A stretch of DNA of 64,000 nt, taken from NCBI GenBank assembly GCA_005804885.1, contig SYOX01000381.1, positions 2,934 to 66,933 on the forward strand, in the 5' to 3' direction. Under the pieces are notes generated by a model. That model had not been told where the DNA came from. It ran no database searches and worked only from the letters and a program-made list of their open reading frames with translations. The stretch comes from Pseudomonadota bacterium (GTDB lineage: Bacteria > Myxococcota_A > Bradymonadia > Bradymonadales > GCA-2716585). The position numbers and the translations under genes are program-made. Position 1 is the stretch's first letter. Every line of letters begins with the position of its first letter. Shown piece after piece: positions 1 through 64,000 of the stretch.

Positions 1-444
1 GAAGTAGGCCTGATCGGTGAAGTCGTCCAGCGGCATGGGCCTGTCTCCAGAGGTCCATACGCCCCCGATCTGCACGGCCAGATAGAGGTTGTGGCCGCCG
101 ACGAGCAATGGGCGGCGCGCGAGATCCTTCTGGAGCCGCGCCGCCACCAGCGAGGTCTCCTCCGCCGTCACGCAGCGCAGCAGGATCCCCAGGCAGCCCT
201 CTGCGAACCAACCCACCGTGTCCGTCCCTCGGACCATCCCGGTGGCCGCGCTCGCGAAGCTCGAATGGAAGGCCTCCCGATCCGCGATCTGGAAGCGCTC
301 GACGTAGATGTCCTCGAACTCCATCCTCAAGATCAGCAGCGCGCAAGGCACGTTGAGCCGCTCTGTGACGTTGAGCTGCGCCGACAAGGCCCCGTAGAAC
401 CCCTCGGGGTCAAGCAAGCTCTGCATCTGCCGGGTGTCCTTCAT
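1..444 (-). CDS. Degenerate GGDEF-like domain protein (runs off the window's left edge)
   Basis: Not in the ORF track. Hand translation from ATG at 444 gives MKDTRQMQSLLDPEGFYGALSAQL...CALLILRMEF...VRGTDTVGWFAEGCLGILLRC...AARLQKDL...LAVQIGG, open to base 1. The layout matches the GGDEF fold (R-x-x-D-x-V-x-R-x-GGDEF-x-I-L-L), but the signature reads AEGCL. Confidence 0.6.
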   Translation of the reverse strand, partial: MKDTRQMQSLLDPEGFYGALSAQLNVTERLNVPCALLILRMEFEDIYVERFQIADREAFHSSFASAATGMVRGTDTVGWFAEGCLGILLRCVTAEETSLVAARLQKDLARRPLLVGGHNLYLAVQIGGVWTSGDRPMPLDDFTDQAYF

Positions 445-656
445 GTTCCCATCCTTGCCGTTGACGCCGACCCTTGGCCGCGTTGCCCTCCGTAGGCCCC
501 TCTCCTTCCTATCGGAGCGCTCGCCGCGAGCTTTAGCCTCCCCACACACACCCACGACCGACGCCACGACCGCCACACTGTCGTCCCCCCGTCACACACA
601 CCTCGCCGCCGAGACCCTCCACGCGCGAGCCCGTCGACCTCGATCGAGGTTGACGG

Positions 657-671
657 TGGCACGCCCCTTGC
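657..671 (+). promoter_or_regulatory. sigma54 (-24/-12) promoter for the giant repeat-protein gene
   Basis: TGGCAC-GCCCC-TTGC matches the consensus TGGCAC-N5-TTGC exactly. It is flanked by a near-perfect 26-bp palindrome (631-656) and a perfect 20-bp palindrome (706-725). Confidence 0.75.
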
Positions 672-750
672 CAAAAGCCTCCCTCGGCACTCAGGATGGA
701 GTTTCGGCTGACCCGCGGGTCAGCCCAGGCAGGGCGACAAGGTCCAGACG

Positions 751-3700
751 ATGCAAAGCCCACTTCACAGCAAGCGCGAAGCCTCCTTCGCAGCGCGCGC
801 CCTGCTCCCCACGCCTGACCGCGCCGTGCGCCCCCTGCTCACCCTCGGACTGGCCGCCCTGCTCTGGGCCGCGCTGGCCCCTCCGGCGCACGCCCAGGAC
901 CCGACCGACGCCCTCCGCCTCCAACCCCCTTCCCTCTCCAGCACCTCGGCCCGGACCAGCCACGGGGCGCTCTCCCCCGGCGCCCTCGCCGATCCCACCG
1001 GCGACCTCGACGGGATCGAGGGTGGCCCGCCCCTCGATCCAGCGATGGCCGACCCCGAAGGCGGGGGGTCGTCGGCCCAGCCCTCCACAAGGACGCGCAG
1101 GATCATCCGCAACGGCGCGTACATCCTCTATTTTTACGAACACGACCCCGTCGACGACGAGACCCTCCTGCACATCCTCGGGCTCTTCTGGTATCGCGGA
1201 AAGCCGGACTGGAAGCTCTTCATCGCCCTGCCCTTGGGCGCCTACTGGCGCTGGAACGACGACCCCAACCGCTGGGGGCTGATCTCCCCCCTGGCGTGGC
1301 ACGTCCAGGACGACGACTTCACCTACACCGGCGCGTGGCTCTATCATCGATATGAGAGCCGCCAGACGCGCTTCTCCACCCTCTTCCCGCTCTACTGGAA
1401 CCACCAGGATCTGGACCTCGACGAAGACCTCCACATCCTCGGCCCCCTCTTCTACAAGACGAGGCCCGAGGGCTGGAGCGCGGGGCTGGCGCCGATCTTC
1501 TGGATGGGCGGCGGGCCGGAGAGCACCTCATGGACCCTGCTGCCGCTGGTCCACTACGAGGACGACGCCGAGTCCACCCGCCTCTACTCCCCGGCCTTCC
1601 TCCACATCCACGACAAGGAGAGCGACAGCCTCTTCGGCGGCATCCCGGCGCTGATGACCTTCTGGAGCGGCGACGACTACAGCACCTTCGTGATGCAGTT
1701 CCCCTTGCTCTTCAAGTACATCGAGGACGACTTCAGGCTGACCCTGGCGGCGGTGCTGCTCCTCGGCCTTGAGGCGGACGACTGGCGCTTCGGCTCCGTG
1801 CTGCCCTTCTTCTTCGGCTACGAGGACGACGAAGACGACTTCCGGCTGCTCCTGCCGGTCCTCTACGCGCGGTGGTCGGACAAGCGGAGCGACGATCACT
1901 TCGGGATGCTCGGCCCGCTCTACACCTGGCGCGATGGCCAGGAGCACGGCGCCGGCCTGTGGCCGCTGATCAAGTTCGACCAGGACGACATCACCGGCGA
2001 CGCCACGACGATGATCCTGCCGATCTACTACGCCAGCGACGAGGGCGAGGTGCAGCACCGCTACTTCCTGCCCTTCCTCTACGGGAGCAGCTTCTTTGAC
2101 GAGGAGCACCACTGGACCACCCTCGGGCCGCTCTACACCATCGACGACGGCCAGGACCACTACCACGGCCTCGCGCCCTTCGTGCACGTCCACCAGAACG
2201 AGGAGCAGCAGGAGGAGCTGACCATCGTGGCGCCCCTGTACGGGGCCTACGACGACCCTCAGACGCACATCCGGCTGCTCGTCCCGCTGCTCTACTTCCG
2301 CCACGAAGATCTGGCCCTGGACACCCACCTGATCATCGCCGGCCCCTCCTGGTACAACCGGAGCGTCGACGACCTCTCCTACGGCGTCGCGCCCTTCTAC
2401 ATCCACTGGGAGAGCGAGGCGCTTGAGCGGGAGTTCACCCTCATCCCTGGGCTCTACTACAACAACGAGGGGCCGGGGTGGTCGACGACCTTCGTAGGGC
2501 CGGCCTTCCATAAGCAGGACGCCGATGGCTCGATGACCGGCGTGCTGCCCCTTGGCCTGTGGCACGAGGACGACCTGACGCAGACCAGGACGCTTGCGCT
2601 GGCGCCGGGGCTCTACTGGTCGGAGGGGCCGGAGCGCAAGCGGATCTTGATCGGGCCGGCCTGGAGCTTCAGAGACGGGGAGACGAAGAGCGACGGGCTC
2701 TTCCCCATCGTGGCGCGGCACGAGGAGGCCGACGGCAGCGGCTTCTTCTTCATGCCGGGCTTCCTCGATCTGAGGGTCACCGGGGAGGACGGGTGGGACT
2801 TCACCTGGCTGCTGTCGGGCTTCCGGTACAAGAGCCGGGACGGGGTCCGGACGACCATGGTGGCGCCGCTCTTCCTGGAGACGAGCGACGAGCGAACGGG
2901 CGACTACTGGGCGCTGGCGGCGCCGTGGATCTATTTAAGTGGAAATACGCGCACTTACGAGCGCTTCATCTTCGCGCCGCCCTTCTTCTACGACCGCGAT
3001 CTGGACGAGACGGACTGGCTGCTCTTCCCGCTGGCCTTCGGGCACGACGACCGGGAGCTGTCCTATTGGCTGGCTGGGCCGCTGGCCTTCAAGTACGAAG
3101 AGAAGGCGCCCGGCGGCGGCAAGCTGCTGCTCGGCCCGCTGCTCTTCGGGCAGTACACCCGGGGCCTGAACCCGGATCTGGGGACGCCGGAGGCCCTGCA
3201 GGGCGAGCCGGCGACGGACATGGGCTGGCTGGGGCCCTTTGTGTGGAGCGACACCCGCGAGCGGCGCTTCAGGATGCTCTTCCCCTTGCTCCTGGACTGG
3301 AAGGACTTCGAGCACGACGAGAGCTTCATGGCCTTCTTCCCGCTCTACTTCCAGTGGAAGCAGCAGGTGGAGGGGATCCAGCGCAGGCTGGACGCCTACG
3401 TGCCGCTCTATGTCCGCTACAGCGAGCTGATGCCCGACGGCACCGAGGAGTCCTTCCACGGCCTCGGGCCGCTCTTCGCCTACAGCGGCAGGAGCGGTTA
3501 CGGGCTTGGGGCCTTCCCCCTCTTCTGGCACGACCGGAGCACGGCGGAGGCCGGCGAATCGGGGCACGACATCGTCTTCCCGCTGGTGTGGCACTTCTTC
3601 AACGAGGGAGAGGGGACCCGCTCGGTGGTGGCCGGGCCGGTGTACAGCTTCAAGGAGCCGGGGGAGCAGAGCTACGGCGTGATCCCGCTCTGGTTCCACA

Positions 3701-5784
3701 AGACGGCCTGGTCGGAGGCCGGCGAGCAGGGCTATGACGCGGTCTTTCCCTTGTACTGGTATGGGTTTGGGAGGGACGAGGCGGGTCAGGAGGCGGCGAC
3801 GCTGCTGACGCCGGCGGGCTTCTATCGGCGCGAGGGGGAGAGCCGCTACGGGCTGGTGCTCAACTACTACTTCTCGCGGGAGGGGGAGGAGGCCACCGAC
3901 TTCCTCTTCCCCCTGGTCTACAGCCACCGCGATGAGACGGAGGACACGCTCTTCGTGGCGCCGCTCTACTATCACACGGAGACGCCCTCGTACTCGGCGC
4001 GGCTGCTCGCGCCGCTCTACTTTCACGCGGAGGACAGGATCGAGGATACGGAGGTGACGCTCCTCTTCCCCTACCTGGGGACGAAGACGCCCGAGTCCGA
4101 GATCGACATGGTCCTGCCGCTCTTCTTTCAGGAGCGGACCCGCGACGGGGATCTCTTCCGGCTCATCGCGCCGCTCTACCTCCAGTTGGAGGACGGGGTG
4201 ACGGGATCGCAGTTCGTGGCGGCCGGGCCGATCTGGTATTCCGGAGATGGGGCGGGGGGTTACGACACGGGGGCCTTCCCCTTGCTGTGGTGGGGGGAGA
4301 GCGCCGACGGGAAAGACGGCTACTTCGTGGGGGCGCCCTTGTTCTGGCGCTTCACCCTGAACGGCGGGCAGGACACGTGGACGGTGCTGACGCCCTTGTG
4401 GCACCACGAGGACGAGGAGGGCAGCGCGGCGGGCTTGTTCCCGCTGGCGTGGTGGGGCGAGGGGGCCGACGGGGTCGACGGCCACTCGGTGCTGGCGCCG
4501 GTGTGGTGGCGCTTCGTGTCGGGGGGCGGGCGAGATCGGTGGACGGTGTTGACGCCCTTGTGGCACCACGCGGACGAGGAGGGGGCGACGTCGGCGGGCT
4601 TGTTCCCGCTCTACTGGTGGAGGGAGGAGGCCAACGGGGTCGACGGCCACTCGGTCTTCTTCCCGGTGTGGTGGCGCTTCGTGTCGGACCAGGGGGCGGA
4701 TCAGTGGACCTCGCTGGGGCCGCTGTGGCTTCACGACCACCCGGAGGGCTGGTCGGCGGGGCTCTTCCCGCTGGCCTTCGCGCAGCGCGACGGCGAGGAC
4801 ACGAGGATGGGGGTTTTCCCCTTTTATTACAGCAATGTGGAGGACGTGCAGACGACGGTGGCCTTCCCGCTCTACTTCGGCAGGCGGTGGGACGATGGGG
4901 CGGGGAGCTTCGACACGATCCTGGGGCTCTACTGGGGCTGGGAGGACAAGGAGGAGGAGGTCAGCGGGCAGCTCCTGGGGCCGCTCTACCACTTTGAGGA
5001 CGGCGAAGCGAGCACGACGGGGCTCTTCCCGCTGGCGAACTGGAGCCACGATCCCGAGGAGGGGGACACGGGCTGGCTGCTGCCGGTGGCCTATTACGAT
5101 CGGTCGGCCGACGGCGCGGACATGCGGGTGGTGGCCGGGCCGGCCTTCTACGATCGGGACGAGGAGGGGACGGACTGGGGTCTGGCGCCGCTCTTCTGGA
5201 GCTTCGAGCGTGAGGCGGCCAGCGGCAGCATGCTCCTGCCGGCCTACTTCTACGAGGGGAGAGACGAGGGGCACACCTTCATCAGCCCGGTGGCGTACTC
5301 GAGGCGGGAGGGGGAGGTGTGGAACGCCTGGTCGCTGCTCTACGCCGGCGGGGGCGACGCCATGGGGAGCTGGCATACGGTGTTGCCGCTCTTCTACGGG
5401 CGGCGCAGCAACGACGGGTCGAGCTTTGACATCGCCCTGCCCTTCTACCTCAACTTCAAGCAGCCTGGGGGCCGGTCCGGCGGGACGGTGCTCTTCCCGC
5501 TCTACTGGAACTTCTACAACGAGGATTCGGGGAGCGACGCGACGGTGCTCTTCCCGCTCTACTGGCATTTCCTCAATGACAAGAGGGAGTTGACGTTGCT
5601 CCTGCCCTGGTTCCATTCCCAGCGCAAGGACATCGACCGGGTCACGCACGGGCTGGTGCCGCTCTACTATTACAGTCGGGATCCGAGCGGCTACACCTTC
5701 CAGCTCATGGGCGGTATCTTCGGGGTTGACCACACGAGGGCGGAGGACAAGACCGACTATCAGCTGCTGTGGATACCCTTCTGA
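751..5784 (+). CDS. Giant secreted/outer-membrane repeat protein (phi-P-L-[FYW] beta-hairpin repeats), function unknown
   Basis: 1677-aa ORF. The probable start is GTG at 826, giving a signal peptide (VRPLLTLGLAALLWAALAPPAHA|QD). About 1550 aa consist of 15-18-aa repeats such as LFPLYW, LGPLFY, LAPIFW separated by acidic loops. Ends YQLLWIPF. Confidence 0.85.
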   Translation: MQSPLHSKREASFAARALLPTPDRAVRPLLTLGLAALLWAALAPPAHAQDPTDALRLQPPSLSSTSARTSHGALSPGALADPTGDLDGIEGGPPLDPAMADPEGGGSSAQPSTRTRRIIRNGAYILYFYEHDPVDDETLLHILGLFWYRGKPDWKLFIALPLGAYWRWNDDPNRWGLISPLAWHVQDDDFTYTGAWLYHRYESRQTRFSTLFPLYWNHQDLDLDEDLHILGPLFYKTRPEGWSAGLAPIFWMGGGPESTSWTLLPLVHYEDDAESTRLYSPAFLHIHDKESDSLFGGIPALMTFWSGDDYSTFVMQFPLLFKYIEDDFRLTLAAVLLLGLEADDWRFGSVLPFFFGYEDDEDDFRLLLPVLYARWSDKRSDDHFGMLGPLYTWRDGQEHGAGLWPLIKFDQDDITGDATTMILPIYYASDEGEVQHRYFLPFLYGSSFFDEEHHWTTLGPLYTIDDGQDHYHGLAPFVHVHQNEEQQEELTIVAPLYGAYDDPQTHIRLLVPLLYFRHEDLALDTHLIIAGPSWYNRSVDDLSYGVAPFYIHWESEALEREFTLIPGLYYNNEGPGWSTTFVGPAFHKQDADGSMTGVLPLGLWHEDDLTQTRTLALAPGLYWSEGPERKRILIGPAWSFRDGETKSDGLFPIVARHEEADGSGFFFMPGFLDLRVTGEDGWDFTWLLSGFRYKSRDGVRTTMVAPLFLETSDERTGDYWALAAPWIYLSGNTRTYERFIFAPPFFYDRDLDETDWLLFPLAFGHDDRELSYWLAGPLAFKYEEKAPGGGKLLLGPLLFGQYTRGLNPDLGTPEALQGEPATDMGWLGPFVWSDTRERRFRMLFPLLLDWKDFEHDESFMAFFPLYFQWKQQVEGIQRRLDAYVPLYVRYSELMPDGTEESFHGLGPLFAYSGRSGYGLGAFPLFWHDRSTAEAGESGHDIVFPLVWHFFNEGEGTRSVVAGPVYSFKEPGEQSYGVIPLWFHKTAWSEAGEQGYDAVFPLYWYGFGRDEAGQEAATLLTPAGFYRREGESRYGLVLNYYFSREGEEATDFLFPLVYSHRDETEDTLFVAPLYYHTETPSYSARLLAPLYFHAEDRIEDTEVTLLFPYLGTKTPESEIDMVLPLFFQERTRDGDLFRLIAPLYLQLEDGVTGSQFVAAGPIWYSGDGAGGYDTGAFPLLWWGESADGKDGYFVGAPLFWRFTLNGGQDTWTVLTPLWHHEDEEGSAAGLFPLAWWGEGADGVDGHSVLAPVWWRFVSGGGRDRWTVLTPLWHHADEEGATSAGLFPLYWWREEANGVDGHSVFFPVWWRFVSDQGADQWTSLGPLWLHDHPEGWSAGLFPLAFAQRDGEDTRMGVFPFYYSNVEDVQTTVAFPLYFGRRWDDGAGSFDTILGLYWGWEDKEEEVSGQLLGPLYHFEDGEASTTGLFPLANWSHDPEEGDTGWLLPVAYYDRSADGADMRVVAGPAFYDRDEEGTDWGLAPLFWSFEREAASGSMLLPAYFYEGRDEGHTFISPVAYSRREGEVWNAWSLLYAGGGDAMGSWHTVLPLFYGRRSNDGSSFDIALPFYLNFKQPGGRSGGTVLFPLYWNFYNEDSGSDATVLFPLYWHFLNDKRELTLLLPWFHSQRKDIDRVTHGLVPLYYYSRDPSGYTFQLMGGIFGVDHTRAEDKTDYQLLWIPF
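4270..4776 (+). repeat. Three in-frame tandem copies of a ~54-55-codon unit inside the repeat protein
   Basis: G[AL]FPL.WW.E.A[DN]G.DG....[AF]P..WRF....G.D.WT.L.PLW.H..EEG occurs three times, with clear DNA-level similarity. Confidence 0.8.
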
Positions 5785-5803
5785 GGGTCGGCTTCGAGGG
5801 GGG

Positions 5804-5882
5804 GGGGATTCCTGGGCGGTGGCCCGGTCGTGGTGGAGAGGGCGGGGATTCTTGGGCGATGGCGCGGCCGTGGTAGAAAGGG
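5804..5882 (+). repeat. Tandem 40-bp-period direct repeat, adjoining a G10 tract (5798-5807), upstream of the TolB-like gene
   Basis: ggggattcctgggcggtggcccggtcgtggtggagaggg vs ggggattcttgggcgatggcgcggccgtggtagaaaggg (33/39 identical). The second copy contains TGG-TAGAAA, resembling an extended -10. Confidence 0.65.
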
Positions 5883-5909
5883 GTGAGAAGGTAGCCGCGC
5901 GGAGGGAGC

Positions 5910-6830
5910 ATGGGCCTGAGCGAGAAGAAGTTTCAGCGGATGAACGTCCCCTCGGGCAAGCGGGTCACGGCCGGGCTGGGCGTGCACGCGCACCCGGCGC
6001 TGTCGCCGAAGGGGCGCTGGATGGCGTGGGCGGCCGAGGGCGGAGGGGACGTCCACATCTACGTCGGCGACAGGCAGGGGCGGCTCGGGCGGCAGATCAG
6101 CGGCGGCCACGGGGTCCACGCGCGAGCGGCCTGGTCCCCGGATGGCCGCACGATCGCCTACGGGCTGCGCAAGACCGAGCAGGGGCGCTGGCAGATCTGG
6201 CTTGGCGACAGGATCGACGCCGCGCTGACGCGGGTCCTGCTCAGCAGCACGCGCTTCAACTACCAGTTCCCGGCCTTCAGCCCGGAGGGCGGCAGCCTCG
6301 TCTTCTCCTCGACGCAGGGCTCGTCCGACGACACCTACAACCTCTGGCGCGTCGATCTGTCCACCGGCGAGAAGGAGCAGCTGACCGAGGCCGCCGGCCG
6401 CAATGACATGCTGCCGCGCTTTGATCCTTCGGGCCAGCGGCTGATCTTCAGCGCGGCGCCGGCCGGGGATCTGGCCGCGACGCACCTCTACAGCCTGGAT
6501 CTCGAGTCGCGGGGCGAGGAGAGGCTCACGGGCGGCAAGAAAGCCATGGAGGACGCGATCCTGGTCGACAGCCGCGTGGCCATCTGCACCCGGCGCGGCA
6601 AGAAGGGGCCCTCGCTCGTCGCGCTGGATCTGGAGCGCGGGGCGACGCTGATGCTGGTCGAGGACGCCCGCCACCCCACCGCGCGGGTGGACGCCGATGG
6701 GATCGTCGAGCTGGCCTGGACGGGCTCGGCGGGCGTGCCTGGGATCTACAGAGGGGAGCTGGCAGACTTCAAGGCCGAGCGGAGCGCGCGCCCCGTCGCG
6801 AGCGATCTGGAGAAGCAAGCGCGATCATGA
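5910..6830 (+). CDS. TolB-like / PD40 (WD40-like) beta-propeller protein
   Basis: Repeated HPALSPKG, AAWSPDG, PAFSPEG and PRFDPSG motifs. RBS GGAGGGAG. No obvious signal peptide. Confidence 0.8.
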   Translation: MGLSEKKFQRMNVPSGKRVTAGLGVHAHPALSPKGRWMAWAAEGGGDVHIYVGDRQGRLGRQISGGHGVHARAAWSPDGRTIAYGLRKTEQGRWQIWLGDRIDAALTRVLLSSTRFNYQFPAFSPEGGSLVFSSTQGSSDDTYNLWRVDLSTGEKEQLTEAAGRNDMLPRFDPSGQRLIFSAAPAGDLAATHLYSLDLESRGEERLTGGKKAMEDAILVDSRVAICTRRGKKGPSLVALDLERGATLMLVEDARHPTARVDADGIVELAWTGSAGVPGIYRGELADFKAERSARPVASDLEKQARS

Positions 6831-7249
6831 GAGCAGCTCAGGGAGATGGCCTCTGGGGGCCGGTCGCCGCCCTCTGGCAGAAGTCGGGGCGCGCGCTGAT
6901 GGTGCTGTCGATCGGCCACCAGCTTTTTGCCGCGATGGTGTGGGCGACGGGCCAACACCGCCTGCTCTACCTCGGCCAGCGCGCCCCGGAGGGCGTCGAG
7001 GGGCTCGATGAGGCGGCGATGCTGTGGTTCCTGCTCTCCGGGGTGCTCTTCTTCATGGTCGGTGCGGTGATGGACTGGGGGATCCGCGCGTCGGGTGAGC
7101 CGCCGCCGCCGTGGTTCTCGATCTTCGTCGTGGTGTTCAGCGCCGTCATGGTGATCCTGATGCCGCTGTCGGGCTTCTGGGCGGGCCTGGCGCTGGGGCT
7201 GGTCCTGCTGCGCGCGGCGCTCGGGCGAGCGCGCTCGCCGCGCAGTTGA
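6827..7249 (+). CDS. Small integral membrane protein
   Basis: ATGA overlap with the upstream stop; 3-4 hydrophobic segments. Confidence 0.65.
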   Translation: MRAAQGDGLWGPVAALWQKSGRALMVLSIGHQLFAAMVWATGQHRLLYLGQRAPEGVEGLDEAAMLWFLLSGVLFFMVGAVMDWGIRASGEPPPPWFSIFVVVFSAVMVILMPLSGFWAGLALGLVLLRAALGRARSPRS

Positions 7250-7316
7250 GGATGGGTCGGAATGCGCCCGTGCTGCGGCAGGTTCTGAGGCCGTGGATCG
7301 ACCCGCAGGAGGAGCC

Positions 7317-7718
7317 ATGAGCCAGAATCTGCCGCCCGCCCCCTACCGGCCTCAGCCCCTGGCCCCCCACGAAGAGAACAACTGGGCGATGGCGAGCCAC
7401 CTGAGCACGCTGGCCGGCCACCTCGTGCCCTTCGGCCACATCCTTGGGCCGCTGGCGATCTGGCTGATGAAGAAGGACCAGTCGGCCAAGGTCGAGCTTC
7501 ACGCCCGAGAGGCGATCAACTTCCAGATCACGATGACGCTCGGCATGGTCGTGGGCCTGCTGCTCTCCGTCGTGCTGATCGGCATCCCCATCCTGATCGG
7601 GCTCTACATCTTTGATCTGGTCGTGACCATCCAGGCCACGATGAAGGCCAAGGACGGGCTCCACTTCGACTACCCCATGACGATCCGCTTCATCCCCTCT
7701 CCCCACGGCTCGCCCTGA
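7317..7718 (+). CDS. DUF4870 domain membrane protein
   Basis: WAMASHLS...GPLAIWLMKKDQS..V..HAREAINFQIT...A.DG..F.YPMTIRF is the typical pattern. RBS AGGAGG before ATG at 7317. Confidence 0.85.
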   Translation: MSQNLPPAPYRPQPLAPHEENNWAMASHLSTLAGHLVPFGHILGPLAIWLMKKDQSAKVELHAREAINFQITMTLGMVVGLLLSVVLIGIPILIGLYIFDLVVTIQATMKAKDGLHFDYPMTIRFIPSPHGSP

Positions 7719-9150
7719 ACTCAGGCAGCAGATCCTTGGTGCGGCGCTGGGCGTCGAGCACCTCGGAGAGCCGTATCGGGTGGTCGCGGGGGATCCTGGC
7801 TCGAAGGAACCGAAGCCCAGCGGGCAGCTGGCCGCCGTGGTGCTGACCCGGGGTCCTTGAGAGCCCGGCCAGGAAGCCGTGGACGAGCTCCAGCGCGGTG
7901 GTGTTCGATCCCCACGACCACCCGGCGCCGCCGTCGACGCGGACCTCCAGGTTCTCGACGGGGACGTCGTGCGCCACGCACCACCCCCACCCCCAGCGCA
8001 CCGCCTCGACGAAGGCCGGCAGCCTTGATCGGTTGAAGCGGCGGGACTGGGCCCTCTTCTCGACCGTCTTGAGCACCTGGGTGAACCAGGGTTCGTGGGC
8101 GCCGGTCAGCAGCAGGTGGATGGGCAGGAGCGCCCCGGGCGCGTCGGGCAGGTTCAGCGCGTCAAAGGCCGAGCCCTTCGGCCAGCACGCGGGCCTGATC
8201 TTGGCCTCGACGTCCCAGCCGGCGACCCCGTGCTCGACCAGATAGTCGATGCCCAGGTCGAGCCCCCTGCCCTCGCGCAAGCGCTCAAGAACATTGCAGA
8301 TCCTGGCGACCGCCACGGGCGCGGCCCCCTCGTAGACGAGGGCGCGCAGCTCAGAGAGCGCCTCGCTGACGCCCAGCGACGCGGCGGGATCGTAGGTGCC
8401 CTGGTCCGCGCCGCTGAGTTGGGCCGCCAGGCCCCTCATGATCGGATCGCACGAGGCCCGCGCCTCGGTCAGCGCGGCCCGCGCGACCCCGGAGCGCTCC
8501 GAGGCCAGCGCCGCCTCGATCCAGGGCACCGCGGCGGCGTCGGCCAGCAGGCTCAGGCACCGCGCGGCCCCGACCCGCTCGTGGGCCCTGGGCGACTCCA
8601 ACAGGGCCCTCAGGCGCCCCGACGACTCGGGGCAGGTCGCCGCGATGTGCCTCGCCGCCTGATCCTGCACCCCCGTGGCGGTGTCGGCGAGCATGTGAAG
8701 GTCGAGATCGATCCCGTGCCCGCCCTTGGCGCACGACCACCGGTAGATCGCGAGGCGGTGTTCGTGGCGCTCCTCGCCCAGCACGTGGCGGATCTGCGCC
8801 TGCAGGTCCTCCTTGAAGATCTTCGAGAGCAGGTCGAGCCGCTCGCTCGCGCTCTTCGTCGAGGGCAGGCCGAGGCCCTCCAGGCCAAGCGCGATCGCCA
8901 TGGGCGAGCCCTTGTTGGCGCCCAGCGTCGTCCACCAGACCCTGTCGACGGTGTGGATTCTCCACGGCATCGACTGGCCGGTCCAATGGTAGACCTCGCG
9001 CAGGAAGGGCAAGCCCTCCCCGAGCCATCTCTCCCACTCGCCGCTCCAGTCACTCTGGAGCGCCAATCTCATGGTCTTCTGGAGGTCGTCCGGATAGTGG
9101 CTGATCTTCAGCCAGGCGCTCAGGGCCTCTCGGGCGACAAAAAATGTCAC
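7690..9150 (-). CDS. Hypothetical protein with central HEAT-like repeats
   Basis: 486-aa ORF containing LRALLESPRAHERVGAARCLSLL and AVPWIEAALASERSGVARAALTEA. Its 3' end overlaps the convergent DUF4870 gene by 29 nt. Confidence 0.6.
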   Translation of the reverse strand: MTFFVAREALSAWLKISHYPDDLQKTMRLALQSDWSGEWERWLGEGLPFLREVYHWTGQSMPWRIHTVDRVWWTTLGANKGSPMAIALGLEGLGLPSTKSASERLDLLSKIFKEDLQAQIRHVLGEERHEHRLAIYRWSCAKGGHGIDLDLHMLADTATGVQDQAARHIAATCPESSGRLRALLESPRAHERVGAARCLSLLADAAAVPWIEAALASERSGVARAALTEARASCDPIMRGLAAQLSGADQGTYDPAASLGVSEALSELRALVYEGAAPVAVARICNVLERLREGRGLDLGIDYLVEHGVAGWDVEAKIRPACWPKGSAFDALNLPDAPGALLPIHLLLTGAHEPWFTQVLKTVEKRAQSRRFNRSRLPAFVEAVRWGWGWCVAHDVPVENLEVRVDGGAGWSWGSNTTALELVHGFLAGLSRTPGQHHGGQLPAGLRFLRARIPRDHPIRLSEVLDAQRRTKDLLPEFRASRGERG

Positions 9151-9154
9151 GGCC

Positions 9155-9568
9155 TCACCCCTGGCCTCGGGCCACCTCCTCGAACAACTCGCGGACCGGA
9201 TCCTTGAGCAGGTGCATGATGGTGAAGGCGCCCAGGAGCGAGCCGAGGGGCATGAACATGCACGCGACGCCTGCCGCGACGAGGCAGAGGGTGCGGCGGC
9301 GGGCTCGGCGCAGGCAGAGCCCCGCGCAGGCCATCAGGATCGCCTTGGTCCATCCAAGCCCCATGACCAGCAGGCCGACCCCCAGGAAGATCCCGCCGAA
9401 GAGCTCCGGAGGCGGCCCGTCGGCCGCGCTCGGCGGCGGCGAGAAGAGGAAGAAGGCCCCGACGATCACATGGACGATCGGGATGGTCGCAAAGATGGCT
9501 GTCATGCCGGCGTACACGAAGTGAAGGACGGAGAGCGTTCGCAGATGATCAAGCGCCTGGTTCTGCAT
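9155..9568 (-). CDS. Small membrane protein
   Basis: RBS GAGGAGG before MQNQALDHLRTLSVLHFVY; several TM segments; ends ...PLGSLLGAFTIMHLLKDPVRELF. Confidence 0.75.
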   Translation of the reverse strand: MQNQALDHLRTLSVLHFVYAGMTAIFATIPIVHVIVGAFFLFSPPPSAADGPPPELFGGIFLGVGLLVMGLGWTKAILMACAGLCLRRARRRTLCLVAAGVACMFMPLGSLLGAFTIMHLLKDPVRELFEEVARGQG

Positions 9569-9830
9569 TGGACCTCCTCGGGTGCGGGGCGTGCGAGCGC
9601 GCCGGAGACCCTTCTTTGGGGATGGCGGCGAGCGCAAGCAAGCGCAAGACAAGCATAAGATATGCTGGTCCGCTCTTTGCACTCTTCAAGGCAAGGAGCT
9701 TTTTATCCAAGGGTTGAAGCGGCAATGGCTACTCATCTTCAACCTCGACACCATCATGGTGACAACATTCGTTGTCAAAAACATGGCAAAGGGTCGCAAA
9801 AATTGTCACCGGATCCAGGAGCAGGAAGTC

Positions 9831-12800
9831 ATGAGGACACAACAGGTCATCAATCCCCGCGAGACTAGAAACTCACTTGGGGGAGAGTTCGCCGAGTGGA
9901 TGCGGCGATCTCCCGCGTTGGGGTTGGGTTTGGCCACGATCTTGATGGCCGCAGGGCCGGCCCAGGCGGCCCCGCCGGTGGCGCAGACCCAGAACGTGTC
10001 GACGAACGAGAACCAGACGGTCAACATCACGTTGACGGGCTCGGACGCGGATGGGGACTCGCTGCGCTTCGGCATCACCGACCAGCCGGACCGCGGCTCG
10101 CTGTCGTTCAACTTCATCTCGGGGTGCACCAAGCTCCAGGCCTTCAACTACAACCCCAACGCTGACAACGACGACGGCAGCTGCCGCTACACGTCGTGCC
10201 GCCAGATCAAGCTGGCAGATCCCAACGCCACCACGGGCAACTACACCATCGATCCGGACGGCACTGGCTCCTTCGGCGCGCTGACGGTCCACTGCGACAT
10301 GACGACGGACGGCGGTGGCTACACCATGCTCAACGTCGACAGCGGCATCAACACCTTCCGCAGCACGGACCACAACTCGTGCAGGGCGATGGGCCTCAAC
10401 ATGGTGGTGCCGAGGACGAAGGAGCACTGGCGCTCGCTGCTCAACCGCTACGGCACCTCGTACTTCAACACCATCCCCGGCATCTCCAAGCCCTCCAGCG
10501 GCGGCAACTACACCGGCTTCGCCATGCGCTCCGGCTCGGTGCCCGACTGGCGGGCCCTCGACGGCGGCTCGTGGTTCATTCGCGACTCGCCCTACAGCGA
10601 GCCCAACGGCGACTACGAGGCCAACTGCTGGCTGTTGATGTACAACTTCGACGTCAACAACATCCAGTTCAACGACGGCACCTGCTCCTACTCCACGTCG
10701 CGCTACATCTGCTCCACCAACGACAAGGCCGGAGTGGAGAACCTCGGCGGAGTCGCCTCCTGCGCGACGATCAAGCTCAATGACCCCAACGCCGCCAGCG
10801 GCAACTACACCCTCACCACCTCGACCGGCGCCCGGGTCACGGCCTTCTGCGACATGACGACGGACGGCGGCGGCTACACGATGGTGCCTGTGGACAGCGG
10901 CATCCGCACCTCCCGCAGCACGGACAACGACTCGTGCAAGGCGATGGGGCTCAACATGGTGGTGCCGAGGACGAAGGAGCACTGGCGCTCGCTGCTCAAC
11001 CGCTTCGGCACCTCGTACTTCAACACCATCCCCGGCATCTCCAAGCCCGGCGGCGGCGGCAACTACACCGGCTTCGCCATGCGCTCCGGCTCGGTGCCCG
11101 ACTGGCGGGCCCTCGACGGCGGCTCGTGGTTCATGCGCGACTCGCCCTACAGCGAGCCCAACGGCGACTACGACGGCAACTGCTGGCTGTTGATGTACAA
11201 CTTCGACGTCAACAACATCCAGTTCAACGACGGCGGCTGCTCCTACTCCACCACCCGCTACATCTGCTCCACCAACGACAAGGACGGGCCGCTGGTCCGG
11301 GACACGGGGCTGCGCACCTGCCAGGAGATCCTCAGGGCCAACCCCAGCGCCCCCTCCGGCAACTACACCCTCCGCCCGAAGCAGGGCGTCACCGTGTCGG
11401 CCTACTGCGACATGAGCACCGACGGCGGCGGCTACACGGCGGTGGCGATCGACGACGGCATCCGCACCTTCCGCAGCACCGACAACGACTCCTGCAAGGC
11501 CCTCGGTCTGGACATGGTCATCCCCCGCACCAAGGCCCACTTCAACAGCCTGCTGAGCCGCTTCGGCACGTCCTACTTCGGCACCGTCCCGGGCATCTCC
11601 AAGCCCACCAACGGCGGGAACTACACCAACTTCACCATGAACTCCAAGGCGGGTATCATCGACTGGCGCGCCACCGACAACGGCCAATGGTGGCTGCGCG
11701 ACACCCCCTACAGCGAGCCCAACGGCGACTACACCGCCAACTGCTGGCTGTCGATGTACCACTTTGACATCAACGATCTGCGCTACAACGACGGCAACTG
11801 CTCCTACTCCACCACCCGCTACATCTGCTCCTCCAACGACAAGAAGGGCTTTGAGCAGATCAGCGCACAGCGCCGAACCTGCGCGACGATCAAGCAGGGT
11901 GACCCCAACGCCGTCAGCGGCAACTACACCATCACCACCTCGACCGGCGCCCAGGTCACGGCCTTCTGCGACATGACGACGGACGGCGGCGGCTACACGA
12001 TGGTGCCTGTGGACAGCGGCATCAACACCTTCCGCAGCACGGACAACGACTCGTGCAAGGCGATGGGTCTCAACATGGTGGTGCCTCGGACCAAGGAGCA
12101 CTGGCGCTCGATGCTCAACCGCTTCGGCCAGTCCTACTTCAACACCATCCCCGGCATCTCCAAGCCCGGCGGCGGCGGCAACTACACCAGCTTCGCCATG
12201 CGCTCCGGCTCGGTGCCCGACTGGCGGGCCCTCGACGGCGGCTCGTGGTTCATGCGCGACACCCCCTACAGCGAGCCCAACGGCGACTACGACGGCAACT
12301 GCTGGCTGCTGCAGTACGACTGGAACGTGGACAACATCCGCTTCAACGACGGCGGCTGCTCCTACTCCACGTCGCGCTACATCTGCTCCACCAACGACAA
12401 GGACGGGCCCCTGCGTCCCCCGGTCAGCTTCCGCTCCTGCGCCGAGATCAAGCGCGCCACCCCCAACGCCGCCACCGGCAACTACACCATCGTGACCGAG
12501 ACCGGCCGCGCGGTGACGGCCTACTGCGACATGACGACGGACGGCGGCGGCTACACGATGGTGCCGGTGGACAGCGGCATTCGCACCTCCCGCGTCAGCG
12601 ACATGGACTCCTGCCGTGAGATGGGCCTCCAGATGATCGTCCCGCGCACCAGGGCGCACTGGGTGTCGATGCTGGGCCGCTTCGGCCAGTCCTACTTCAA
12701 CACCATCCCCGGCATCTCCAAGCCCTTCGACGGCGGCAACTACACCGGCTTCGCCATGAAGTCCGGCTCGGTGCCCGACTGGCGGGCCATCGACGGCGGC

Positions 12801-15800
12801 TCGTGGTTCATGCGCAACTCGCCCTACAGCGAGCCCAACGGCGACTACAGCCAGAACTGCTGGCTGCTTCAGTACCACTGGGACGTGGACAACATCCAGT
12901 ACAACGACGGCGGCTGCTCCTACTCCACCGCCCGGTACCTCTGCTCCACCAACGACAAGGACGGCGACATCACGCTGCCGAAGTCGTGCATGGCCATCAA
13001 GCTGCTCAACCCCAACGCCGCCAGCGGCAACTACGACATCAACCCCGGCCGCGGCCGCCTCACCGTCCACTGCGACATGACCACCGACGGCGGTGGTTAC
13101 ACCATGCTCAACATCGACAGCGGCATCACCACCTCCCGCATCACCGACCGCGACACCTGCAAGGACCTCGGCATGCAGATGGTGGTGCCGAGGACGAAGG
13201 AGCACTGGCGCTCGCTGCTGAGCCGCTACGGCACCTCCTACTTCAACACCATCCCCGCCATCGCCAAGCCCCACAGCGGCGGCAACTACACCGGCTTCGC
13301 GATGAAGTTCGGCTCGGTGCCTGACTGGCAGGCCATCGACCTCGGCTCGTGGTTCATGCGCGACTCGCCCTTCGGCGAGCCCAACGGTGATTACACCGAG
13401 AACTGCTGGCTGCTTCAGTACAACTGGGATGTGAACAACATCCAGTTCAACGACGCCAACTGCGCCTACTCCACGTCGCGCTACATCTGCTCCACCAACG
13501 ACAAGGATCCGGACCCCAACTTCCAGCGCTTCCAGAACCAGACCCGCCCGCCGGCGAGGACCTCGATCTCCGGCACCTACACGCCGGCCAATGGCTACTT
13601 TGGCACCGACTTCTTCGACTTCCGCGTCACCGATCCCGGCGGTGAGACCTCCACCGCCCGCGTCAACATCACGGTCATCTCCGTCAACGTGGCCCCCGTG
13701 GCCCAGAACCAGTCCGTCTCCGTCGCCGAGGACGGCACCCTCAACATCACCCTCGTCGCCACCGATGGCGACGGCGACAGCCTCACCTACACCCTCCTGA
13801 CCAACCCCGGCCAGGGCACCCTGACGGGCACGGCGCCCAACCTCACCTACCGCCCGGCGGCCAACTTCAACGGCTCGGATTCGCTTACGTTCCGGGTCAA
13901 CGACGGCACGGTCAACTCCAACACCGCCACCGTCTCCATCACCGTCACCCCCGTCAACGACACCCCCGTCGCCAACGCCCAGAGCGTGACCACGAACGAG
14001 GACACCCCCGTCACCATCACGCTGACCGGCTCGGACATCGACGGCAACACGCTGACCTACTCGCTCGTGTCCAACCCCACCCGTGGCGCGATCTCCTGCA
14101 CGGGCGCGGTCTGCACCTACACGCCGACGGCCAACCTCAACGGCGCGGATTCGTTCATCTTCCGGGTCAACGACGGCACCGTCTTCTCCGCCAACGCCAC
14201 CGTCTCCGTCACCGTCAACGCCGTCAACGACACCCCCGTCGCCAACAACGGCACGGCGGTCGTCAACGAGGACAGCTCCGTCGGCATCGTCCTGACCGGC
14301 TCGGACGTCGACGGCAACACGCTGACCTACACGGTCGTGACCAACCCGACGCGCGGCACCCTGAGCGGCACCGTGCCCAACCTGACCTACACGCCGACGG
14401 CCAACCTCAACGGCGCGGATTCGTTCACCTTCCGGGTCAACGACGGCACGGTCAACTCCGCCAACGCCACCGTCTCCATCACCATCAACCCGGTCAACGA
14501 CGTCCCCGTCGCCAACGTCCAGAGCGTGACCACGAACGAGGACACCTCCCGCAGCATCACGCTGACCGGCTCGGACATCGACGGCAACACGCTGACCTAC
14601 TCGCTCGTGTCCAACCCGTCTCAAGGCGCCCTGTCCTGCACGGGCCCCGCCTGCACCTACACCCCGAATCTCAACTACAACGGCGCGGATTCGTTCATCT
14701 TCCGGGTCCACGACGGCACCGTCTTCTCCGCCAACGCCACCGTCTCCATCACCGTCACCTCCGTCAATGACGCCCCCGTGGCCAACGCCGCCAACGTCTC
14801 GACCAACGAGGACACCTCCGTGGCGATCGTCCTGACCGCCACCGACGCCGACGGCAACGCCCTGACCTTCACCGTGACCACGCAACCTCTGCGCGGCACC
14901 CTGACGGGCACGGCGCCCAACCTCGTCTACCGACCCAACACCAACTTCAACGGCGCCGACTCGCTCAGCTTCAAGGTCAACGACGGCACCATCGACTCGG
15001 CCATCGTGAACGTCTCGATCACCGTCAACCCCGTCAACGACGCCCCGGTCGCCGACACCCGTGCCCTCCAGACCAACGAGGATACGCCGCTGACCCTGAC
15101 CCTGACCGGCTCGGACGTCGACACTGGCACCACGCTGACCTTCGCCACCCTGACCACCCCCAGCAACGGCACCCTGACCTGCACGGGCGCCGCCTGCACC
15201 TACCGCCCCGCGGCCAACTTCAACGGCGACGACTCCTTCCTCTTCAGGGTCAACGACGGCGCGCTGAACTCGGCGCCCGCCGCCATCACCATCACCGTCA
15301 ACGCCGTCAACGACCAGCCCGTCGCGGCCACCCAGAACGTCACGACCAACGAGGACACGGCTCGCAACATCGTCCTGACCGGCACGGACGTCGACGGCAA
15401 CCCTCTGACCTTCGAGGTCATGAGCAACCCGACGCGCGGCGCCCTCTCGGGCACGGCGCCCAACCTGACCTACACGCCGACGGCCAACGCCAACGGCGCG
15501 GATTCGTTCGCCTTCCGGGTCAACGACGGCACGGTCAACTCCACCATCGCCGTGGTCAACATCACCATCACGCCCGTCAACGACGCCCCGGTCGCCCAGC
15601 CTCGCAACCTGTCCACCGACGAGAACATCGCCGTCAGCCTCACGCTGACCGCCACGGACGTCGACGGCGACGCGCTGACCTTCTCGGTCACCCGCGATCC
15701 CGCCAACGGGCGGCTCTCGGGCGTCGCGCCCAACCTGACCTACACGCCCAACAACGGCTTCCTGGGCGTCGACACCTTCAACTTCCGCGCCTTTGACGGG

Positions 15801-17528
15801 GGGCTCGACAACGAGGCGACGGTCACCGTCACCGTCCGCAACCCCGGTCTGGAGCCGCCGGCCCTCACCATCGACACCGCGAGCCTCTGGTTCGGCGCCG
15901 GGCAGACCCTGCAGGCCCGCATGACCGATGGCCGCTGCCAGACCCCCCCCACCGTCGCCGTCACCCCCACGAGCATTACGCTGGCCGTGACCAACCTCCA
16001 GAACGGCGGCTGGCAGCTCACCTCGCCCGTCCTGCCCCAGGGCACCTACAACGCCTCGATCACCGTCACCAGCCGGTGCAGTGACAGGACCACGGTCGCC
16101 ACGCGGGTCTTCGGCGTCGACACCACGCGCCCGGACATCGTCTACGGCGAGCTCCCCCAGAACGGCGTCAACCCCAACGACATCACCACCTGGCCCATCA
16201 AGTCCCTGCTTGAGGAGCTTCCCATCAACAGCCTGCTGCGCGACCCCCTCAGCGGCGTCGCCTCGGCCTCGACCACGCTCTTCGCCCTGGATCGCAACAA
16301 CCAGTCCTTTGCGCTCCACAGCGGCAACTTCACCACGCGCACCGGCGCGCCCCCGACGGGCCTGACGGTCACGACCGCCTCGCTCTGCTCCAACGTCCAG
16401 CACTGCAACAACGGCCGCCTGCGCCTTGAGCCCCTCGAAGGCGACCGCTTCATGCTCAGGATCCAGCTCACCGACGTGGCCGGCAACGTCCGCGTGTCCG
16501 ACTTCCTCTTCCGCGTTGCGCGCTTGCGGCCCAGCATCGTGGCCTGGAGGGAGGCGCTCGTCGCCCTGACGAGCAACAACACCCAGGCCAACAACGCGCG
16601 CCTGGCCGCCATCGCCAAGCTCGACATCGCGCTGGAGGGCTTCGACAACAACTACATCGGCAACATGGTCCTCACCCTGGAGGACGCCGAGGCGCTCAGC
16701 CGCGTCGCGCGCGCCTTCGACACCCGAGTCGACACCCGCCCGCAGGCCCTGCTGGTGGCCAACCTCACCCACCGCTTCTTCGTCGAGGAGCTGAAGATCG
16801 TCGAGAACGAGTTTGGCCTGCTCGGACCCGTGCAGACCGCAGACACCCACCTCGACCTGGCGCGCGGCCACATCGACATCGAGGCCAGCGGCGACGCGCT
16901 GCTCTCGTGCGCCAACGCCTACTTCTACATGGAGATGCCGCGCATGCCGGAGATCGTCGAGAACTTCGGGACCACGCGCTCGCTCATCAACCAGATCATC
17001 GGCGAGATGGACACCTACATCACCCACAACCCCGTCCTGGCCGGCCGCACCCAGGTCGCCGTGGCCCGCACCGAGTTGAGCATCGTGCGCGACTTCATCG
17101 TCCGGGTTGTCACCAACGGCGACACCTCCCTGAGCGACCTTGAGCACCTGCGCCTCCTGCTCGGGCTGGCCAATGTCGCCCAGCAGATCAAGGTCGTCGA
17201 GGAGGCCGGCGTCTGGGTGCGCAACTGGCAGTGGGGCCTGACGCAGATCGTCCACCTCTACGCCGACCGCGGTCTGCGCAACACGCGCTCCCGCCTTGGC
17301 CTCTTCAGCCCCATGCTGACCGAGGGTGAGAATCAGCTGGCCCGCGCCGTGGTGCACCGCGGTCGCCAGGAGGCGGACGACTACATGACGCTGCTGATCA
17401 ACTCGCGTTGCGTCATGATCGGGCTCTACAATCTGGTCTTCGAGCCCAACGAGGCCATTCCCACGGCCTGCTGCGCTGACATGCTCCGCTACAGAGGCAT
17501 CGACAGCCGCGTTCCCATCTGCCAGTAG
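9831..17528 (+). CDS. Giant secreted adhesin: 6 fibrinogen-like/C-type-lectin modules + 9 bacterial Ig-like (tandem-95/cadherin-like) repeats + novel C-terminal module
   Basis: ATG at 9831 follows AGGAG (the ORF track starts at 9582). Signal peptide ...LATILMAAGPAQA|A. Six C.xIK...G.Y...CDM[TS]TDGGGYT...EPNGDY...C...[FY]ND..C...CS units, then N.xPVA...T.ED...L.G.D.DG..L...P..G.L.G..PNL.Y.P..N.NG.DSF.F.VNDG repeats. Confidence 0.9.
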   Translation: MRTQQVINPRETRNSLGGEFAEWMRRSPALGLGLATILMAAGPAQAAPPVAQTQNVSTNENQTVNITLTGSDADGDSLRFGITDQPDRGSLSFNFISGCTKLQAFNYNPNADNDDGSCRYTSCRQIKLADPNATTGNYTIDPDGTGSFGALTVHCDMTTDGGGYTMLNVDSGINTFRSTDHNSCRAMGLNMVVPRTKEHWRSLLNRYGTSYFNTIPGISKPSSGGNYTGFAMRSGSVPDWRALDGGSWFIRDSPYSEPNGDYEANCWLLMYNFDVNNIQFNDGTCSYSTSRYICSTNDKAGVENLGGVASCATIKLNDPNAASGNYTLTTSTGARVTAFCDMTTDGGGYTMVPVDSGIRTSRSTDNDSCKAMGLNMVVPRTKEHWRSLLNRFGTSYFNTIPGISKPGGGGNYTGFAMRSGSVPDWRALDGGSWFMRDSPYSEPNGDYDGNCWLLMYNFDVNNIQFNDGGCSYSTTRYICSTNDKDGPLVRDTGLRTCQEILRANPSAPSGNYTLRPKQGVTVSAYCDMSTDGGGYTAVAIDDGIRTFRSTDNDSCKALGLDMVIPRTKAHFNSLLSRFGTSYFGTVPGISKPTNGGNYTNFTMNSKAGIIDWRATDNGQWWLRDTPYSEPNGDYTANCWLSMYHFDINDLRYNDGNCSYSTTRYICSSNDKKGFEQISAQRRTCATIKQGDPNAVSGNYTITTSTGAQVTAFCDMTTDGGGYTMVPVDSGINTFRSTDNDSCKAMGLNMVVPRTKEHWRSMLNRFGQSYFNTIPGISKPGGGGNYTSFAMRSGSVPDWRALDGGSWFMRDTPYSEPNGDYDGNCWLLQYDWNVDNIRFNDGGCSYSTSRYICSTNDKDGPLRPPVSFRSCAEIKRATPNAATGNYTIVTETGRAVTAYCDMTTDGGGYTMVPVDSGIRTSRVSDMDSCREMGLQMIVPRTRAHWVSMLGRFGQSYFNTIPGISKPFDGGNYTGFAMKSGSVPDWRAIDGGSWFMRNSPYSEPNGDYSQNCWLLQYHWDVDNIQYNDGGCSYSTARYLCSTNDKDGDITLPKSCMAIKLLNPNAASGNYDINPGRGRLTVHCDMTTDGGGYTMLNIDSGITTSRITDRDTCKDLGMQMVVPRTKEHWRSLLSRYGTSYFNTIPAIAKPHSGGNYTGFAMKFGSVPDWQAIDLGSWFMRDSPFGEPNGDYTENCWLLQYNWDVNNIQFNDANCAYSTSRYICSTNDKDPDPNFQRFQNQTRPPARTSISGTYTPANGYFGTDFFDFRVTDPGGETSTARVNITVISVNVAPVAQNQSVSVAEDGTLNITLVATDGDGDSLTYTLLTNPGQGTLTGTAPNLTYRPAANFNGSDSLTFRVNDGTVNSNTATVSITVTPVNDTPVANAQSVTTNEDTPVTITLTGSDIDGNTLTYSLVSNPTRGAISCTGAVCTYTPTANLNGADSFIFRVNDGTVFSANATVSVTVNAVNDTPVANNGTAVVNEDSSVGIVLTGSDVDGNTLTYTVVTNPTRGTLSGTVPNLTYTPTANLNGADSFTFRVNDGTVNSANATVSITINPVNDVPVANVQSVTTNEDTSRSITLTGSDIDGNTLTYSLVSNPSQGALSCTGPACTYTPNLNYNGADSFIFRVHDGTVFSANATVSITVTSVNDAPVANAANVSTNEDTSVAIVLTATDADGNALTFTVTTQPLRGTLTGTAPNLVYRPNTNFNGADSLSFKVNDGTIDSAIVNVSITVNPVNDAPVADTRALQTNEDTPLTLTLTGSDVDTGTTLTFATLTTPSNGTLTCTGAACTYRPAANFNGDDSFLFRVNDGALNSAPAAITITVNAVNDQPVAATQNVTTNEDTARNIVLTGTDVDGNPLTFEVMSNPTRGALSGTAPNLTYTPTANANGADSFAFRVNDGTVNSTIAVVNITITPVNDAPVAQPRNLSTDENIAVSLTLTATDVDGDALTFSVTRDPANGRLSGVAPNLTYTPNNGFLGVDTFNFRAFDGGLDNEATVTVTVRNPGLEPPALTIDTASLWFGAGQTLQARMTDGRCQTPPTVAVTPTSITLAVTNLQNGGWQLTSPVLPQGTYNASITVTSRCSDRTTVATRVFGVDTTRPDIVYGELPQNGVNPNDITTWPIKSLLEELPINSLLRDPLSGVASASTTLFALDRNNQSFALHSGNFTTRTGAPPTGLTVTTASLCSNVQHCNNGRLRLEPLEGDRFMLRIQLTDVAGNVRVSDFLFRVARLRPSIVAWREALVALTSNNTQANNARLAAIAKLDIALEGFDNNYIGNMVLTLEDAEALSRVARAFDTRVDTRPQALLVANLTHRFFVEELKIVENEFGLLGPVQTADTHLDLARGHIDIEASGDALLSCANAYFYMEMPRMPEIVENFGTTRSLINQIIGEMDTYITHNPVLAGRTQVAVARTELSIVRDFIVRVVTNGDTSLSDLEHLRLLLGLANVAQQIKVVEEAGVWVRNWQWGLTQIVHLYADRGLRNTRSRLGLFSPMLTEGENQLARAVVHRGRQEADDYMTLLINSRCVMIGLYNLVFEPNEAIPTACCADMLRYRGIDSRVPICQ

Positions 17529-17626
17529 CTCCGGAGCGAGAGCCCTTGCGCGGACTCAGCAAACCGGCCATCATGTCTCCAACAGGCAACATACAGCCGC
17601 AGGCGACGTCATCTCCTTATCAAGAG

Positions 17627-17656
17627 TTGACGCCGCCTGCGCGCCGTACCTACTTT
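17627..17656 (+). promoter_or_regulatory. Possible sigma70 promoter for the second adhesin
   Basis: TTGACG-N18-TACTTT upstream of RBS AGGAG and ATG at 17684. Confidence 0.4.
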
Positions 17657-17683
17657 CCACCCTCCTATTCATCAGGAGCTCAT

Positions 17684-20600
17684 ATGATGCGCTCGCTAAC
17701 CTCTCTCTGTGGCCTCGTCGCCCTGCTCGCCCTTCTGGCTTGCGAAGCACCCTCGGCCACGGATGAACCCGGCCTGCGGCGCGTCAACCAGCCCGGACAG
17801 CCCAACAACCCGCCCACCGTCAACTTCCAGGAGATCTCCACGGCGCTCAACACCCCCGTGGCCTTCAGGCTGACCGGCGCAGATCCCGACGGCGACGCCT
17901 TGATCTTCACGGTGCTCCGGCAGCCCTCCAACGGGCGAATCACGGGCACCTCCCCGAACCTGACCTACACCCCCAACAACGGCTTCAACGGCATCGACTC
18001 GATCGACTTCATCGCCAGCGACGGCCTGCTCAACTCCAGCGCCTCCACGATCAACTTCCTCGTCGGCAACCTCCCCCCGACCGGCTTCAACCAGCGGCTC
18101 GTGGTCGACGTCAACACCCCCCGCGCCTTCACCCTTGAGGGCTCCGACCCCAACGGATCGGCGCTGACCTTCGCCGTCGTCACCCCTCCGCGCAACGGGC
18201 GACTCACGGGCACGGCCCCGAACCTGACCTACACCCCCAACAACAACTACACCGGCCCGGACACCTTCACCTTCACCGTCAACGACGGCGCCCTGACCTC
18301 CCCAGCGGCCATTGTCTCCATCGGCGTCGGCGGGGTCTTCAACCAGGCCCCGCTGGCCCTCTTCCAGTCCGTCTCCACCGAGCCTGGCACCCCGGCGGCC
18401 TTCACCCTCCAGGGCATCGATCCCGACGGCGACACGCTGACCTTCACGGTGGTCCGGCAGCCCTCCAACGGGCGAATCACGGGCACCCCCCCGAACCTGA
18501 CCTACACCCCCAACAACGGCTTCATCGGCCAGGACTCGATCGACTTCACCGCCAGCGACGGGCTCCTCAGCTCGGAGGTGTCCTCGGTCATCTTCATCGT
18601 CGGCGATCTCCCCCCCCAGGCCTTTGACTTGGATCTGTCCACGCGCGCCAACACCCCGCTCACCGTCACGCTGGGCGGCCTCGACCCCAACGGCTCTGCG
18701 CTGACCTTCCAAGTCCTCACCCAGCCAGAGAACGGCGACCTCTCGGGCGTCGCCCCCAACCTGACCTACACCCCCGACAACGGCTTCAACGGCCTGGACA
18801 CCTTCACCTACACCGTCAACGACGGCCGGTCGACCTCGCCCCCAGCCAAGGTCAACATTACCATCGGCGAGACGGGCTTCGCGCCGACCGCCAACCCCCA
18901 GGCCCTCACCATCGACGTCGGCGCCTCGACCCCGATCACCCTGACCGGCTCCGATCCCGAGGAGCAGGCGCTGACCTTCGAAGTCCTCACGCAGCCCACC
19001 GGCGGACAGCTCACGGGCACGGCCCCGAACCTGACCTACACCCCCAACCAGGGCTTCGAGGGCCTTGATGAGTTCACCTTCCGGGTCTTTGACGGCGTGT
19101 TGCGCTCTCCGAGCGCCACCGTCACGATCACGGTCGGCACCCTGAACCTCACGCCGGTCGCCTTCCCCCAGGCCCTGACGACGGCGCCCGGCACCCCGCT
19201 GGCCTTCAGGCTCGGCGGCACCGACCCCGAGGGCGCACCCCTGACCTTCGCCGTGGTCGCCGCGCCCCAGCGCGGCCAGCTCTCGGGCACGGCCCCGAAC
19301 CTGACCTACACCCCCAACCAGGGCTTCGAGGGCGAGGATCGCCTCATCTTCACCGTCAACGACGGCCAGCTCACCTCAGCACGCGCCACCATCACCTTCG
19401 CCGTCGGGATCTTCAACACGCCCCCCGTCGCGCTGCCCCAGAGCATCTCGACCGAGGTGAACACGCCCGTCGCGATCACCCTGGGCGCCTCCGACGAGGA
19501 CGGCGACGCGCTGACCTTCGAAGTCTTCTCCAACCCCACCGGCGGCATCCTCTCGGGCGTGGCCCCGAACCTGACCTACACCCCCAACAACGGCTTCGTC
19601 GGCGCGGACATCTTCACCTTCAGAGTGAGCGACGGTGAGGATTTTTCTCCGTTCGTATCCGTACTTGTGCGAGTGGGCGTCGATAACCTGCTCCCCGAGG
19701 CGCTCTCCCAGGCGCTGATCACCAACAGGAACACCCCGGTCGCCATCACGCTGTCGGGCAGCGACCCCGAGGGCTCACCTCTGACCTTCGCCGTGGTCGG
19801 CGCGCCCCAGAGCGGCCAGCTTGCGGGCACGGCCCCAAACCTGACCTACACCCCCAACCAGGGCTTCGAGGGCAACGACGTCTTCACCTTCCGGGTCAAC
19901 GACGGCCTGGACAACTCCGCCCCCGCCTCCGTCCTGATCACGGTGGGAAGGCTCAACCAGGCGCCCTTCGCCAACGATCAAGAGCTGGCCACCCCCCAGG
20001 ACACCCCCCTGGCCTTGACCCTCGACGGGGCCGACCCCGACGGCGGCCCGATCACGATCCAGATCATCGATCGGCCCACGCGGGGCGCGCTCTCGGGCAC
20101 GGCCCCGAACCTGGTCTACACCCCCAACAACGGCTTCAACGGCATCGACTCCTTCACCTGGCAGGCCTCCGACGGCCAGGCGCTCTCGGGGATCGCCACG
20201 GTCGAGATCACCGTCGGCGTGCCCAACGAGCTCCCCGTGGCCTTGTCCCGCGACGTCGTCACCAACCAGGGCACCCCCGTCTCGATCGTGCTGACGGGCC
20301 AGGACCCCGAGGGCGCGCTGCTGACCTTCATCGTGACCCGCTCTCCGGACAACGGTCGGCTGGCGGGCGCTGCCCCGAACCTGGTCTACACCCCCAACGG
20401 CGGCTTCACCGGCGTCGACACCTTTGACTTTGTCGTTGATGACGGCGAGGACGAGTCCCCCACGGCCACCATCTTCATCTTCATCGGCGTCAACCCGCCT
20501 CCCCAGGCCCAGCTCCAGCAGCTCAGGCTCAACGAGGACGCCTCCATTGCCATCACCCTGCGCGCCACGGACCCCGACGGCGGGCCGCTCTCCTTCCAGA

Positions 20601-23600
20601 TCGTCGACCAGCCCGACAGCGGCCAGCTCACCGGCCAGCCGCCCAACCTCGTCTATCGCCCCAATCAGGACTTCTTCGGGATTGACTCCTTCGACTTCAA
20701 GGCCAACGACGGCGTCAACGACTCCAACACGGCCTCGGTCATCCTCATCGTCGCGGGCATCAACGACCCCCCCAAGGCCGACGACCTGACCCTGACCACC
20801 AACGAGGAGGCCCCCGCCACCTTCTCGCTGCCGGCCATCGACCCCGACGGCGACCTGCTCCTCTTCGAAGTCCTTGACGCGCCGCTCAACGGCCAGCTCA
20901 TCGGCGTTCCGCCCAACCTCACCTACGTCCCCAATCCGAACTTTGCCGGCACGGACGACCTGACCTGGCGCGCCTCCGACGGCCAGGAGGACTCCGAGGT
21001 GGCGACCGTCACCTTCAACGTCGTCAACGGCAACGACCCCCCCACGGCCACCGCTCAGGACGTCCGCACGGCGGAGGACACGCCGCTGGCCATCACGCTG
21101 CGCGGCACCGACCTCGACGGCGACAACCTCGGCTTCATCGTCTTGACGCAGCCCACGCGGGGCGCGCTCTCGGGCACGGCCCCGAACCTGACCTACACCC
21201 CCAACCGCAACACCAGCGGCGCCGACAGCTTCACCTTCCGCGCCAACGACGGGCGCGCGCTCTCGGCGACCGCCACCATCCGGATCACCGTCGACGCCGT
21301 CAACGACCCACCGGAGGCCTTCGACGGCCTCGCCAGGACCCCCGCCAACGCCCCCGTCGCCGTCACCTTGCGCGGCCAGGACGAGGAGGGATCTGCCCTG
21401 ACCTTCGCCATCGCCCGCGCGCCTGCCAGCGGTCGCATCACCGGCACGGCGCCCAACGTCACCTACACGCCCAACAACGGCTTCGAGGGCGACGACACCT
21501 TCACCTTCACCGTCAACGACGGCGCCCTGACCTCCCCTCCGGCCACGATCTTCGTGCGCGTCGATCCCCCCAACAACCCCAACTCCGCCCCCGTCGCCCA
21601 GAACCTGACCTTCAACGGGCAGGAGGACACCCCGCTGCCCTTTACGCTCATCGCCCAGGACGCCGACGACGATCTGCTGCTCTTCGAACTCCTCACCCTC
21701 CCCAACCGGGGCACGGTCGAGGGCGCCCCGCCAGCCCTCGTCTACACGCCGCCGGCCGAGTTCGCCGGCCAGGTCACGCTGACGTGGCGCGCCAACGACG
21801 GCCTGGCGACCTCCAACACCGCCACCGTCACCCTGAACATCGCCCCTGCGAACGACCCGCCCTCGGTCTTTGATCAGCTCATCAACACCAACGAGCGCCT
21901 GCCTGTCACCTTCGCCCTCCTCGGCGAGGACCCCGAAGGCGACGCGCTCACCTTCGAAATCCTCACCCAACCTCGCAAGGGCACCCTGAGCGGCCAGATC
22001 CCGAACCTGACCTACACCCCCAACAGCGACTCCACCGGCGAGGACACCCTCACCTTCCGGGCCTCGGACGGCCGGGTCAACTCCGCGACGGGCACCATCC
22101 GCTTCTTCATCGCGCCCATCAACGACCCGCCCACCGCCGACAACCTCGCCGTCCGAACGGACGAGGACACCCCCGTCAGCTTCACCCTGACCGCCGACGA
22201 CCCCGAAACCCCCCAGGCGCTCGTCTTCGTCCTGGCCTCGAACCCGACCCTCGGGCGTCTCTCGGGCGCGGTCCCGAACCTGACCTACACCCCCAACCTC
22301 AACGCCAGCGGCACCGACCGCTTCACCTTCCTCGTCAACGACGGCCAGTTCAACTCCAACATCGCCACCGTCAACATCACCATCACCGGCATCAACGACC
22401 CGCCGATCGCGCGCGACCTCGAGGCCACCACCGAGGTCAACACCCCAGTCTCCCTCACGCTGGTCTTCTCCGACGAGGACGATCAGAACCTCACCGTCCG
22501 GATCACCGACGCCCCCGACCACGGCGCCCTCACCGGCACCGCGCCCAATCTCACCTACACGCCCGAGGAAGGCTTCGGCGGCGAGGACACCTTCGTCTTC
22601 TCGGTCAGCGACGGGCGCGCCACGGCCACCGGCAATGTGCGGATCTTCGTCAACAACCAGGATCTGCCGCCGCCCGTCGTCACCCTCCAGACCCCGATCC
22701 GATGGTTTGACGATCAGGCGCGACTTGTCGCCACCGTCACCGACTCCACCTGCAACAGCACGCCGACCGCCTCCGCGAGCCCGGACAACATCCAGGTGGG
22801 GGTCGCCGAGGAGGCCGAGGGCCGCTGGCGCGTCCAGTCGCAGCTCCTGCCCGAGGGCCTTCACGCCATCAACCTCACCGTCACGAGCCGGTGCTCTGGG
22901 CGCCGCGGCAACGCCAGCGCCGTCTTCGGCATCGACGCCACGCCCCCCACCCTCAACGCCCCCTCCATCTCACAAGATGGCGTCGTTGTTGGCGATCCGG
23001 CCACCTGGCCCGCCTTCTCCCCCGACGCCCGGATCAACCTCTCGGCCCTGCTGCGCGACCCCCTGAGCGGGCTCGCCCGCGTGAACGCCGCCCTCGTCAA
23101 CCTGGACGACCAGCGCTCCACGCCCACCCTCGACCTCGACCTCGACGCCCGCCTCGGCCAGCCCCCCGCCGGCCCCCGATCCCAGACCCTCTCCCTGTGC
23201 GCCAACCCCGCCCTCTGCGACGACGGAAGCCTCGATCTGGCCCGGATCGGCGCCCAGGACGGCGACCTCTTCGCGCTCCGGATCCAGGTCCGCGACGTGG
23301 CCGGCAACCTCCTGACCCAGGAGCTCCTCCTGCGCGTCGGCCTGCTGCGCCCCGCCATCGTCGCCTGGCGGCAGGCCCTGGCCGCCCTCTCCTCCGACAT
23401 CCCCGCCGCCGATGCCCTCATCGACGGCGCCCTCATCAAGCTCGACCTCGCCCTCCAGGGCGTCGACCGCGACCAGCTCGGCAACACCCTGCTCGCCCTC
23501 GAAGACGCCTACGGCTTGAGCGCCGACGCCCGCTTCCTCGACTCCGACCTGGCCGACACCGACCCGCTCGCGCTTGAGATCGTCGCCCTCGGCCACGCCC

Positions 23601-24367
23601 TCTTCGAAGCCACCCTCGGCGATCTGCGCCGCGACCTCGGCCCACGCCCCGAGTTCAACCCCGCCGGCGTCGCCCTCGATCTGGCCCGCGCCCAGATGGA
23701 GCTCGAACTCCCCGGCGACGCCCTGCTCGCCCTGGCCAACGCCTTCTTCTGGATCGAGCGCGGGCAGCGCCAGCCCCGCGCCGCCTCCTTCGCCGACGCG
23801 CTGGGCCTCCTGGACCGCCTCATCGGCGACACCGGCGACTACATCGGCCTCAACCCGCCCCTGACGGGCCGCACCGGGCTCATCGCGGTCAGAGCCGATC
23901 TCATCGCCGCCCGCGCCGACCTCGGCGCCATCTCCGCGCGAGGCCCCGTCGCCCTGGACGACGCCGCCCACCTCCAGCTGGCGATGACGCTGGCCGACGC
24001 CGCCCGCGACCTCAAGGCCCTCGAAGAGCAAGCCATCTGGGTCCGCGGCCACATCCTCACGCTGGCCTTGATCGAGATCATCGTCCAAGGGCACAACTTC
24101 GAGCGCTTCGGCAACCTCATCGGCGTCGATCACCCCGTCGTCCTCCTCGGAATCGGGCAGATCGATGCCGCCGTCACGCTGGCCGAAGGCGAGCTTGTTG
24201 AAGATCTCTTCGAGACCGCCATCTTCAGCAGCCAGTGCCTCCTGATCGCCCTGGAGTCCATCTTCGACCCCCGCGGGCCGGCCCCTCCCCTGACCTGCTG
24301 CGACGACCTGCTGGTCGCCGAGGACCTCGACAGAGACGTCGTTGTCCCGAGGGCCTGCACGCCCTGA
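17684..24367 (+). CDS. Giant lipoprotein with 18 bacterial Ig-like (tandem-95) repeats + C-terminal module paralogous to the upstream adhesin
   Basis: RBS AGGAG, then MMRSLTSLCGLVALLALLA|C lipobox. I counted 18 repeats of ~90 aa (PNLTYTPN.GF.G.D.F.F...DG). The C-terminal ~560 aa align by eye with the upstream protein (LLRDPLSG, DVAGN, LRP.IVAWR.AL, KLD.AL.G, GN..L.LEDA, CC.D). Confidence 0.9.
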   Translation: MMRSLTSLCGLVALLALLACEAPSATDEPGLRRVNQPGQPNNPPTVNFQEISTALNTPVAFRLTGADPDGDALIFTVLRQPSNGRITGTSPNLTYTPNNGFNGIDSIDFIASDGLLNSSASTINFLVGNLPPTGFNQRLVVDVNTPRAFTLEGSDPNGSALTFAVVTPPRNGRLTGTAPNLTYTPNNNYTGPDTFTFTVNDGALTSPAAIVSIGVGGVFNQAPLALFQSVSTEPGTPAAFTLQGIDPDGDTLTFTVVRQPSNGRITGTPPNLTYTPNNGFIGQDSIDFTASDGLLSSEVSSVIFIVGDLPPQAFDLDLSTRANTPLTVTLGGLDPNGSALTFQVLTQPENGDLSGVAPNLTYTPDNGFNGLDTFTYTVNDGRSTSPPAKVNITIGETGFAPTANPQALTIDVGASTPITLTGSDPEEQALTFEVLTQPTGGQLTGTAPNLTYTPNQGFEGLDEFTFRVFDGVLRSPSATVTITVGTLNLTPVAFPQALTTAPGTPLAFRLGGTDPEGAPLTFAVVAAPQRGQLSGTAPNLTYTPNQGFEGEDRLIFTVNDGQLTSARATITFAVGIFNTPPVALPQSISTEVNTPVAITLGASDEDGDALTFEVFSNPTGGILSGVAPNLTYTPNNGFVGADIFTFRVSDGEDFSPFVSVLVRVGVDNLLPEALSQALITNRNTPVAITLSGSDPEGSPLTFAVVGAPQSGQLAGTAPNLTYTPNQGFEGNDVFTFRVNDGLDNSAPASVLITVGRLNQAPFANDQELATPQDTPLALTLDGADPDGGPITIQIIDRPTRGALSGTAPNLVYTPNNGFNGIDSFTWQASDGQALSGIATVEITVGVPNELPVALSRDVVTNQGTPVSIVLTGQDPEGALLTFIVTRSPDNGRLAGAAPNLVYTPNGGFTGVDTFDFVVDDGEDESPTATIFIFIGVNPPPQAQLQQLRLNEDASIAITLRATDPDGGPLSFQIVDQPDSGQLTGQPPNLVYRPNQDFFGIDSFDFKANDGVNDSNTASVILIVAGINDPPKADDLTLTTNEEAPATFSLPAIDPDGDLLLFEVLDAPLNGQLIGVPPNLTYVPNPNFAGTDDLTWRASDGQEDSEVATVTFNVVNGNDPPTATAQDVRTAEDTPLAITLRGTDLDGDNLGFIVLTQPTRGALSGTAPNLTYTPNRNTSGADSFTFRANDGRALSATATIRITVDAVNDPPEAFDGLARTPANAPVAVTLRGQDEEGSALTFAIARAPASGRITGTAPNVTYTPNNGFEGDDTFTFTVNDGALTSPPATIFVRVDPPNNPNSAPVAQNLTFNGQEDTPLPFTLIAQDADDDLLLFELLTLPNRGTVEGAPPALVYTPPAEFAGQVTLTWRANDGLATSNTATVTLNIAPANDPPSVFDQLINTNERLPVTFALLGEDPEGDALTFEILTQPRKGTLSGQIPNLTYTPNSDSTGEDTLTFRASDGRVNSATGTIRFFIAPINDPPTADNLAVRTDEDTPVSFTLTADDPETPQALVFVLASNPTLGRLSGAVPNLTYTPNLNASGTDRFTFLVNDGQFNSNIATVNITITGINDPPIARDLEATTEVNTPVSLTLVFSDEDDQNLTVRITDAPDHGALTGTAPNLTYTPEEGFGGEDTFVFSVSDGRATATGNVRIFVNNQDLPPPVVTLQTPIRWFDDQARLVATVTDSTCNSTPTASASPDNIQVGVAEEAEGRWRVQSQLLPEGLHAINLTVTSRCSGRRGNASAVFGIDATPPTLNAPSISQDGVVVGDPATWPAFSPDARINLSALLRDPLSGLARVNAALVNLDDQRSTPTLDLDLDARLGQPPAGPRSQTLSLCANPALCDDGSLDLARIGAQDGDLFALRIQVRDVAGNLLTQELLLRVGLLRPAIVAWRQALAALSSDIPAADALIDGALIKLDLALQGVDRDQLGNTLLALEDAYGLSADARFLDSDLADTDPLALEIVALGHALFEATLGDLRRDLGPRPEFNPAGVALDLARAQMELELPGDALLALANAFFWIERGQRQPRAASFADALGLLDRLIGDTGDYIGLNPPLTGRTGLIAVRADLIAARADLGAISARGPVALDDAAHLQLAMTLADAARDLKALEEQAIWVRGHILTLALIEIIVQGHNFERFGNLIGVDHPVVLLGIGQIDAAVTLAEGELVEDLFETAIFSSQCLLIALESIFDPRGPAPPLTCCDDLLVAEDLDRDVVVPRACTP

Positions 24368-24463
24368 CGAAGGGGGGGACTGACCGCTCCAGGGACGCGA
24401 GCGAGCCTGGGGCGAGCGGGGACACTGTTCAGACACCGCTCCACACCCTTGAGGGACCCCGAC

Positions 24464-24940
24464 ATGCACCCGAACCAGGAGCTCCTGAAGCGCTTCTACA
24501 CGGCCTTCCAGAAGCGCGATCACGCCGGCATGGCCGCCTGCTACCACCCCGAGATCGAGTTCTCCGACCCGGTCTTCAAGGATCTCAAGGGCTTCAAGGC
24601 CGGCGCGATGTGGCACATGCTCTGCGAGCGGGGCAAGGATCTGGTCATCGAGTTCTCCGACCTCAGCGCCGACGACACCACTGGCCGTGCCCACTGGGAG
24701 GCCCACTACACCTTCAGCGTCACCGGCCAGAAGGTCCACAACCGCATCGACGCCTCCTTCGAGTTCAAGGACGGCAAGATCATCCGGCACACCGACGACT
24801 TCAACCTGACCGCCTGGGCCGGCATGGCCCTCGGCCTCAAGGGCAAGCTGCTCGGCTGGGCGCCCCCCGTCCAGAACGCCATCCGCAAGAACGCCCTCGG
24901 CGGCCTCGACCAGTTCATCGCCAGGAACAACCTCTCCTGA
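24464..24940 (+). CDS. SnoaL-like / NTF2-family protein
   Basis: N..LL.RFYTAFQ.RD...M.ACYHP...FSDPVF..L.G..AG.MW.ML...W.A.YTFS.TG..V.N.I...F.F.DGKI..H.D.F. Confidence 0.85.
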   Translation: MHPNQELLKRFYTAFQKRDHAGMAACYHPEIEFSDPVFKDLKGFKAGAMWHMLCERGKDLVIEFSDLSADDTTGRAHWEAHYTFSVTGQKVHNRIDASFEFKDGKIIRHTDDFNLTAWAGMALGLKGKLLGWAPPVQNAIRKNALGGLDQFIARNNLS

Positions 24941-25034
24941 CTCCCCCACCCGCTGGCCGCGCCGGACCACGGCGCGGCCCACCACGGCGGCCCGAAGCGC
25001 CGCCCCAACCCCCGCTGAGGAAACGCGAGGCACC

Positions 25035-25835
25035 TTGGATCTCAAAGCCCTGCTCGAAACCCTCCGCGCCTTGTATCACGACCCCCTCGACGATGAGATC
25101 GCCGCCCTCCCTCGCCAGCGGCCCGGCCGCATCTCCGGCTCCGCCCGCGATCTCCTCGACGCCCTCTCCCAATGGCCCCACGCCAGGCTCCCCGAGGTCG
25201 CCCTCGACGCGCTGCAAGCCCTCCTGACGACCTCGGGCCACGCCGCCCTCTGGACTCGACAACTCAAGGATCTCGGCTACATCTTGACCGACGTCGTCCT
25301 GACCGACCCCCTCGATCCCGACGGAGACGTCGACCGAGGCGACGCCAGGAGCCGCGCCCTCCCCTTCCGCCGCGATCTCGCCGCTCAGATCCCGCTCACC
25401 GAGCAGGCCCTGATCTGCGCCATCGAGTTCGCGCGCGGCACCCTCGAAGCCCGCGGCGAGGAGGCCGCCCGGCTCGTAAAGCGAGCGCTCGGCTCACGCG
25501 GCCTCTACCTCTCCACCGACGAGCTGAGCGTCTCCGTCACCTCCAACGCCGACGAGGGCGAGGCGACCGAAGACCTCCAGAGCTGGTTCAGGGACTGGTT
25601 CTTGCGCGACGGCCGACCCGAGCACCTCGAGATCATCTGCGTGGTCACCCCGCCCGCCATGGAGACTCGCCGCGTCGTCCTCCACGAGGACACCGCCATC
25701 GAGCTGATCTTCGATCTCAGGATCGCGCGCGAGGGCGACGGCGTCGTGATCGGCCCCGTCCAACTCCAGGACTGGGACGTGGACAACTACGTCGAAGAGG
25801 TCACCGAAGACGACGTTGGCTTCTATTACGACTGA
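25035..25835 (+). CDS. Hypothetical protein
   Basis: 266-aa ORF with genome-typical codon use, TTG start after GAGG, acidic C-terminus. Confidence 0.65.
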   Translation: MDLKALLETLRALYHDPLDDEIAALPRQRPGRISGSARDLLDALSQWPHARLPEVALDALQALLTTSGHAALWTRQLKDLGYILTDVVLTDPLDPDGDVDRGDARSRALPFRRDLAAQIPLTEQALICAIEFARGTLEARGEEAARLVKRALGSRGLYLSTDELSVSVTSNADEGEATEDLQSWFRDWFLRDGRPEHLEIICVVTPPAMETRRVVLHEDTAIELIFDLRIAREGDGVVIGPVQLQDWDVDNYVEEVTEDDVGFYYD

Positions 25836-25856
25836 CCTCCTCGCACTCCAGCCCCA

Positions 25857-26173
25857 CACTCCACCCCCTGTCCCCCGTGAGCCACTGGCTCCCGAAGGGC
25901 ACTGCCCTCGCTGCGCAAGGAGGGGGAACGCTCGGATTACGGGCACGGTGGTTCGCACTCCACCCCCTGTCCCCCTCCTCGTGGAACGAGGAGGGGGGAC
26001 GCTCGTATTACGGGTGGTGGTGGATCGAATCCCGCCCCGGCGACATCACGACCCGCCCCAGGCGGCCAGCGATCCCGGCAATGGCTCTTGCGGCCCGCCC
26101 CCCGAACCACCGTGCCCGTAATTCAAGCGTCCCCCCTCCTCGTGGAACGAGGAGGGGGACAGGGGGTGGAGTG
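25857..26173. repeat. Cluster of three REP-like palindromic elements (two direct, one inverted)
   Basis: Unit cactccaccccctgtccccctcctcgt-ggaa-cgaggaggggggacgct.g.attacggg... at 25857-25955 (centre replaced), 25956-~26020 and inverted at 26103-26173. Confidence 0.8.
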
Positions 26174-26272
26174 TGCCAACCTGCCCGACCCCTTGCGGGC
26201 GCTCGTCGACCTTGCCGGGTCGGATCGGGGCGTGGTATCTCCATGTGAGCGGACACTCACCTTGGGGGGATC

Positions 26273-27139
26273 ATGGGCGGCGACAAGGCGATAATCACAT
26301 GCGCGCTGACGGGGGTCTTGACGGACCCGGCGCAGCACCCGGTGCCGGTGACGCCGGCGCAGATGGCGGCCGAGGCGCGGCGGGCCCACGACGCGGGGGC
26401 CTCGGTGATGCACGTCCACTTCAGGCGGCAGGAGCCTGGGATGGGGCGCTTGCCGTCGTGGGATCCGGACGTGGCCGAGGCGATCTGCGCGGCGATCCGG
26501 GCCGAGGTGCCGGAGGTGATCCTGAACCTGACGACGGGGGTGATGGGCGACGACATCAGCGGGCCGATGGCGTGCCTGGAGCGGGTCAAGCCGGAGATGG
26601 CGGCGATGAACGCCGGCTCGCTCAACTACCTGCGGACCCGCAAGGGGGGCGCGTGGGCGTGGCCGCCGATGCTCTTTGACAACAGCGTCGAGAAGATCGG
26701 GCGGACGCTCAAGGTGATGGACGCGCTGGAGGTCGTGCCGGAGTGCGAGTGCTTCGACACGGGGATCGTGCGCTCGGTGGGGATGTTCCAGGAGGTCGGT
26801 ATCCTCAAGGCGCCCTCGCACATCTCGCTGGTGATGGGAGTCGCCAGCGGGATGCCGGCCCGCGCGGATCTGCTGCCCATCCTGGTCGACGAGATGCCTG
26901 CCGGGAGCCGGTGGCAGTCCATCGTGATCGGTCGCCAGGAGGTCTGGCCTGTTCATGCGCGCACGGCGGAGCTGGGCGGGCATCTCAGGACGGGGGTCGA
27001 GGACACCTTCTATCTGCCGGACGGGGCGCACGTGGACGGCAACGGGCCGCTCATCGAGGCGCTGGCGAGGGTGGCGCGGGAGGCGGGCCGCGAGCCGGCC
27101 ACCTGCGCCGAGGCCCGAGCGATGATCCTGGGGCACTGA
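26273..27139 (+). CDS. Beta-keto acid cleavage enzyme (BKACE / DUF849, Kce family)
   Basis: KAIITCALTG...P.TP.Q...EA...AGAS..HVHFR...N.GSLN...ECECFD.G...RTGVEDT. Confidence 0.9.
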   Translation: MGGDKAIITCALTGVLTDPAQHPVPVTPAQMAAEARRAHDAGASVMHVHFRRQEPGMGRLPSWDPDVAEAICAAIRAEVPEVILNLTTGVMGDDISGPMACLERVKPEMAAMNAGSLNYLRTRKGGAWAWPPMLFDNSVEKIGRTLKVMDALEVVPECECFDTGIVRSVGMFQEVGILKAPSHISLVMGVASGMPARADLLPILVDEMPAGSRWQSIVIGRQEVWPVHARTAELGGHLRTGVEDTFYLPDGAHVDGNGPLIEALARVAREAGREPATCAEARAMILGH

Positions 27140-28539
27140 TGGCGGCGCGAATCCCTGAGCTCGGCCAGGGGGCCGGGCAGGTCCATGTGCGGCTGCCGCC
27201 GACCACCAGCGTGCCGATGACGCCGCGCACGATGGCGATCGTCGATCACCCGGCCTTCCAGCGGCTGCGCCAGGTCACCCAGCTCGGCCCGACCCACATG
27301 GTCTACCCCGGCGCGGTCCACACGCGCTTTGAGCACTCGCTGGGGGTCTTCTTCACCGCCGGCCAGTACCTCAACCACCTGCTCGAAGTGCCGGCCTTCG
27401 CCGAGCGGGTCGACGAGGCGGACCTGCTGACGGTCCTGGCCGCCGCGCTCCTGCACGACATCGGGCATTACCCGATGGCCCACTCGCTCGAGGCGCTGCA
27501 CCTCAAGGGCAACGACACGCCGAGGCACGAGGACATCGCCGCCGACATCATCCGAGGCGATCTGCCCCGGTGGCGCGGGGATCGGAGCCTGGCCGAGATC
27601 CTGTCGGAGCAATGGGGGATCGATCCTGAGCGGGTGATCGCCTTCATCGCGCGGCCGAGGGGCAGCCACGGGCGGGACGTGGACGCGCTGCTGGCCTCGA
27701 TCATCTCCTCGGGGATCGACGCGGACAAGATGGACTACCTGGGCCGCGACAGCCTCCACATGGGGGTCCCCTACGGGCGCAACTACGACCGCCAGCGGCT
27801 GCTCGACAGCCTGACGGTGGCCGAGGACGGGCGCTCCATCGCGGTGACGGCCAAGGGGCGTACCCCCGCGGAGATATTCATCTTTTGCCGCTACACGATG
27901 TTCTCGGAGGCCTACTGGCACCACACCGTCCGCTCGGTCAGCGCCATGGTGGAGGCCTCCATGGCCGACCTCCAGCGCTGCGGCGTGCTGCCCGACGACA
28001 GGCTCCAGCTCGTCGACGACCTGCTCGGCCGCGCCGACGCCGCCATGCTCGACTGGCTCATGTCGCTGGCCCCGGCCGACAGCGACGCGCGCCGCATCCT
28101 CGGCGGCATGACCGGCCACCGCCGCGCCCTCTACAAGCGGGTCGTGACCTTGAGCCGGCTCTTCGACGAGCCGCGCACGACCGCCGCCTACGAGCACCTC
28201 ATGGGCCTGGACAGCGCGGGCCTGCGGCAAGTCACCGAGGCGCTGCGGCGGGCCGTTCGGGAGGATCTCGGGATCGACATCCCCGAGGGCGGCCTCGTCA
28301 TCGACACGCCCCCTCGGGACAAGGATCACTTCGAGGACGTCGAGGTCGCCTTCCCGGCGCTGGCCGGCCACCGCAGGCGGCGGCTGACGGACATCAGCGC
28401 CGTCGTCCGCGCGATCTCAGGCGACTTCCTCAAGGTGGTCAAGAAGGTGCGCGTCTTCGTCGCGCCGGAGTTCGCCGAAGGCCTGCGATCCCGCCAGGAT
28501 CGCCTTGAGGAGATCTTCCTCGGCGCGATCCTCCCCTGA
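27139..28539 (+). CDS. HD-domain phosphohydrolase (SAMHD1-like dNTP triphosphohydrolase family)
   Basis: TGATG coupling to the BKACE gene. FQRLR.V.QLG....VYPGA.HTRFEHSLG, LLHDIGH.P..H, DADKMDYL.RDS, Y.HHTVR. Confidence 0.88.
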   Translation: MAARIPELGQGAGQVHVRLPPTTSVPMTPRTMAIVDHPAFQRLRQVTQLGPTHMVYPGAVHTRFEHSLGVFFTAGQYLNHLLEVPAFAERVDEADLLTVLAAALLHDIGHYPMAHSLEALHLKGNDTPRHEDIAADIIRGDLPRWRGDRSLAEILSEQWGIDPERVIAFIARPRGSHGRDVDALLASIISSGIDADKMDYLGRDSLHMGVPYGRNYDRQRLLDSLTVAEDGRSIAVTAKGRTPAEIFIFCRYTMFSEAYWHHTVRSVSAMVEASMADLQRCGVLPDDRLQLVDDLLGRADAAMLDWLMSLAPADSDARRILGGMTGHRRALYKRVVTLSRLFDEPRTTAAYEHLMGLDSAGLRQVTEALRRAVREDLGIDIPEGGLVIDTPPRDKDHFEDVEVAFPALAGHRRRRLTDISAVVRAISGDFLKVVKKVRVFVAPEFAEGLRSRQDRLEEIFLGAILP

Positions 28540-28632
28540 TCCCTCCGACCGGCACATCGACCAGGACGCTCCAGCCGCGGCGAAGCACATCAAGATGCCA
28601 ACTCGCCGATCTCGACAGGATCGCTGGCGAGG

Positions 28633-29376
28633 TTACTGGCGCTGGTATGCGCCGTCGAGGGGGACGAGCTGATCGCCGATGAGGGTGAAGTCGCCGCGCA
28701 GGTCGCCGGAGAGGGTGAAGGTCGCGCCATCGTCGGCGGCCACCCAGGTCAGCGTGCCGTCCTCGACGACGGGGGGCTCGGCGGCGCCGTCTGGGCCGCC
28801 GCGCTCGGTGGAGGTCCGCACGGCGCCGCGGCCCGTGGCGTCGAAGGTCACGGCGCGCTCGGTGTGCGAGGAGAGGATGAGCTCGCCGCCGGCCCCCGCC
28901 GTCTCGACGGTCCTGCTCGTCTCCCAGGCCCCCTCGATCCCGGCCCCCGAAGCCTCCCCGACGCGGGCGAGGACGCCGCTGATGACGAGGCGGTCGGCGT
29001 CGACGAAGATGGCCTCGGTGCTGCGGCCGGCGGCGTGGGTCTGGACGAGGGTGTGAGGGCGGTCGAGCGCCCACGCTCCCTCCTGGACGAAGGGCGTGGC
29101 GCCGAAGTCCTGCTCGACGCGGTAGGCGCCGTCGGCCTGGAAGGTCGCGGTGACGGGCGAGACGGGATCTTCAATGAGCCACTGGCCGACCAGGAGCGCC
29201 CGCTCGCCGGGCGGCGCGGCCCCCTCCCCTTCCTCGCCGCAGCCGAGGGTCGCGGCGCCGATCGCGGCGAGCGCGAGGGCGAGGGCGAGGCGGCGCTGAA
29301 GGGCGCGGTCGAGGGTGAGGGGGGCCCTGGGCGGTGCCGAGGCCAGCGGGGCGCGGGCATGAAGGGGGAGGATCAC
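28633..29376 (-). CDS. Lipoprotein, possibly two lipocalin-like beta domains
   Basis: Hydrophobic stretch ending TLG|C; two G-x-W motifs (LVGQW, IEGAW). Overlaps the deaminase stop. Confidence 0.65.
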   Translation of the reverse strand: MILPLHARAPLASAPPRAPLTLDRALQRRLALALALAAIGAATLGCGEEGEGAAPPGERALLVGQWLIEDPVSPVTATFQADGAYRVEQDFGATPFVQEGAWALDRPHTLVQTHAAGRSTEAIFVDADRLVISGVLARVGEASGAGIEGAWETSRTVETAGAGGELILSSHTERAVTFDATGRGAVRTSTERGGPDGAAEPPVVEDGTLTWVAADDGATFTLSGDLRGDFTLIGDQLVPLDGAYQRQ

Positions 29377-30659
29377 GCGGAGTGCTCCTTGACGATCCCG
29401 AAGGTGCGCTCGACGGACTCATAATAGTCAATGATGCCGCGGACATAGTTGCGTTTTTCGAGGTAGGAGCCGGGGAAGAAGGAGCGCTTGAAGCCGTAGA
29501 TGATGCAGTGCTTGAGGTCGTTGGCCGAGAGGCCGAAGTGCTTGACGGCCAGCATGAGCTCAGCGGTCATCGTGGTGTTGGAGACGAGGCGGTTGTCGGT
29601 GCAGAAGGTGGCGGAGAGCTTGTGGCGGAGCATCTCGCCGAAGGCGTGGTGGTCGATGCTCTTGAGGTTGGGGTTGGTCTGGAGGTTGCTGGTGATGCAG
29701 ACCTCGATGGTGATGCGGCGGTCGGCGATGTACTCGCTGAGTTCTTGAATGTAGGCCTGCTTGTCCCGGATGGAGCGGTCGCCGATGGTCCACGGGCTGA
29801 AGAGGTTGAAGCCGTGGCCGATGCGGTCGGCATGAAGATCCGTAATGGCCTGGAAGATCGACTCCGGGCCGTAGGCCTCGCCGGCATGAACGGTCTTCTT
29901 GAGGAAGTGCTTGTGGGCGTAGGCGTAGGCCTGGGTGTGGTCCTCGGCGGGGTAGCCGTCCTCGCGGCCGGCCAGATCGAAGCCGACGATGGGCAGGCCG
30001 TACTCGCGCTTGATGCCGACGGTGGCCCGGGCCAGCTCCAGCGAGGCCATCCCGTAGATGGAGCGCTCGGGGGCGTAGGGGTGGACCTTCATCATGCTGG
30101 CGTAATACTTCGAGAAGTGCTCGTTGAAGTAGCGCATGGCGCAGACGATGATGCCGTACTCGAAGCCGGGCTCCTGGCCGGTGCGGACGGCGTCGGTGCG
30201 GTTGAACTCGTCCTTGGCGCGCTTGAAGCCGCGGTGGACGGAGAGCAGCACGCGCTCGATGTCCAGGTCCGGGTGCATGTGGAGCTGGGGCGCGAAGCGG
30301 GGCTCGATGTACCGGACGCCCTCGTTGATGTTGTCCCAGGCCAGCTCATAGGCCACCTGCTCAAGAGCCTCCTCGTCCTGGAGGACGGCGCAGGTGAAGG
30401 CAAAGCCGTGGAGGTATTCGGCCAGGCTCGTGTAGCGCTCCTTGAAGACGGTGTCCTTGAGGCCCTCCTCGGTGAAGGAGGGCAAGGTCACCTTTCGGTC
30501 CTTGGCCAGCTCGATGAGGGTGCCAAGCCGGAGGGATCCGTCGATGTGGACGTGCAGATCGGTCTTGGGCAGGGCGGCGATGAACTCTTCGGTGATGGGT
30601 TGGTTCACGTTGCGCTCGTCGTTGAGGTTCCGGGTGGGTGTGCGGCGCCGAAGGGTCAC
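29373..30659 (-). CDS. add: Adenosine deaminase family protein
   Basis: LPKTDLHVHIDGS, GFDLAG.E, TVHAGE, RIGHG, EVC.TSN, CTDN. Alternative start GTG at 30608. Confidence 0.88.
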   Translation of the reverse strand: MTLRRRTPTRNLNDERNVNQPITEEFIAALPKTDLHVHIDGSLRLGTLIELAKDRKVTLPSFTEEGLKDTVFKERYTSLAEYLHGFAFTCAVLQDEEALEQVAYELAWDNINEGVRYIEPRFAPQLHMHPDLDIERVLLSVHRGFKRAKDEFNRTDAVRTGQEPGFEYGIIVCAMRYFNEHFSKYYASMMKVHPYAPERSIYGMASLELARATVGIKREYGLPIVGFDLAGREDGYPAEDHTQAYAYAHKHFLKKTVHAGEAYGPESIFQAITDLHADRIGHGFNLFSPWTIGDRSIRDKQAYIQELSEYIADRRITIEVCITSNLQTNPNLKSIDHHAFGEMLRHKLSATFCTDNRLVSNTTMTAELMLAVKHFGLSANDLKHCIIYGFKRSFFPGSYLEKRNYVRGIIDYYESVERTFGIVKEHSA

Positions 30660-30742
30660 CCGCGATCACCATCATAGAAGATGCGCCCGAGGCCGCACAA
30701 GGCGCACGGCGAGGGCGCGCAGGGTTGAGGCGCGCAGGAGGG

Positions 30743-31852
30743 CTATCCGTCCTCGTTGGTCTGGGGTTGGAGGAGCGACATCTGAGGATCGCGGGGCGCG
30801 CGGCGGAGCTTGTCGCGAGGGTCGACGCGGGTCGCCTCGGCGCGTGGAGCCTCAACGCGGGTCGTCTCGGCACGGGTCGTCTCGGCACGGGTCGCCTCGA
30901 CACGTCGCGCTTCGGCGCGGGGGGTCTCGGCGCGGGACGCCTCGGCACGGGACGCCTCAGCACGGGACGCCTCAGCGCGGGACGCCTCGGCGCGGGACGC
31001 CTCAGCGCGGAGCGGAGGCCGGTGGTGCTCGGGAGGGGGCGCCTCGGTCTCGGGGGGCGGATCAAGGGGCGGCAGCCCCTCGGGTGGCGAGCCGTGGACC
31101 CAGGCGACCTGTCGGATGCGGCTGATGCGAAAGACTCTGTCGTCCTGGCGCTTGTGGCAGTAGGCGTGGAGGTATTTTTCGGCCTCCATGCGCAGGGGGG
31201 TCACCTTTCGGCGGGTCAGCTCGACGCGGCCGCCGGTGAAGTACTGCAGGATGACGTCGCGGCGCAGCGCGATGGCCTTTTCGAGGGTGACCATGACGCC
31301 GTGGTTGGGGGCGCTCTGGTCTTCGTCGTGGGAGGGGGTCGCCTCGGCCATGCCTGGGTCGATGCTCTGCCCGAGCCACTCGAAGATCTCGTAGGCTTCG
31401 ACCTCGATGGCCATGGCCTCCTGGTGATCGAAGCCGGCCAGGAGTCGATCAAGGGGCTCGCGCAGCGCTCGGGCGGGCACCTGGGCGCCGCCGTGTCGGC
31501 GGATCTGCTCCAGGACGAGGCAGGCCAGGGCGAGCGCGCCGCGCTCGTCGGCGGGATCGGACCTGAAGGCGGCGAAGCTGGTCTTGAAGCGCAGGGCGTC
31601 TTCGTGGGTGGCGCGGCCGGGGGCCTCCTTGAGACGCTCGGTGACTCTCCCGCGGATGGTGGGGATGGAGGCCGCGGTGGCGGGGATCTCGGCGCTGTCG
31701 GTGTGCGCGGGATCCTTGGGGGCAAGGGCAATGTTGCGAATGGCCTGGCGAGTCAGGTCGCTGCCCGGCAGGCGGACCATCGGAGGATCGTCGAAGTCCG
31801 ATGAGGCGTCGTCGGCGTGGGAGGTCACATTGGGGGTCTTGGGGTCTCTCAT
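30743..31852 (-). CDS. WYL-domain protein with low-complexity pentapeptide tail
   Basis: LEKAIALRRDVILQY...TRRKVTPLRM....YLHAYCHKRQDDRVFRISRI is a WYL signature. No N-terminal HTH recognised. Confidence 0.8.
   Translation of the reverse strand: MRDPKTPNVTSHADDASSDFDDPPMVRLPGSDLTRQAIRNIALAPKDPAHTDSAEIPATAASIPTIRGRVTERLKEAPGRATHEDALRFKTSFAAFRSDPADERGALALACLVLEQIRRHGGAQVPARALREPLDRLLAGFDHQEAMAIEVEAYEIFEWLGQSIDPGMAEATPSHDEDQSAPNHGVMVTLEKAIALRRDVILQYFTGGRVELTRRKVTPLRMEAEKYLHAYCHKRQDDRVFRISRIRQVAWVHGSPPEGLPPLDPPPETEAPPPEHHRPPLRAEASRAEASRAEASRAEASRAEASRAETPRAEARRVEATRAETTRAETTRVEAPRAEATRVDPRDKLRRAPRDPQMSLLQPQTNEDG
30826..31010 (-). repeat. 15-bp coding tandem repeat (~12 copies; RAEAS/RAETT/RVEAT)
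   Basis: gcgggacgcctcggc-like units, translated as (RAEAS)5 RAETP RAEAR RVEAT RAETT RAETT RVEAP RAEAT. Confidence 0.85.
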
Positions 31853-31906
31853 GGGTGGGCAAGTCCAGGTGGGGGGAAGGCCACCGCGCGTCCTTTCTCG
31901 GTGAAG

Positions 31907-32653
31907 TTAATACCTCACCTGAGGATCAGCAAGCCAACCCGCGCCACCAGGGGATGGAGCGCCTCCGAAGCGCCGCCCGCCCTGTCGAATGCGCTCGTCG
32001 ATGCCCAGGAGCTCGTTGATGATGTCGAGGGCGTACTCGCCGGCGGCCAGGGTCACCTCGAAGCCGACGACCCAGCCGAAGGTGTCGCCGGCGAAGGTGC
32101 GGTTGACGCCGTCGGCGCGCAGGGCACGGATGTCGGCGGGCTCATTCCAGCGGTCCAGGGTCAGGGCGACGGCGAAGGCGCCGGTGCGGTAGTAGGTCAG
32201 GGCGCCGCCGAAGAAGCCGCCGGCGTCGCCGTCGAGGTCGGCGGTGCCGGCGCGGGCCCAGAGATCGAGGCTGTGGCGGTGAGGGATGAGGCCGGGGTAG
32301 CCGATCCGGCCCTCTCTGAACTCCCAGAGGGTCAGGGCGGGGACGTCGAGGCGCAGGAGGCGGCGCTCGACGTAGCTCTTGTCCTGGATGGTGGGATCGA
32401 GCCGCTGGTCGGGGGTCAGGCCGACGAGGGGCTCGTGGGTGACCATCTCAAGGCTGGTGACGACGCGGGCGACCCTGAAGTCAAAGGCGGTGCCGATGAT
32501 GAAGGCGCGCCGGTCGAGGCTCAGATCGACGGTGCCGTCGTCGACGGGGTTGGTGAGGCTGCTGGCGCCCAGGGTGCCCGCATTGCCGGCCATGATGCAG
32601 CCAGGGGCGAGGGCGCCGAGCGCGAGGGTCCACAGGACGAGCCGGCGGCGCAC
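31907..32653 (-). CDS. Putative outer-membrane lipoprotein
   Basis: Probable GTG start at 32653: VRRRLVLWTLALGALAPG|C, followed by amphipathic beta-strand-like segments (FFGGALTYYRT, WVVGFEVTLA). Confidence 0.65.
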   Translation of the reverse strand: MRRRLVLWTLALGALAPGCIMAGNAGTLGASSLTNPVDDGTVDLSLDRRAFIIGTAFDFRVARVVTSLEMVTHEPLVGLTPDQRLDPTIQDKSYVERRLLRLDVPALTLWEFREGRIGYPGLIPHRHSLDLWARAGTADLDGDAGGFFGGALTYYRTGAFAVALTLDRWNEPADIRALRADGVNRTFAGDTFGWVVGFEVTLAAGEYALDIINELLGIDERIRQGGRRFGGAPSPGGAGWLADPQVRY

Positions 32654-32813
32654 GCAGGCGAGCCCTGGAGGCCCGTCGTGAGGAGCGTCTAGACGGAGGG
32701 GATGAGAGCGTGGTGATGTGGGCGTAATCAAGGCCTTGGCCCCTCGCTGACGTCCGGCGGCAGGGTCAGGATAGGGGCAAAGGGGGCGCGGCACCAGAAA
32801 GGGGGTCGGCGGG

Positions 32814-33998
32814 CTACTTGTAGAGGAAGATGATCTCGACGCGGTTGTTGCGCAGGCGCTCCTTGCCGCGGTTCTCGAAGGCAAGCTGGGTGTTGCCGTA
32901 GCCGGCCGTCTGCATGCGGCCTGCGGGGATGCTGCGCTGGAGGAAGAAGTCGCGGACGACCTGGGCCCTGCTCTGCGACAGGGTCATGTTGCGGGTGGCA
33001 TTGCCGGCCTTCTCGGTGTGTCCGGCGATCATGAGCTGGTAGTCGGGGAAGTCCTTGGCGAGCTTGTCGACGACGTCGAGCAGGAACATCCTGTTGGGGT
33101 CGATGGCGTCCTTGTTGGTCTTGAAGAGCTCGTCGACGGTGATGACCATGCCGCGGCCGTCGATCTTGACCAGATCGCGGAAGGTGGAGTGGGCCTGTTC
33201 GAAGAGCTTCTTGTTGGTGTCGTCGCGCTTGACGGTGTCCTGCTCGGCCTTGAAGGAGGGCAGCGCCTCCTCGATGGCCTTGGCGAAGAGGAGCTGGGCC
33301 TCGACGGCGTCCTGGGCGGCGCGGTCAAAGTCCTTGTTGGTCATGAAGCGCTCGGCGGCCTTGAGCGCGTTGTTGGCCTTGTTGAAGCTCCCTGGGGCGA
33401 AGGTGTCGGCCTTGATGCCCTCGGCCTCGGTGCGGCGGACCTGAGCGGCGGCCAGCGCCTCCTGGGCGCCGAGCTGCTTCTCCTTCTCGGTGGCGAGCTG
33501 TCGCGCCTTCTCGCGCTCGGTCTCGCTCTCGAGCTTGCTGGCGGCCATCTGGCCCTTGAGGGCGATCTGGTCCTTGAGGACGGTGATGGTCTTGTCGATT
33601 TGCTCGCGCTTCTCGTTGTTCTTGTTGCGGACGGTCTGATCGCGGACGTACTTCTCGTTGGCCTGGGTCATGCGCTCGGTGGCGCGGTTGCGGTCCAGGA
33701 CGGCCTTGGCCGTGCGGTACTTCATGGTGCCCAGGACGGCGTACTCCTTGACCCGTTCGAGATCCTCGTCGTCGTAGGCCTCCATGGCGATGACGTGGAA
33801 CTGCTCGCTGTGGGCCATGACCTCCTTGACCTCGGCGAGCTTGGCCAGCTCCTCGGTGTCCTTGCTCTGGCGCAGGGCCTCGAAGTCGACGAGCTCCTTG
33901 GGCTTGGGCGGCGGCTCGCAGGCCAGGGCCGTGGTCACCAGGGCCGCGAGGCAGGCCCCCATCAGGACGCGGGACACCATTTGATTCCAACGCATCAC
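32814..33998 (-). CDS. OmpA-family peptidoglycan-binding lipoprotein with long coiled coil
   Basis: Lipobox ALA|C; coiled-coil middle; C-terminal IAGHTE...N.TLSQSRA..V...L...GYG......N...R.RNNRVEI. Confidence 0.88.
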   Translation of the reverse strand: MMRWNQMVSRVLMGACLAALVTTALACEPPPKPKELVDFEALRQSKDTEELAKLAEVKEVMAHSEQFHVIAMEAYDDEDLERVKEYAVLGTMKYRTAKAVLDRNRATERMTQANEKYVRDQTVRNKNNEKREQIDKTITVLKDQIALKGQMAASKLESETEREKARQLATEKEKQLGAQEALAAAQVRRTEAEGIKADTFAPGSFNKANNALKAAERFMTNKDFDRAAQDAVEAQLLFAKAIEEALPSFKAEQDTVKRDDTNKKLFEQAHSTFRDLVKIDGRGMVITVDELFKTNKDAIDPNRMFLLDVVDKLAKDFPDYQLMIAGHTEKAGNATRNMTLSQSRAQVVRDFFLQRSIPAGRMQTAGYGNTQLAFENRGKERLRNNRVEIIFLYK

Positions 33999-34474
33999 TT
34001 GCTGCCCTCCTTGCTCTTGTCCGAGCCGGCCGTGACCTCTTGCATGAGCTTGCGCTCTTCGAGCTCGGCCTTCTCCAGGTTGGCCTTGGATTCGAAGGCC
34101 TCCTTCTCCATGGCGATGGCGGCCGACTCTCGCTCGAAGGCGGTCTTCTCGACCTTGGCCGTCTCGATGACCGCGTCGATCATGGCCAGAGAGATCTCGA
34201 CCCGGCGCAGGTAGCGCTTGGCGGTCTCCTCCTCCTCCTTGATGATCTGGGCCTGGGCCTCGTTGATCCAGAGCTGGGTCAGCTTGATGTCCCCGATGGC
34301 CGACTGGAGATCGTTGTCCTTCTTCTCGAGCTCGCCGAGCCGGACGGTGTACTCCTGGACCTTCTCCTTGAGGTCGGCGATCTCGTCGGCCGACGCCATC
34401 GTCGACGCCGACACCGCCACCGCGATGCAGAGCCCCAGGAGGAGGCCGGCGCGGCGTCTGGTTGTCATGCTCAT
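33995..34474 (-). CDS. Secreted coiled-coil protein (DUF4398-like partner of the OmpA protein)
   Basis: Signal peptide ...ASTMASA|D; all-helical E/K/A-rich sequence; 4-nt overlap with the OmpA gene. Confidence 0.7.
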   Translation of the reverse strand: MSMTTRRRAGLLLGLCIAVAVSASTMASADEIADLKEKVQEYTVRLGELEKKDNDLQSAIGDIKLTQLWINEAQAQIIKEEEETAKRYLRRVEISLAMIDAVIETAKVEKTAFERESAAIAMEKEAFESKANLEKAELEERKLMQEVTAGSDKSKEGSK

Positions 34475-34523
34475 GTCTTCATCTCCTTCTTCCCTTGTGC
34501 TGCCATCTGCCGAATCCCCCTCC

Positions 34524-34553
34524 CTAATAGCGATTGAGGTCGGGGGCTGTCAA
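34524..34553 (-). promoter_or_regulatory. Possible sigma70 promoter for the coiled-coil/OmpA operon
   Basis: Minus strand TTGACA-N18-TATTAG. It overlaps an inverted repeat GCGATTGA...TCAATCGC (34530-34557). Confidence 0.5.
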
Positions 34554-34581
34554 TCGCCTGGGGTTGTCCCTCCCCGGCGCC

Positions 34582-36819
34582 CTAACCCTCGTAGCGGTGC
34601 TTGATGAGGAAGACGATCGCCTCGCGCGCGCTCTCGGCCGTGTAGCCGTGCTTGCTCTGGAGCGCGTCGAGCGTGACGCGGACCTGCTGGGCCTCTTCGG
34701 TCGACATGGACGAGGACGACTCGCCCAGGTGGCTCAAGAGGTTCTGCTTGATGCGCCAGATCTGCTCTCGGCGCTCCTCGTAGTAGGCCGCGCGCAAGGC
34801 CTCGAAATGCCTCGGGAAGATCGCGGGGTAGGACATCGGCTGGCCGGGGTGGTCGATGCTCCAGGCCGCGATCGAGCCCATGATGTCATTGCGGAAGGCT
34901 TCGGCGCTCGAGCCGCCGGCGATGGCGGCCTCGACCTCCTTCATCAGGCCCTCGTCGGGCTCCTCGGAGCGGCCGGTGGCCCGGTTGTAGAGCTTCTCCT
35001 TGCGCAGCCAGTGGGTGACGTGGTCGATGTAGCGCTGGAAGTACTCGCCGTAGCGCGCCTCGTCGATGAGCCCCATCGCCGACCGCACGTCCTTGTCGAG
35101 CAGGTCGAGGTAGCGCTCGGTGACCACGTCGATGAAGTGCTCGTGGTGGTAGTACTCCCCGTCGGGCTTGATCTGGAGGAACTGGTAGACGCTCGTCTCG
35201 CGCACGAGGCGGCGCAGCTCGTCGAAGATCGCCAGCGGCGACAGGTGCGGGTAGGTCGACAGCTGCGCGGCCCTCAGGAGCAGCCCCTTCATCTCGCGCG
35301 GCGAGGCGCCGTAGCGCCCCTCGTAGACATCGCCGTCGGCGCCGAGGTCCATCATCACGGGCACGGCGGCCCTGAGGCCGCGGGCCTGATCGGGGCTCAG
35401 GCCCTCGGGCACGGCCCCGTCGGCGTAGAGATCGGCCTTCTCCAGCGGGGACAGGTGCTCGATGAGCCCGCGGACGCCCTCGGGGTGCCGCTCCGGCTCG
35501 GGGCGCTTGAGCCGGGTCAGCACCGCCCAGAGCGCCGCGACGTAGGTGCTGTGCGGCGCCATGGGCTTGCCCATCTCGGTGGCGCTGATCTGCTCCTCGT
35601 AGATCCGCTGCTCGACCCTGAAGTCGCGCAGGTAGGGCATGCGGACCAGCTCCAGGCGGGCGTTGAAGCTGGGGTACTCAGGGCTGCCCTTGAAGGCCGA
35701 CAGGTAGGTCTCGTTGGCGCTGCCGAGCAGGACGGCGTCGAGGTGGACGTTGGCGTGATCGAGCGAGACGGTGGCCTTCTCGCTCGTGGCCAGCAGGTAG
35801 CGGTTGTACTCCTGGGGGCGCTTGAGCAGATCGTTGTACTCGACCACCCCCCGGTTGCCGTCGATCAGATCCCCGACCAGCTCGTGGAGCGTCTGGTTCT
35901 GGAGGCTGGCCGGCAAGCTCTGAAGCGACCTGTCCGCGGTCACCTGCCTGGCCCCGGCGTCGACCCTGAACTGGGGCTCGACCGTCACCGCCCCGATCCT
36001 GTAGCGCCGGCTGACGAAGAAGCGCTCGACCTGCACGTGCCGCGTCACGGCCTTGAGGTCGCCCTGGTAGGCCGTCAACAGCGCCTCGTAGATGCGCTTG
36101 GACTTGTGCGAGAGATCCCCGCGCAGGATGTAATCGGAGAGCTTGAAGTCCGCCCCCGCCGGGAGGCTCTGCTCAAGGAGCCGTCGGCGCGCGCCGGGCT
36201 CGATCAAGAATAGCGGGTTGTCCTTGAGCTCGTCGATCAGCTTGGCGTCGACGTCCAGATCGTCGAGGAAGGCGTAGGTGTCCCGGCTCGACGTCGAGGG
36301 CGAGGTCCGCCCTGACCCGCCGAAGCCGATCGACTCCCGCGCGATCTTGTCCGCCGGGAAGATCCAGTTGAAGCGGTAGAGCGCCCCCTCGTCCGTGTGG
36401 CTGTAGGCCTCCAGCGCCCGCTGGACGCAGCCGATCAAGCTGCTCTTGGCCGAGCCGTTGGGGCCGTGCAGCAGCACCAGCCGCCTTATCCGCCCGTCCT
36501 GAACGAAGCTCGTCAAGATCTGGTAGACCGAGGCCTGCGCCTCCTCCTGCCCGATGAGCCGATCCCGCCCGCCGTCAAAGGGACAATCAAAGAGCTTGTA
36601 GTGCTTGCGACGGCCAAGCACCGTCTCGAACTCCTCGACCCCGAAGTGGTCAAAGCAGTCCCGCACATACTGCGCCGAGCTGCGCGCAAAGCGCATCGGG
36701 TGCTCCATGACCAGCTCGACGAACTGCGTAAAGCTCAGCAGCCGCCGATGCTCCACGAAGCTCTCTCTGGCCCGCTTCGACAGATCCCCGAGAAAGACGT
36801 CGGCCTTCCCGCTCCCCAT
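34582..36819 (-). CDS. prkA: PrkA/YeaG-family AAA+ serine protein kinase
   Basis: LLHGPNGSAKS Walker A; GDL.DGNRG..EY.DLLK; YEGRYGASPRE. ATG at 36819 follows GGAG. Confidence 0.85.
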   Translation of the reverse strand: MGSGKADVFLGDLSKRARESFVEHRRLLSFTQFVELVMEHPMRFARSSAQYVRDCFDHFGVEEFETVLGRRKHYKLFDCPFDGGRDRLIGQEEAQASVYQILTSFVQDGRIRRLVLLHGPNGSAKSSLIGCVQRALEAYSHTDEGALYRFNWIFPADKIARESIGFGGSGRTSPSTSSRDTYAFLDDLDVDAKLIDELKDNPLFLIEPGARRRLLEQSLPAGADFKLSDYILRGDLSHKSKRIYEALLTAYQGDLKAVTRHVQVERFFVSRRYRIGAVTVEPQFRVDAGARQVTADRSLQSLPASLQNQTLHELVGDLIDGNRGVVEYNDLLKRPQEYNRYLLATSEKATVSLDHANVHLDAVLLGSANETYLSAFKGSPEYPSFNARLELVRMPYLRDFRVEQRIYEEQISATEMGKPMAPHSTYVAALWAVLTRLKRPEPERHPEGVRGLIEHLSPLEKADLYADGAVPEGLSPDQARGLRAAVPVMMDLGADGDVYEGRYGASPREMKGLLLRAAQLSTYPHLSPLAIFDELRRLVRETSVYQFLQIKPDGEYYHHEHFIDVVTERYLDLLDKDVRSAMGLIDEARYGEYFQRYIDHVTHWLRKEKLYNRATGRSEEPDEGLMKEVEAAIAGGSSAEAFRNDIMGSIAAWSIDHPGQPMSYPAIFPRHFEALRAAYYEERREQIWRIKQNLLSHLGESSSSMSTEEAQQVRVTLDALQSKHGYTAESAREAIVFLIKHRYEG

Positions 36820-36863
36820 GGCTTCTCCTTGCCCTCTTCGCGCGACCCCGCGCGACGGACTGC

Positions 36864-37370
36864 CTAATTCGCGGCGACCTTGATCGACACGTCCTTCTTG
36901 AAGAGCTCGCACTTCTCCTCATTGCAGATGCTGAACTTGACGCTGGCCGTCAGCTCGCCCTCCCCCGCCGCCTTGGCCTCCACCGGGAAGGTCACCGACG
37001 CCTTCTCCTTCGACAAGGACCAGGCGTCCTTCTTGAGCGACTCGGCCACCGTCAGGTTCTCGCCGCCCTTGAGATCCACCGACCACGGGTACATCTCGTT
37101 GATCTTGTAGCCCGAGGCCGGCGTGATCGTGATCGCGCCCTCGGCCTTCGATCCCACCGCGACCGTCACCGCCGCCGCGTCCAACGTGTAGATGTCCGCC
37201 TTCGCACCCTCATCGGGCGCCGCCTTCGAACCCTCGATCGGGGCCTCGGCCTTCGGGGCCTCCACCACCGGCTCCGCCGCAGGCTCAGCCGAGTTCGGAG
37301 TCTCGCAACCCGCCGTCACGATCAACAACCCCGCGACCAGGGCCAACAACACCACCTCAGTTCGCCTCAT
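36864..37370 (-). CDS. Lipoprotein with DsbD-N-like Ig fold (C-x4-C)
   Basis: MRRTEVVLLALVAGLLIVTAG|C; ITP.SGYKIN..YP; FSICNEEKCE. Confidence 0.7.
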   Translation of the reverse strand: MRRTEVVLLALVAGLLIVTAGCETPNSAEPAAEPVVEAPKAEAPIEGSKAAPDEGAKADIYTLDAAAVTVAVGSKAEGAITITPASGYKINEMYPWSVDLKGGENLTVAESLKKDAWSLSKEKASVTFPVEAKAAGEGELTASVKFSICNEEKCELFKKDVSIKVAAN

Positions 37371-37661
37371 CTCTCTCCCTCCACGCCGCATGTTGGAAAC
37401 CTGAACCTCGAAAACCAATCCCACAGACGCCGCGCAGCATACACCCAACCGACACCCACGTCGAAGCTCTGCGCCCTCCAATCAACATGTCACCAGGGCC
37501 GCCCCTGCTTCCCACCTCGCCTGGGGCACCCGCGCCCCCCTCGGAATCAAGGCCGGGGCTGGTCAAGGTCCGGGCCCTCTGGTAATACTCCGAGACAGCC
37601 ACAAAGGGGACGCGCGGCCTCGCCCGGCTCCCCCTCAACCCTCAACCGATCGGCGCCCCAG

Positions 37662-38414
37662 ATGGGAAAAAAACCTACTATCGACGGCCACTTGCGGCTC
37701 GACGAGCAGCGCCACCAGGCGCGCCGCAGGCTGATCATCTCCGGCCTCACCGCCCTCGTCATGATGGCCTCCGGCGTCGCCCTCGTCGCTGGCCTCAAGC
37801 CCGCCGAGCAGGCCGAGGTCGCGGCGCCCGACGAGAGCCAGGCCCCCGACCTCGCCCCCGATCAGGCGCCTGCCGAGGTCGCAGACGCAAAGCCCGACGA
37901 GGATGAGGCCGCCCCCACCGCGCCCGCCGCCGACGTCGAAGAAACACCGCCGCAGGCGATCGCCGATCCCGCCGTCGCGGCGGAGAGCGGCGACGCCGCG
38001 AAGGGCGACGAGCCAGACGCGGCGCCGGCTTTCGACGATGGCCCCTCGGACGACGGCGCAGCGGCGGCCCAAGGCGCCGAGGGCCAGTGGTGGCTCGGGA
38101 TCCACGGCAAGCGGTGCAAGCTGGAGCTTGGGGAGCACAAGAGGCTCATCATGCGCGAGGGCCGGCTGAACAAGGACGAGTCGACGACCTACGGACCCTT
38201 CGCCAACGGCCCCGTCGCCGCCCGCGTGCAAGAGGATCTCAACCCGGAGGTCACCGTCCACCACATCGGCCTCCACCCCAGGAACCAGCGCCCGAGCCTG
38301 GCCTACGTCACCCTCCATCAGCAGGGCAAGGACACCCTGGGCATCCTCCCCCTGCAGATCTCCGGCGATCAGCTCACCCTGACGCCTGTCGCCGTCAAGG
38401 CCCCCCGCCGATGA
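37662..38414 (+). CDS. Membrane-anchored hypothetical protein
   Basis: N-terminal TM segment, A/P/D/E-rich linker, globular C-terminus; ATGA overlap with the next gene. Confidence 0.65.
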   Translation: MGKKPTIDGHLRLDEQRHQARRRLIISGLTALVMMASGVALVAGLKPAEQAEVAAPDESQAPDLAPDQAPAEVADAKPDEDEAAPTAPAADVEETPPQAIADPAVAAESGDAAKGDEPDAAPAFDDGPSDDGAAAAQGAEGQWWLGIHGKRCKLELGEHKRLIMREGRLNKDESTTYGPFANGPVAARVQEDLNPEVTVHHIGLHPRNQRPSLAYVTLHQQGKDTLGILPLQISGDQLTLTPVAVKAPRR

Positions 38415-40120
38415 TCGACTGTCCGCGATGTGGCGCGCTCAACGCCAGCGAGCGGAAGCGCTGCGTGCGCTGTCAGGCCTGGTTGCCCGTCACCTTGCCC
38501 AAGGTCGAGCCCAAGGCCAACGCCAAGGAGGGCGCCGGGGAGCCCGAGGTGCCCCTGGACGACGCCGTCCTCGATTACAGCCAGAGCGACAAGGGCGGCG
38601 TCACGCTGGTTCACCGCCCCGAGCCGCAAGCTCCCCTTCGGAACAAGTCCCGCGAGGTCCCCTTCAACCTCGATGAGGAGGACATCTTCACCTCCGCCGA
38701 GATCTCCGACGACCTCGGCACTCCCTCGGAGTCGCGCCCACAGCGCGCCCCGACGCCTCGCGCGGCGCTCGAGAAGCCCATCAAGCGGAGGCTGGGAGAG
38801 GCGGCGGCCCCGGCATCCGGGAGGACGCCGCCCCCGCTGCCGACCCGGGAGATCGCCACGGTCGTGCGCAAGATCGCCCGACCTGAGGCGGCTCCACCGC
38901 CGGGGGTCGCCGTCGCCTACGTCCCTGGCCGGGGCATCGTCCCCGTCGACGTCAAGGCCGCCGAGGCGCCGCCCACCGGACAGATCGGGGCGGCGTCGAG
39001 CGCGAGGCCGGGATCTCCGTCAGGCTCCGAGCTCAAGGCGCGCGCTTCGACCCCCGCTCCCCCGCCCCTCCCCGCACAGGGCGCCTCCGACCTCCGCACA
39101 TCCGAAGCCGCGATGAGGCTCAAGGCCGCGGTCAAGGCCGCGGTCCGCGCGCGCTCGGAGGGGGCGTTCGATCCGCCAATGGAGGCCCCGACGCTGGTCT
39201 CCCCCTACCCCCTGTCTCCCGATCCGGCGCAGGATCTGGGCGAGGTCGTGAAGCTCGGGGCGCTCTTTGTCATGGGCGATGAGCCCTCGGAGGACGCCCC
39301 GGCTGAGGCGACGAGGGAGGCCGCCGTCGAGCGCGACAAGGGAGATGGGCCGCAAGACCCGTCGGCGGAGGCGGCGATCGAGGCGGCGTTGCAGGGCGCC
39401 GGGGCGGGCGCAAAGGCGCGGGGGCCGCGCGTCTTCCTGGCGGGAGACGGCGAGCCGGACGCGGTGACCCGGACGGAGGTCGGCGCCATCCTGGTCCAGA
39501 GCGCGGCGATCAAGCTGGAGCGCCTCGACGCGGACGGGAGCGTCCACACGGCCCACAGGCTGGAGCAGGGCCGCCACTTCATCGGTCGAGAGGAGGGAGA
39601 CATCCTGTTGTCGAGCGACAAGGCCGCGTCACCGTGGCACGCGCAGCTCCTCGTCGCCGGGGGCAAGGTCTCCATCAAGGACATGGGGTCGCTCAACGGC
39701 GTCCACGTGCGGATCGAGGGCGATCGGCGCTTGTCGGACAAGGACTCGATGCTCGTCGGCGGCCAGCGCTTCATCTTCCGGTCGTCCTGGGATCCGCGCG
39801 AGGAGGAGGACACCGTCGAGCTTGGCGGCGCGGGGTACGCGGACCCGACCAGGCTGCTCTTGAAGCGCGCCGGGGGTGAGGTCGTCGGGGTCTACTTCGT
39901 CGGGGAGGGGCTGGCGATAGGGCGAACGCGGGGCGAGCTGGCCTTCGGGGCCGACGAGCGCATGGCGGACGAGCACGCCGCGATCCGGCGGGTCGAGGGC
40001 GGCTTCGTGATCCGATCGCTGAGCGCGCGCGGGGTGATGGTGTCGATCCGCGAGGAGGTGGCGCTGTCGGACGGGCAGACCTTTCAGCTCGGACGAACGT
40101 TGTTCAGGGTCGCGTTGTAG
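38411..40120 (+). CDS. Zinc-ribbon + tandem FHA domain protein
   Basis: Starts MIDCPRCGALN...CVRC, then a long Pro/Ala linker. FHA1: IGREEG...S.WHA...DMGSLNG. FHA2: IGRTRG...DEHA. Confidence 0.82.
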   Translation: MIDCPRCGALNASERKRCVRCQAWLPVTLPKVEPKANAKEGAGEPEVPLDDAVLDYSQSDKGGVTLVHRPEPQAPLRNKSREVPFNLDEEDIFTSAEISDDLGTPSESRPQRAPTPRAALEKPIKRRLGEAAAPASGRTPPPLPTREIATVVRKIARPEAAPPPGVAVAYVPGRGIVPVDVKAAEAPPTGQIGAASSARPGSPSGSELKARASTPAPPPLPAQGASDLRTSEAAMRLKAAVKAAVRARSEGAFDPPMEAPTLVSPYPLSPDPAQDLGEVVKLGALFVMGDEPSEDAPAEATREAAVERDKGDGPQDPSAEAAIEAALQGAGAGAKARGPRVFLAGDGEPDAVTRTEVGAILVQSAAIKLERLDADGSVHTAHRLEQGRHFIGREEGDILLSSDKAASPWHAQLLVAGGKVSIKDMGSLNGVHVRIEGDRRLSDKDSMLVGGQRFIFRSSWDPREEEDTVELGGAGYADPTRLLLKRAGGEVVGVYFVGEGLAIGRTRGELAFGADERMADEHAAIRRVEGGFVIRSLSARGVMVSIREEVALSDGQTFQLGRTLFRVAL

Positions 40121-40181
40121 GTCCGCAGCGCCGCGATCGCTCTGTCTGCGCGGGCGCCTCGCGGGCTCGCGGGGCGGCGCC

Positions 40182-40211
40182 TTTACATCGAGCGGCGCGG
40201 CTGCCTAGAAT
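40182..40211 (+). promoter_or_regulatory. sigma70-type promoter for the kinase operon
   Basis: TTTACA-N18-TAGAAT, 34 nt upstream of ATG at 40245. Confidence 0.55.
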
Positions 40212-40244
40212 CGTCCCATCCAGGGGGCAGGAGCGACCTTCAAG

Positions 40245-42248
40245 ATGTCATACTCGGGCATGATCGGCGAGCACCTCGGAAGGTACCGTGTCGAGGAGGA
40301 GGTCGGCCAGGGCGGCATGTCCGTGGTCTACCGAGGCCGCGACACGGTGCTCCAGCGCCAGGTCGCCATCAAGGTCCTGCACCCCCACCTGCAGAACCGG
40401 GCCGAGTCCAGGGCGCGCTTTGAGCGCGAGGCGCAGGCCGTCGCCAAGCTCTCCCACCCTAACATATTGCAGATATACGACTTTTCTGAAGCAGGCAGCA
40501 CGCGCAGCTACATCGTCACCGAGTTCATCCGGGGCAAGACGCTGCGGGACTTCATCGACGACCGGCCGATCGCGCACCCCGAGGTCGCGGCGATGATGGG
40601 GGTGCAGCTGTGCGAGGCGGTGCAGCACGCCCACGAGCTGGGGATCATCCACCGGGACATCAAGCCCGAGAACGTGATGATCTGCGAGGACGGGGTGCTC
40701 AAGCTGATGGACTTCGGCATCGCGCAGATCCTGGACGCCCACGCGATGACGATGACGGGGACCCTGCTGGGCTCGCCGGCGCACATGAGCCCGGAGATGA
40801 TCGAGGGGCTGCCGCTGGACTTCAGGGCGGACGTCTTCAGCCTCGGGACGCTGCTCTACTTTGCGGCCACTGGCGAGCTGCCCTTCACGGGGTCCAACCC
40901 GCCGCTGGTGCTCAAGGCCATCCTGGAGGGGAACTACACCGAAGCCGAGATGGTCAACCCGCGCGTGGGGCGGACGCTGTCGAGGATCATCGACCGGTGC
41001 CTGGAGCGCGACGCCGAGGATCGCTTCGAATCGATGAGCGCGCTGCGCGACAGCCTCAAGGCCTTCCTCGATGACTGCAACCTCGGCGAGGTCGACGCGT
41101 GGCTGGCGAGCTACCTCGTGGAGGCCAGAGGGACGACCGTGCGGCTGCGTGGGCACCTGCTCGAGGTGCTGGAGCGTCGAGGCCGGGAGGCGCTCAAGGC
41201 CGGGAGGGTGGCGCAGGCGCTGGAGTACTTCAACCGCGTCCTGGCCATCGATCCTGAGCACGAGCAGGTCCTGCGGCTCATCCGCCGCATCGACATGCGG
41301 CGCAAGGTCTACGTCTATGTGGGGGCCGCGGCGATGTTGCTGGTGACGGCCAGCGTCGTCGCCTGGGCCAGCGCGGACCCCGACGAGCCGCCCGAGCGGC
41401 CCACGCCTGCCCCCGTACTCGCCGTCGACACCGCCCAGGTCGAAGACGACGCGCGCTTCCTGGCCGACGCCACGGGCCGCCAGAGTCGGAAGTTGACCCG
41501 CGATCTGGCCGTCGCGCAGGAGCAGATCAGGGCTCGCGCGGTCGTCGCCGGCCAGCAGCAGGCCACCTCGCTGCGCGTGAGCGCCGAGTCCGTCGCCCAG
41601 GCCATCGCAGCGCCCGACGCCGACGATCCCAGGGCCTCCAACGGGAAGAACGATCCGAAGGGCACCGCCCGCAAGGACGACAAGGAGGCCTTGGCGAGGG
41701 CGGGCGATCCGGCCAAGGACGGGGCGCCGATCGGCGACGCGACGCCGGTCAAGGAGGTCGCGGTTCAGGAGGAGCTCGTCCTGGTGCGCTTCAGCCTCCA
41801 GAACCCCAAGGAGGGCATCAGCGTCGAGGTCAACGGCCAACCCTATACAAACGCTCAACTTTCCAAGGGGGTCCGCGTGCCTCGCGGCCTGATCAAGTAC
41901 ACCGCCACCCACGCCCTGTGCGAGACCTGGCGGGCCTCGATCCCGGACGGGGGCCGGGATCTGATCAACGTCGCCGTCAAGCTCAAGTTCAAGCCCGGCG
42001 CGCTCTACGTCGACTCGGGCGAGGATCGCAACGCCTTCGTCCAGATCTACGACATCACCGGGTCGCAGATCGCCCACGGCCGCTCCCACGCCACGATCAG
42101 CGTCCCGATCATCGATCCCGAGAGCGGGCGGCGCAGCTTGAAGGTCAACGTCATCCCGAGCATCGCGGGCGCGCGGCCAGCGCTGGGTCGACAGGTCATC
42201 GTGACGGCGGGCCGCCCCACGCGATTGAGCGTGAACTTGAAGCCCTGA
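40245..42248 (+). CDS. Membrane Hanks-type Ser/Thr protein kinase
   Basis: GQGGMSVVY, VAIKVL, HRDIKPEN, DFGIA and GSPAHMSPE are present, followed by a TPR-like helix pair, a TM segment and an extracytoplasmic beta domain. Confidence 0.93.
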   Translation: MSYSGMIGEHLGRYRVEEEVGQGGMSVVYRGRDTVLQRQVAIKVLHPHLQNRAESRARFEREAQAVAKLSHPNILQIYDFSEAGSTRSYIVTEFIRGKTLRDFIDDRPIAHPEVAAMMGVQLCEAVQHAHELGIIHRDIKPENVMICEDGVLKLMDFGIAQILDAHAMTMTGTLLGSPAHMSPEMIEGLPLDFRADVFSLGTLLYFAATGELPFTGSNPPLVLKAILEGNYTEAEMVNPRVGRTLSRIIDRCLERDAEDRFESMSALRDSLKAFLDDCNLGEVDAWLASYLVEARGTTVRLRGHLLEVLERRGREALKAGRVAQALEYFNRVLAIDPEHEQVLRLIRRIDMRRKVYVYVGAAAMLLVTASVVAWASADPDEPPERPTPAPVLAVDTAQVEDDARFLADATGRQSRKLTRDLAVAQEQIRARAVVAGQQQATSLRVSAESVAQAIAAPDADDPRASNGKNDPKGTARKDDKEALARAGDPAKDGAPIGDATPVKEVAVQEELVLVRFSLQNPKEGISVEVNGQPYTNAQLSKGVRVPRGLIKYTATHALCETWRASIPDGGRDLINVAVKLKFKPGALYVDSGEDRNAFVQIYDITGSQIAHGRSHATISVPIIDPESGRRSLKVNVIPSIAGARPALGRQVIVTAGRPTRLSVNLKP

Positions 42249-42293
42249 GCGTGCTATAAGTGGCGGCTCTACGACGACCTGCGTCGAGTCGCA

Positions 42294-43481
42294 ATGGCAC
42301 AAGCCCCCCGACAACCCGCCCCCCCAGGAGACGGCCGCTTCGCGCCCGCGCTCCCCGCTCTGATCGCGCTGGCCTTGCTCATCGGCGCGTCGCCCCCGAG
42401 CTCTGCGCTGGCCCAGGCGCCGCCCGTGGACGAGGCGCCGGTCGACGCCTCGCCCGAGCCAGAGGCCGTCGACCCAGACGGCGCCGATCAGGACGACGAC
42501 GGTCAAGACGACGACGGTCAAGACGACGCCGATCAGGACGACGCCGGGCCTGAAGACCCTGAGCAGGGCGAGCAGGTCGACGCGGGCGTGGGCGCCGAGG
42601 GTGTCGAGGGAGAGCAGGAGGTGGTGGCGGCGATCGACGAGGCGAAGCAGGCCTACGTCGAGGATCGCTACGACGAGGTGGTCGGGCTGCTTGAGCCGCT
42701 GGCCGAGAGCCCCGACCGGGTGCCCGAGGTGCTCAGGTCCGAGGTGTACAGGCTGCTGGGGCTGGCCTTTCTGTCCATCGAGGCGCCGGATCGCGACAAG
42801 GCCGAGGTGTGGTTCGAGGCGCTGCTCAGGCTCCAGCCGGACTTCTTCTTCACCGAGGGGCTGGTGAGGCAGGACGCCATCGATCTGCTGGAGGAGACGC
42901 GGGCGCGGCTGGGCAGGGCCGGCGGAGAGGGGGAGCCGACGATCACGACGATCTACATCCAGAAGGAGGTCCGCGAGCACCTCTTCTGGGTCGTCTTCAT
43001 GCCCTTTGGTCTGGGGCAGTTCCAGAACGAGGAGGACGGCAAGGGGGTGTTCCTGGCCTTGACCCAGGGGCTCTCGCTGGGGATCAACGTGGGCAGCTTC
43101 GCCTTCATCGAGACGCAGCTGCGCGGCCCCACGGGCTTCTTCACCGAGGAGGACGCGGCGCTGGCGGGCAGCCTCCAGACGACGCAGTTCATCACGCTGG
43201 GGATCTTCGTGGTGCTGGTGGCGGTGGGGATCGTGGACGCGTGGTACAACTACAGCGACGAGGTGATCGAGATCCGCACGCTGCCCGGCCCGCCGGACGA
43301 GTTGACGCAGCGCCCCGAAGATCCCATCCTGAGCAGCGCACGACAGACGCCCATGGGCGCGCTGCCCGAGGCCGGGGCGGGATCGGCGGGCCGCGCCGCG
43401 CTCCCGACGGGCGAGGGTGGCGACGCGCTCGGCGCTCTGCCCTCGCCTGTGATGTTGTTTGAGATGGAGTGGCGCTTCTAG
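42294..43481 (+). CDS. Secreted TPR protein with hydrophobic helices and C-terminal aromatic beta-signal-like end
   Basis: Signal peptide, acidic (QDDDG)n linker, TPR-like helices, PFGLGQFQN motif; ends VMLFEMEWRF. Confidence 0.72.
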   Translation: MAQAPRQPAPPGDGRFAPALPALIALALLIGASPPSSALAQAPPVDEAPVDASPEPEAVDPDGADQDDDGQDDDGQDDADQDDAGPEDPEQGEQVDAGVGAEGVEGEQEVVAAIDEAKQAYVEDRYDEVVGLLEPLAESPDRVPEVLRSEVYRLLGLAFLSIEAPDRDKAEVWFEALLRLQPDFFFTEGLVRQDAIDLLEETRARLGRAGGEGEPTITTIYIQKEVREHLFWVVFMPFGLGQFQNEEDGKGVFLALTQGLSLGINVGSFAFIETQLRGPTGFFTEEDAALAGSLQTTQFITLGIFVVLVAVGIVDAWYNYSDEVIEIRTLPGPPDELTQRPEDPILSSARQTPMGALPEAGAGSAGRAALPTGEGGDALGALPSPVMLFEMEWRF

Positions 43482-43522
43482 GGCCTCGCGGCCTGCGCCC
43501 AAGCCCGAAGAGGTCGCGATCG

Positions 43523-45319
<1,797 letters not shown>

Positions 45320-45434
45320 GCGGACGCTCCGCCCCTCCCTTGCGGGCCTCCACCATGGCAAGGATGTCACAGGCGCCGCGTGGCGCTCGCCTCCGAAGCC
45401 CTCGTCGTCCTCCTGAAGGCGGGAAGTCGACGGG

Positions 45435-45450
45435 TGGCACGGCCGTTGCT
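45435..45450 (+). promoter_or_regulatory. sigma54 (-24/-12) promoter for the downstream lipoprotein pair
   Basis: TGGCAC-GGCCG-TTGCT is an exact consensus match, 116 nt after the activator's stop codon. Confidence 0.8.
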
Positions 45451-45483
45451 AACCCGAGGCCAGGACCTTGGGGCGAGGTGTCG

Positions 45484-46038
45484 ATGAACGAGCGAGGTCG
45501 GCGAGCAGGATCAAGGGCGGGATGGCGCGGGGCGGCCCTGGGGTTGTCGGCGTCGATCCTGGCCGGCTGCCCCTTCGCCCCGGCGATCCCGGTCGAGGAG
45601 AGCCCGCCGAACTTCCCGCCGCTCATCAGCGAGGAGTTCATCGCGCCGGCCTCGTCGACGGTCAACATCGTTCGCAGCGCCCCTCAGGTGAACTTTTCGG
45701 TCAATCAGATTTTTGACATGAACTCGGATGAGGAGATCGAGATCGTGTGGTTCTCGCCCCACGTCCTCGGCGGGACGATCCTCCAGACCGAGCTGGCCGG
45801 GCCGGATCCCAACAACCGCTCCCTGTTCCGGGGGCTCTTTCACCGCTACACGGGATCGACCTATACGCTCGATCCTTGCGATCTGCGCTGGTCGGACGAT
45901 GAGCGGCACACGCTGTCGGTCTTCATCTCGGACGGCAACATCACGGTCCCCGCCGGAGAGCCGCAAGTCTCCGAGGGGGCCTTTCTGGACGTACACTCGT
46001 GGTCGGTCGAGTTCACAGACTCCTGCCCGGATATCTAG
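45484..46038 (+). CDS. Lipoprotein, unknown function
   Basis: RBS GAGGTG; MNERGRR...LSASILAG|C lipobox. Confidence 0.72.
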   Translation: MNERGRRAGSRAGWRGAALGLSASILAGCPFAPAIPVEESPPNFPPLISEEFIAPASSTVNIVRSAPQVNFSVNQIFDMNSDEEIEIVWFSPHVLGGTILQTELAGPDPNNRSLFRGLFHRYTGSTYTLDPCDLRWSDDERHTLSVFISDGNITVPAGEPQVSEGAFLDVHSWSVEFTDSCPDI

Positions 46039-47627
46039 CGCTGGCGATGGCGTCGCTGGCGGGCTGCGCTCTGGAGTTGCCCGCCGAGGCGCCCGAGGCC
46101 GGTATCCAGTTGTGCTTCGTTGAGGGTGACTGCGCCCAGGGCGAGGTCTGCGAGGAGGGGTTTTGCGTGGTGGAGACGTCGATCCGGGAGCGGGTGGCGA
46201 TCCAGCTGACGCCCTCGAACACCTCCGACGTGTTGACCGAGCAGTTCCCGGTCGTCGAGCTGACCCAGGGCAGGCCGCTGCCAGACCTCCAGTTCCAGCG
46301 CCCGAAGCTCGTGCGCGGGGTCGTCCTGGCGCTGGGCGCCGACGCGGACAGCCCGCCGCAGCCCATCAACGCGGAGCTGATCTTCCGGCGCACCGAGCCG
46401 GTCATCGCGGGGCTGACGCCCCACTACCAGATCAGCGCCAGGAGGGAGGGGGGCTACCACGCCCTGCTGCCCAACGGCCTGTACGAGATCACGATCCTGC
46501 CCGAGAGCGCCGACATCCCGCCCGAGCAGGTCCGACAGCTGCCGATCACCGCCGACACCCAGTACGACGCGACCCTCTCGGGCCGCCAGAACACGATCGA
46601 GGTCACGGGCCGCCTCGTCCTGACGGACGTGCGCAACAACAAGGTCAGCCCTGTCGGGGGCGCCCGCGTCAGCGCCATCGACGCGGGGGACGCGCGCGCC
46701 TCGACGCTGGCGACGACCGCCGAGGACGGCACCTTCACCCTGCTGGTGCGCCAGAACGTGGAGGCCGTCCGGCTCTCCTTCACCCCCCCGAGCGGCAGCT
46801 TCCTGATGCCCAGGGTCGTGACCGAGAGCATCGTCCTGACCGGCGCCAGCGTGACGCTGGGCGACCTGAGCCTGGGCATCTTCCACCTGACCGGCCGGCC
46901 CATCCAGGGCATCCTGCTCGACGAGCGCGACCGGCAGCCGGTCGAGGACGTGACGCTGATCTTCCGGGGTCCGGTCGGCAATGGCACCATCGTGCGGACC
47001 TCCCAGTCGGGGGAGATGGGGGCCTTCGCCATCGACCTGCCGCCGGGCGTCTACACCGTCCAGATGATCCCGCGCGACGACACCGACTACGCCATCACCG
47101 AGGTCACTGGCCTGCGCGTCCCCTCTTCAGGCCCGCCGGGCGGCGCCTTCGAGGGCCTGACGGTCAAGTCCAAGGCCCTCGTCCGGGGCGTCGCCTGGTC
47201 CCCCGACGGCGCCCGCCCCATGCCCGGCGCCGCCGTCCTGATGCGCAGCACTCGGCTGTCGGACGCGGACGACTTCGAGGGCTCGCGCGTCTTCTCGACG
47301 CGCGCAGACGCCAAGGGGCGCTTCGAACTCAAGGTCGATCCGGGGACCTACGACATCACCCTCTCCCCCACCGATCTGAACGGCCACGCCCGCGCCTTCA
47401 CCCGCGACATCGAGATCGGCGACGGCGTCAGCGCCATCGACCTCTTCGCCGACCGGGCCAACCTGGCGCGCGGGCGAGTCATCTCCCCCGACGGCGCCCC
47501 GATGGCCGACATCCTCATCGAGATCTACCGCCAGGATCCGCAGCGCGGATCGGTGCTCATCGGCTCGGGGCTGACCAACGCGGTCGGCGAGTACCGGCTC
47601 CTCGTGCCCGCGCTCCGCCTCCAGTAA
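45999..47627 (+). CDS. Lipoprotein with Cys-rich N-terminal motif and carboxypeptidase-regulatory-like (transthyretin/prealbumin-fold) repeats
   Basis: SLAG|C lipobox; C....DC..G.VC..G.C motif; repeated G.V....G.P..GA.V...T...G.F.L...PG.Y.I. Confidence 0.78.
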   Translation: MVGRVHRLLPGYLALAMASLAGCALELPAEAPEAGIQLCFVEGDCAQGEVCEEGFCVVETSIRERVAIQLTPSNTSDVLTEQFPVVELTQGRPLPDLQFQRPKLVRGVVLALGADADSPPQPINAELIFRRTEPVIAGLTPHYQISARREGGYHALLPNGLYEITILPESADIPPEQVRQLPITADTQYDATLSGRQNTIEVTGRLVLTDVRNNKVSPVGGARVSAIDAGDARASTLATTAEDGTFTLLVRQNVEAVRLSFTPPSGSFLMPRVVTESIVLTGASVTLGDLSLGIFHLTGRPIQGILLDERDRQPVEDVTLIFRGPVGNGTIVRTSQSGEMGAFAIDLPPGVYTVQMIPRDDTDYAITEVTGLRVPSSGPPGGAFEGLTVKSKALVRGVAWSPDGARPMPGAAVLMRSTRLSDADDFEGSRVFSTRADAKGRFELKVDPGTYDITLSPTDLNGHARAFTRDIEIGDGVSAIDLFADRANLARGRVISPDGAPMADILIEIYRQDPQRGSVLIGSGLTNAVGEYRLLVPALRLQ

Positions 47628-47717
47628 ATCCCTTTACTTGCTCAAGAATCGGTGATCGACATCGAGGTCGTGCGCGCCATCGACCCGCGTGGCGGGGCGG
47701 GGACGAGGAGTGCCGCG

Positions 47718-48134
47718 CTACTTGAGGCGCTTGTCGAGCTCGGGCAGGAGCTCGGCGCAGCGGGTGCGCCACTCGGGCAGCGCGGCGGTGCGGGCCTCGG
47801 AGGCCGGGGCGTCGAAGAGTTCGAAGGCCCAGCGCTCGCAGTCGGGCTGGCGCAGGTCGCTGGCCACGAGGCGGCCGGTCTGCGGATCGTAGACCTGCCC
47901 GCTGATGGAGTTCTGGACCACGGTGATGATGATCGGGACGGTCAGCCAGAGGATCAGGATCACGGCGACGACGTAGCCGACGGCGCGCACTTTGCGGGCC
48001 GTGCCCTTGACGAGCGGGTCGTCGGAGGGCTTGTAATCCATATAGGCCCCCGAGCGCTCCTCCTCGGGGGGCTGCGCATCGACGCCGTCGCCGTTGACCT
48101 CGACGGGATCCTGGGGGGCTTCGGGCTCGGCCAT
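47718..48134 (-). CDS. Small single-pass membrane protein
   Basis: One TM segment (VGYVVAVILILWLTVPIIITVV) and a periplasmic Cys pair. Confidence 0.65.
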   Translation of the reverse strand: MAEPEAPQDPVEVNGDGVDAQPPEEERSGAYMDYKPSDDPLVKGTARKVRAVGYVVAVILILWLTVPIIITVVQNSISGQVYDPQTGRLVASDLRQPDCERWAFELFDAPASEARTAALPEWRTRCAELLPELDKRLK

Positions 48135-48156
48135 GGTGCTCGCCTCGCTTGCGCGG

Positions 48157-49059
48157 TCAGGGGATCAGCGCGCCCTCGGGGGCGACGCCGTCGCGGGTCA
48201 TCTGCATCACGCGCTTCTGCGCGTCCAGCGAGCGCTCATCGAACTTGAAGCGCTTGGCGTACTCCTCGTACGCCGTCCTGGCCTCGCCCAGCCGACCGAG
48301 CCTGTCGAGCGCCACGGCCAGATGGTAGACGATCTCGTTCTCGTCGTCCTTGTTGTGCTCAAAGGCCAGCGACTTTCGCAGGTGATCGGCGGCCCCGTCC
48401 AGATCCTTGAGGGTGAAGAGGCTCATGCCGAGCTTGTACTCCAGCTCCGGCGTGTAGAAGGTCTTCTCGACGTGCGCCAGGGACTTGAGGAAGGCGTCGC
48501 TGGCCTCCTTGAAGCTGCGCCGCTTGTAGAACTGCGCCCCCTGCTCAAAGGCGGCCTTGGCCAGATCGCGGTTGATCCGGTCGACCTCCCGCTGGAGCAT
48601 CTCCACCTCCGATCGGTTGACCAGCTTGCCCCGCACGGCCGGGAAGCGCTCCAGGATCTCCTCCTCCTTCTTCTCCTCCAGGAGCCGGTAGAGGCTGTAG
48701 GCCTCCTCCTCGGCCTCGCGGCGTCGCTCCAGCTCGGCCTCCAGCTCCCCGACTCTGTTCTGGAGGTCCTGGATGCGGACTTGCGCCCCGACGACGGCCT
48801 CCCGCTCGCGGGCCACCTGGGCCTGGAAGGCCAGATAGAGCCCGGCGAAGATCAAGACCGAGAAGAGGATGTAGGCCACGACCGAGTTGAAGACGTAGCG
48901 CTTCTCGTAGAGTTCCTGGCGTTTGCCGATCTGACGCACCTCGGAGCTGAGGTTCTTGATCAGGTTGTCGGTCTTGATGGTGAGGTTGCGCGACTCGACC
49001 AGCTCGGCCTGGAAGCGCTTGAGGGTCTCGGTGAGCTCTTCGATGCTGAGTGAAGACAT
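48157..49059 (-). CDS. Membrane-anchored coiled-coil + TPR protein (CpoB/YbgF-like C-terminus)
   Basis: Start MSSLSIEEL; TM segment; coiled coil; TPRs (AFEQGAQFY, YKLGMSLF, YHLAVALDRLG...A...YEEY..RF). Confidence 0.78.
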   Translation of the reverse strand: MSSLSIEELTETLKRFQAELVESRNLTIKTDNLIKNLSSEVRQIGKRQELYEKRYVFNSVVAYILFSVLIFAGLYLAFQAQVAREREAVVGAQVRIQDLQNRVGELEAELERRREAEEEAYSLYRLLEEKKEEEILERFPAVRGKLVNRSEVEMLQREVDRINRDLAKAAFEQGAQFYKRRSFKEASDAFLKSLAHVEKTFYTPELEYKLGMSLFTLKDLDGAADHLRKSLAFEHNKDDENEIVYHLAVALDRLGRLGEARTAYEEYAKRFKFDERSLDAQKRVMQMTRDGVAPEGALIP

Positions 49060-49281
49060 TGGACCTGAAAGGGGCGAGCCCGCCGCCACTGCGCGGGCCG
49101 GTTGTGCCTCGGAGACCCGCCTGGGCGGCTCTCTTGACGCGAAAGCTGGCGCGGGTGCGCCAGGGTGTACCACGGGCGACACCGCACGACAAGACGTGCG
49201 CCGGCGCGCCCTTATCTGTTATAGTCCTCGCAAGGCGCCGCAAAACTGGACGGCGCGGTCATCAGGGAGCTCGGGCGAGAT

Positions 49282-51864
49282 ATGATCAAGAAGACCTCCG
49301 CGCACGCCTTGTCGCTGGCGCTCTTCGGGGCGCTCGCGCTCCAGGGCGGCTGCCTGCCCGCCTACGATCCCGACGATACGGCCTTCAACGGCCAGGGGCC
49401 CGGCCGGGTCAACTGCGAGGCCCCCGCCGGCGAGGTCTGCGACGGCCTCGACAACGACTGCGACGGCCAGATCGACGAGGACTTCCCCCGCCGCGGCGTC
49501 CCCTGCGGCATCAACGTCGGCGTCTGCCTCGGCGTGACGATCTGCGAGGCCGGCCAGGAGTCCTGCGCCCAGGTCCAGGCCCCCGAGGACGAGGACTGCG
49601 ACGGCCTCGACAACGACTGCGACGGCCTCGTCGACGAGCTGACCGAGACCGACCCGAACAACTGCGGCGCCTGCGGCGCCGTCTGCCTCGTCGGCGGCGG
49701 GCAGGCCGGGTGCCGCGCTGGCGAGTGCGTCGTCGAGGGCTGCGACGCCGGCTTCCTGGACTGCGACAGGGATCCGGTCAACGGCTGCGAGACCGACGCC
49801 TCCTCCGACCCGACCAACTGCGGCGCCTGCGCCAACATCTGCTCGGCCGAGTTCGCCGAGTCCGTCTGCCAGAACGCCCAGTGCGTCATCCAGGACTGCC
49901 TCGGCGGCCGCACCGACTGCAACGCCGCCCCCATCGACGGCTGCGAGGCCGATCTGAGCGTCGACACCCTCAACTGCGGCGTCTGCGGCATGCGCTGCGA
50001 CTTCCCCAACGCCCTGGCCCGCTGCCAGGAGAACCTCTGCGTCTTCGACGCCTGCCTCAACGGCTTCGGCGACCGCGACGTCAACCCCGCCAACGGCTGC
50101 GAGATCGGCCTCCAGCTCCTCTCCTCTCCCCCCGACCCCCAGCTCGCCAACCTCGCCCGCGGCGGCAACATGCTCTTCGGCGCCGCCGACAACCGCCTCA
50201 TCGGCTACCCGCTCGCCAACGACGGCGCCATCGGCGCCCTGGCCTTCTCCCTGCAGCTCGCCGGCCAGATCCTCCAGATCGACGCCGCCGGCCCCACCGT
50301 CTTCGCCGCCCTGGCCCAGGGCGACATCCAGATCATCGACACCCGCGACCCCGCCAACCCCACGGCGGTCGGGCTCGTGCCCACCTCCGGCCCCTCGCCT
50401 GGCTTCGCCCGCGAGGAGCAGATCCTCTTCGTGGCCGACGGCCGCGATGGCCTGCGCGTCGTCAACGTCGGCAACTCCAGCGAGCCCATCCAGATCGGCC
50501 GCGCGCCCACCCCCAACACCGTCAACCAGGCCTTCCTCTCCGGTGAGCGCCTCATCCTCAACGGCGCCGGCCGCAGCGACTTCCACCTCTTTGACGTCAG
50601 CGACAAGGCCAACCCCGACCTCATCGCCACCTTCGAGGCCCAGGGCCCCTTCGATCAGGCCGTCCTGAGCGGCGACCTGCTCATCACCGGCCAGTCCGGC
50701 CAGAACACCATCCGCCTCTACCGGCAGGACGCCGCCCAGCTCACCTTCCTCGGGCAATCCTCCCTGCCCGGCCCGCTCGTCTCCATGGATCTGCGCTTCC
50801 CCTTCGTCATGGCCGTCGTGCGCGGCCCTGACGGCCGGGTCAACTTCGTCCTCGTCGACATCCGCAGGCCCCAGCAGCCCACCCTGGCCAACACCTTCGC
50901 CGCCCCCGTCCCCAACGAGGCCTCCTCCGCCGTCGTCTCCGGCACCCAGGTCATCATCTCCGGCACCAGCGGCCTGCAGCGCTTCGAAATCACCGACCTG
51001 CGGCGCCCCATCAGCCTCCAGGACCTCGTCCGACCCCAGGACCTGCGCGACATCGACGTCAAGGGCACCCGGCTCTTCGTCGCCGCCAACGGCTCCGTCG
51101 AGATCCTCGACAACACCGACCCCCAGACCCCTGTCAGAATCGCGAGGCTCGGCGCGGACTTCCGGAACATCCACCCCACCGACACGAGCCTCTTCGTGAC
51201 CTCCGACGCCCAGGGGATCGTCGGCTACCGGCTCAACGGCATCAACGACAACACCCCGCCCTTCATCATCATCGAAGGCCCGCGCCCCTCGGCCCTGCTG
51301 ACCGACGCCACCGGCAACATCATCTACGCCCTGCGCGACTCGATCCTGGAGACCATCAACATCAACGGCGACATCAACACACGCGGCTTCCTTGAGCTGC
51401 CCGGCTCCTGCCGCGCCATGATCCGCCACCAGAGCATCATCTACCTGGCCTGCAACAACGGCCTCGTCGCCGTCGACCCCCAGACCCCGCCGAACAGCCC
51501 CGTCGTCGTCGGGCAGGCCGGCGGCGGCGACCTCTACGCCATCGAGCTCTTCGGCCAGACCGTCTACGCCCTGACCGACTCCGAGATCGCCGCCTTCACC
51601 GCCCTCTCCCCCGGCACCGTCAACCACGTCGGCTCGGTCGGCCTGGGCATCTCGGGCCTGCGCCACATCGCCGGCGCCGGCCCCTACATGATCGTCGGCT
51701 CCGGCGCCGAGCTGCGGCTCATCGACCGCGCCAACCTCACCAACGTCGTCCCCGTCGCCATCCGCACCCTCGAAGGCGCCGTCGTCGACGCCGCCGCCTC
51801 CCCCAACACCTTCTACGCCGGGACCACCCAGGGGGTCTTCCGCCTCAACGTCGAGGCGCCCTGA
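49282..51864 (+). CDS. Cys-rich lipoprotein (MopE-related metal-binding and Stig1-like repeats) with LVIVD beta-propeller
   Basis: QGG|C lipobox; two E.CDGLDNDCDG..DE; three D..NCG.C...C units; LFVADG.DGLRVVNV.N...P-type repeats. Confidence 0.85.
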   Translation: MIKKTSAHALSLALFGALALQGGCLPAYDPDDTAFNGQGPGRVNCEAPAGEVCDGLDNDCDGQIDEDFPRRGVPCGINVGVCLGVTICEAGQESCAQVQAPEDEDCDGLDNDCDGLVDELTETDPNNCGACGAVCLVGGGQAGCRAGECVVEGCDAGFLDCDRDPVNGCETDASSDPTNCGACANICSAEFAESVCQNAQCVIQDCLGGRTDCNAAPIDGCEADLSVDTLNCGVCGMRCDFPNALARCQENLCVFDACLNGFGDRDVNPANGCEIGLQLLSSPPDPQLANLARGGNMLFGAADNRLIGYPLANDGAIGALAFSLQLAGQILQIDAAGPTVFAALAQGDIQIIDTRDPANPTAVGLVPTSGPSPGFAREEQILFVADGRDGLRVVNVGNSSEPIQIGRAPTPNTVNQAFLSGERLILNGAGRSDFHLFDVSDKANPDLIATFEAQGPFDQAVLSGDLLITGQSGQNTIRLYRQDAAQLTFLGQSSLPGPLVSMDLRFPFVMAVVRGPDGRVNFVLVDIRRPQQPTLANTFAAPVPNEASSAVVSGTQVIISGTSGLQRFEITDLRRPISLQDLVRPQDLRDIDVKGTRLFVAANGSVEILDNTDPQTPVRIARLGADFRNIHPTDTSLFVTSDAQGIVGYRLNGINDNTPPFIIIEGPRPSALLTDATGNIIYALRDSILETININGDINTRGFLELPGSCRAMIRHQSIIYLACNNGLVAVDPQTPPNSPVVVGQAGGGDLYAIELFGQTVYALTDSEIAAFTALSPGTVNHVGSVGLGISGLRHIAGAGPYMIVGSGAELRLIDRANLTNVVPVAIRTLEGAVVDAAASPNTFYAGTTQGVFRLNVEAP

Positions 51865-52697
51865 TGAGCACGACCCCAACCTCCACCCTGGCCGCCGCCC
51901 TGGCCGCCGCCCTCCTGCTGATCCTGGCCGCGCCGACCGCCTCGGCGCAGTCCAAAGCCGACACCCAGCGCGCCGTCAAGCTCGCCGAGGACGCCCGCAA
52001 CGCCTTCGCCGAGGACCGCTTCGCCGAGGCCGCCGAGCTGCTCAAGCAGGCCTTCGAGATCTACCCCGAGCCCAACTTCGTCTGGAACATGGCGCGCGCC
52101 TACGAGATGGCCGGCCTCGACGACGAGGCCCTGGCCAGCTACCTGCGCTTCAGCACCCTGGAGGTCGAGGAGCCCGACCGCGAGGCCGCCCTGGAGCGCG
52201 CCGCCCGCTTCACCGCCCTGACCACCCTGCCGCCCATCATCCAGGAGGCGCAGGCGAGCGCCGAGCTCTCCTCCCTGCGCCGCGACAACTCTGCCCTCCG
52301 GAGATCCGTGGCCGAGCGCCCCGAGCCCAAGCCCTTGCCCGCCGAGGGCATGTCGCTCTTCGAACTCGGCGGCTGGTCCTCGGCCGGCCTGGGGGTCGTG
52401 GCCCTCGGCGCCGCCTTCACCCTCCACCTGGCCTCCATCGGCACCGTCGAGGAGTACAACAAGACCGCCGCCCAGGGCCTCGACTCCGGCAAGTACGAGG
52501 CCCTGCGCGACACCCTCAACACCCGCGTCGTGACCTCCCGCGTCCTCCTCGGCACCGGGCTCGCCCTGGCGGCCAGCGGCGGCGTGCTGCTCTACCTCGA
52601 ATACTTCGCCCAGGAGCCGCCCGCCACCGGCGGGCTGCTGCTCGCCCCCGCGCTGGGGCCTGACACCGCTGGCGCCCTGATCCAGGGCTCCTTCTGA
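51864..52697 (+). CDS. Secreted TPR protein with hydrophobic helical hairpin and terminal G-x-F
   Basis: TGATG-coupled to the lipoprotein gene; signal peptide; A..AF...P.PN...N.ARAYE..G...EAL..Y.RF; ends LLLAPALG..TAGALIQGSF. Confidence 0.78.
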   Translation: MSTTPTSTLAAALAAALLLILAAPTASAQSKADTQRAVKLAEDARNAFAEDRFAEAAELLKQAFEIYPEPNFVWNMARAYEMAGLDDEALASYLRFSTLEVEEPDREAALERAARFTALTTLPPIIQEAQASAELSSLRRDNSALRRSVAERPEPKPLPAEGMSLFELGGWSSAGLGVVALGAAFTLHLASIGTVEEYNKTAAQGLDSGKYEALRDTLNTRVVTSRVLLGTGLALAASGGVLLYLEYFAQEPPATGGLLLAPALGPDTAGALIQGSF

Positions 52698-52710
52698 CCC
52701 GGAGAGCCTC

Positions 52711-53538
52711 ATGAGCGCGCTCGACAAGGCCATCGAGGCCTCCCTTGAGGGCATGAACCTGCGCTCCTCCCGCGAGGGCGCCGCGATCACCGCCACGCGC
52801 GGCGCGGGCCTCCAGCGCACCAGCGCGACCCTGAACCTCGACCCGCTTCGCGCCTGGCTCGACGCACACCCCGGCGCCGACCTCAAGCGCGCCACCGGCG
52901 CCTTCGCCCGCGGCGTCCACGCCGTCCTGAACGAGCCCCCCAACAGCGACGCCGCCGCCTGGTCCTTCGTCGAGGCCGCCGGCCGCCTGACCCCCTCGAT
53001 CGAGTTCGCCACCTTCGAGACCGGCGTCCAGGCCACCGGCTCGGGCCGACCCTGGCTCGTCGACTTCAGCCCCGACCTGAGCGTCGCCTACACCATCGAG
53101 CTCGACCGCGGCACTCGCATGCTGACCTGGGCGCAGTTCCTCCAGTGGGGCGTCACCCCGGACCGCGTCACCAGCGCCAGCCGCTCGCTGCTCTACTACA
53201 AGACCGCCCAGCACGCCCTCGGCGGCGGCTTCGAGCCCGACGCCGCCTCCGGCGGGCAGACCTACAGCGTCGGCGACGGCATCGGCGCCGCCCGCGCCTT
53301 GATCCTCGGCGACCTCGACTACCACAGAGCCCGCCGCGGCATCCTCTTCGCCGTGCCCCACCCCGACCTGCTGCTCACCCTCGACCAGCAAACCGACCCA
53401 GCCGCCCTGGACCGCTTCAAGGCCGCCGCACAGGCCGCCTACAGCGCCGCCGACTTCCCCCTGAGCCCCCTGATCTACACCCACGCCGCCTCCGGCGCAG
53501 GCGACCACCGCGCTCTGGAGACCCCAGCCTGGGCATGA
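52711..53538 (+). CDS. DUF1444-like hypothetical protein
   Basis: L.VAY..E....RML......WGVT...V...S...L; GDG..AAR.L; FAVPHPD.LL; Y.....PLSP.IY. Confidence 0.55.
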   Translation: MSALDKAIEASLEGMNLRSSREGAAITATRGAGLQRTSATLNLDPLRAWLDAHPGADLKRATGAFARGVHAVLNEPPNSDAAAWSFVEAAGRLTPSIEFATFETGVQATGSGRPWLVDFSPDLSVAYTIELDRGTRMLTWAQFLQWGVTPDRVTSASRSLLYYKTAQHALGGGFEPDAASGGQTYSVGDGIGAARALILGDLDYHRARRGILFAVPHPDLLLTLDQQTDPAALDRFKAAAQAAYSAADFPLSPLIYTHAASGAGDHRALETPAWA

Positions 53539-54059
53539 CCGAGCCGACCATCGACCCCACGCTCCCCGAGGTCGTCCGACGCTTCCTGGCCGCCGGCGCA
53601 CGCCTGGAGTCCATACGCCTCGACGCCTCGGGCGTCTGGTGGCACGAAGGCGGCCGGGTCGAGAACCCCCGCGTCGCCGCGCTCTTCTCGCGCAGCGTCA
53701 ACCGCACGCCGGGCGGCACCTGGGTGCTGGAGATCGCCCCCTTCACCTACCCCATCGAGGTCGAAGACACCCCCCTCTTCGTCGAGAAGATCGCCAGCGA
53801 CCGCGACGACCCCGGCCACCCCGACGAGCGCCTCACCCTGACCCTCTCCGACGCGACCACCGAGGCCCTGATCCCCGACTCGCTGGCCTACGACGCGCTC
53901 CGAGGCATGACCTGCGCGGTCAAGGGCGGCCGCTTCGAAGCCCGCTTCAAGCGCCCCGCCTTCCACGCCCTGGCCGACCGCCTCGAAGAGATCGAGGGCG
54001 GCTTCGCCCTGCGCGTCGCGGGCCGCGCCATCCCCCTCGTGCCGACGCCAACCCCATGA
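53535..54059 (+). CDS. DUF1285-like protein
   Basis: IRLDASGVWWHEG.....P....LFSRSV...Y.IEVEDTP.FV...ARF.RPA; ATGA overlaps on both sides. Confidence 0.75.
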   Translation: MTEPTIDPTLPEVVRRFLAAGARLESIRLDASGVWWHEGGRVENPRVAALFSRSVNRTPGGTWVLEIAPFTYPIEVEDTPLFVEKIASDRDDPGHPDERLTLTLSDATTEALIPDSLAYDALRGMTCAVKGGRFEARFKRPAFHALADRLEEIEGGFALRVAGRAIPLVPTPTP

Positions 54060-55057
54060 CATCAAACCACTTCCTGATATGCGCCGCCGCCCTCTCTGGC
54101 ATCCTGGCGACAAGCTGCGGCCACAACGCCCCCTCTCCTCCCCCCTACGATCACACCCGCCCGCTCGGCCAGGGCCGCTGCGATCCAGCCGGGCCTGGGC
54201 CGGGGGTCCACTTCAGGAGCGCGGAGATCGGCGGGCACCTTCGAATCTGGCAGATCCATGTCCCCAAGGGTGCCAAGGCCGCGTCGCGCGCTCCGGTGGT
54301 GATGGCCTTCCACGGCGGCATGGGGACGGCGCAGAGCCTCATGAGCCGCGCGGGCCTGGCCCAGAAGGCCGAGGAGGCCGGCTTCATCCTCGTCGCACCC
54401 GAGGGCACGGGCACCTTCCAGACCTGGAACGCCGGGAACTGCTGCGGATACGCCCGACGAGAGGGCGTCGACGACGTGCTCTTCGTGCGCCACATGCTCG
54501 CGGCGCTGGACGCGGAGTTCTGCGTCGACCCCGACCGCATCTACGCCACCGGGCACTCCAACGGGGCCATGCTCAGCTACAGGCTCGCCTGCGAGGCCGC
54601 CGACCTCGTGGCCGCCATCGCCCCGGTCGGCGGCGCCTCCGGACAGCTCGACAGAGCGCTCGATCCGCCCGCCGACGCCTACCCCTGCGCGCCGAGCCGG
54701 CCCGTCCCCGTCCTCCACATCCACGGCTCGAAGGACGGCTGCTACCGCTTCGACGGCGGCGTCGGCGACGGCCCCTCCGGCGTCGACGCCACCTCCGTCC
54801 CCGAGACCCTCGCGACCTGGGGCGCCCTCAACGGCTGCGGCGAAGGCCGGGAGATCACTCTGCGCCAGGGCGCCGCGACCTGCGAGGCCCGGGAGGGCTG
54901 CGCCGCGGACACGATCCTGTGCACCATCGACGGCGCGGGCCACGTCTGGCCTGGGCGCAACGACTACCCCTCGCTGCGCATCTGCGGCGGCACCACCACC
55001 GACGACCTCGACGCCAACGACCTCATGTGGTCCTTCTTCGCATCCCACCCTCGATAA
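54056..55057 (+). CDS. PHB-depolymerase-family / LpqC-like esterase lipoprotein
   Basis: ATS|C lipobox; FHGG, WNAG.CCG, DDV.F, GHSNG nucleophile motif, IHGSKD, GHVWPG. Confidence 0.88.
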   Translation: MTSNHFLICAAALSGILATSCGHNAPSPPPYDHTRPLGQGRCDPAGPGPGVHFRSAEIGGHLRIWQIHVPKGAKAASRAPVVMAFHGGMGTAQSLMSRAGLAQKAEEAGFILVAPEGTGTFQTWNAGNCCGYARREGVDDVLFVRHMLAALDAEFCVDPDRIYATGHSNGAMLSYRLACEAADLVAAIAPVGGASGQLDRALDPPADAYPCAPSRPVPVLHIHGSKDGCYRFDGGVGDGPSGVDATSVPETLATWGALNGCGEGREITLRQGAATCEAREGCAADTILCTIDGAGHVWPGRNDYPSLRICGGTTTDDLDANDLMWSFFASHPR

Positions 55058-55162
55058 GCCGATCATCGAATCCTAGATCCCATCTGCCATTTCACCGTTC
55101 AACATGGCCCTGAGCCACAGGCGACGCCCTCGCCTGCGGGCTCGACGGCGCCGCGGCCGAAG

Positions 55163-55178
55163 CGGTACGCGCGTTGCA
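55163..55178 (+). promoter_or_regulatory. Possible sigma54 promoter for the PBP1C-like gene
   Basis: CGGTAC-GCGCG-TTGCA keeps GG-N10-GC; 30 nt before ATG at 55208. Confidence 0.45.
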
Positions 55179-55206
55179 CAAGCCCCGACGAGCGACGGAG
55201 GCAGCC

Positions 55207-57426
55207 ATGGAAAAGGCAAGATCGACATGGGCGAGCGCCATGGTCGGCGCGATCAGGATCGGGGCGACGGGCGCGCTGGCGATCTCGCTGGTCAGCAGCG
55301 CCGCGCTGGCCTGGGTCGTGTCCGCGCCCTTCCCCCTGACGAGGCTCGCGGACACCGGCAAGGGCTCGACGCTGGTGACCGACCGCAAGGGGGCGCCGCT
55401 GCGCGAGCTCCTCGACGGCCACGCGACCCGCTCCGAGTGGATCGACCTCGACCGCGTCTCTCCCTGGCTCATCAAGGCCACGCTCGCCGGCGAGGATCAC
55501 CGCTTCTACGAACACCCCGGCGTCGATCCCTGGGCGCTGGCCCGCGCGCTCAAGCTGGCCGGCGAGCAAGGCCGGATCTACAGCGGCGCCTCCACCCTGA
55601 CCATGCAGCTCGTGCGCATGACCGAGCCCAGAGGCGCGGCCCGCACCCTGGATTACAAGGCCGAACAGGCCGCCCTGGCGCTGCGCCTGGAGCGCGCCCT
55701 GCCCAAGGACGAGATCCTGATCCAGTACCTCAACCGCCTGCCCTACGGAAACGGCGTGCGCGGCCCCGAGGCGGCCAGCCGCCTCTACTTCCAGAAGCCC
55801 GCCGCCGACCTCTCCCTGGCCGAGGCCGCCCTTCTGGCCGCCCTGCCCCGCTCCCCAGCAGGCTACAACCCCTACCGCCACCCTGAGCGCGCCCTCAAGC
55901 GCCAGCGACACATCCTCGCCCTGATGCGCGCCCGAGGCGTCATCGACGACGCGCAGCTTGAGCGCGCGCTGGCCTCCACCCTGACCCTCCACAAGCCCCG
56001 GCCCAGCTTCGAAGCGCCGCACTTCGCCACCTGGCTCGGCCTCCAACACCCCGAGATCATTGAAGATCGCCCTCAGGTGGTGCGCACCACCCTCGACCTC
56101 GACCTCCAGAAGAAGGCCCACGGCGCCGTCCTGACCCGGCTCGACGCGCTGGAGGCCGACGAGGCCGATCAAGCCGCCGTCGTCGTGCTGGACAACGCGC
56201 GCGGCGAGCTGCTGGCCATGGTCGGCTCACGGAGCTGGCACGACCTGGACGGCCAGGGGCGCTTCAACGGCGCGACGGCGCTGCGGCCCTCGGGCTCGAT
56301 CCTGGCCCCCTTCGTCTCGGCCACCGCCTTCGAACACGGCGCGACGCTGGCCACGGTCCTGCCCGACCTGGAGCTGCCGTTGACCCTGCCCGACGGGCGG
56401 CGCCTCCTTCTGCGCGACCACGATCGGGGCATACGCGGGCCGCTGCGGCTGCGGCAGGCCATCGCCTCAAACCTGGAGATCCCGGCCTCGCTGCTCCTGG
56501 ACGCGCTCGGCAATGAGACGGTGCTGATGCGCCTCCACGCGATGAACCTGCGCACCCTCGATCAGCCACACGACCGCTATGGGCTCGTGCGGCCAAGAGG
56601 CCTCGGGCGAGCCAGCCTCCTCCAGCTCACGGCGGCCTTCAGCGCCCTGGCCCGAGGCGGCCAGTGGTCCCCGCCCGCAGCCCTCCTGAGCGTCCGCCAC
56701 CACGACCGCCCCCTCGACGTGGGCCTCTGGCAGGGCGAGCCCGCCCGGATCTTCTCTCCCGAGGCCGCCTTCATGGTCACGGACGCCCTGTCTGACGAGG
56801 GCGAGCGCCTGGACAAGGGCCACCTCGGCCCCCTGCCCTTCCCCGCCGCCGTCGCCACCGGATCGAGCGACGGGGGCCAGGACCTGTGGGTCATCGGCTA
56901 CACCGCGCAGGTCACCGTCGGCGTCTGGGTCGGCCGCTTCGATGGCAGGGGGCGCAAGGCCGGCGACGCCGCGGCCCTGGCAGGCCCCATCTTCGAGGAG
57001 GTCATGAGCGCGGCCATGGCGCGTCACACCCCGAGGCTCTTCGTGGCCCCGGAGAGCTTCGCGGTCGTGGACGTCTGCCCGCTCTCCGGCAAGCAGGCCG
57101 GCCCCGCCTGCCCCCACAGCGTCGAGGAGATCTTCGCCACCGGCGACGACCCCACCGAGGTCTGCCCGTGGCACGTCCAGGTCCCCATCGACCGCCGGAA
57201 CGGCTTCCAGGCCGGCCCCACCTGCCCCGAGGAGCACGTCCTGACCAGGCCCTTCACGCGCCTGCCCGAGGAGTACCGAGGGTGGGCCGGGCAGCGCCCC
57301 TCGCGCCGCCTGCCGCGCGGCCTCTCGCCGCTCTGCCCCGTCACGGGGGAGCCGGACAGGCCCGCCCCCCTCAACGGCGTCCTGCTCGACGCCGCCGACT
57401 TCGAATCGCGAGCCTGGGCGCTCTGA
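55207..57426 (+). CDS. pbpC: Penicillin-binding protein 1C-like; glycosyltransferase motifs intact, transpeptidase motifs degenerate
   Basis: GT51 motifs EDHRFYEHPGVD, GASTLTMQL and KDEIL..YLN are present. The TP domain has GSILAP, NLE and ATG where SxxK, SxN and KTG are expected. Confidence 0.8.
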   Translation: MEKARSTWASAMVGAIRIGATGALAISLVSSAALAWVVSAPFPLTRLADTGKGSTLVTDRKGAPLRELLDGHATRSEWIDLDRVSPWLIKATLAGEDHRFYEHPGVDPWALARALKLAGEQGRIYSGASTLTMQLVRMTEPRGAARTLDYKAEQAALALRLERALPKDEILIQYLNRLPYGNGVRGPEAASRLYFQKPAADLSLAEAALLAALPRSPAGYNPYRHPERALKRQRHILALMRARGVIDDAQLERALASTLTLHKPRPSFEAPHFATWLGLQHPEIIEDRPQVVRTTLDLDLQKKAHGAVLTRLDALEADEADQAAVVVLDNARGELLAMVGSRSWHDLDGQGRFNGATALRPSGSILAPFVSATAFEHGATLATVLPDLELPLTLPDGRRLLLRDHDRGIRGPLRLRQAIASNLEIPASLLLDALGNETVLMRLHAMNLRTLDQPHDRYGLVRPRGLGRASLLQLTAAFSALARGGQWSPPAALLSVRHHDRPLDVGLWQGEPARIFSPEAAFMVTDALSDEGERLDKGHLGPLPFPAAVATGSSDGGQDLWVIGYTAQVTVGVWVGRFDGRGRKAGDAAALAGPIFEEVMSAAMARHTPRLFVAPESFAVVDVCPLSGKQAGPACPHSVEEIFATGDDPTEVCPWHVQVPIDRRNGFQAGPTCPEEHVLTRPFTRLPEEYRGWAGQRPSRRLPRGLSPLCPVTGEPDRPAPLNGVLLDAADFESRAWAL

Positions 57427-57752
57427 GATGCGGCCTTGCGATCCGGCACGGGCCGCACTACCCTTTGCCGGCGCCCAGATCGGGCGCGGCCCTCGCGACG
57501 ACGGAGCTGACCCATGCTGATGGTGATTCTGAACTACGCGCTCTCCTGATCCGCCACGTCTGCGCGGCCGCCCCTGGCGTCCTGCTGCATGACGTGGTTC
57601 CGCGTGTTCGGCGCTCCTTGCGCCACCTCAGCGCCACGGCGGCGATGTAACCAACCCATTGATATCGTGTCACTTTGCCGCCGCGGCATTTCTCTGTTCC
57701 GATCTCATCCTGGCGCGCTCGCCAGGGTAGGATCGGGGGTCGTGAGGGCCTC

Positions 57753-58409
57753 ATGGCAGCCATCAAGTGCAGCAAGGTGCGGCAGCGCGCCGCGTCATTT
57801 TGCGAGGATCACCTCGTCCACCTCCGTCCCCTGAAGGTCGGCAGCCGCAACCGGGAGGAGCGCTTCGTCTTCCCCGAGGTCGGCGATCTGAAGGGCACCT
57901 CCTTTGAGCTCTGCGCCGACGAGGTGAGCTTCGTCAACGGGCTGATCGGGGGTCAGGCCAACCAGGGGATGCGTCGACACAACCTGTGGCTCTACCGCAC
58001 CGACCAGCAGCGCAATGCGGGCGACTTCGTGCTCATCGACGTCTCCAGCCCGCCGCGCCGCATCGGGCCGCTCCAGGTTCCTTGCTGGGACGTCTTCATC
58101 CTCGATCTGAAGATGAACGGCAGGTTTCAGCTCGGAGGCAGCGGCGCGGGCTTCCAGCTCAACGACTGGGAGCGGGCCGCCGAGTCGGCCATCACGACGA
58201 CGGCCAGGACCCGAGGGGTGCTGCCGGAGCCTCACCAGGGGCTCGGGCTGTGGCATCGCCTCGTGGAGCCCCGGTGCGTCTGGCGCATCGTCGGCGACAG
58301 GCGAGATGTGCTGAGCTTCTTCCGCAACCTGCGCCTCATGAGGCGCCTGAGGCGGCGCGTGGGCGACGATCCCAGGACGCTGGAGGGCCTCTTCGAGGCG
58401 CTCTGCTGA
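57753..58409 (+). CDS. Hypothetical protein, possible PD-(D/E)xK nuclease fold
   Basis: E...(helix)...GDFVLIDVS...VFILDLK arrangement. Confidence 0.55.
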   Translation: MAAIKCSKVRQRAASFCEDHLVHLRPLKVGSRNREERFVFPEVGDLKGTSFELCADEVSFVNGLIGGQANQGMRRHNLWLYRTDQQRNAGDFVLIDVSSPPRRIGPLQVPCWDVFILDLKMNGRFQLGGSGAGFQLNDWERAAESAITTTARTRGVLPEPHQGLGLWHRLVEPRCVWRIVGDRRDVLSFFRNLRLMRRLRRRVGDDPRTLEGLFEALC

Positions 58410-58589
58410 GAAGCTGCCCAGGCATGGAAGGGCGAGTTGTGGAGGTCGAAGGCGGTCAGATGGGGGTCGGACGATGGCTGGCTGGGGCAGCGCCCCGCCG
58501 GGCTGAAGCCGAGCCGCAGATGGCTGCTATCGACCCCCACAACGACGGCCTGGAGTCTCCGGGCAGCTTCTCAGGGCCCGCCTGCGCCC

Positions 58590-59051
58590 TCATGGCGCGA
58601 CACACTCCCCGCCGAGGGCCTTGCAGCGGCCCTTGGTGGCGCAGATCGCGGAGGCCTCGCACAGCTCGTCGCTCACCGCCAGGCAGACGCCCTTGCGAGC
58701 GACGCAGAGGCCGGCGCTGCGGCACCAGTTGACCCCGAACTCGCCGCGCGCGGTGTCGCAGTCGTCGTCCGTCAGGGCGCCGACCCTGCACGCGGCCCCG
58801 TCAAAGACGCACGCGCCCATCTTCTCGCAGGTGATCTCGGCCAGGATGCAGTCGTCGGGGCCGCTGGGGAGGCACTGGCCCTCGGGGGACAGGAGGCAGG
58901 CGCCGTACTCGACGCAGCCCCGCTCTGGGCACCCCGACGAGCGCCGCGCGAGGCCCTCGTGGTCCGGCGGGACGATCTCCTGGTTGGGGGCGCAGGAGAG
59001 GACGAAGATCGTGGCGAGCGCCGTTGTTGCCAAAAACTTGAAGGAGATCAT
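58590..59051 (-). CDS. Small Cys-rich lipoprotein
   Basis: MISFKFLATTALATIFVLS|C; four C...G.C......C repeats. Confidence 0.75.
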   Translation of the reverse strand: MISFKFLATTALATIFVLSCAPNQEIVPPDHEGLARRSSGCPERGCVEYGACLLSPEGQCLPSGPDDCILAEITCEKMGACVFDGAACRVGALTDDDCDTARGEFGVNWCRSAGLCVARKGVCLAVSDELCEASAICATKGRCKALGGECVAP

Positions 59052-59144
59052 CCACTCGCCTCCGCGCCCCGCCTTGCCACGGAGGCCGTCGAGCCCTAGG
59101 CTCGTCAGAGTGAAGGAACGAGGCCGAGGAGACAAGGGGGCCGG

Positions 59145-60002
59145 ATGATCAACAGGCGCGACATCCTCAAGCTGGCCGCCGCGGGCGGCGCGGTCGGGGC
59201 GCTCGGCGCCATCGCGGGCTGCGAGCGGCCCCAGAGCGGCGGCGCAGCCCCAGGCGAGTCCCCCGAGGCGTCGGCGGCCGCGCCCGGCCCGGCGACGAGC
59301 CCCGATCCCTCCATCGGGGTCAGGAGGGCCGACGATCGCGGCACCTCCGATCGCGGCTGGCTCAAGGCGCGCTTCTCCTTCTCCTTCTCGGACTACGCCG
59401 ATCCCCGCTGGAGCTCCTTCGGGCCGCTCAGAGTCATCAACGAGGACCGCATCGCCTCTCAAGGGGGCTTCCCGCTGCACCCCCACCGCAACATGGAGAT
59501 CATCACCTACGTCCTCAAAGGCGCCCTGGAGCACAAGGACACCCTGGGCAACAGCGGCACCATCGAGCCTGGACAGGTGCAGTACATGAGCGCCGGCCAG
59601 GGCGTCCGGCACAGCGAGTTCAACACCTCCAGCGACACCACCCACCTCTACCAGATATGGCTGACCCCCTCCCAGGACGGCGGAGCGCCCGCCTACGGCA
59701 GCCGACACTTCGGCGACGAGCGCCACGGCGGCCTTCGCCTCATCGCCTCGCCGGCAGGCCGCGAGGGCTCCATCGCCATCCGACAGGACGCCGACCTCCA
59801 CGCCGCCATCCTCAAGCCCGGCGACGAGATCCTGCACGCGCTCGCCCCAGGCCGCCGCTTCTGGCTCCAGGTCGCGCGCGGCGCCCTCCGCCTCAACGGC
59901 CACCACCTCCTGACCGGCGACGGCGCCTTCTCCATCGACACCCCCGGCCTTGAGATCCAAGCCCTGGAGGGCTGCGAACTCCTCCTCTTCGACATGGCCT
60001 GA
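59145..60002 (+). CDS. Pirin-family protein with twin-arginine lipoprotein signal
   Basis: NRRDILK...IAG|C; FG.LRVINED, GF..HPH.NMEI.TYVL.G.L.H.D..GN, Q.MSAG.G..HSE.N, QIW. Confidence 0.9.
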   Translation: MINRRDILKLAAAGGAVGALGAIAGCERPQSGGAAPGESPEASAAAPGPATSPDPSIGVRRADDRGTSDRGWLKARFSFSFSDYADPRWSSFGPLRVINEDRIASQGGFPLHPHRNMEIITYVLKGALEHKDTLGNSGTIEPGQVQYMSAGQGVRHSEFNTSSDTTHLYQIWLTPSQDGGAPAYGSRHFGDERHGGLRLIASPAGREGSIAIRQDADLHAAILKPGDEILHALAPGRRFWLQVARGALRLNGHHLLTGDGAFSIDTPGLEIQALEGCELLLFDMA

Positions 60003-60051
60003 TCGATCCAAAAAACCCTTTATAATCAAAACTTACCAGGCTGAATCGGCG

Positions 60052-61542
60052 TCAGAATTCGAGGAAGCGGGCCATCAGCGTCTTCTCGCCGCCGAGATCA
60101 AAGGCAACGACGGCCTTGACCCCACCTTCCTTGAGCGCCTTGATCCTCCCGCGCCCGAAGGTCTTGTGGTGGACCTCGACGCCGACGGCCAGCGCGGGCT
60201 CAGAGGGGGGCTCGGGCGCCTCGGGCGGCGCGGCGCCCGCCGCGCGGAGGGCGTGGAGGATCATGCGGGCGTCGTTGATCCTGTGGACGTCGAGGGCCTC
60301 CGTGGCGATCTGCCACGGCGTCCTCCCCATCGGATCGAGCCTCGTCGCCGACGCGCCCGCCTCCAGCAGCAAGCGCGCGACCTTGTAGCAGCCCCTGGCG
60401 CTGGCCCTGTGGAGCGGGGTGCGCCCGTGGGCGTCGAGGGCGTCGGGGTCGGCGCTGGCCTCCAGCAGCATCGACGCGAAGTCGGGGTCCTTGAGCTCGG
60501 CGGCGGCGCTGAGCGCCAACGAGGGGTCTGCGCCGCCCTCGATCAACCGATGGAGGATCGCCATGCGCTGGTGGCGCTTGTCGTGCGGCGGCCCGGGCGG
60601 ATCGTAATCGGCCATCCAGAGCGTGGCCTCCATCGCCCTGTCGACGCACTTGCGGTTGTGGGGCAGCAGCGCCTCGACGCAGGCCAGCGACAACCCCAGC
60701 GCCGCCATCTCCAGCGGCATCCTCATCTCGCCGTGCTGCTCCACCCTGGCGAAGGCGTCGGCGCCCGCGGACAGCAGCGCCCTGAGGACCCCCAGGTGTC
60801 CGCCGATCGCGGCCCTCCCGAGCGCCTCCGCGTTGTCGGCGGGCCTGGCCCCCGCCGCGATGAGCTGCTCGACGACCTCCTTGTTGCCCCACGAGGCCGC
60901 CTGGGTCAGCAGGCTCCATTCGTAGGAGCGACCAAACCAGGCGATCTTGGGGCCGCCCCCAGGGCGCGCCCCGCCGCCGAGCAGCAGCCGGACAAGCTCC
61001 GGGCGAGTCGAGGCGTGGTCGATGGGGGCGTAGCCGGCCGCGCAGATCAGGTTCGGGTCGGCCCCGCGATGGAGCAAGGCCGCGATGAAGAGGGGCTGGC
61101 TGGCAAAGGTCGCGATGTGCAAGGCCGTCGAGCCGAAGCGATCCCTGCCGTCGATCGGCAACCCATGCTGGAGCAGCGCGTCGAGCACCTCCACGTCGCC
61201 AGCCCTCGACGCGGCGACGTGGATCAGCGTCCCGCGACCGCCGATCGACAGATCCGCGTGCTCCGGCAGGCCCTGCCAGATGGACACGACGTGCCCATCT
61301 CCGGCGCCCTCGTCGATCCTGGCGGGGTCGTGCGCGTCGGGATCGGCGCCGGCCTCAAGGAGCCTGCGGACCCAGTCCGCACGGCCAAACCACGTCGCGT
61401 GCCACAGGGGCGTCGCGCCATCCTGGCCGACCTCGTTGAGCCTGCCCTCCTCCAGCGCCCTCTGGAGGGCCTCCTCATCAAAGCGCGATGTCCACCCCAC
61501 GACGCATCCCCCCGCGAAGGGCAATTCCGCGAAACACCCCAA
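60052..61542 (-). CDS. Ankyrin-repeat protein with C-terminal UvrD/PcrA-type Tudor-like domain
   Basis: Many G.TPL..A...G....V..LL..GADP repeats; ends VG.EV.HKTFG.G.I.......VV.FD.GGEK.L.A.F. The start may be GTG at 61500. Confidence 0.85.
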   Translation of the reverse strand: MGCFAELPFAGGCVVGWTSRFDEEALQRALEEGRLNEVGQDGATPLWHATWFGRADWVRRLLEAGADPDAHDPARIDEGAGDGHVVSIWQGLPEHADLSIGGRGTLIHVAASRAGDVEVLDALLQHGLPIDGRDRFGSTALHIATFASQPLFIAALLHRGADPNLICAAGYAPIDHASTRPELVRLLLGGGARPGGGPKIAWFGRSYEWSLLTQAASWGNKEVVEQLIAAGARPADNAEALGRAAIGGHLGVLRALLSAGADAFARVEQHGEMRMPLEMAALGLSLACVEALLPHNRKCVDRAMEATLWMADYDPPGPPHDKRHQRMAILHRLIEGGADPSLALSAAAELKDPDFASMLLEASADPDALDAHGRTPLHRASARGCYKVARLLLEAGASATRLDPMGRTPWQIATEALDVHRINDARMILHALRAAGAAPPEAPEPPSEPALAVGVEVHHKTFGRGRIKALKEGGVKAVVAFDLGGEKTLMARFLEF

Positions 61543-61554
61543 GGTTTCAACAGC

Positions 61555-62505
61555 TTACCACAGCACACCCTCGATCGTGATCGCGTCCTCGGGCCAGACC
61601 GCGTGGACGCCCCGGACGCCGTTGACCACCTGGGTCAGCCTGAGATCGACCGCCACGCTGGCGAGCGCCAGCGCGTCGACCCGATCGACGCCCAGGCGGA
61701 TCACCATCCAGTCCAGCATCGCGCCCATCGCCATCGCGATCGCCGCGTCGAGATCCTCGGCCACGCCCACCGTCACCCAGCCCTGGCTCGTGCGCGCCAG
61801 CGGCGCGGTGAGCTTGAGATCCGACCGCAGCCCGACCCCCACGTCCACCCGCCGCATCGGGCACTCGATCGCCGATCCGCCGACCTCGCCGTCGCCCTGG
61901 CGCGCGTGGCCGTCCCCGATGGAGAAGAGCGCGCCCGGCACCCGGATGGGCAGCCAGAGGGTGCTGCCGGCCGTCAAGAGCTTGCAGTCCATGTTCCCGC
62001 CGCACGCTGAGGGGTGCCACCCCGTGCGATCCTCGCCGGGGCTCACGCCGACCGTGCCCATGAAGGGCGCCAGCGTCACCCGGTGGCCCTGCTCGTTGAT
62101 CCCGATCCCCGCGTCGGCGTCCAGCCGCCAGCGCATCATCCGCTCCGCGTCGGGCTCCATCCCCAGCGACGCGCGCAAGGCCCCCGTGAAGTGACCCGGC
62201 CCGACCCAGGTCCACCCCCAGTCCCCCGGCTCGATGGCCTCGAAGCGCAGCTCCAGCGCCATCCCCGGCTGCGCGCCCTTGACGGCCACCGGGCCGCACA
62301 TCGCCGGGCCGCCCTCGATCCCGATGTCTCTGGGCTCGATGATCCGCCTCGACCCGGCGTCGCGGTGCTGCTCAAGCCCCCATGTCACGTCCGGCGTCCG
62401 AAAGCGCACCGTGTCGCCCGGCTCCACGGTCAACACGGGCGCCATCTGCCGGGCGTAGCGCCCGTGGATGTTGCTCACGTCCGGCTCGAAGGTAAAAAGC
62501 GCCAT
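61555..62505 (-). CDS. Acetamidase/formamidase family protein
   Basis: PV..V.PGD.V...T.D, GPV.V.GA.PG, PFMG..G, GGNMD, FS.GDGH..QGDGE....AIE. Confidence 0.9.
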   Translation of the reverse strand: MALFTFEPDVSNIHGRYARQMAPVLTVEPGDTVRFRTPDVTWGLEQHRDAGSRRIIEPRDIGIEGGPAMCGPVAVKGAQPGMALELRFEAIEPGDWGWTWVGPGHFTGALRASLGMEPDAERMMRWRLDADAGIGINEQGHRVTLAPFMGTVGVSPGEDRTGWHPSACGGNMDCKLLTAGSTLWLPIRVPGALFSIGDGHARQGDGEVGGSAIECPMRRVDVGVGLRSDLKLTAPLARTSQGWVTVGVAEDLDAAIAMAMGAMLDWMVIRLGVDRVDALALASVAVDLRLTQVVNGVRGVHAVWPEDAITIEGVLW

Positions 62506-62569
62506 AATCTGTCAACTCCTTGCTCTGATCCGTGATTTCAAGCCCTGGTCCGTGATTTCTGGCAACTTC

Positions 62570-63028
62570 TCAGCCGGCCGAGTGCGCCAGCAGGTGCTTC
62601 TCCATGCGCGCCATGAGGCCCTGGAGATCCTTGGAGTGTCGATCCTCGACGCGCCCGAGCGTATACAAGGCCGCGAAAAAGAGGTTGTTGGGTTCGATGG
62701 TCATCTCAAAGGAGACGATCGTGCCGCCTGGCGCGCTCGCGAAGCGCCACGCGCCGGTCCCGGCGTGCCAGCCCTTGTGGTAGATCAGCTCGATGGCCTG
62801 ATCCTCGACAACCGCCACCACCTCCCAGCCCGTCCGGTTCAAGGGCGCGGGGGAGAACTCGACGCGGGCGCCGATCCGGGATGCGCTCCCGGTCGAGGTC
62901 GCTTCGACCTTGAAGCGGGCATCCCACCAGAGGGCGTATTCCTCGAAGCGGAGCGCGCACTCAAAGGCCCGGCCAGGAGGCACGGGGATGAGGCGCTCAT
63001 CGCGTCTTGAGAAGGTGCGCTCAAACAT
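62570..63028 (-). CDS. SRPBCC/START-like (polyketide cyclase) protein
   Basis: Y..WW..., G.G.W.F....GGT.V, C-terminal helix. Probable ATG at 63028 (the ORF track extends to 63133). Confidence 0.65.
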   Translation of the reverse strand: MFERTFSRRDERLIPVPPGRAFECALRFEEYALWWDARFKVEATSTGSASRIGARVEFSPAPLNRTGWEVVAVVEDQAIELIYHKGWHAGTGAWRFASAPGGTIVSFEMTIEPNNLFFAALYTLGRVEDRHSKDLQGLMARMEKHLLAHSAG

Positions 63029-63157
63029 GAGGGGGATGCCGAGCGCCAACCTTGGCACGACGCTCCATGCGTCAGACACGTCCTGGTCATCAGGCAAGGC
63101 CACACCCTGCCTTCGCGGCTTAGTTCTTGTCAACGGTGTGGATCAAGGGGTCTGGGA

Positions 63158-64000
63158 TCATTCAGGGAGGAGGGTCGCCGAGAGGGAGGCGCGGGCGATG
63201 TCATGGATGGGGACCTGATCGACGAGGTCGGCGAGGCCGAGGGCGCGCAGCAGGTAGGGAGGGTGACTCCTGAATCGCAAGCGGGCCTCGATCTGGAGGG
63301 GGCCGAGGGTCGCTTGCGTGGTCGGGATGAAGAGGGTGTAGGTGCGTGAGTAGCGGGGCGACAGGGCCGTGGAGGTGTGCTCGGTCGCGCGCCAGGAGAA
63401 GATCTCGGGTGAGCCCTCGGCGTTGACGAGGGAGGATCCGAGGGTGATCAGATCGGGGTCTCCGTAGGGATCGGTCGACGAGAAGTGATCGCGCAGGTCG
63501 CCGCCCTCGTCCAGGTGGCCGGTCTGGTAGATCACGGCGCCCTGCGCGTCCGTGACGGTGATCTCCAGCCAGAGCTGTCGGATGAAGGTCGTGCCGGTCG
63601 GCAGGCTGTGGGCGGAGATCCGGTTGGTGATCGTCGCCTGGAGGTCGACCTGGCCGCCGACCCGCGTGGCGGGCGAGGCGGCGAGGCGGAGCTCGGCGGC
63701 GCCGCCGAGGAGGGTCGCGATCTGGGCGCGGACGGTCTCCAGCTCGTCAGGGTCGGCGATGAAGCCCTCGACCAGCGGCAGGTCGACGCCCACGAAGCGG
63801 TGCTCGTGGATCACGGGGCGATCCGGGCCGTCGGTGGCCGCCTTACCGGCGCGCGTCGGCATGTGGCAGCGCTGGCAGGGCTGCTCCTGCTCCGCCGCCT
63901 CGGATTCCAGCCACTCGGCGTATGGCCGCTCCAGGTGGAGGCCGTCGGACTCGATGACGTCGTGGCAGCTCCCGCACAGCAGGGCCCCCTGGAAGAGCGG
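63158..64000 (-). CDS. Multiheme c-type cytochrome (c554/c-prime-like), N-terminus beyond the window
   Basis: The frame is open to the window edge: ...LCGSCHDV...PYAEW.......CQRCHMP...H.F.G, then H.LPTG...RQLWL. Confidence 0.85.
   Translation of the reverse strand, partial: PLFQGALLCGSCHDVIESDGLHLERPYAEWLESEAAEQEQPCQRCHMPTRAGKAATDGPDRPVIHEHRFVGVDLPLVEGFIADPDELETVRAQIATLLGGAAELRLAASPATRVGGQVDLQATITNRISAHSLPTGTTFIRQLWLEITVTDAQGAVIYQTGHLDEGGDLRDHFSSTDPYGDPDLITLGSSLVNAEGSPEIFSWRATEHTSTALSPRYSRTYTLFIPTTQATLGPLQIEARLRFRSHPPYLLRALGLADLVDQVPIHDIARASLSATLLPE

Follow-up and report, generated by a model that had tools for sequence, protein, structure and literature searches.

The giant gene and its surroundings

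We analysed one 64-kb stretch of DNA, called the window below, in which one open reading frame on the forward strand (751..5784, +) starts with ATG and encodes a giant repeat protein of 1677 aa plus stop, here named P0001. The parts of the gene and the upstream element given below with their coordinates lie on this same (+) strand. In the window's own genome, which is 83.6 % complete, P0001 was the sole family member found. The translation and a hydropathy scan delimit a Sec-type signal peptide at residues 1–48 (751..894), with a hydrophobic core at residues 25–46 and a cleavage site between AHA and QD that was judged by eye from the translation. Beyond residues 25–46 the scan returned no hydrophobic 19-mer at threshold, and since P0001 contains no Cys, it is not a lipoprotein. 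On these sequence features, P0001 is predicted to be exported via its Sec-type signal peptide. Residues 49–115 (895..1095) read in translation as a low-complexity linker rich in Pro, Ala, Gly, Ser and Asp, and the counterpart of this linker in a short relative that we modelled, its N-terminal 57 residues, received a pLDDT below 50. Aromatic residues make up 16.5 % of the protein (W 72, 4.3 %; Y 88, 5.2 %; F 116, 6.9 %), alongside 115 P and 0 Cys, and the chain ends in Phe (...YQLLWIPF). The signal peptide, the short linker, the richness in W/Y/F, the lack of Cys and the terminal Phe had all been named in the initial annotation of this DNA, and each was found as described.

Upstream of the gene, a candidate sigma-54-type −24/−12 element, TGGCAC-N5-TTGC (TGGCACgccccTTGC), is located at 657..671 (+), 80 nt before the ATG. 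It matches the consensus exactly; the 64-kb window contains two such exact matches, where shuffles give an expectation of 0.06. The gene had been credited earlier with its own sigma-54 promoter, and what stands at this position is the candidate element, defined by the exact consensus match only. The orthologue at locus L010 has an upstream sigma-54 site with one mismatch, and the orthologue at locus L002 has none within 1 mismatch. No sigma-70-like site was found upstream of the P0001 gene and no intrinsic terminator after it. A gene for an enhancer-binding protein lies 38 kb away within the window.

The genes that follow encode a PD40 propeller (5e-21), a DUF6463 protein (1.7e-17) and a DUF4870 protein (3e-36). 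These correspond to the TolB-like propeller and two membrane proteins of the initial annotation; the genes are indeed there, but the PD40 protein lacks an N-terminal hydrophobic segment and thus resembles TolB in repeat type only. Of three orthologous loci compared, only two show the linkage to PD40 and the membrane-protein genes: the window and L002 both have PD40 plus DUF4870 after the gene, the PD40 protein of L002 being 45 % identical, but L010 does not. Because this conservation of the neighbourhood is weak, we did not treat PD40 and DUF4870 as partners of P0001. At a distance of 4 kb downstream lie the genes for two giant surface proteins of the Big_9/cadherin type.

The hairpin array and its family

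From residue 116 to its last residue 1677 (1096..5781), P0001 consists of ~88–89 beta-hairpin repeats, each ordered as strand, tight x-P-L turn, aromatic strand and acidic loop. The array was delimited with a regular expression, a Fourier transform, a repeat HMM and an AlphaFold2 model (residues 478–1677). The expression [LFAGVIWTSM]P[LFVIAWGY][FYWLVAIH] matched 75 times in P0001, 72 of them within the array, at spacings mostly of 16–21 aa, the wider gaps being close to multiples. When the positions of Pro in residues 116–1677 were Fourier-transformed, the peak was at 17.55 aa with a power of 1743, the highest power in any of 500 shuffles being 1122. A period of this length corresponds to ~89 periods over the region. 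A repeat HMM gave 66 positive-score matches against 0–1 in each of 20 shuffles, a result that is circular by construction, as the HMM was built from the protein's own 72 units. The periodic hairpin array proposed earlier is therefore present with a period of 17.55 aa, but the estimate of 95–100 units was about 10 % too high.

The composition of the repeat changes sharply with distance from the motif Pro. Positions −3 to +3 are hydrophobic, with mean Wimley-White interfacial values of −0.25 to −0.80 kcal/mol, which are favourable for all but the Pro itself; positions +2 and +3 are 62 % aromatic, and the aromatic residues are arranged in regular ladders along the protein. At ±6 to 9 from the Pro, D/E account for 36–44 % of residues. 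Over 9 orthologues, conservation was highest at the Pro (0.87), intermediate at its neighbours (0.53–0.65) and lowest in the loops (0.43–0.50).

Within the array, Tandem Repeats Finder and alignment identified three tandem units of 54–55 aa, each comprising three hairpins, at residues 1176–1339 (4276..4767). The program reported 4377–4687 with a period of 165 nt, 1.9 copies and 85 % matches, and the DNA alignment of units 4276–4437, 4438–4602 and 4603–4767 showed a mean column identity of 84 %. The triplication noticed earlier at 4270–4776 was thus recovered, and the accompanying claim that the array changes in 3-hairpin units agrees with the 9 orthologues, which carry 1, 2 or 3 copies of the unit. 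Array length would then be adjusted as three-hairpin units are duplicated or lost. Comparison with orthologues and relatives defined a family-conserved C-terminal module ending in ...LLWIPF (5650..5781). Among the 8 close orthologues, seven have (L/M)WIP(F/L) at their end, the eighth, P0002, stopping earlier at ...GLVPFY. The short and ~1250-aa relatives finish with the same G-Y-x-R...LWIPF module, at times with a tail after it.

The family comprises 502 representative clusters (50 % identity, E ≤ 1e-3), all of them hypothetical proteins. None of 36 diverse members contained a Pfam domain above threshold, which marks the family as pure repeat, and a look for longer fused homologues (2936–5000 aa) found none, which is weak evidence. 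A short version of the family directly follows hisS at all 5 loci inspected, and within one Myxococcota family all 15 genomes sampled contain it; this linkage and presence together suggest that the short version has an unnoticed housekeeping role in the envelope. All sequencing runs listed as containing the sequence were DNA runs, with none from RNA; they came from freshwater metagenomes, estuary runs contributing small shares.

The charge of the loop edge ranges across relatives from strongly acidic to strongly basic, so the acidic edge is, as far as these sequences indicate, specific to the lineage of P0001 rather than a family trait.

No characterised family was found in Pfam, NCBIfam or PDB sequence searches with the protein or with an orthologue profile, in line with the initial annotation, which could not assign the protein to one. 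A Pfam search with P0001 at E up to 10 gave nothing save a chance SPP1_portal match, and the PDB sequence search returned 0 matches for the single sequence and for a profile of 9 orthologues. The ESM Atlas returned unnamed clusters only, a Spirochaetota cluster being among the nearest. One named model shares the Pro/aromatic hairpin repeats with P0001, namely NCBIfam NF047486 (LA_1737_Cterm, the Leptospira LA_1737 family), which spans just 158 positions of a repeat region. P0001 scored 33.2 bits against it (E 4.5e-8), below the curated cut-off of 60 bits; out of 12 scanned relatives, P0023 (76.1 bits) and P0010 (73.6 bits) lie above it. The sequence match indicates homology at the level of the repeat, and by NCBI's rule P0001 is not a member. 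A search for NF047486 in the window's own genome gave no match, and the controls were silent too. Literature searches returned no paper on the hairpin-repeat family of P0001 and none on the LA_1737 family, the results for the latter being unrelated tomato and mosquito work.

Predicted fold and possible roles

AlphaFold2 was run on residues 478–1677 of P0001 (80-sequence alignment) and on a complete 527-aa relative (25 sequences only). Both models were all-beta. The P0001 model reached a pLDDT of 77.7, with 907 of 1200 residues at 70 or more, and the relative reached 86.0, with 357 residues at 90 or more; the pTM was low for both (0.38 and 0.54). Confidence dropped at the middle tandem copy because the alignment was gapped there. 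The P0001 model contains 121 strands, 106 of which are 5–6 residues long and the longest 8, and the relative contains 54, of which 51 are 5–6 residues long. Among 56 motif prolines in the P0001 model, 50 sit in turns of 2–4 residues, 6 in low-confidence gaps and none in strands. Both models thus predict the long antiparallel meander of hairpins that the initial annotation had proposed, and the chain of P0001 is predicted to be one very long and thin antiparallel beta-meander. With the motif Pro in the turns, one edge of the sheet is lined by hydrophobic x-P-L-aromatic tips and the other by acidic loops. The pairing of a hydrophobic Pro-turn edge with an acidic one, also proposed earlier, is therefore borne out for P0001 by model and composition, though the acidity does not extend to the family.

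The role that we infer for P0001, with slightly better than an even chance, is that of an exported envelope scaffold in the form of a ribbon that acts through its conserved greasy edge. After the Sec signal peptide and the disordered linker, the whole chain would form the thin beta-meander, with ~88 hairpins of 17–18 residues and strands of 5–6 residues, resembling MORN arrays and the CPAP G-box. If continuous, the ribbon would be ~85 nm long and ~2 nm wide, as estimated from ~176 strands at the usual spacing of 4.8 Å. Since a near-invariant Pro occupies the tight turn of every hairpin, the L/F-P-L-aromatic tips would make an unbroken line along one edge, and this edge is the conserved and presumably functional surface. 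The opposite edge would present variable polar loops, acidic in P0001. On its own in water, a single-layer sheet with both faces hydrophobic in its tip half would be unstable, and to this extent the picture is incomplete. The scaffold may act with its greasy edge buried in a partner, most likely an envelope membrane interface or a second ribbon.

Beta-sheets of a single layer are uncommon and mostly short, and the P0001 family appears to build them at the 25–85 nm scale. Knowing the binding target of the edge would assign a function to hundreds of giant genes now called hypothetical, and it could also yield a new principle of envelope architecture in bacteria and provide protein design with a natural scaffold.

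The first alternative is a monotopic, membrane-dipping ribbon that coats or stiffens the membrane, in which the tips enter a single leaflet, of either the outer or the inner membrane, to a depth of ~1 nm and the charged edge stays in water. It overlaps with the envelope scaffold, where a membrane is one of the two likely partners of the edge, and taken by itself we consider it fairly unlikely. The tip positions −3 to +3 favour the interface, with the aromatic share at +2 and +3 noted above, the edge is continuous over ~88 hairpins, and the exported P0001 shows no recognisable signal that would take it out of the envelope. Against this, PMC7725318 reports that TbMORN1, a protein of the closest known architecture, bound neither membranes nor vesicles. 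A more specific form of membrane engagement, which we rate as distinctly unlikely, would be a monotopic beta keel, a single-layer sheet tens of nm long that stands on edge with only its Pro/aromatic tips in one leaflet. If this were true, the family would represent a novel mode of membrane engagement by proteins; the keel, its length set by hairpin number, could stiffen or shape the outer membrane in Myxococcota, Bacteroidota and Leptospira, or partition it.

Some aromatic beta-hairpin repeats bind cell wall or glucan, and the Trp/Tyr/Phe ladder of P0001 could in the same manner bind a polysaccharide such as exopolysaccharide or peptidoglycan. The aromatic share and its regular ladders speak for such a glycan-binding ribbon, and the Big_9/cadherin-type giants 4 kb downstream suggest a surface or matrix neighbourhood. 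However, Pfam searches at E up to 10 gave no match to CW_binding or carbohydrate-binding families, and no such repeats appeared among the best 50 structural matches listed. We rate this reading as quite improbable.

We regard two further readings as highly improbable. A bridge-like conduit of the AsmA/TamB/Lpt kind, carrying lipid or hydrophobic cargo across the periplasm, would fit an exported, long, all-beta protein with a continuous hydrophobic stripe, and the 54-strand short relative would measure ~26 nm by its model, near the periplasmic width. The giant, however, would be about three times longer than that width, and the modelled strands are 5–6 residues long and paired in hairpins, in contrast to the long bent strands of a groove. 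Moreover, there was no Pfam match to AsmA/TamB/DUF490/Lpt families and no such chain, barrel components excepted, among the best 50 structural matches listed, where absence does not exclude a family. The lipid-transfer groove of the initial annotation found no support from any search. The second of these readings takes the ribbon as a modelling artefact and the true fold as a stacked beta-solenoid or an amyloid-like rod in which each coil holds one repeat. The period of 17.5 aa agrees with the coil lengths of known solenoids. AlphaFold2 reportedly produces confident but unrealistic models of repeat sequences (PMC11795689), but the reported bias favours solenoids, and here a meander was predicted. 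In addition, the repeats are natural, degenerate and backed by real alignments, and two independent targets yielded the same architecture.

It is scarcely credible that P0001 is a giant beta-barrel or pore which BAM inserts into the outer membrane, its terminal Phe serving as beta-signal, despite that Phe and the partial alignments to porins and TonB-type barrels: membrane-spanning barrel strands have ~9 or more residues, against 5–6 and at most 8 in the models, hydrophobic residues cluster at the hairpin tips instead of alternating along strands, the scores for porins, TonB-dependent and Omp85 barrels (Z 6–7.5 over ~100–180 residues) fall in the background range, and many relatives continue beyond the WIPF-like motif with a basic tail of 30 aa, so that this motif is not C-terminal in them. 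The giant pore, barrel or ring suggested earlier is accordingly not supported, as the short strands of the models would not reach across a membrane and the barrel scores (~130 residues) are at background.

Comparison with known systems

Foldseek searches of the PDB with both models returned hundreds of matches, all local (TM 0.05–0.14, rmsd 25–86 Å), which for these predicted models fits a very extended object. Among them were long arrays of beta-hairpins or amphipathic beta-sheet, namely the YD/Rhs and teneurin shells and the beta-belt of ApoB100 (E 1e-5 to 1e-9). The likeness to teneurin, TcB-TcC and Rhs is local only, with TM 0.07–0.10 and rmsd of ~50 Å, and Pfam found no RHS_repeat in P0001, which sets it apart from the YD/Rhs shells.

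Structural Z scores of 8–11 for repeats, as given below, may reflect merely a common arrangement. Tandem beta-hairpins in an elongated, single-layer antiparallel sheet, as in the P0001 model, are found in the MORN arrays of TbMORN1 (6t4r), junctophilin-2 (7rxe), and radial-spoke and central-pair proteins. The models matched MORN1, junctophilin-2 and axonemal MORN proteins with Z 8.0–10.1 over 95–170 residues, and at model level they share the hairpin sheet; for the short model the values were 10.1 for radial-spoke MORN (7jr9_E) and 10.0 for TbMORN1, with OspA (6kk9) at 9.8, and for the large model 8.9 for MORN1. There is no sequence similarity, however, and no match to Pfam MORN or MORN_2 at E up to 10. 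The MORN repeat is ~23 aa long with a G-rich motif, compared with 17.5 aa and a Pro turn in P0001, and MORN arrays have far fewer repeats than the ~88 counted here. MORN proteins are cytoplasmic, unlike the exported P0001. PMC7725318 presents MORN1 as a module for protein-protein interaction and oligomerisation.

The best structural match was the G-box (TCP10) of CPAP/SAS-4, with Z 11.0–11.6 and 162–164 of 170 residues aligned. The short model gave Z 11.6 with 4bxp_A (162 aligned, rmsd 8.5 Å) and 11.1 with 4by2_A, and the large model gave 11.0. Pfam and PDB sequence searches, the latter with the single sequence and the 9-sequence profile, found no match to it. CPAP is a eukaryotic centriole protein, its G-box has ~20 strands, and the rmsd to the models is 8.5–12.3 Å. 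The G-box is described in PMC3824074 as a single elongated beta-sheet that can form supramolecular assemblies.

Sequence and putative promoter of the array

The P0001 gene, which encodes the giant repeat protein, is one open frame of 1677 codons (window 751-5784, forward strand). The hydropathy scan revealed a hydrophobic segment at the N-terminus (residues 25-46) and no other hydrophobic 19-mer above threshold; together with the following AHA/QD, where the slash marks a cleavage site placed by eye, we read this segment as a Sec signal peptide. Since the Cys count is 0, the protein cannot be a lipoprotein. A linker rich in Pro/Ala/Gly/Ser/Asp (residues 49-115) leads into a tandem array that spans from about residue 116 to the final residue. 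The loose motif [LFAGVIWTSM]-P-[LFVIAWGY]-[FYWLVAIH] occurs 75 times, 72 of them within the array, with a spacing of mostly 16-21 residues, and Fourier analysis of the proline positions gave a peak at 17.55 residues (power 1743, whereas none of 500 shuffles exceeded 1122). This period corresponds to ~89 repeats, so that the 95-100 hairpins of the initial annotation were ~10% too many, although its sequence description was otherwise accurate and the general observation of a 1.7-kaa exported hairpin array was confirmed. Relative to the proline of each repeat, positions -3 to +3 were hydrophobic (62% aromatic at +2 and +3), and Asp/Glu made up 36-44% at positions 6-9 on either side. The mature protein contains 245 D+E versus 111 K+R.

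A three-hairpin unit of 54-55 aa occurs in triplicate at nt 4276-4767 (+; residues 1176-1339). Tandem Repeats Finder detected a 165-nt period there with 85% matches, and the mean column identity of the three DNA units was 84%. In the nine-orthologue alignment, P0001 carries three copies of this block, P0002-P0004 two, and P0005 and P0007 one. The hairpin array changes length in three-hairpin steps, as the initial annotation had read from the triplication.

An exact TGGCAC-N5-TTGC sigma-54 consensus is found at 657-671, 80 nt upstream of the start codon, and the 64-kb window holds two such exact sites against 0.06 expected. No sigma-70-like site was found upstream of the gene, and no intrinsic terminator 3' of it. 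The element recurs with one mismatch before the orthologue in locus L010 of another genome, and no site within one mismatch was found upstream of the orthologue in L002. The gene had been credited with its own sigma-54 promoter; the site is a good consensus match, which falls short of proof of sigma-54 dependence. The second exact site (45435-45449) sits just after a gene for an FHA-GAF-sigma-54 enhancer-binding protein (43469-45319) and upstream of a gene for a CarboxypepD_reg-domain protein (45999-47627).

Neighbouring genes, relatives and distribution

Downstream of P0001 follow genes for a 306-aa PD40 propeller (5910-6830) and for two small membrane proteins, DUF6463 (6827-7249) and DUF4870 (7293-7718). 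No terminator-like hairpin was found in the 125-nt gap before the PD40 gene; most of this gap is occupied by a 40-bp tandem repeat (5796-5882, 2.2 copies, 82% matches). This gene order agrees with the initial annotation, which called the propeller TolB-like; however, TolB is periplasmic, whereas the hydropathy scan found no signal peptide in the PD40 protein. The proposed survey of homologous neighbourhoods gave a divided answer: in L002, PD40 (45% identical) and DUF4870 likewise lie downstream of the orthologue, but in L010 the orthologue is followed by unrelated genes (for a multihaem cytochrome and a molybdopterin oxidoreductase). Since the linkage holds in only two of three loci, we left these genes out of the P0001 system. 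Further along the window, two adjacent giant genes (9582-17528, 2648 aa; 17546-24367, 2273 aa) are crowded with Big_9 and bacterial cadherin-like domains, and near its N-terminus the former protein also shows short stretches that match the fibrinogen C-terminal and fibrillar-collagen C-terminal profiles (E ~1e-19 to 1e-20).

P0001 matched no Pfam family, neither it nor its 9-ortholog profile matched any chain in the PDB sequence search, and its sole NCBIfam match, to the Leptospira repeat-protein family LA_1737_Cterm, was sub-threshold (33.2 bits versus a cut-off of 60), so the earlier view that it fits no characterised family stands. The more distant relatives P0023 and P0010 exceed this cut-off, and therefore the Leptospira LA_1737 proteins have these repeats too. 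Exhaustive search of 1.84 billion representatives gave 502 clusters at E <= 1e-3, of which 97 reached E <= 1e-30, and word-indexed search returned 196 relatives. Eight of these 196 are close orthologues (38-51% identical, 1237-1765 aa, one partial), seven of which terminate in (L/M)WIP(F/L), while P0002 stops earlier, at ...GLVPFY. A large group of ~1200-1350-aa relatives (22-27% identical) comes from Myxococcota/Polyangia metagenome bins; in many of these proteins a Cys-rich knot lies at the N-terminus and a basic tail follows the FIPF motif. All source names read 'hypothetical protein' except that of P0073 ('EB domain-containing protein'), a scan of 36 diverse members gave no Pfam domain above threshold, and the search for longer homologues found no fused form above 2935 aa. 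What the family conserves is the proline, the hydrophobic residues around it and the C-terminal module, but not charge: P0011 contains 18.1% K+R against 6.2% D+E, while P0004, an orthologue, is neutral.

Short relatives of 517-702 aa (15-21 motifs), with a signal peptide and the C-terminal module as in P0001, lie directly downstream of the histidyl-tRNA synthetase gene, whose stop is often overlapped, in 5/5 loci: L012 7805-9517(-), L013 8330-9910(+), L014 7435-9303(-), L015 8377-9930(-) and L016 7295-9400(+). Across Polyangia, members of this subfamily share 54-64% identity (620 hits), and all 15 genomes sampled from one taxonomic family have one. The database lists P0338 (983 aa) as a HisS fusion. 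In the L016 protein, an FKBP-type peptidyl-prolyl isomerase domain (E 1.8e-34) is fused N-terminal to the hairpin array, which is suggestive given one invariant proline per hairpin and agrees with a location in the periplasm.

Within the genome that holds the window (9.86 Mb, 428 contigs, 83.6% complete), the P0001 gene is the sole match to the family profile. Among 201 sampled same-phylum genomes, 23, this one included, have a match at E <= 1e-10, with 15/15 in one taxonomic family and 2/2 and 2/5 in two others; a family in the window's own order (f2) has 0/19. The phyletic distribution is patchy, and since the sampled f2 genomes lack matches while some lineages elsewhere in the phylum always carry a member, this lineage may, unusually, have acquired or retained the giant gene.

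Predicted fold and structural comparison

Two AlphaFold2 models were built, a large one of P0001 residues 478-1677 (80-sequence alignment) and a small one of the complete 527-aa relative from L013 (25-sequence alignment). The large model reached a mean pLDDT of 77.7 (at least 70 in 907 of 1200 residues) and a pTM of 0.38, and the small model 86.0 (at least 90 in 357 residues) and 0.54; both pTM values are low, and AlphaFold2 is reportedly over-confident on repeat sequences (PMC11795689). Both models are all-beta, with 121 strands in the large one (106 of 5-6 residues, maximum 8), 54 in the small one (51 of 5-6 residues), and turns mostly of 2-4 residues. Of the 56 motif prolines that the large model covers, 50 fall in a 2-4-residue turn, none in a strand and six in low-confidence gaps; the middle copy of the triplication is one low-confidence gap, where the alignment is empty. 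With 50/56 prolines in turns, the model reproduces the meander and two edges initially proposed: strand, Pro turn, aromatic strand, acidic loop.

The initial annotation had also suggested a giant pore, ring or lipid groove, which neither the fold nor the structure searches support: strands do not exceed 8 residues, and outer-membrane barrels scored only Z 6-7.5 over partial ranges, which VIA-align itself treats as background when a model lacks a clear match. Many matches came from Foldseek (WD40 arrays, LRP2, ApoB100, teneurin, TcB-TcC, Rhs) at TM 0.05-0.14 and rmsd 25-86 Å; judged from the models, the local strand pattern is common and no solved structure shares the global shape. We are fairly confident that P0001 is an exported, non-lipidated, cysteine-free protein, a single enormous array of two-stranded hairpins and not a transmembrane barrel, and that its family is unstudied, with the Pro/aromatic turn edge as the only conserved surface.

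If the sheet is continuous, ~176 strands at 4.8 Å would form a ribbon of ~85 nm. With both faces of its tip half hydrophobic, such a sheet would not be comfortable alone in water, so the edge would have to be buried, which a lipid interface, a second ribbon, a glycan or other ligand, or folding of the chain on itself could each provide. We rank first, with a slight leaning in its favour, this architecture serving as an envelope scaffold that acts via its greasy edge; within the scaffold reading, membrane-interface docking and self-association appear about equally likely.

In the exhaustive VIA-align search with the small model, single-layer sheets ranked highest, namely the CPAP G-box (4bxp_A, Z 11.6, 162/170 residues, rmsd 8.5), the SAS-4 TCP domain (4by2_A, Z 11.1), a MORN protein (7jr9_E, Z 10.1), TbMORN1 (6t4r, Z 10.0), OspA (6kk9, Z 9.8) and junctophilin-2 (7rxe, Z 9.0), and the large model ranked alike (G-box Z 11.0, MORN1 Z 8.9), although Z ~10 for repeat structures may mirror arrangement rather than kinship. 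By its models, P0001 is of the hairpin-repeat, single-layer-sheet type. In PMC7725318, MORN arrays are presented as modules for protein-protein contacts and oligomerisation, and TbMORN1 is reported to have bound no membranes.
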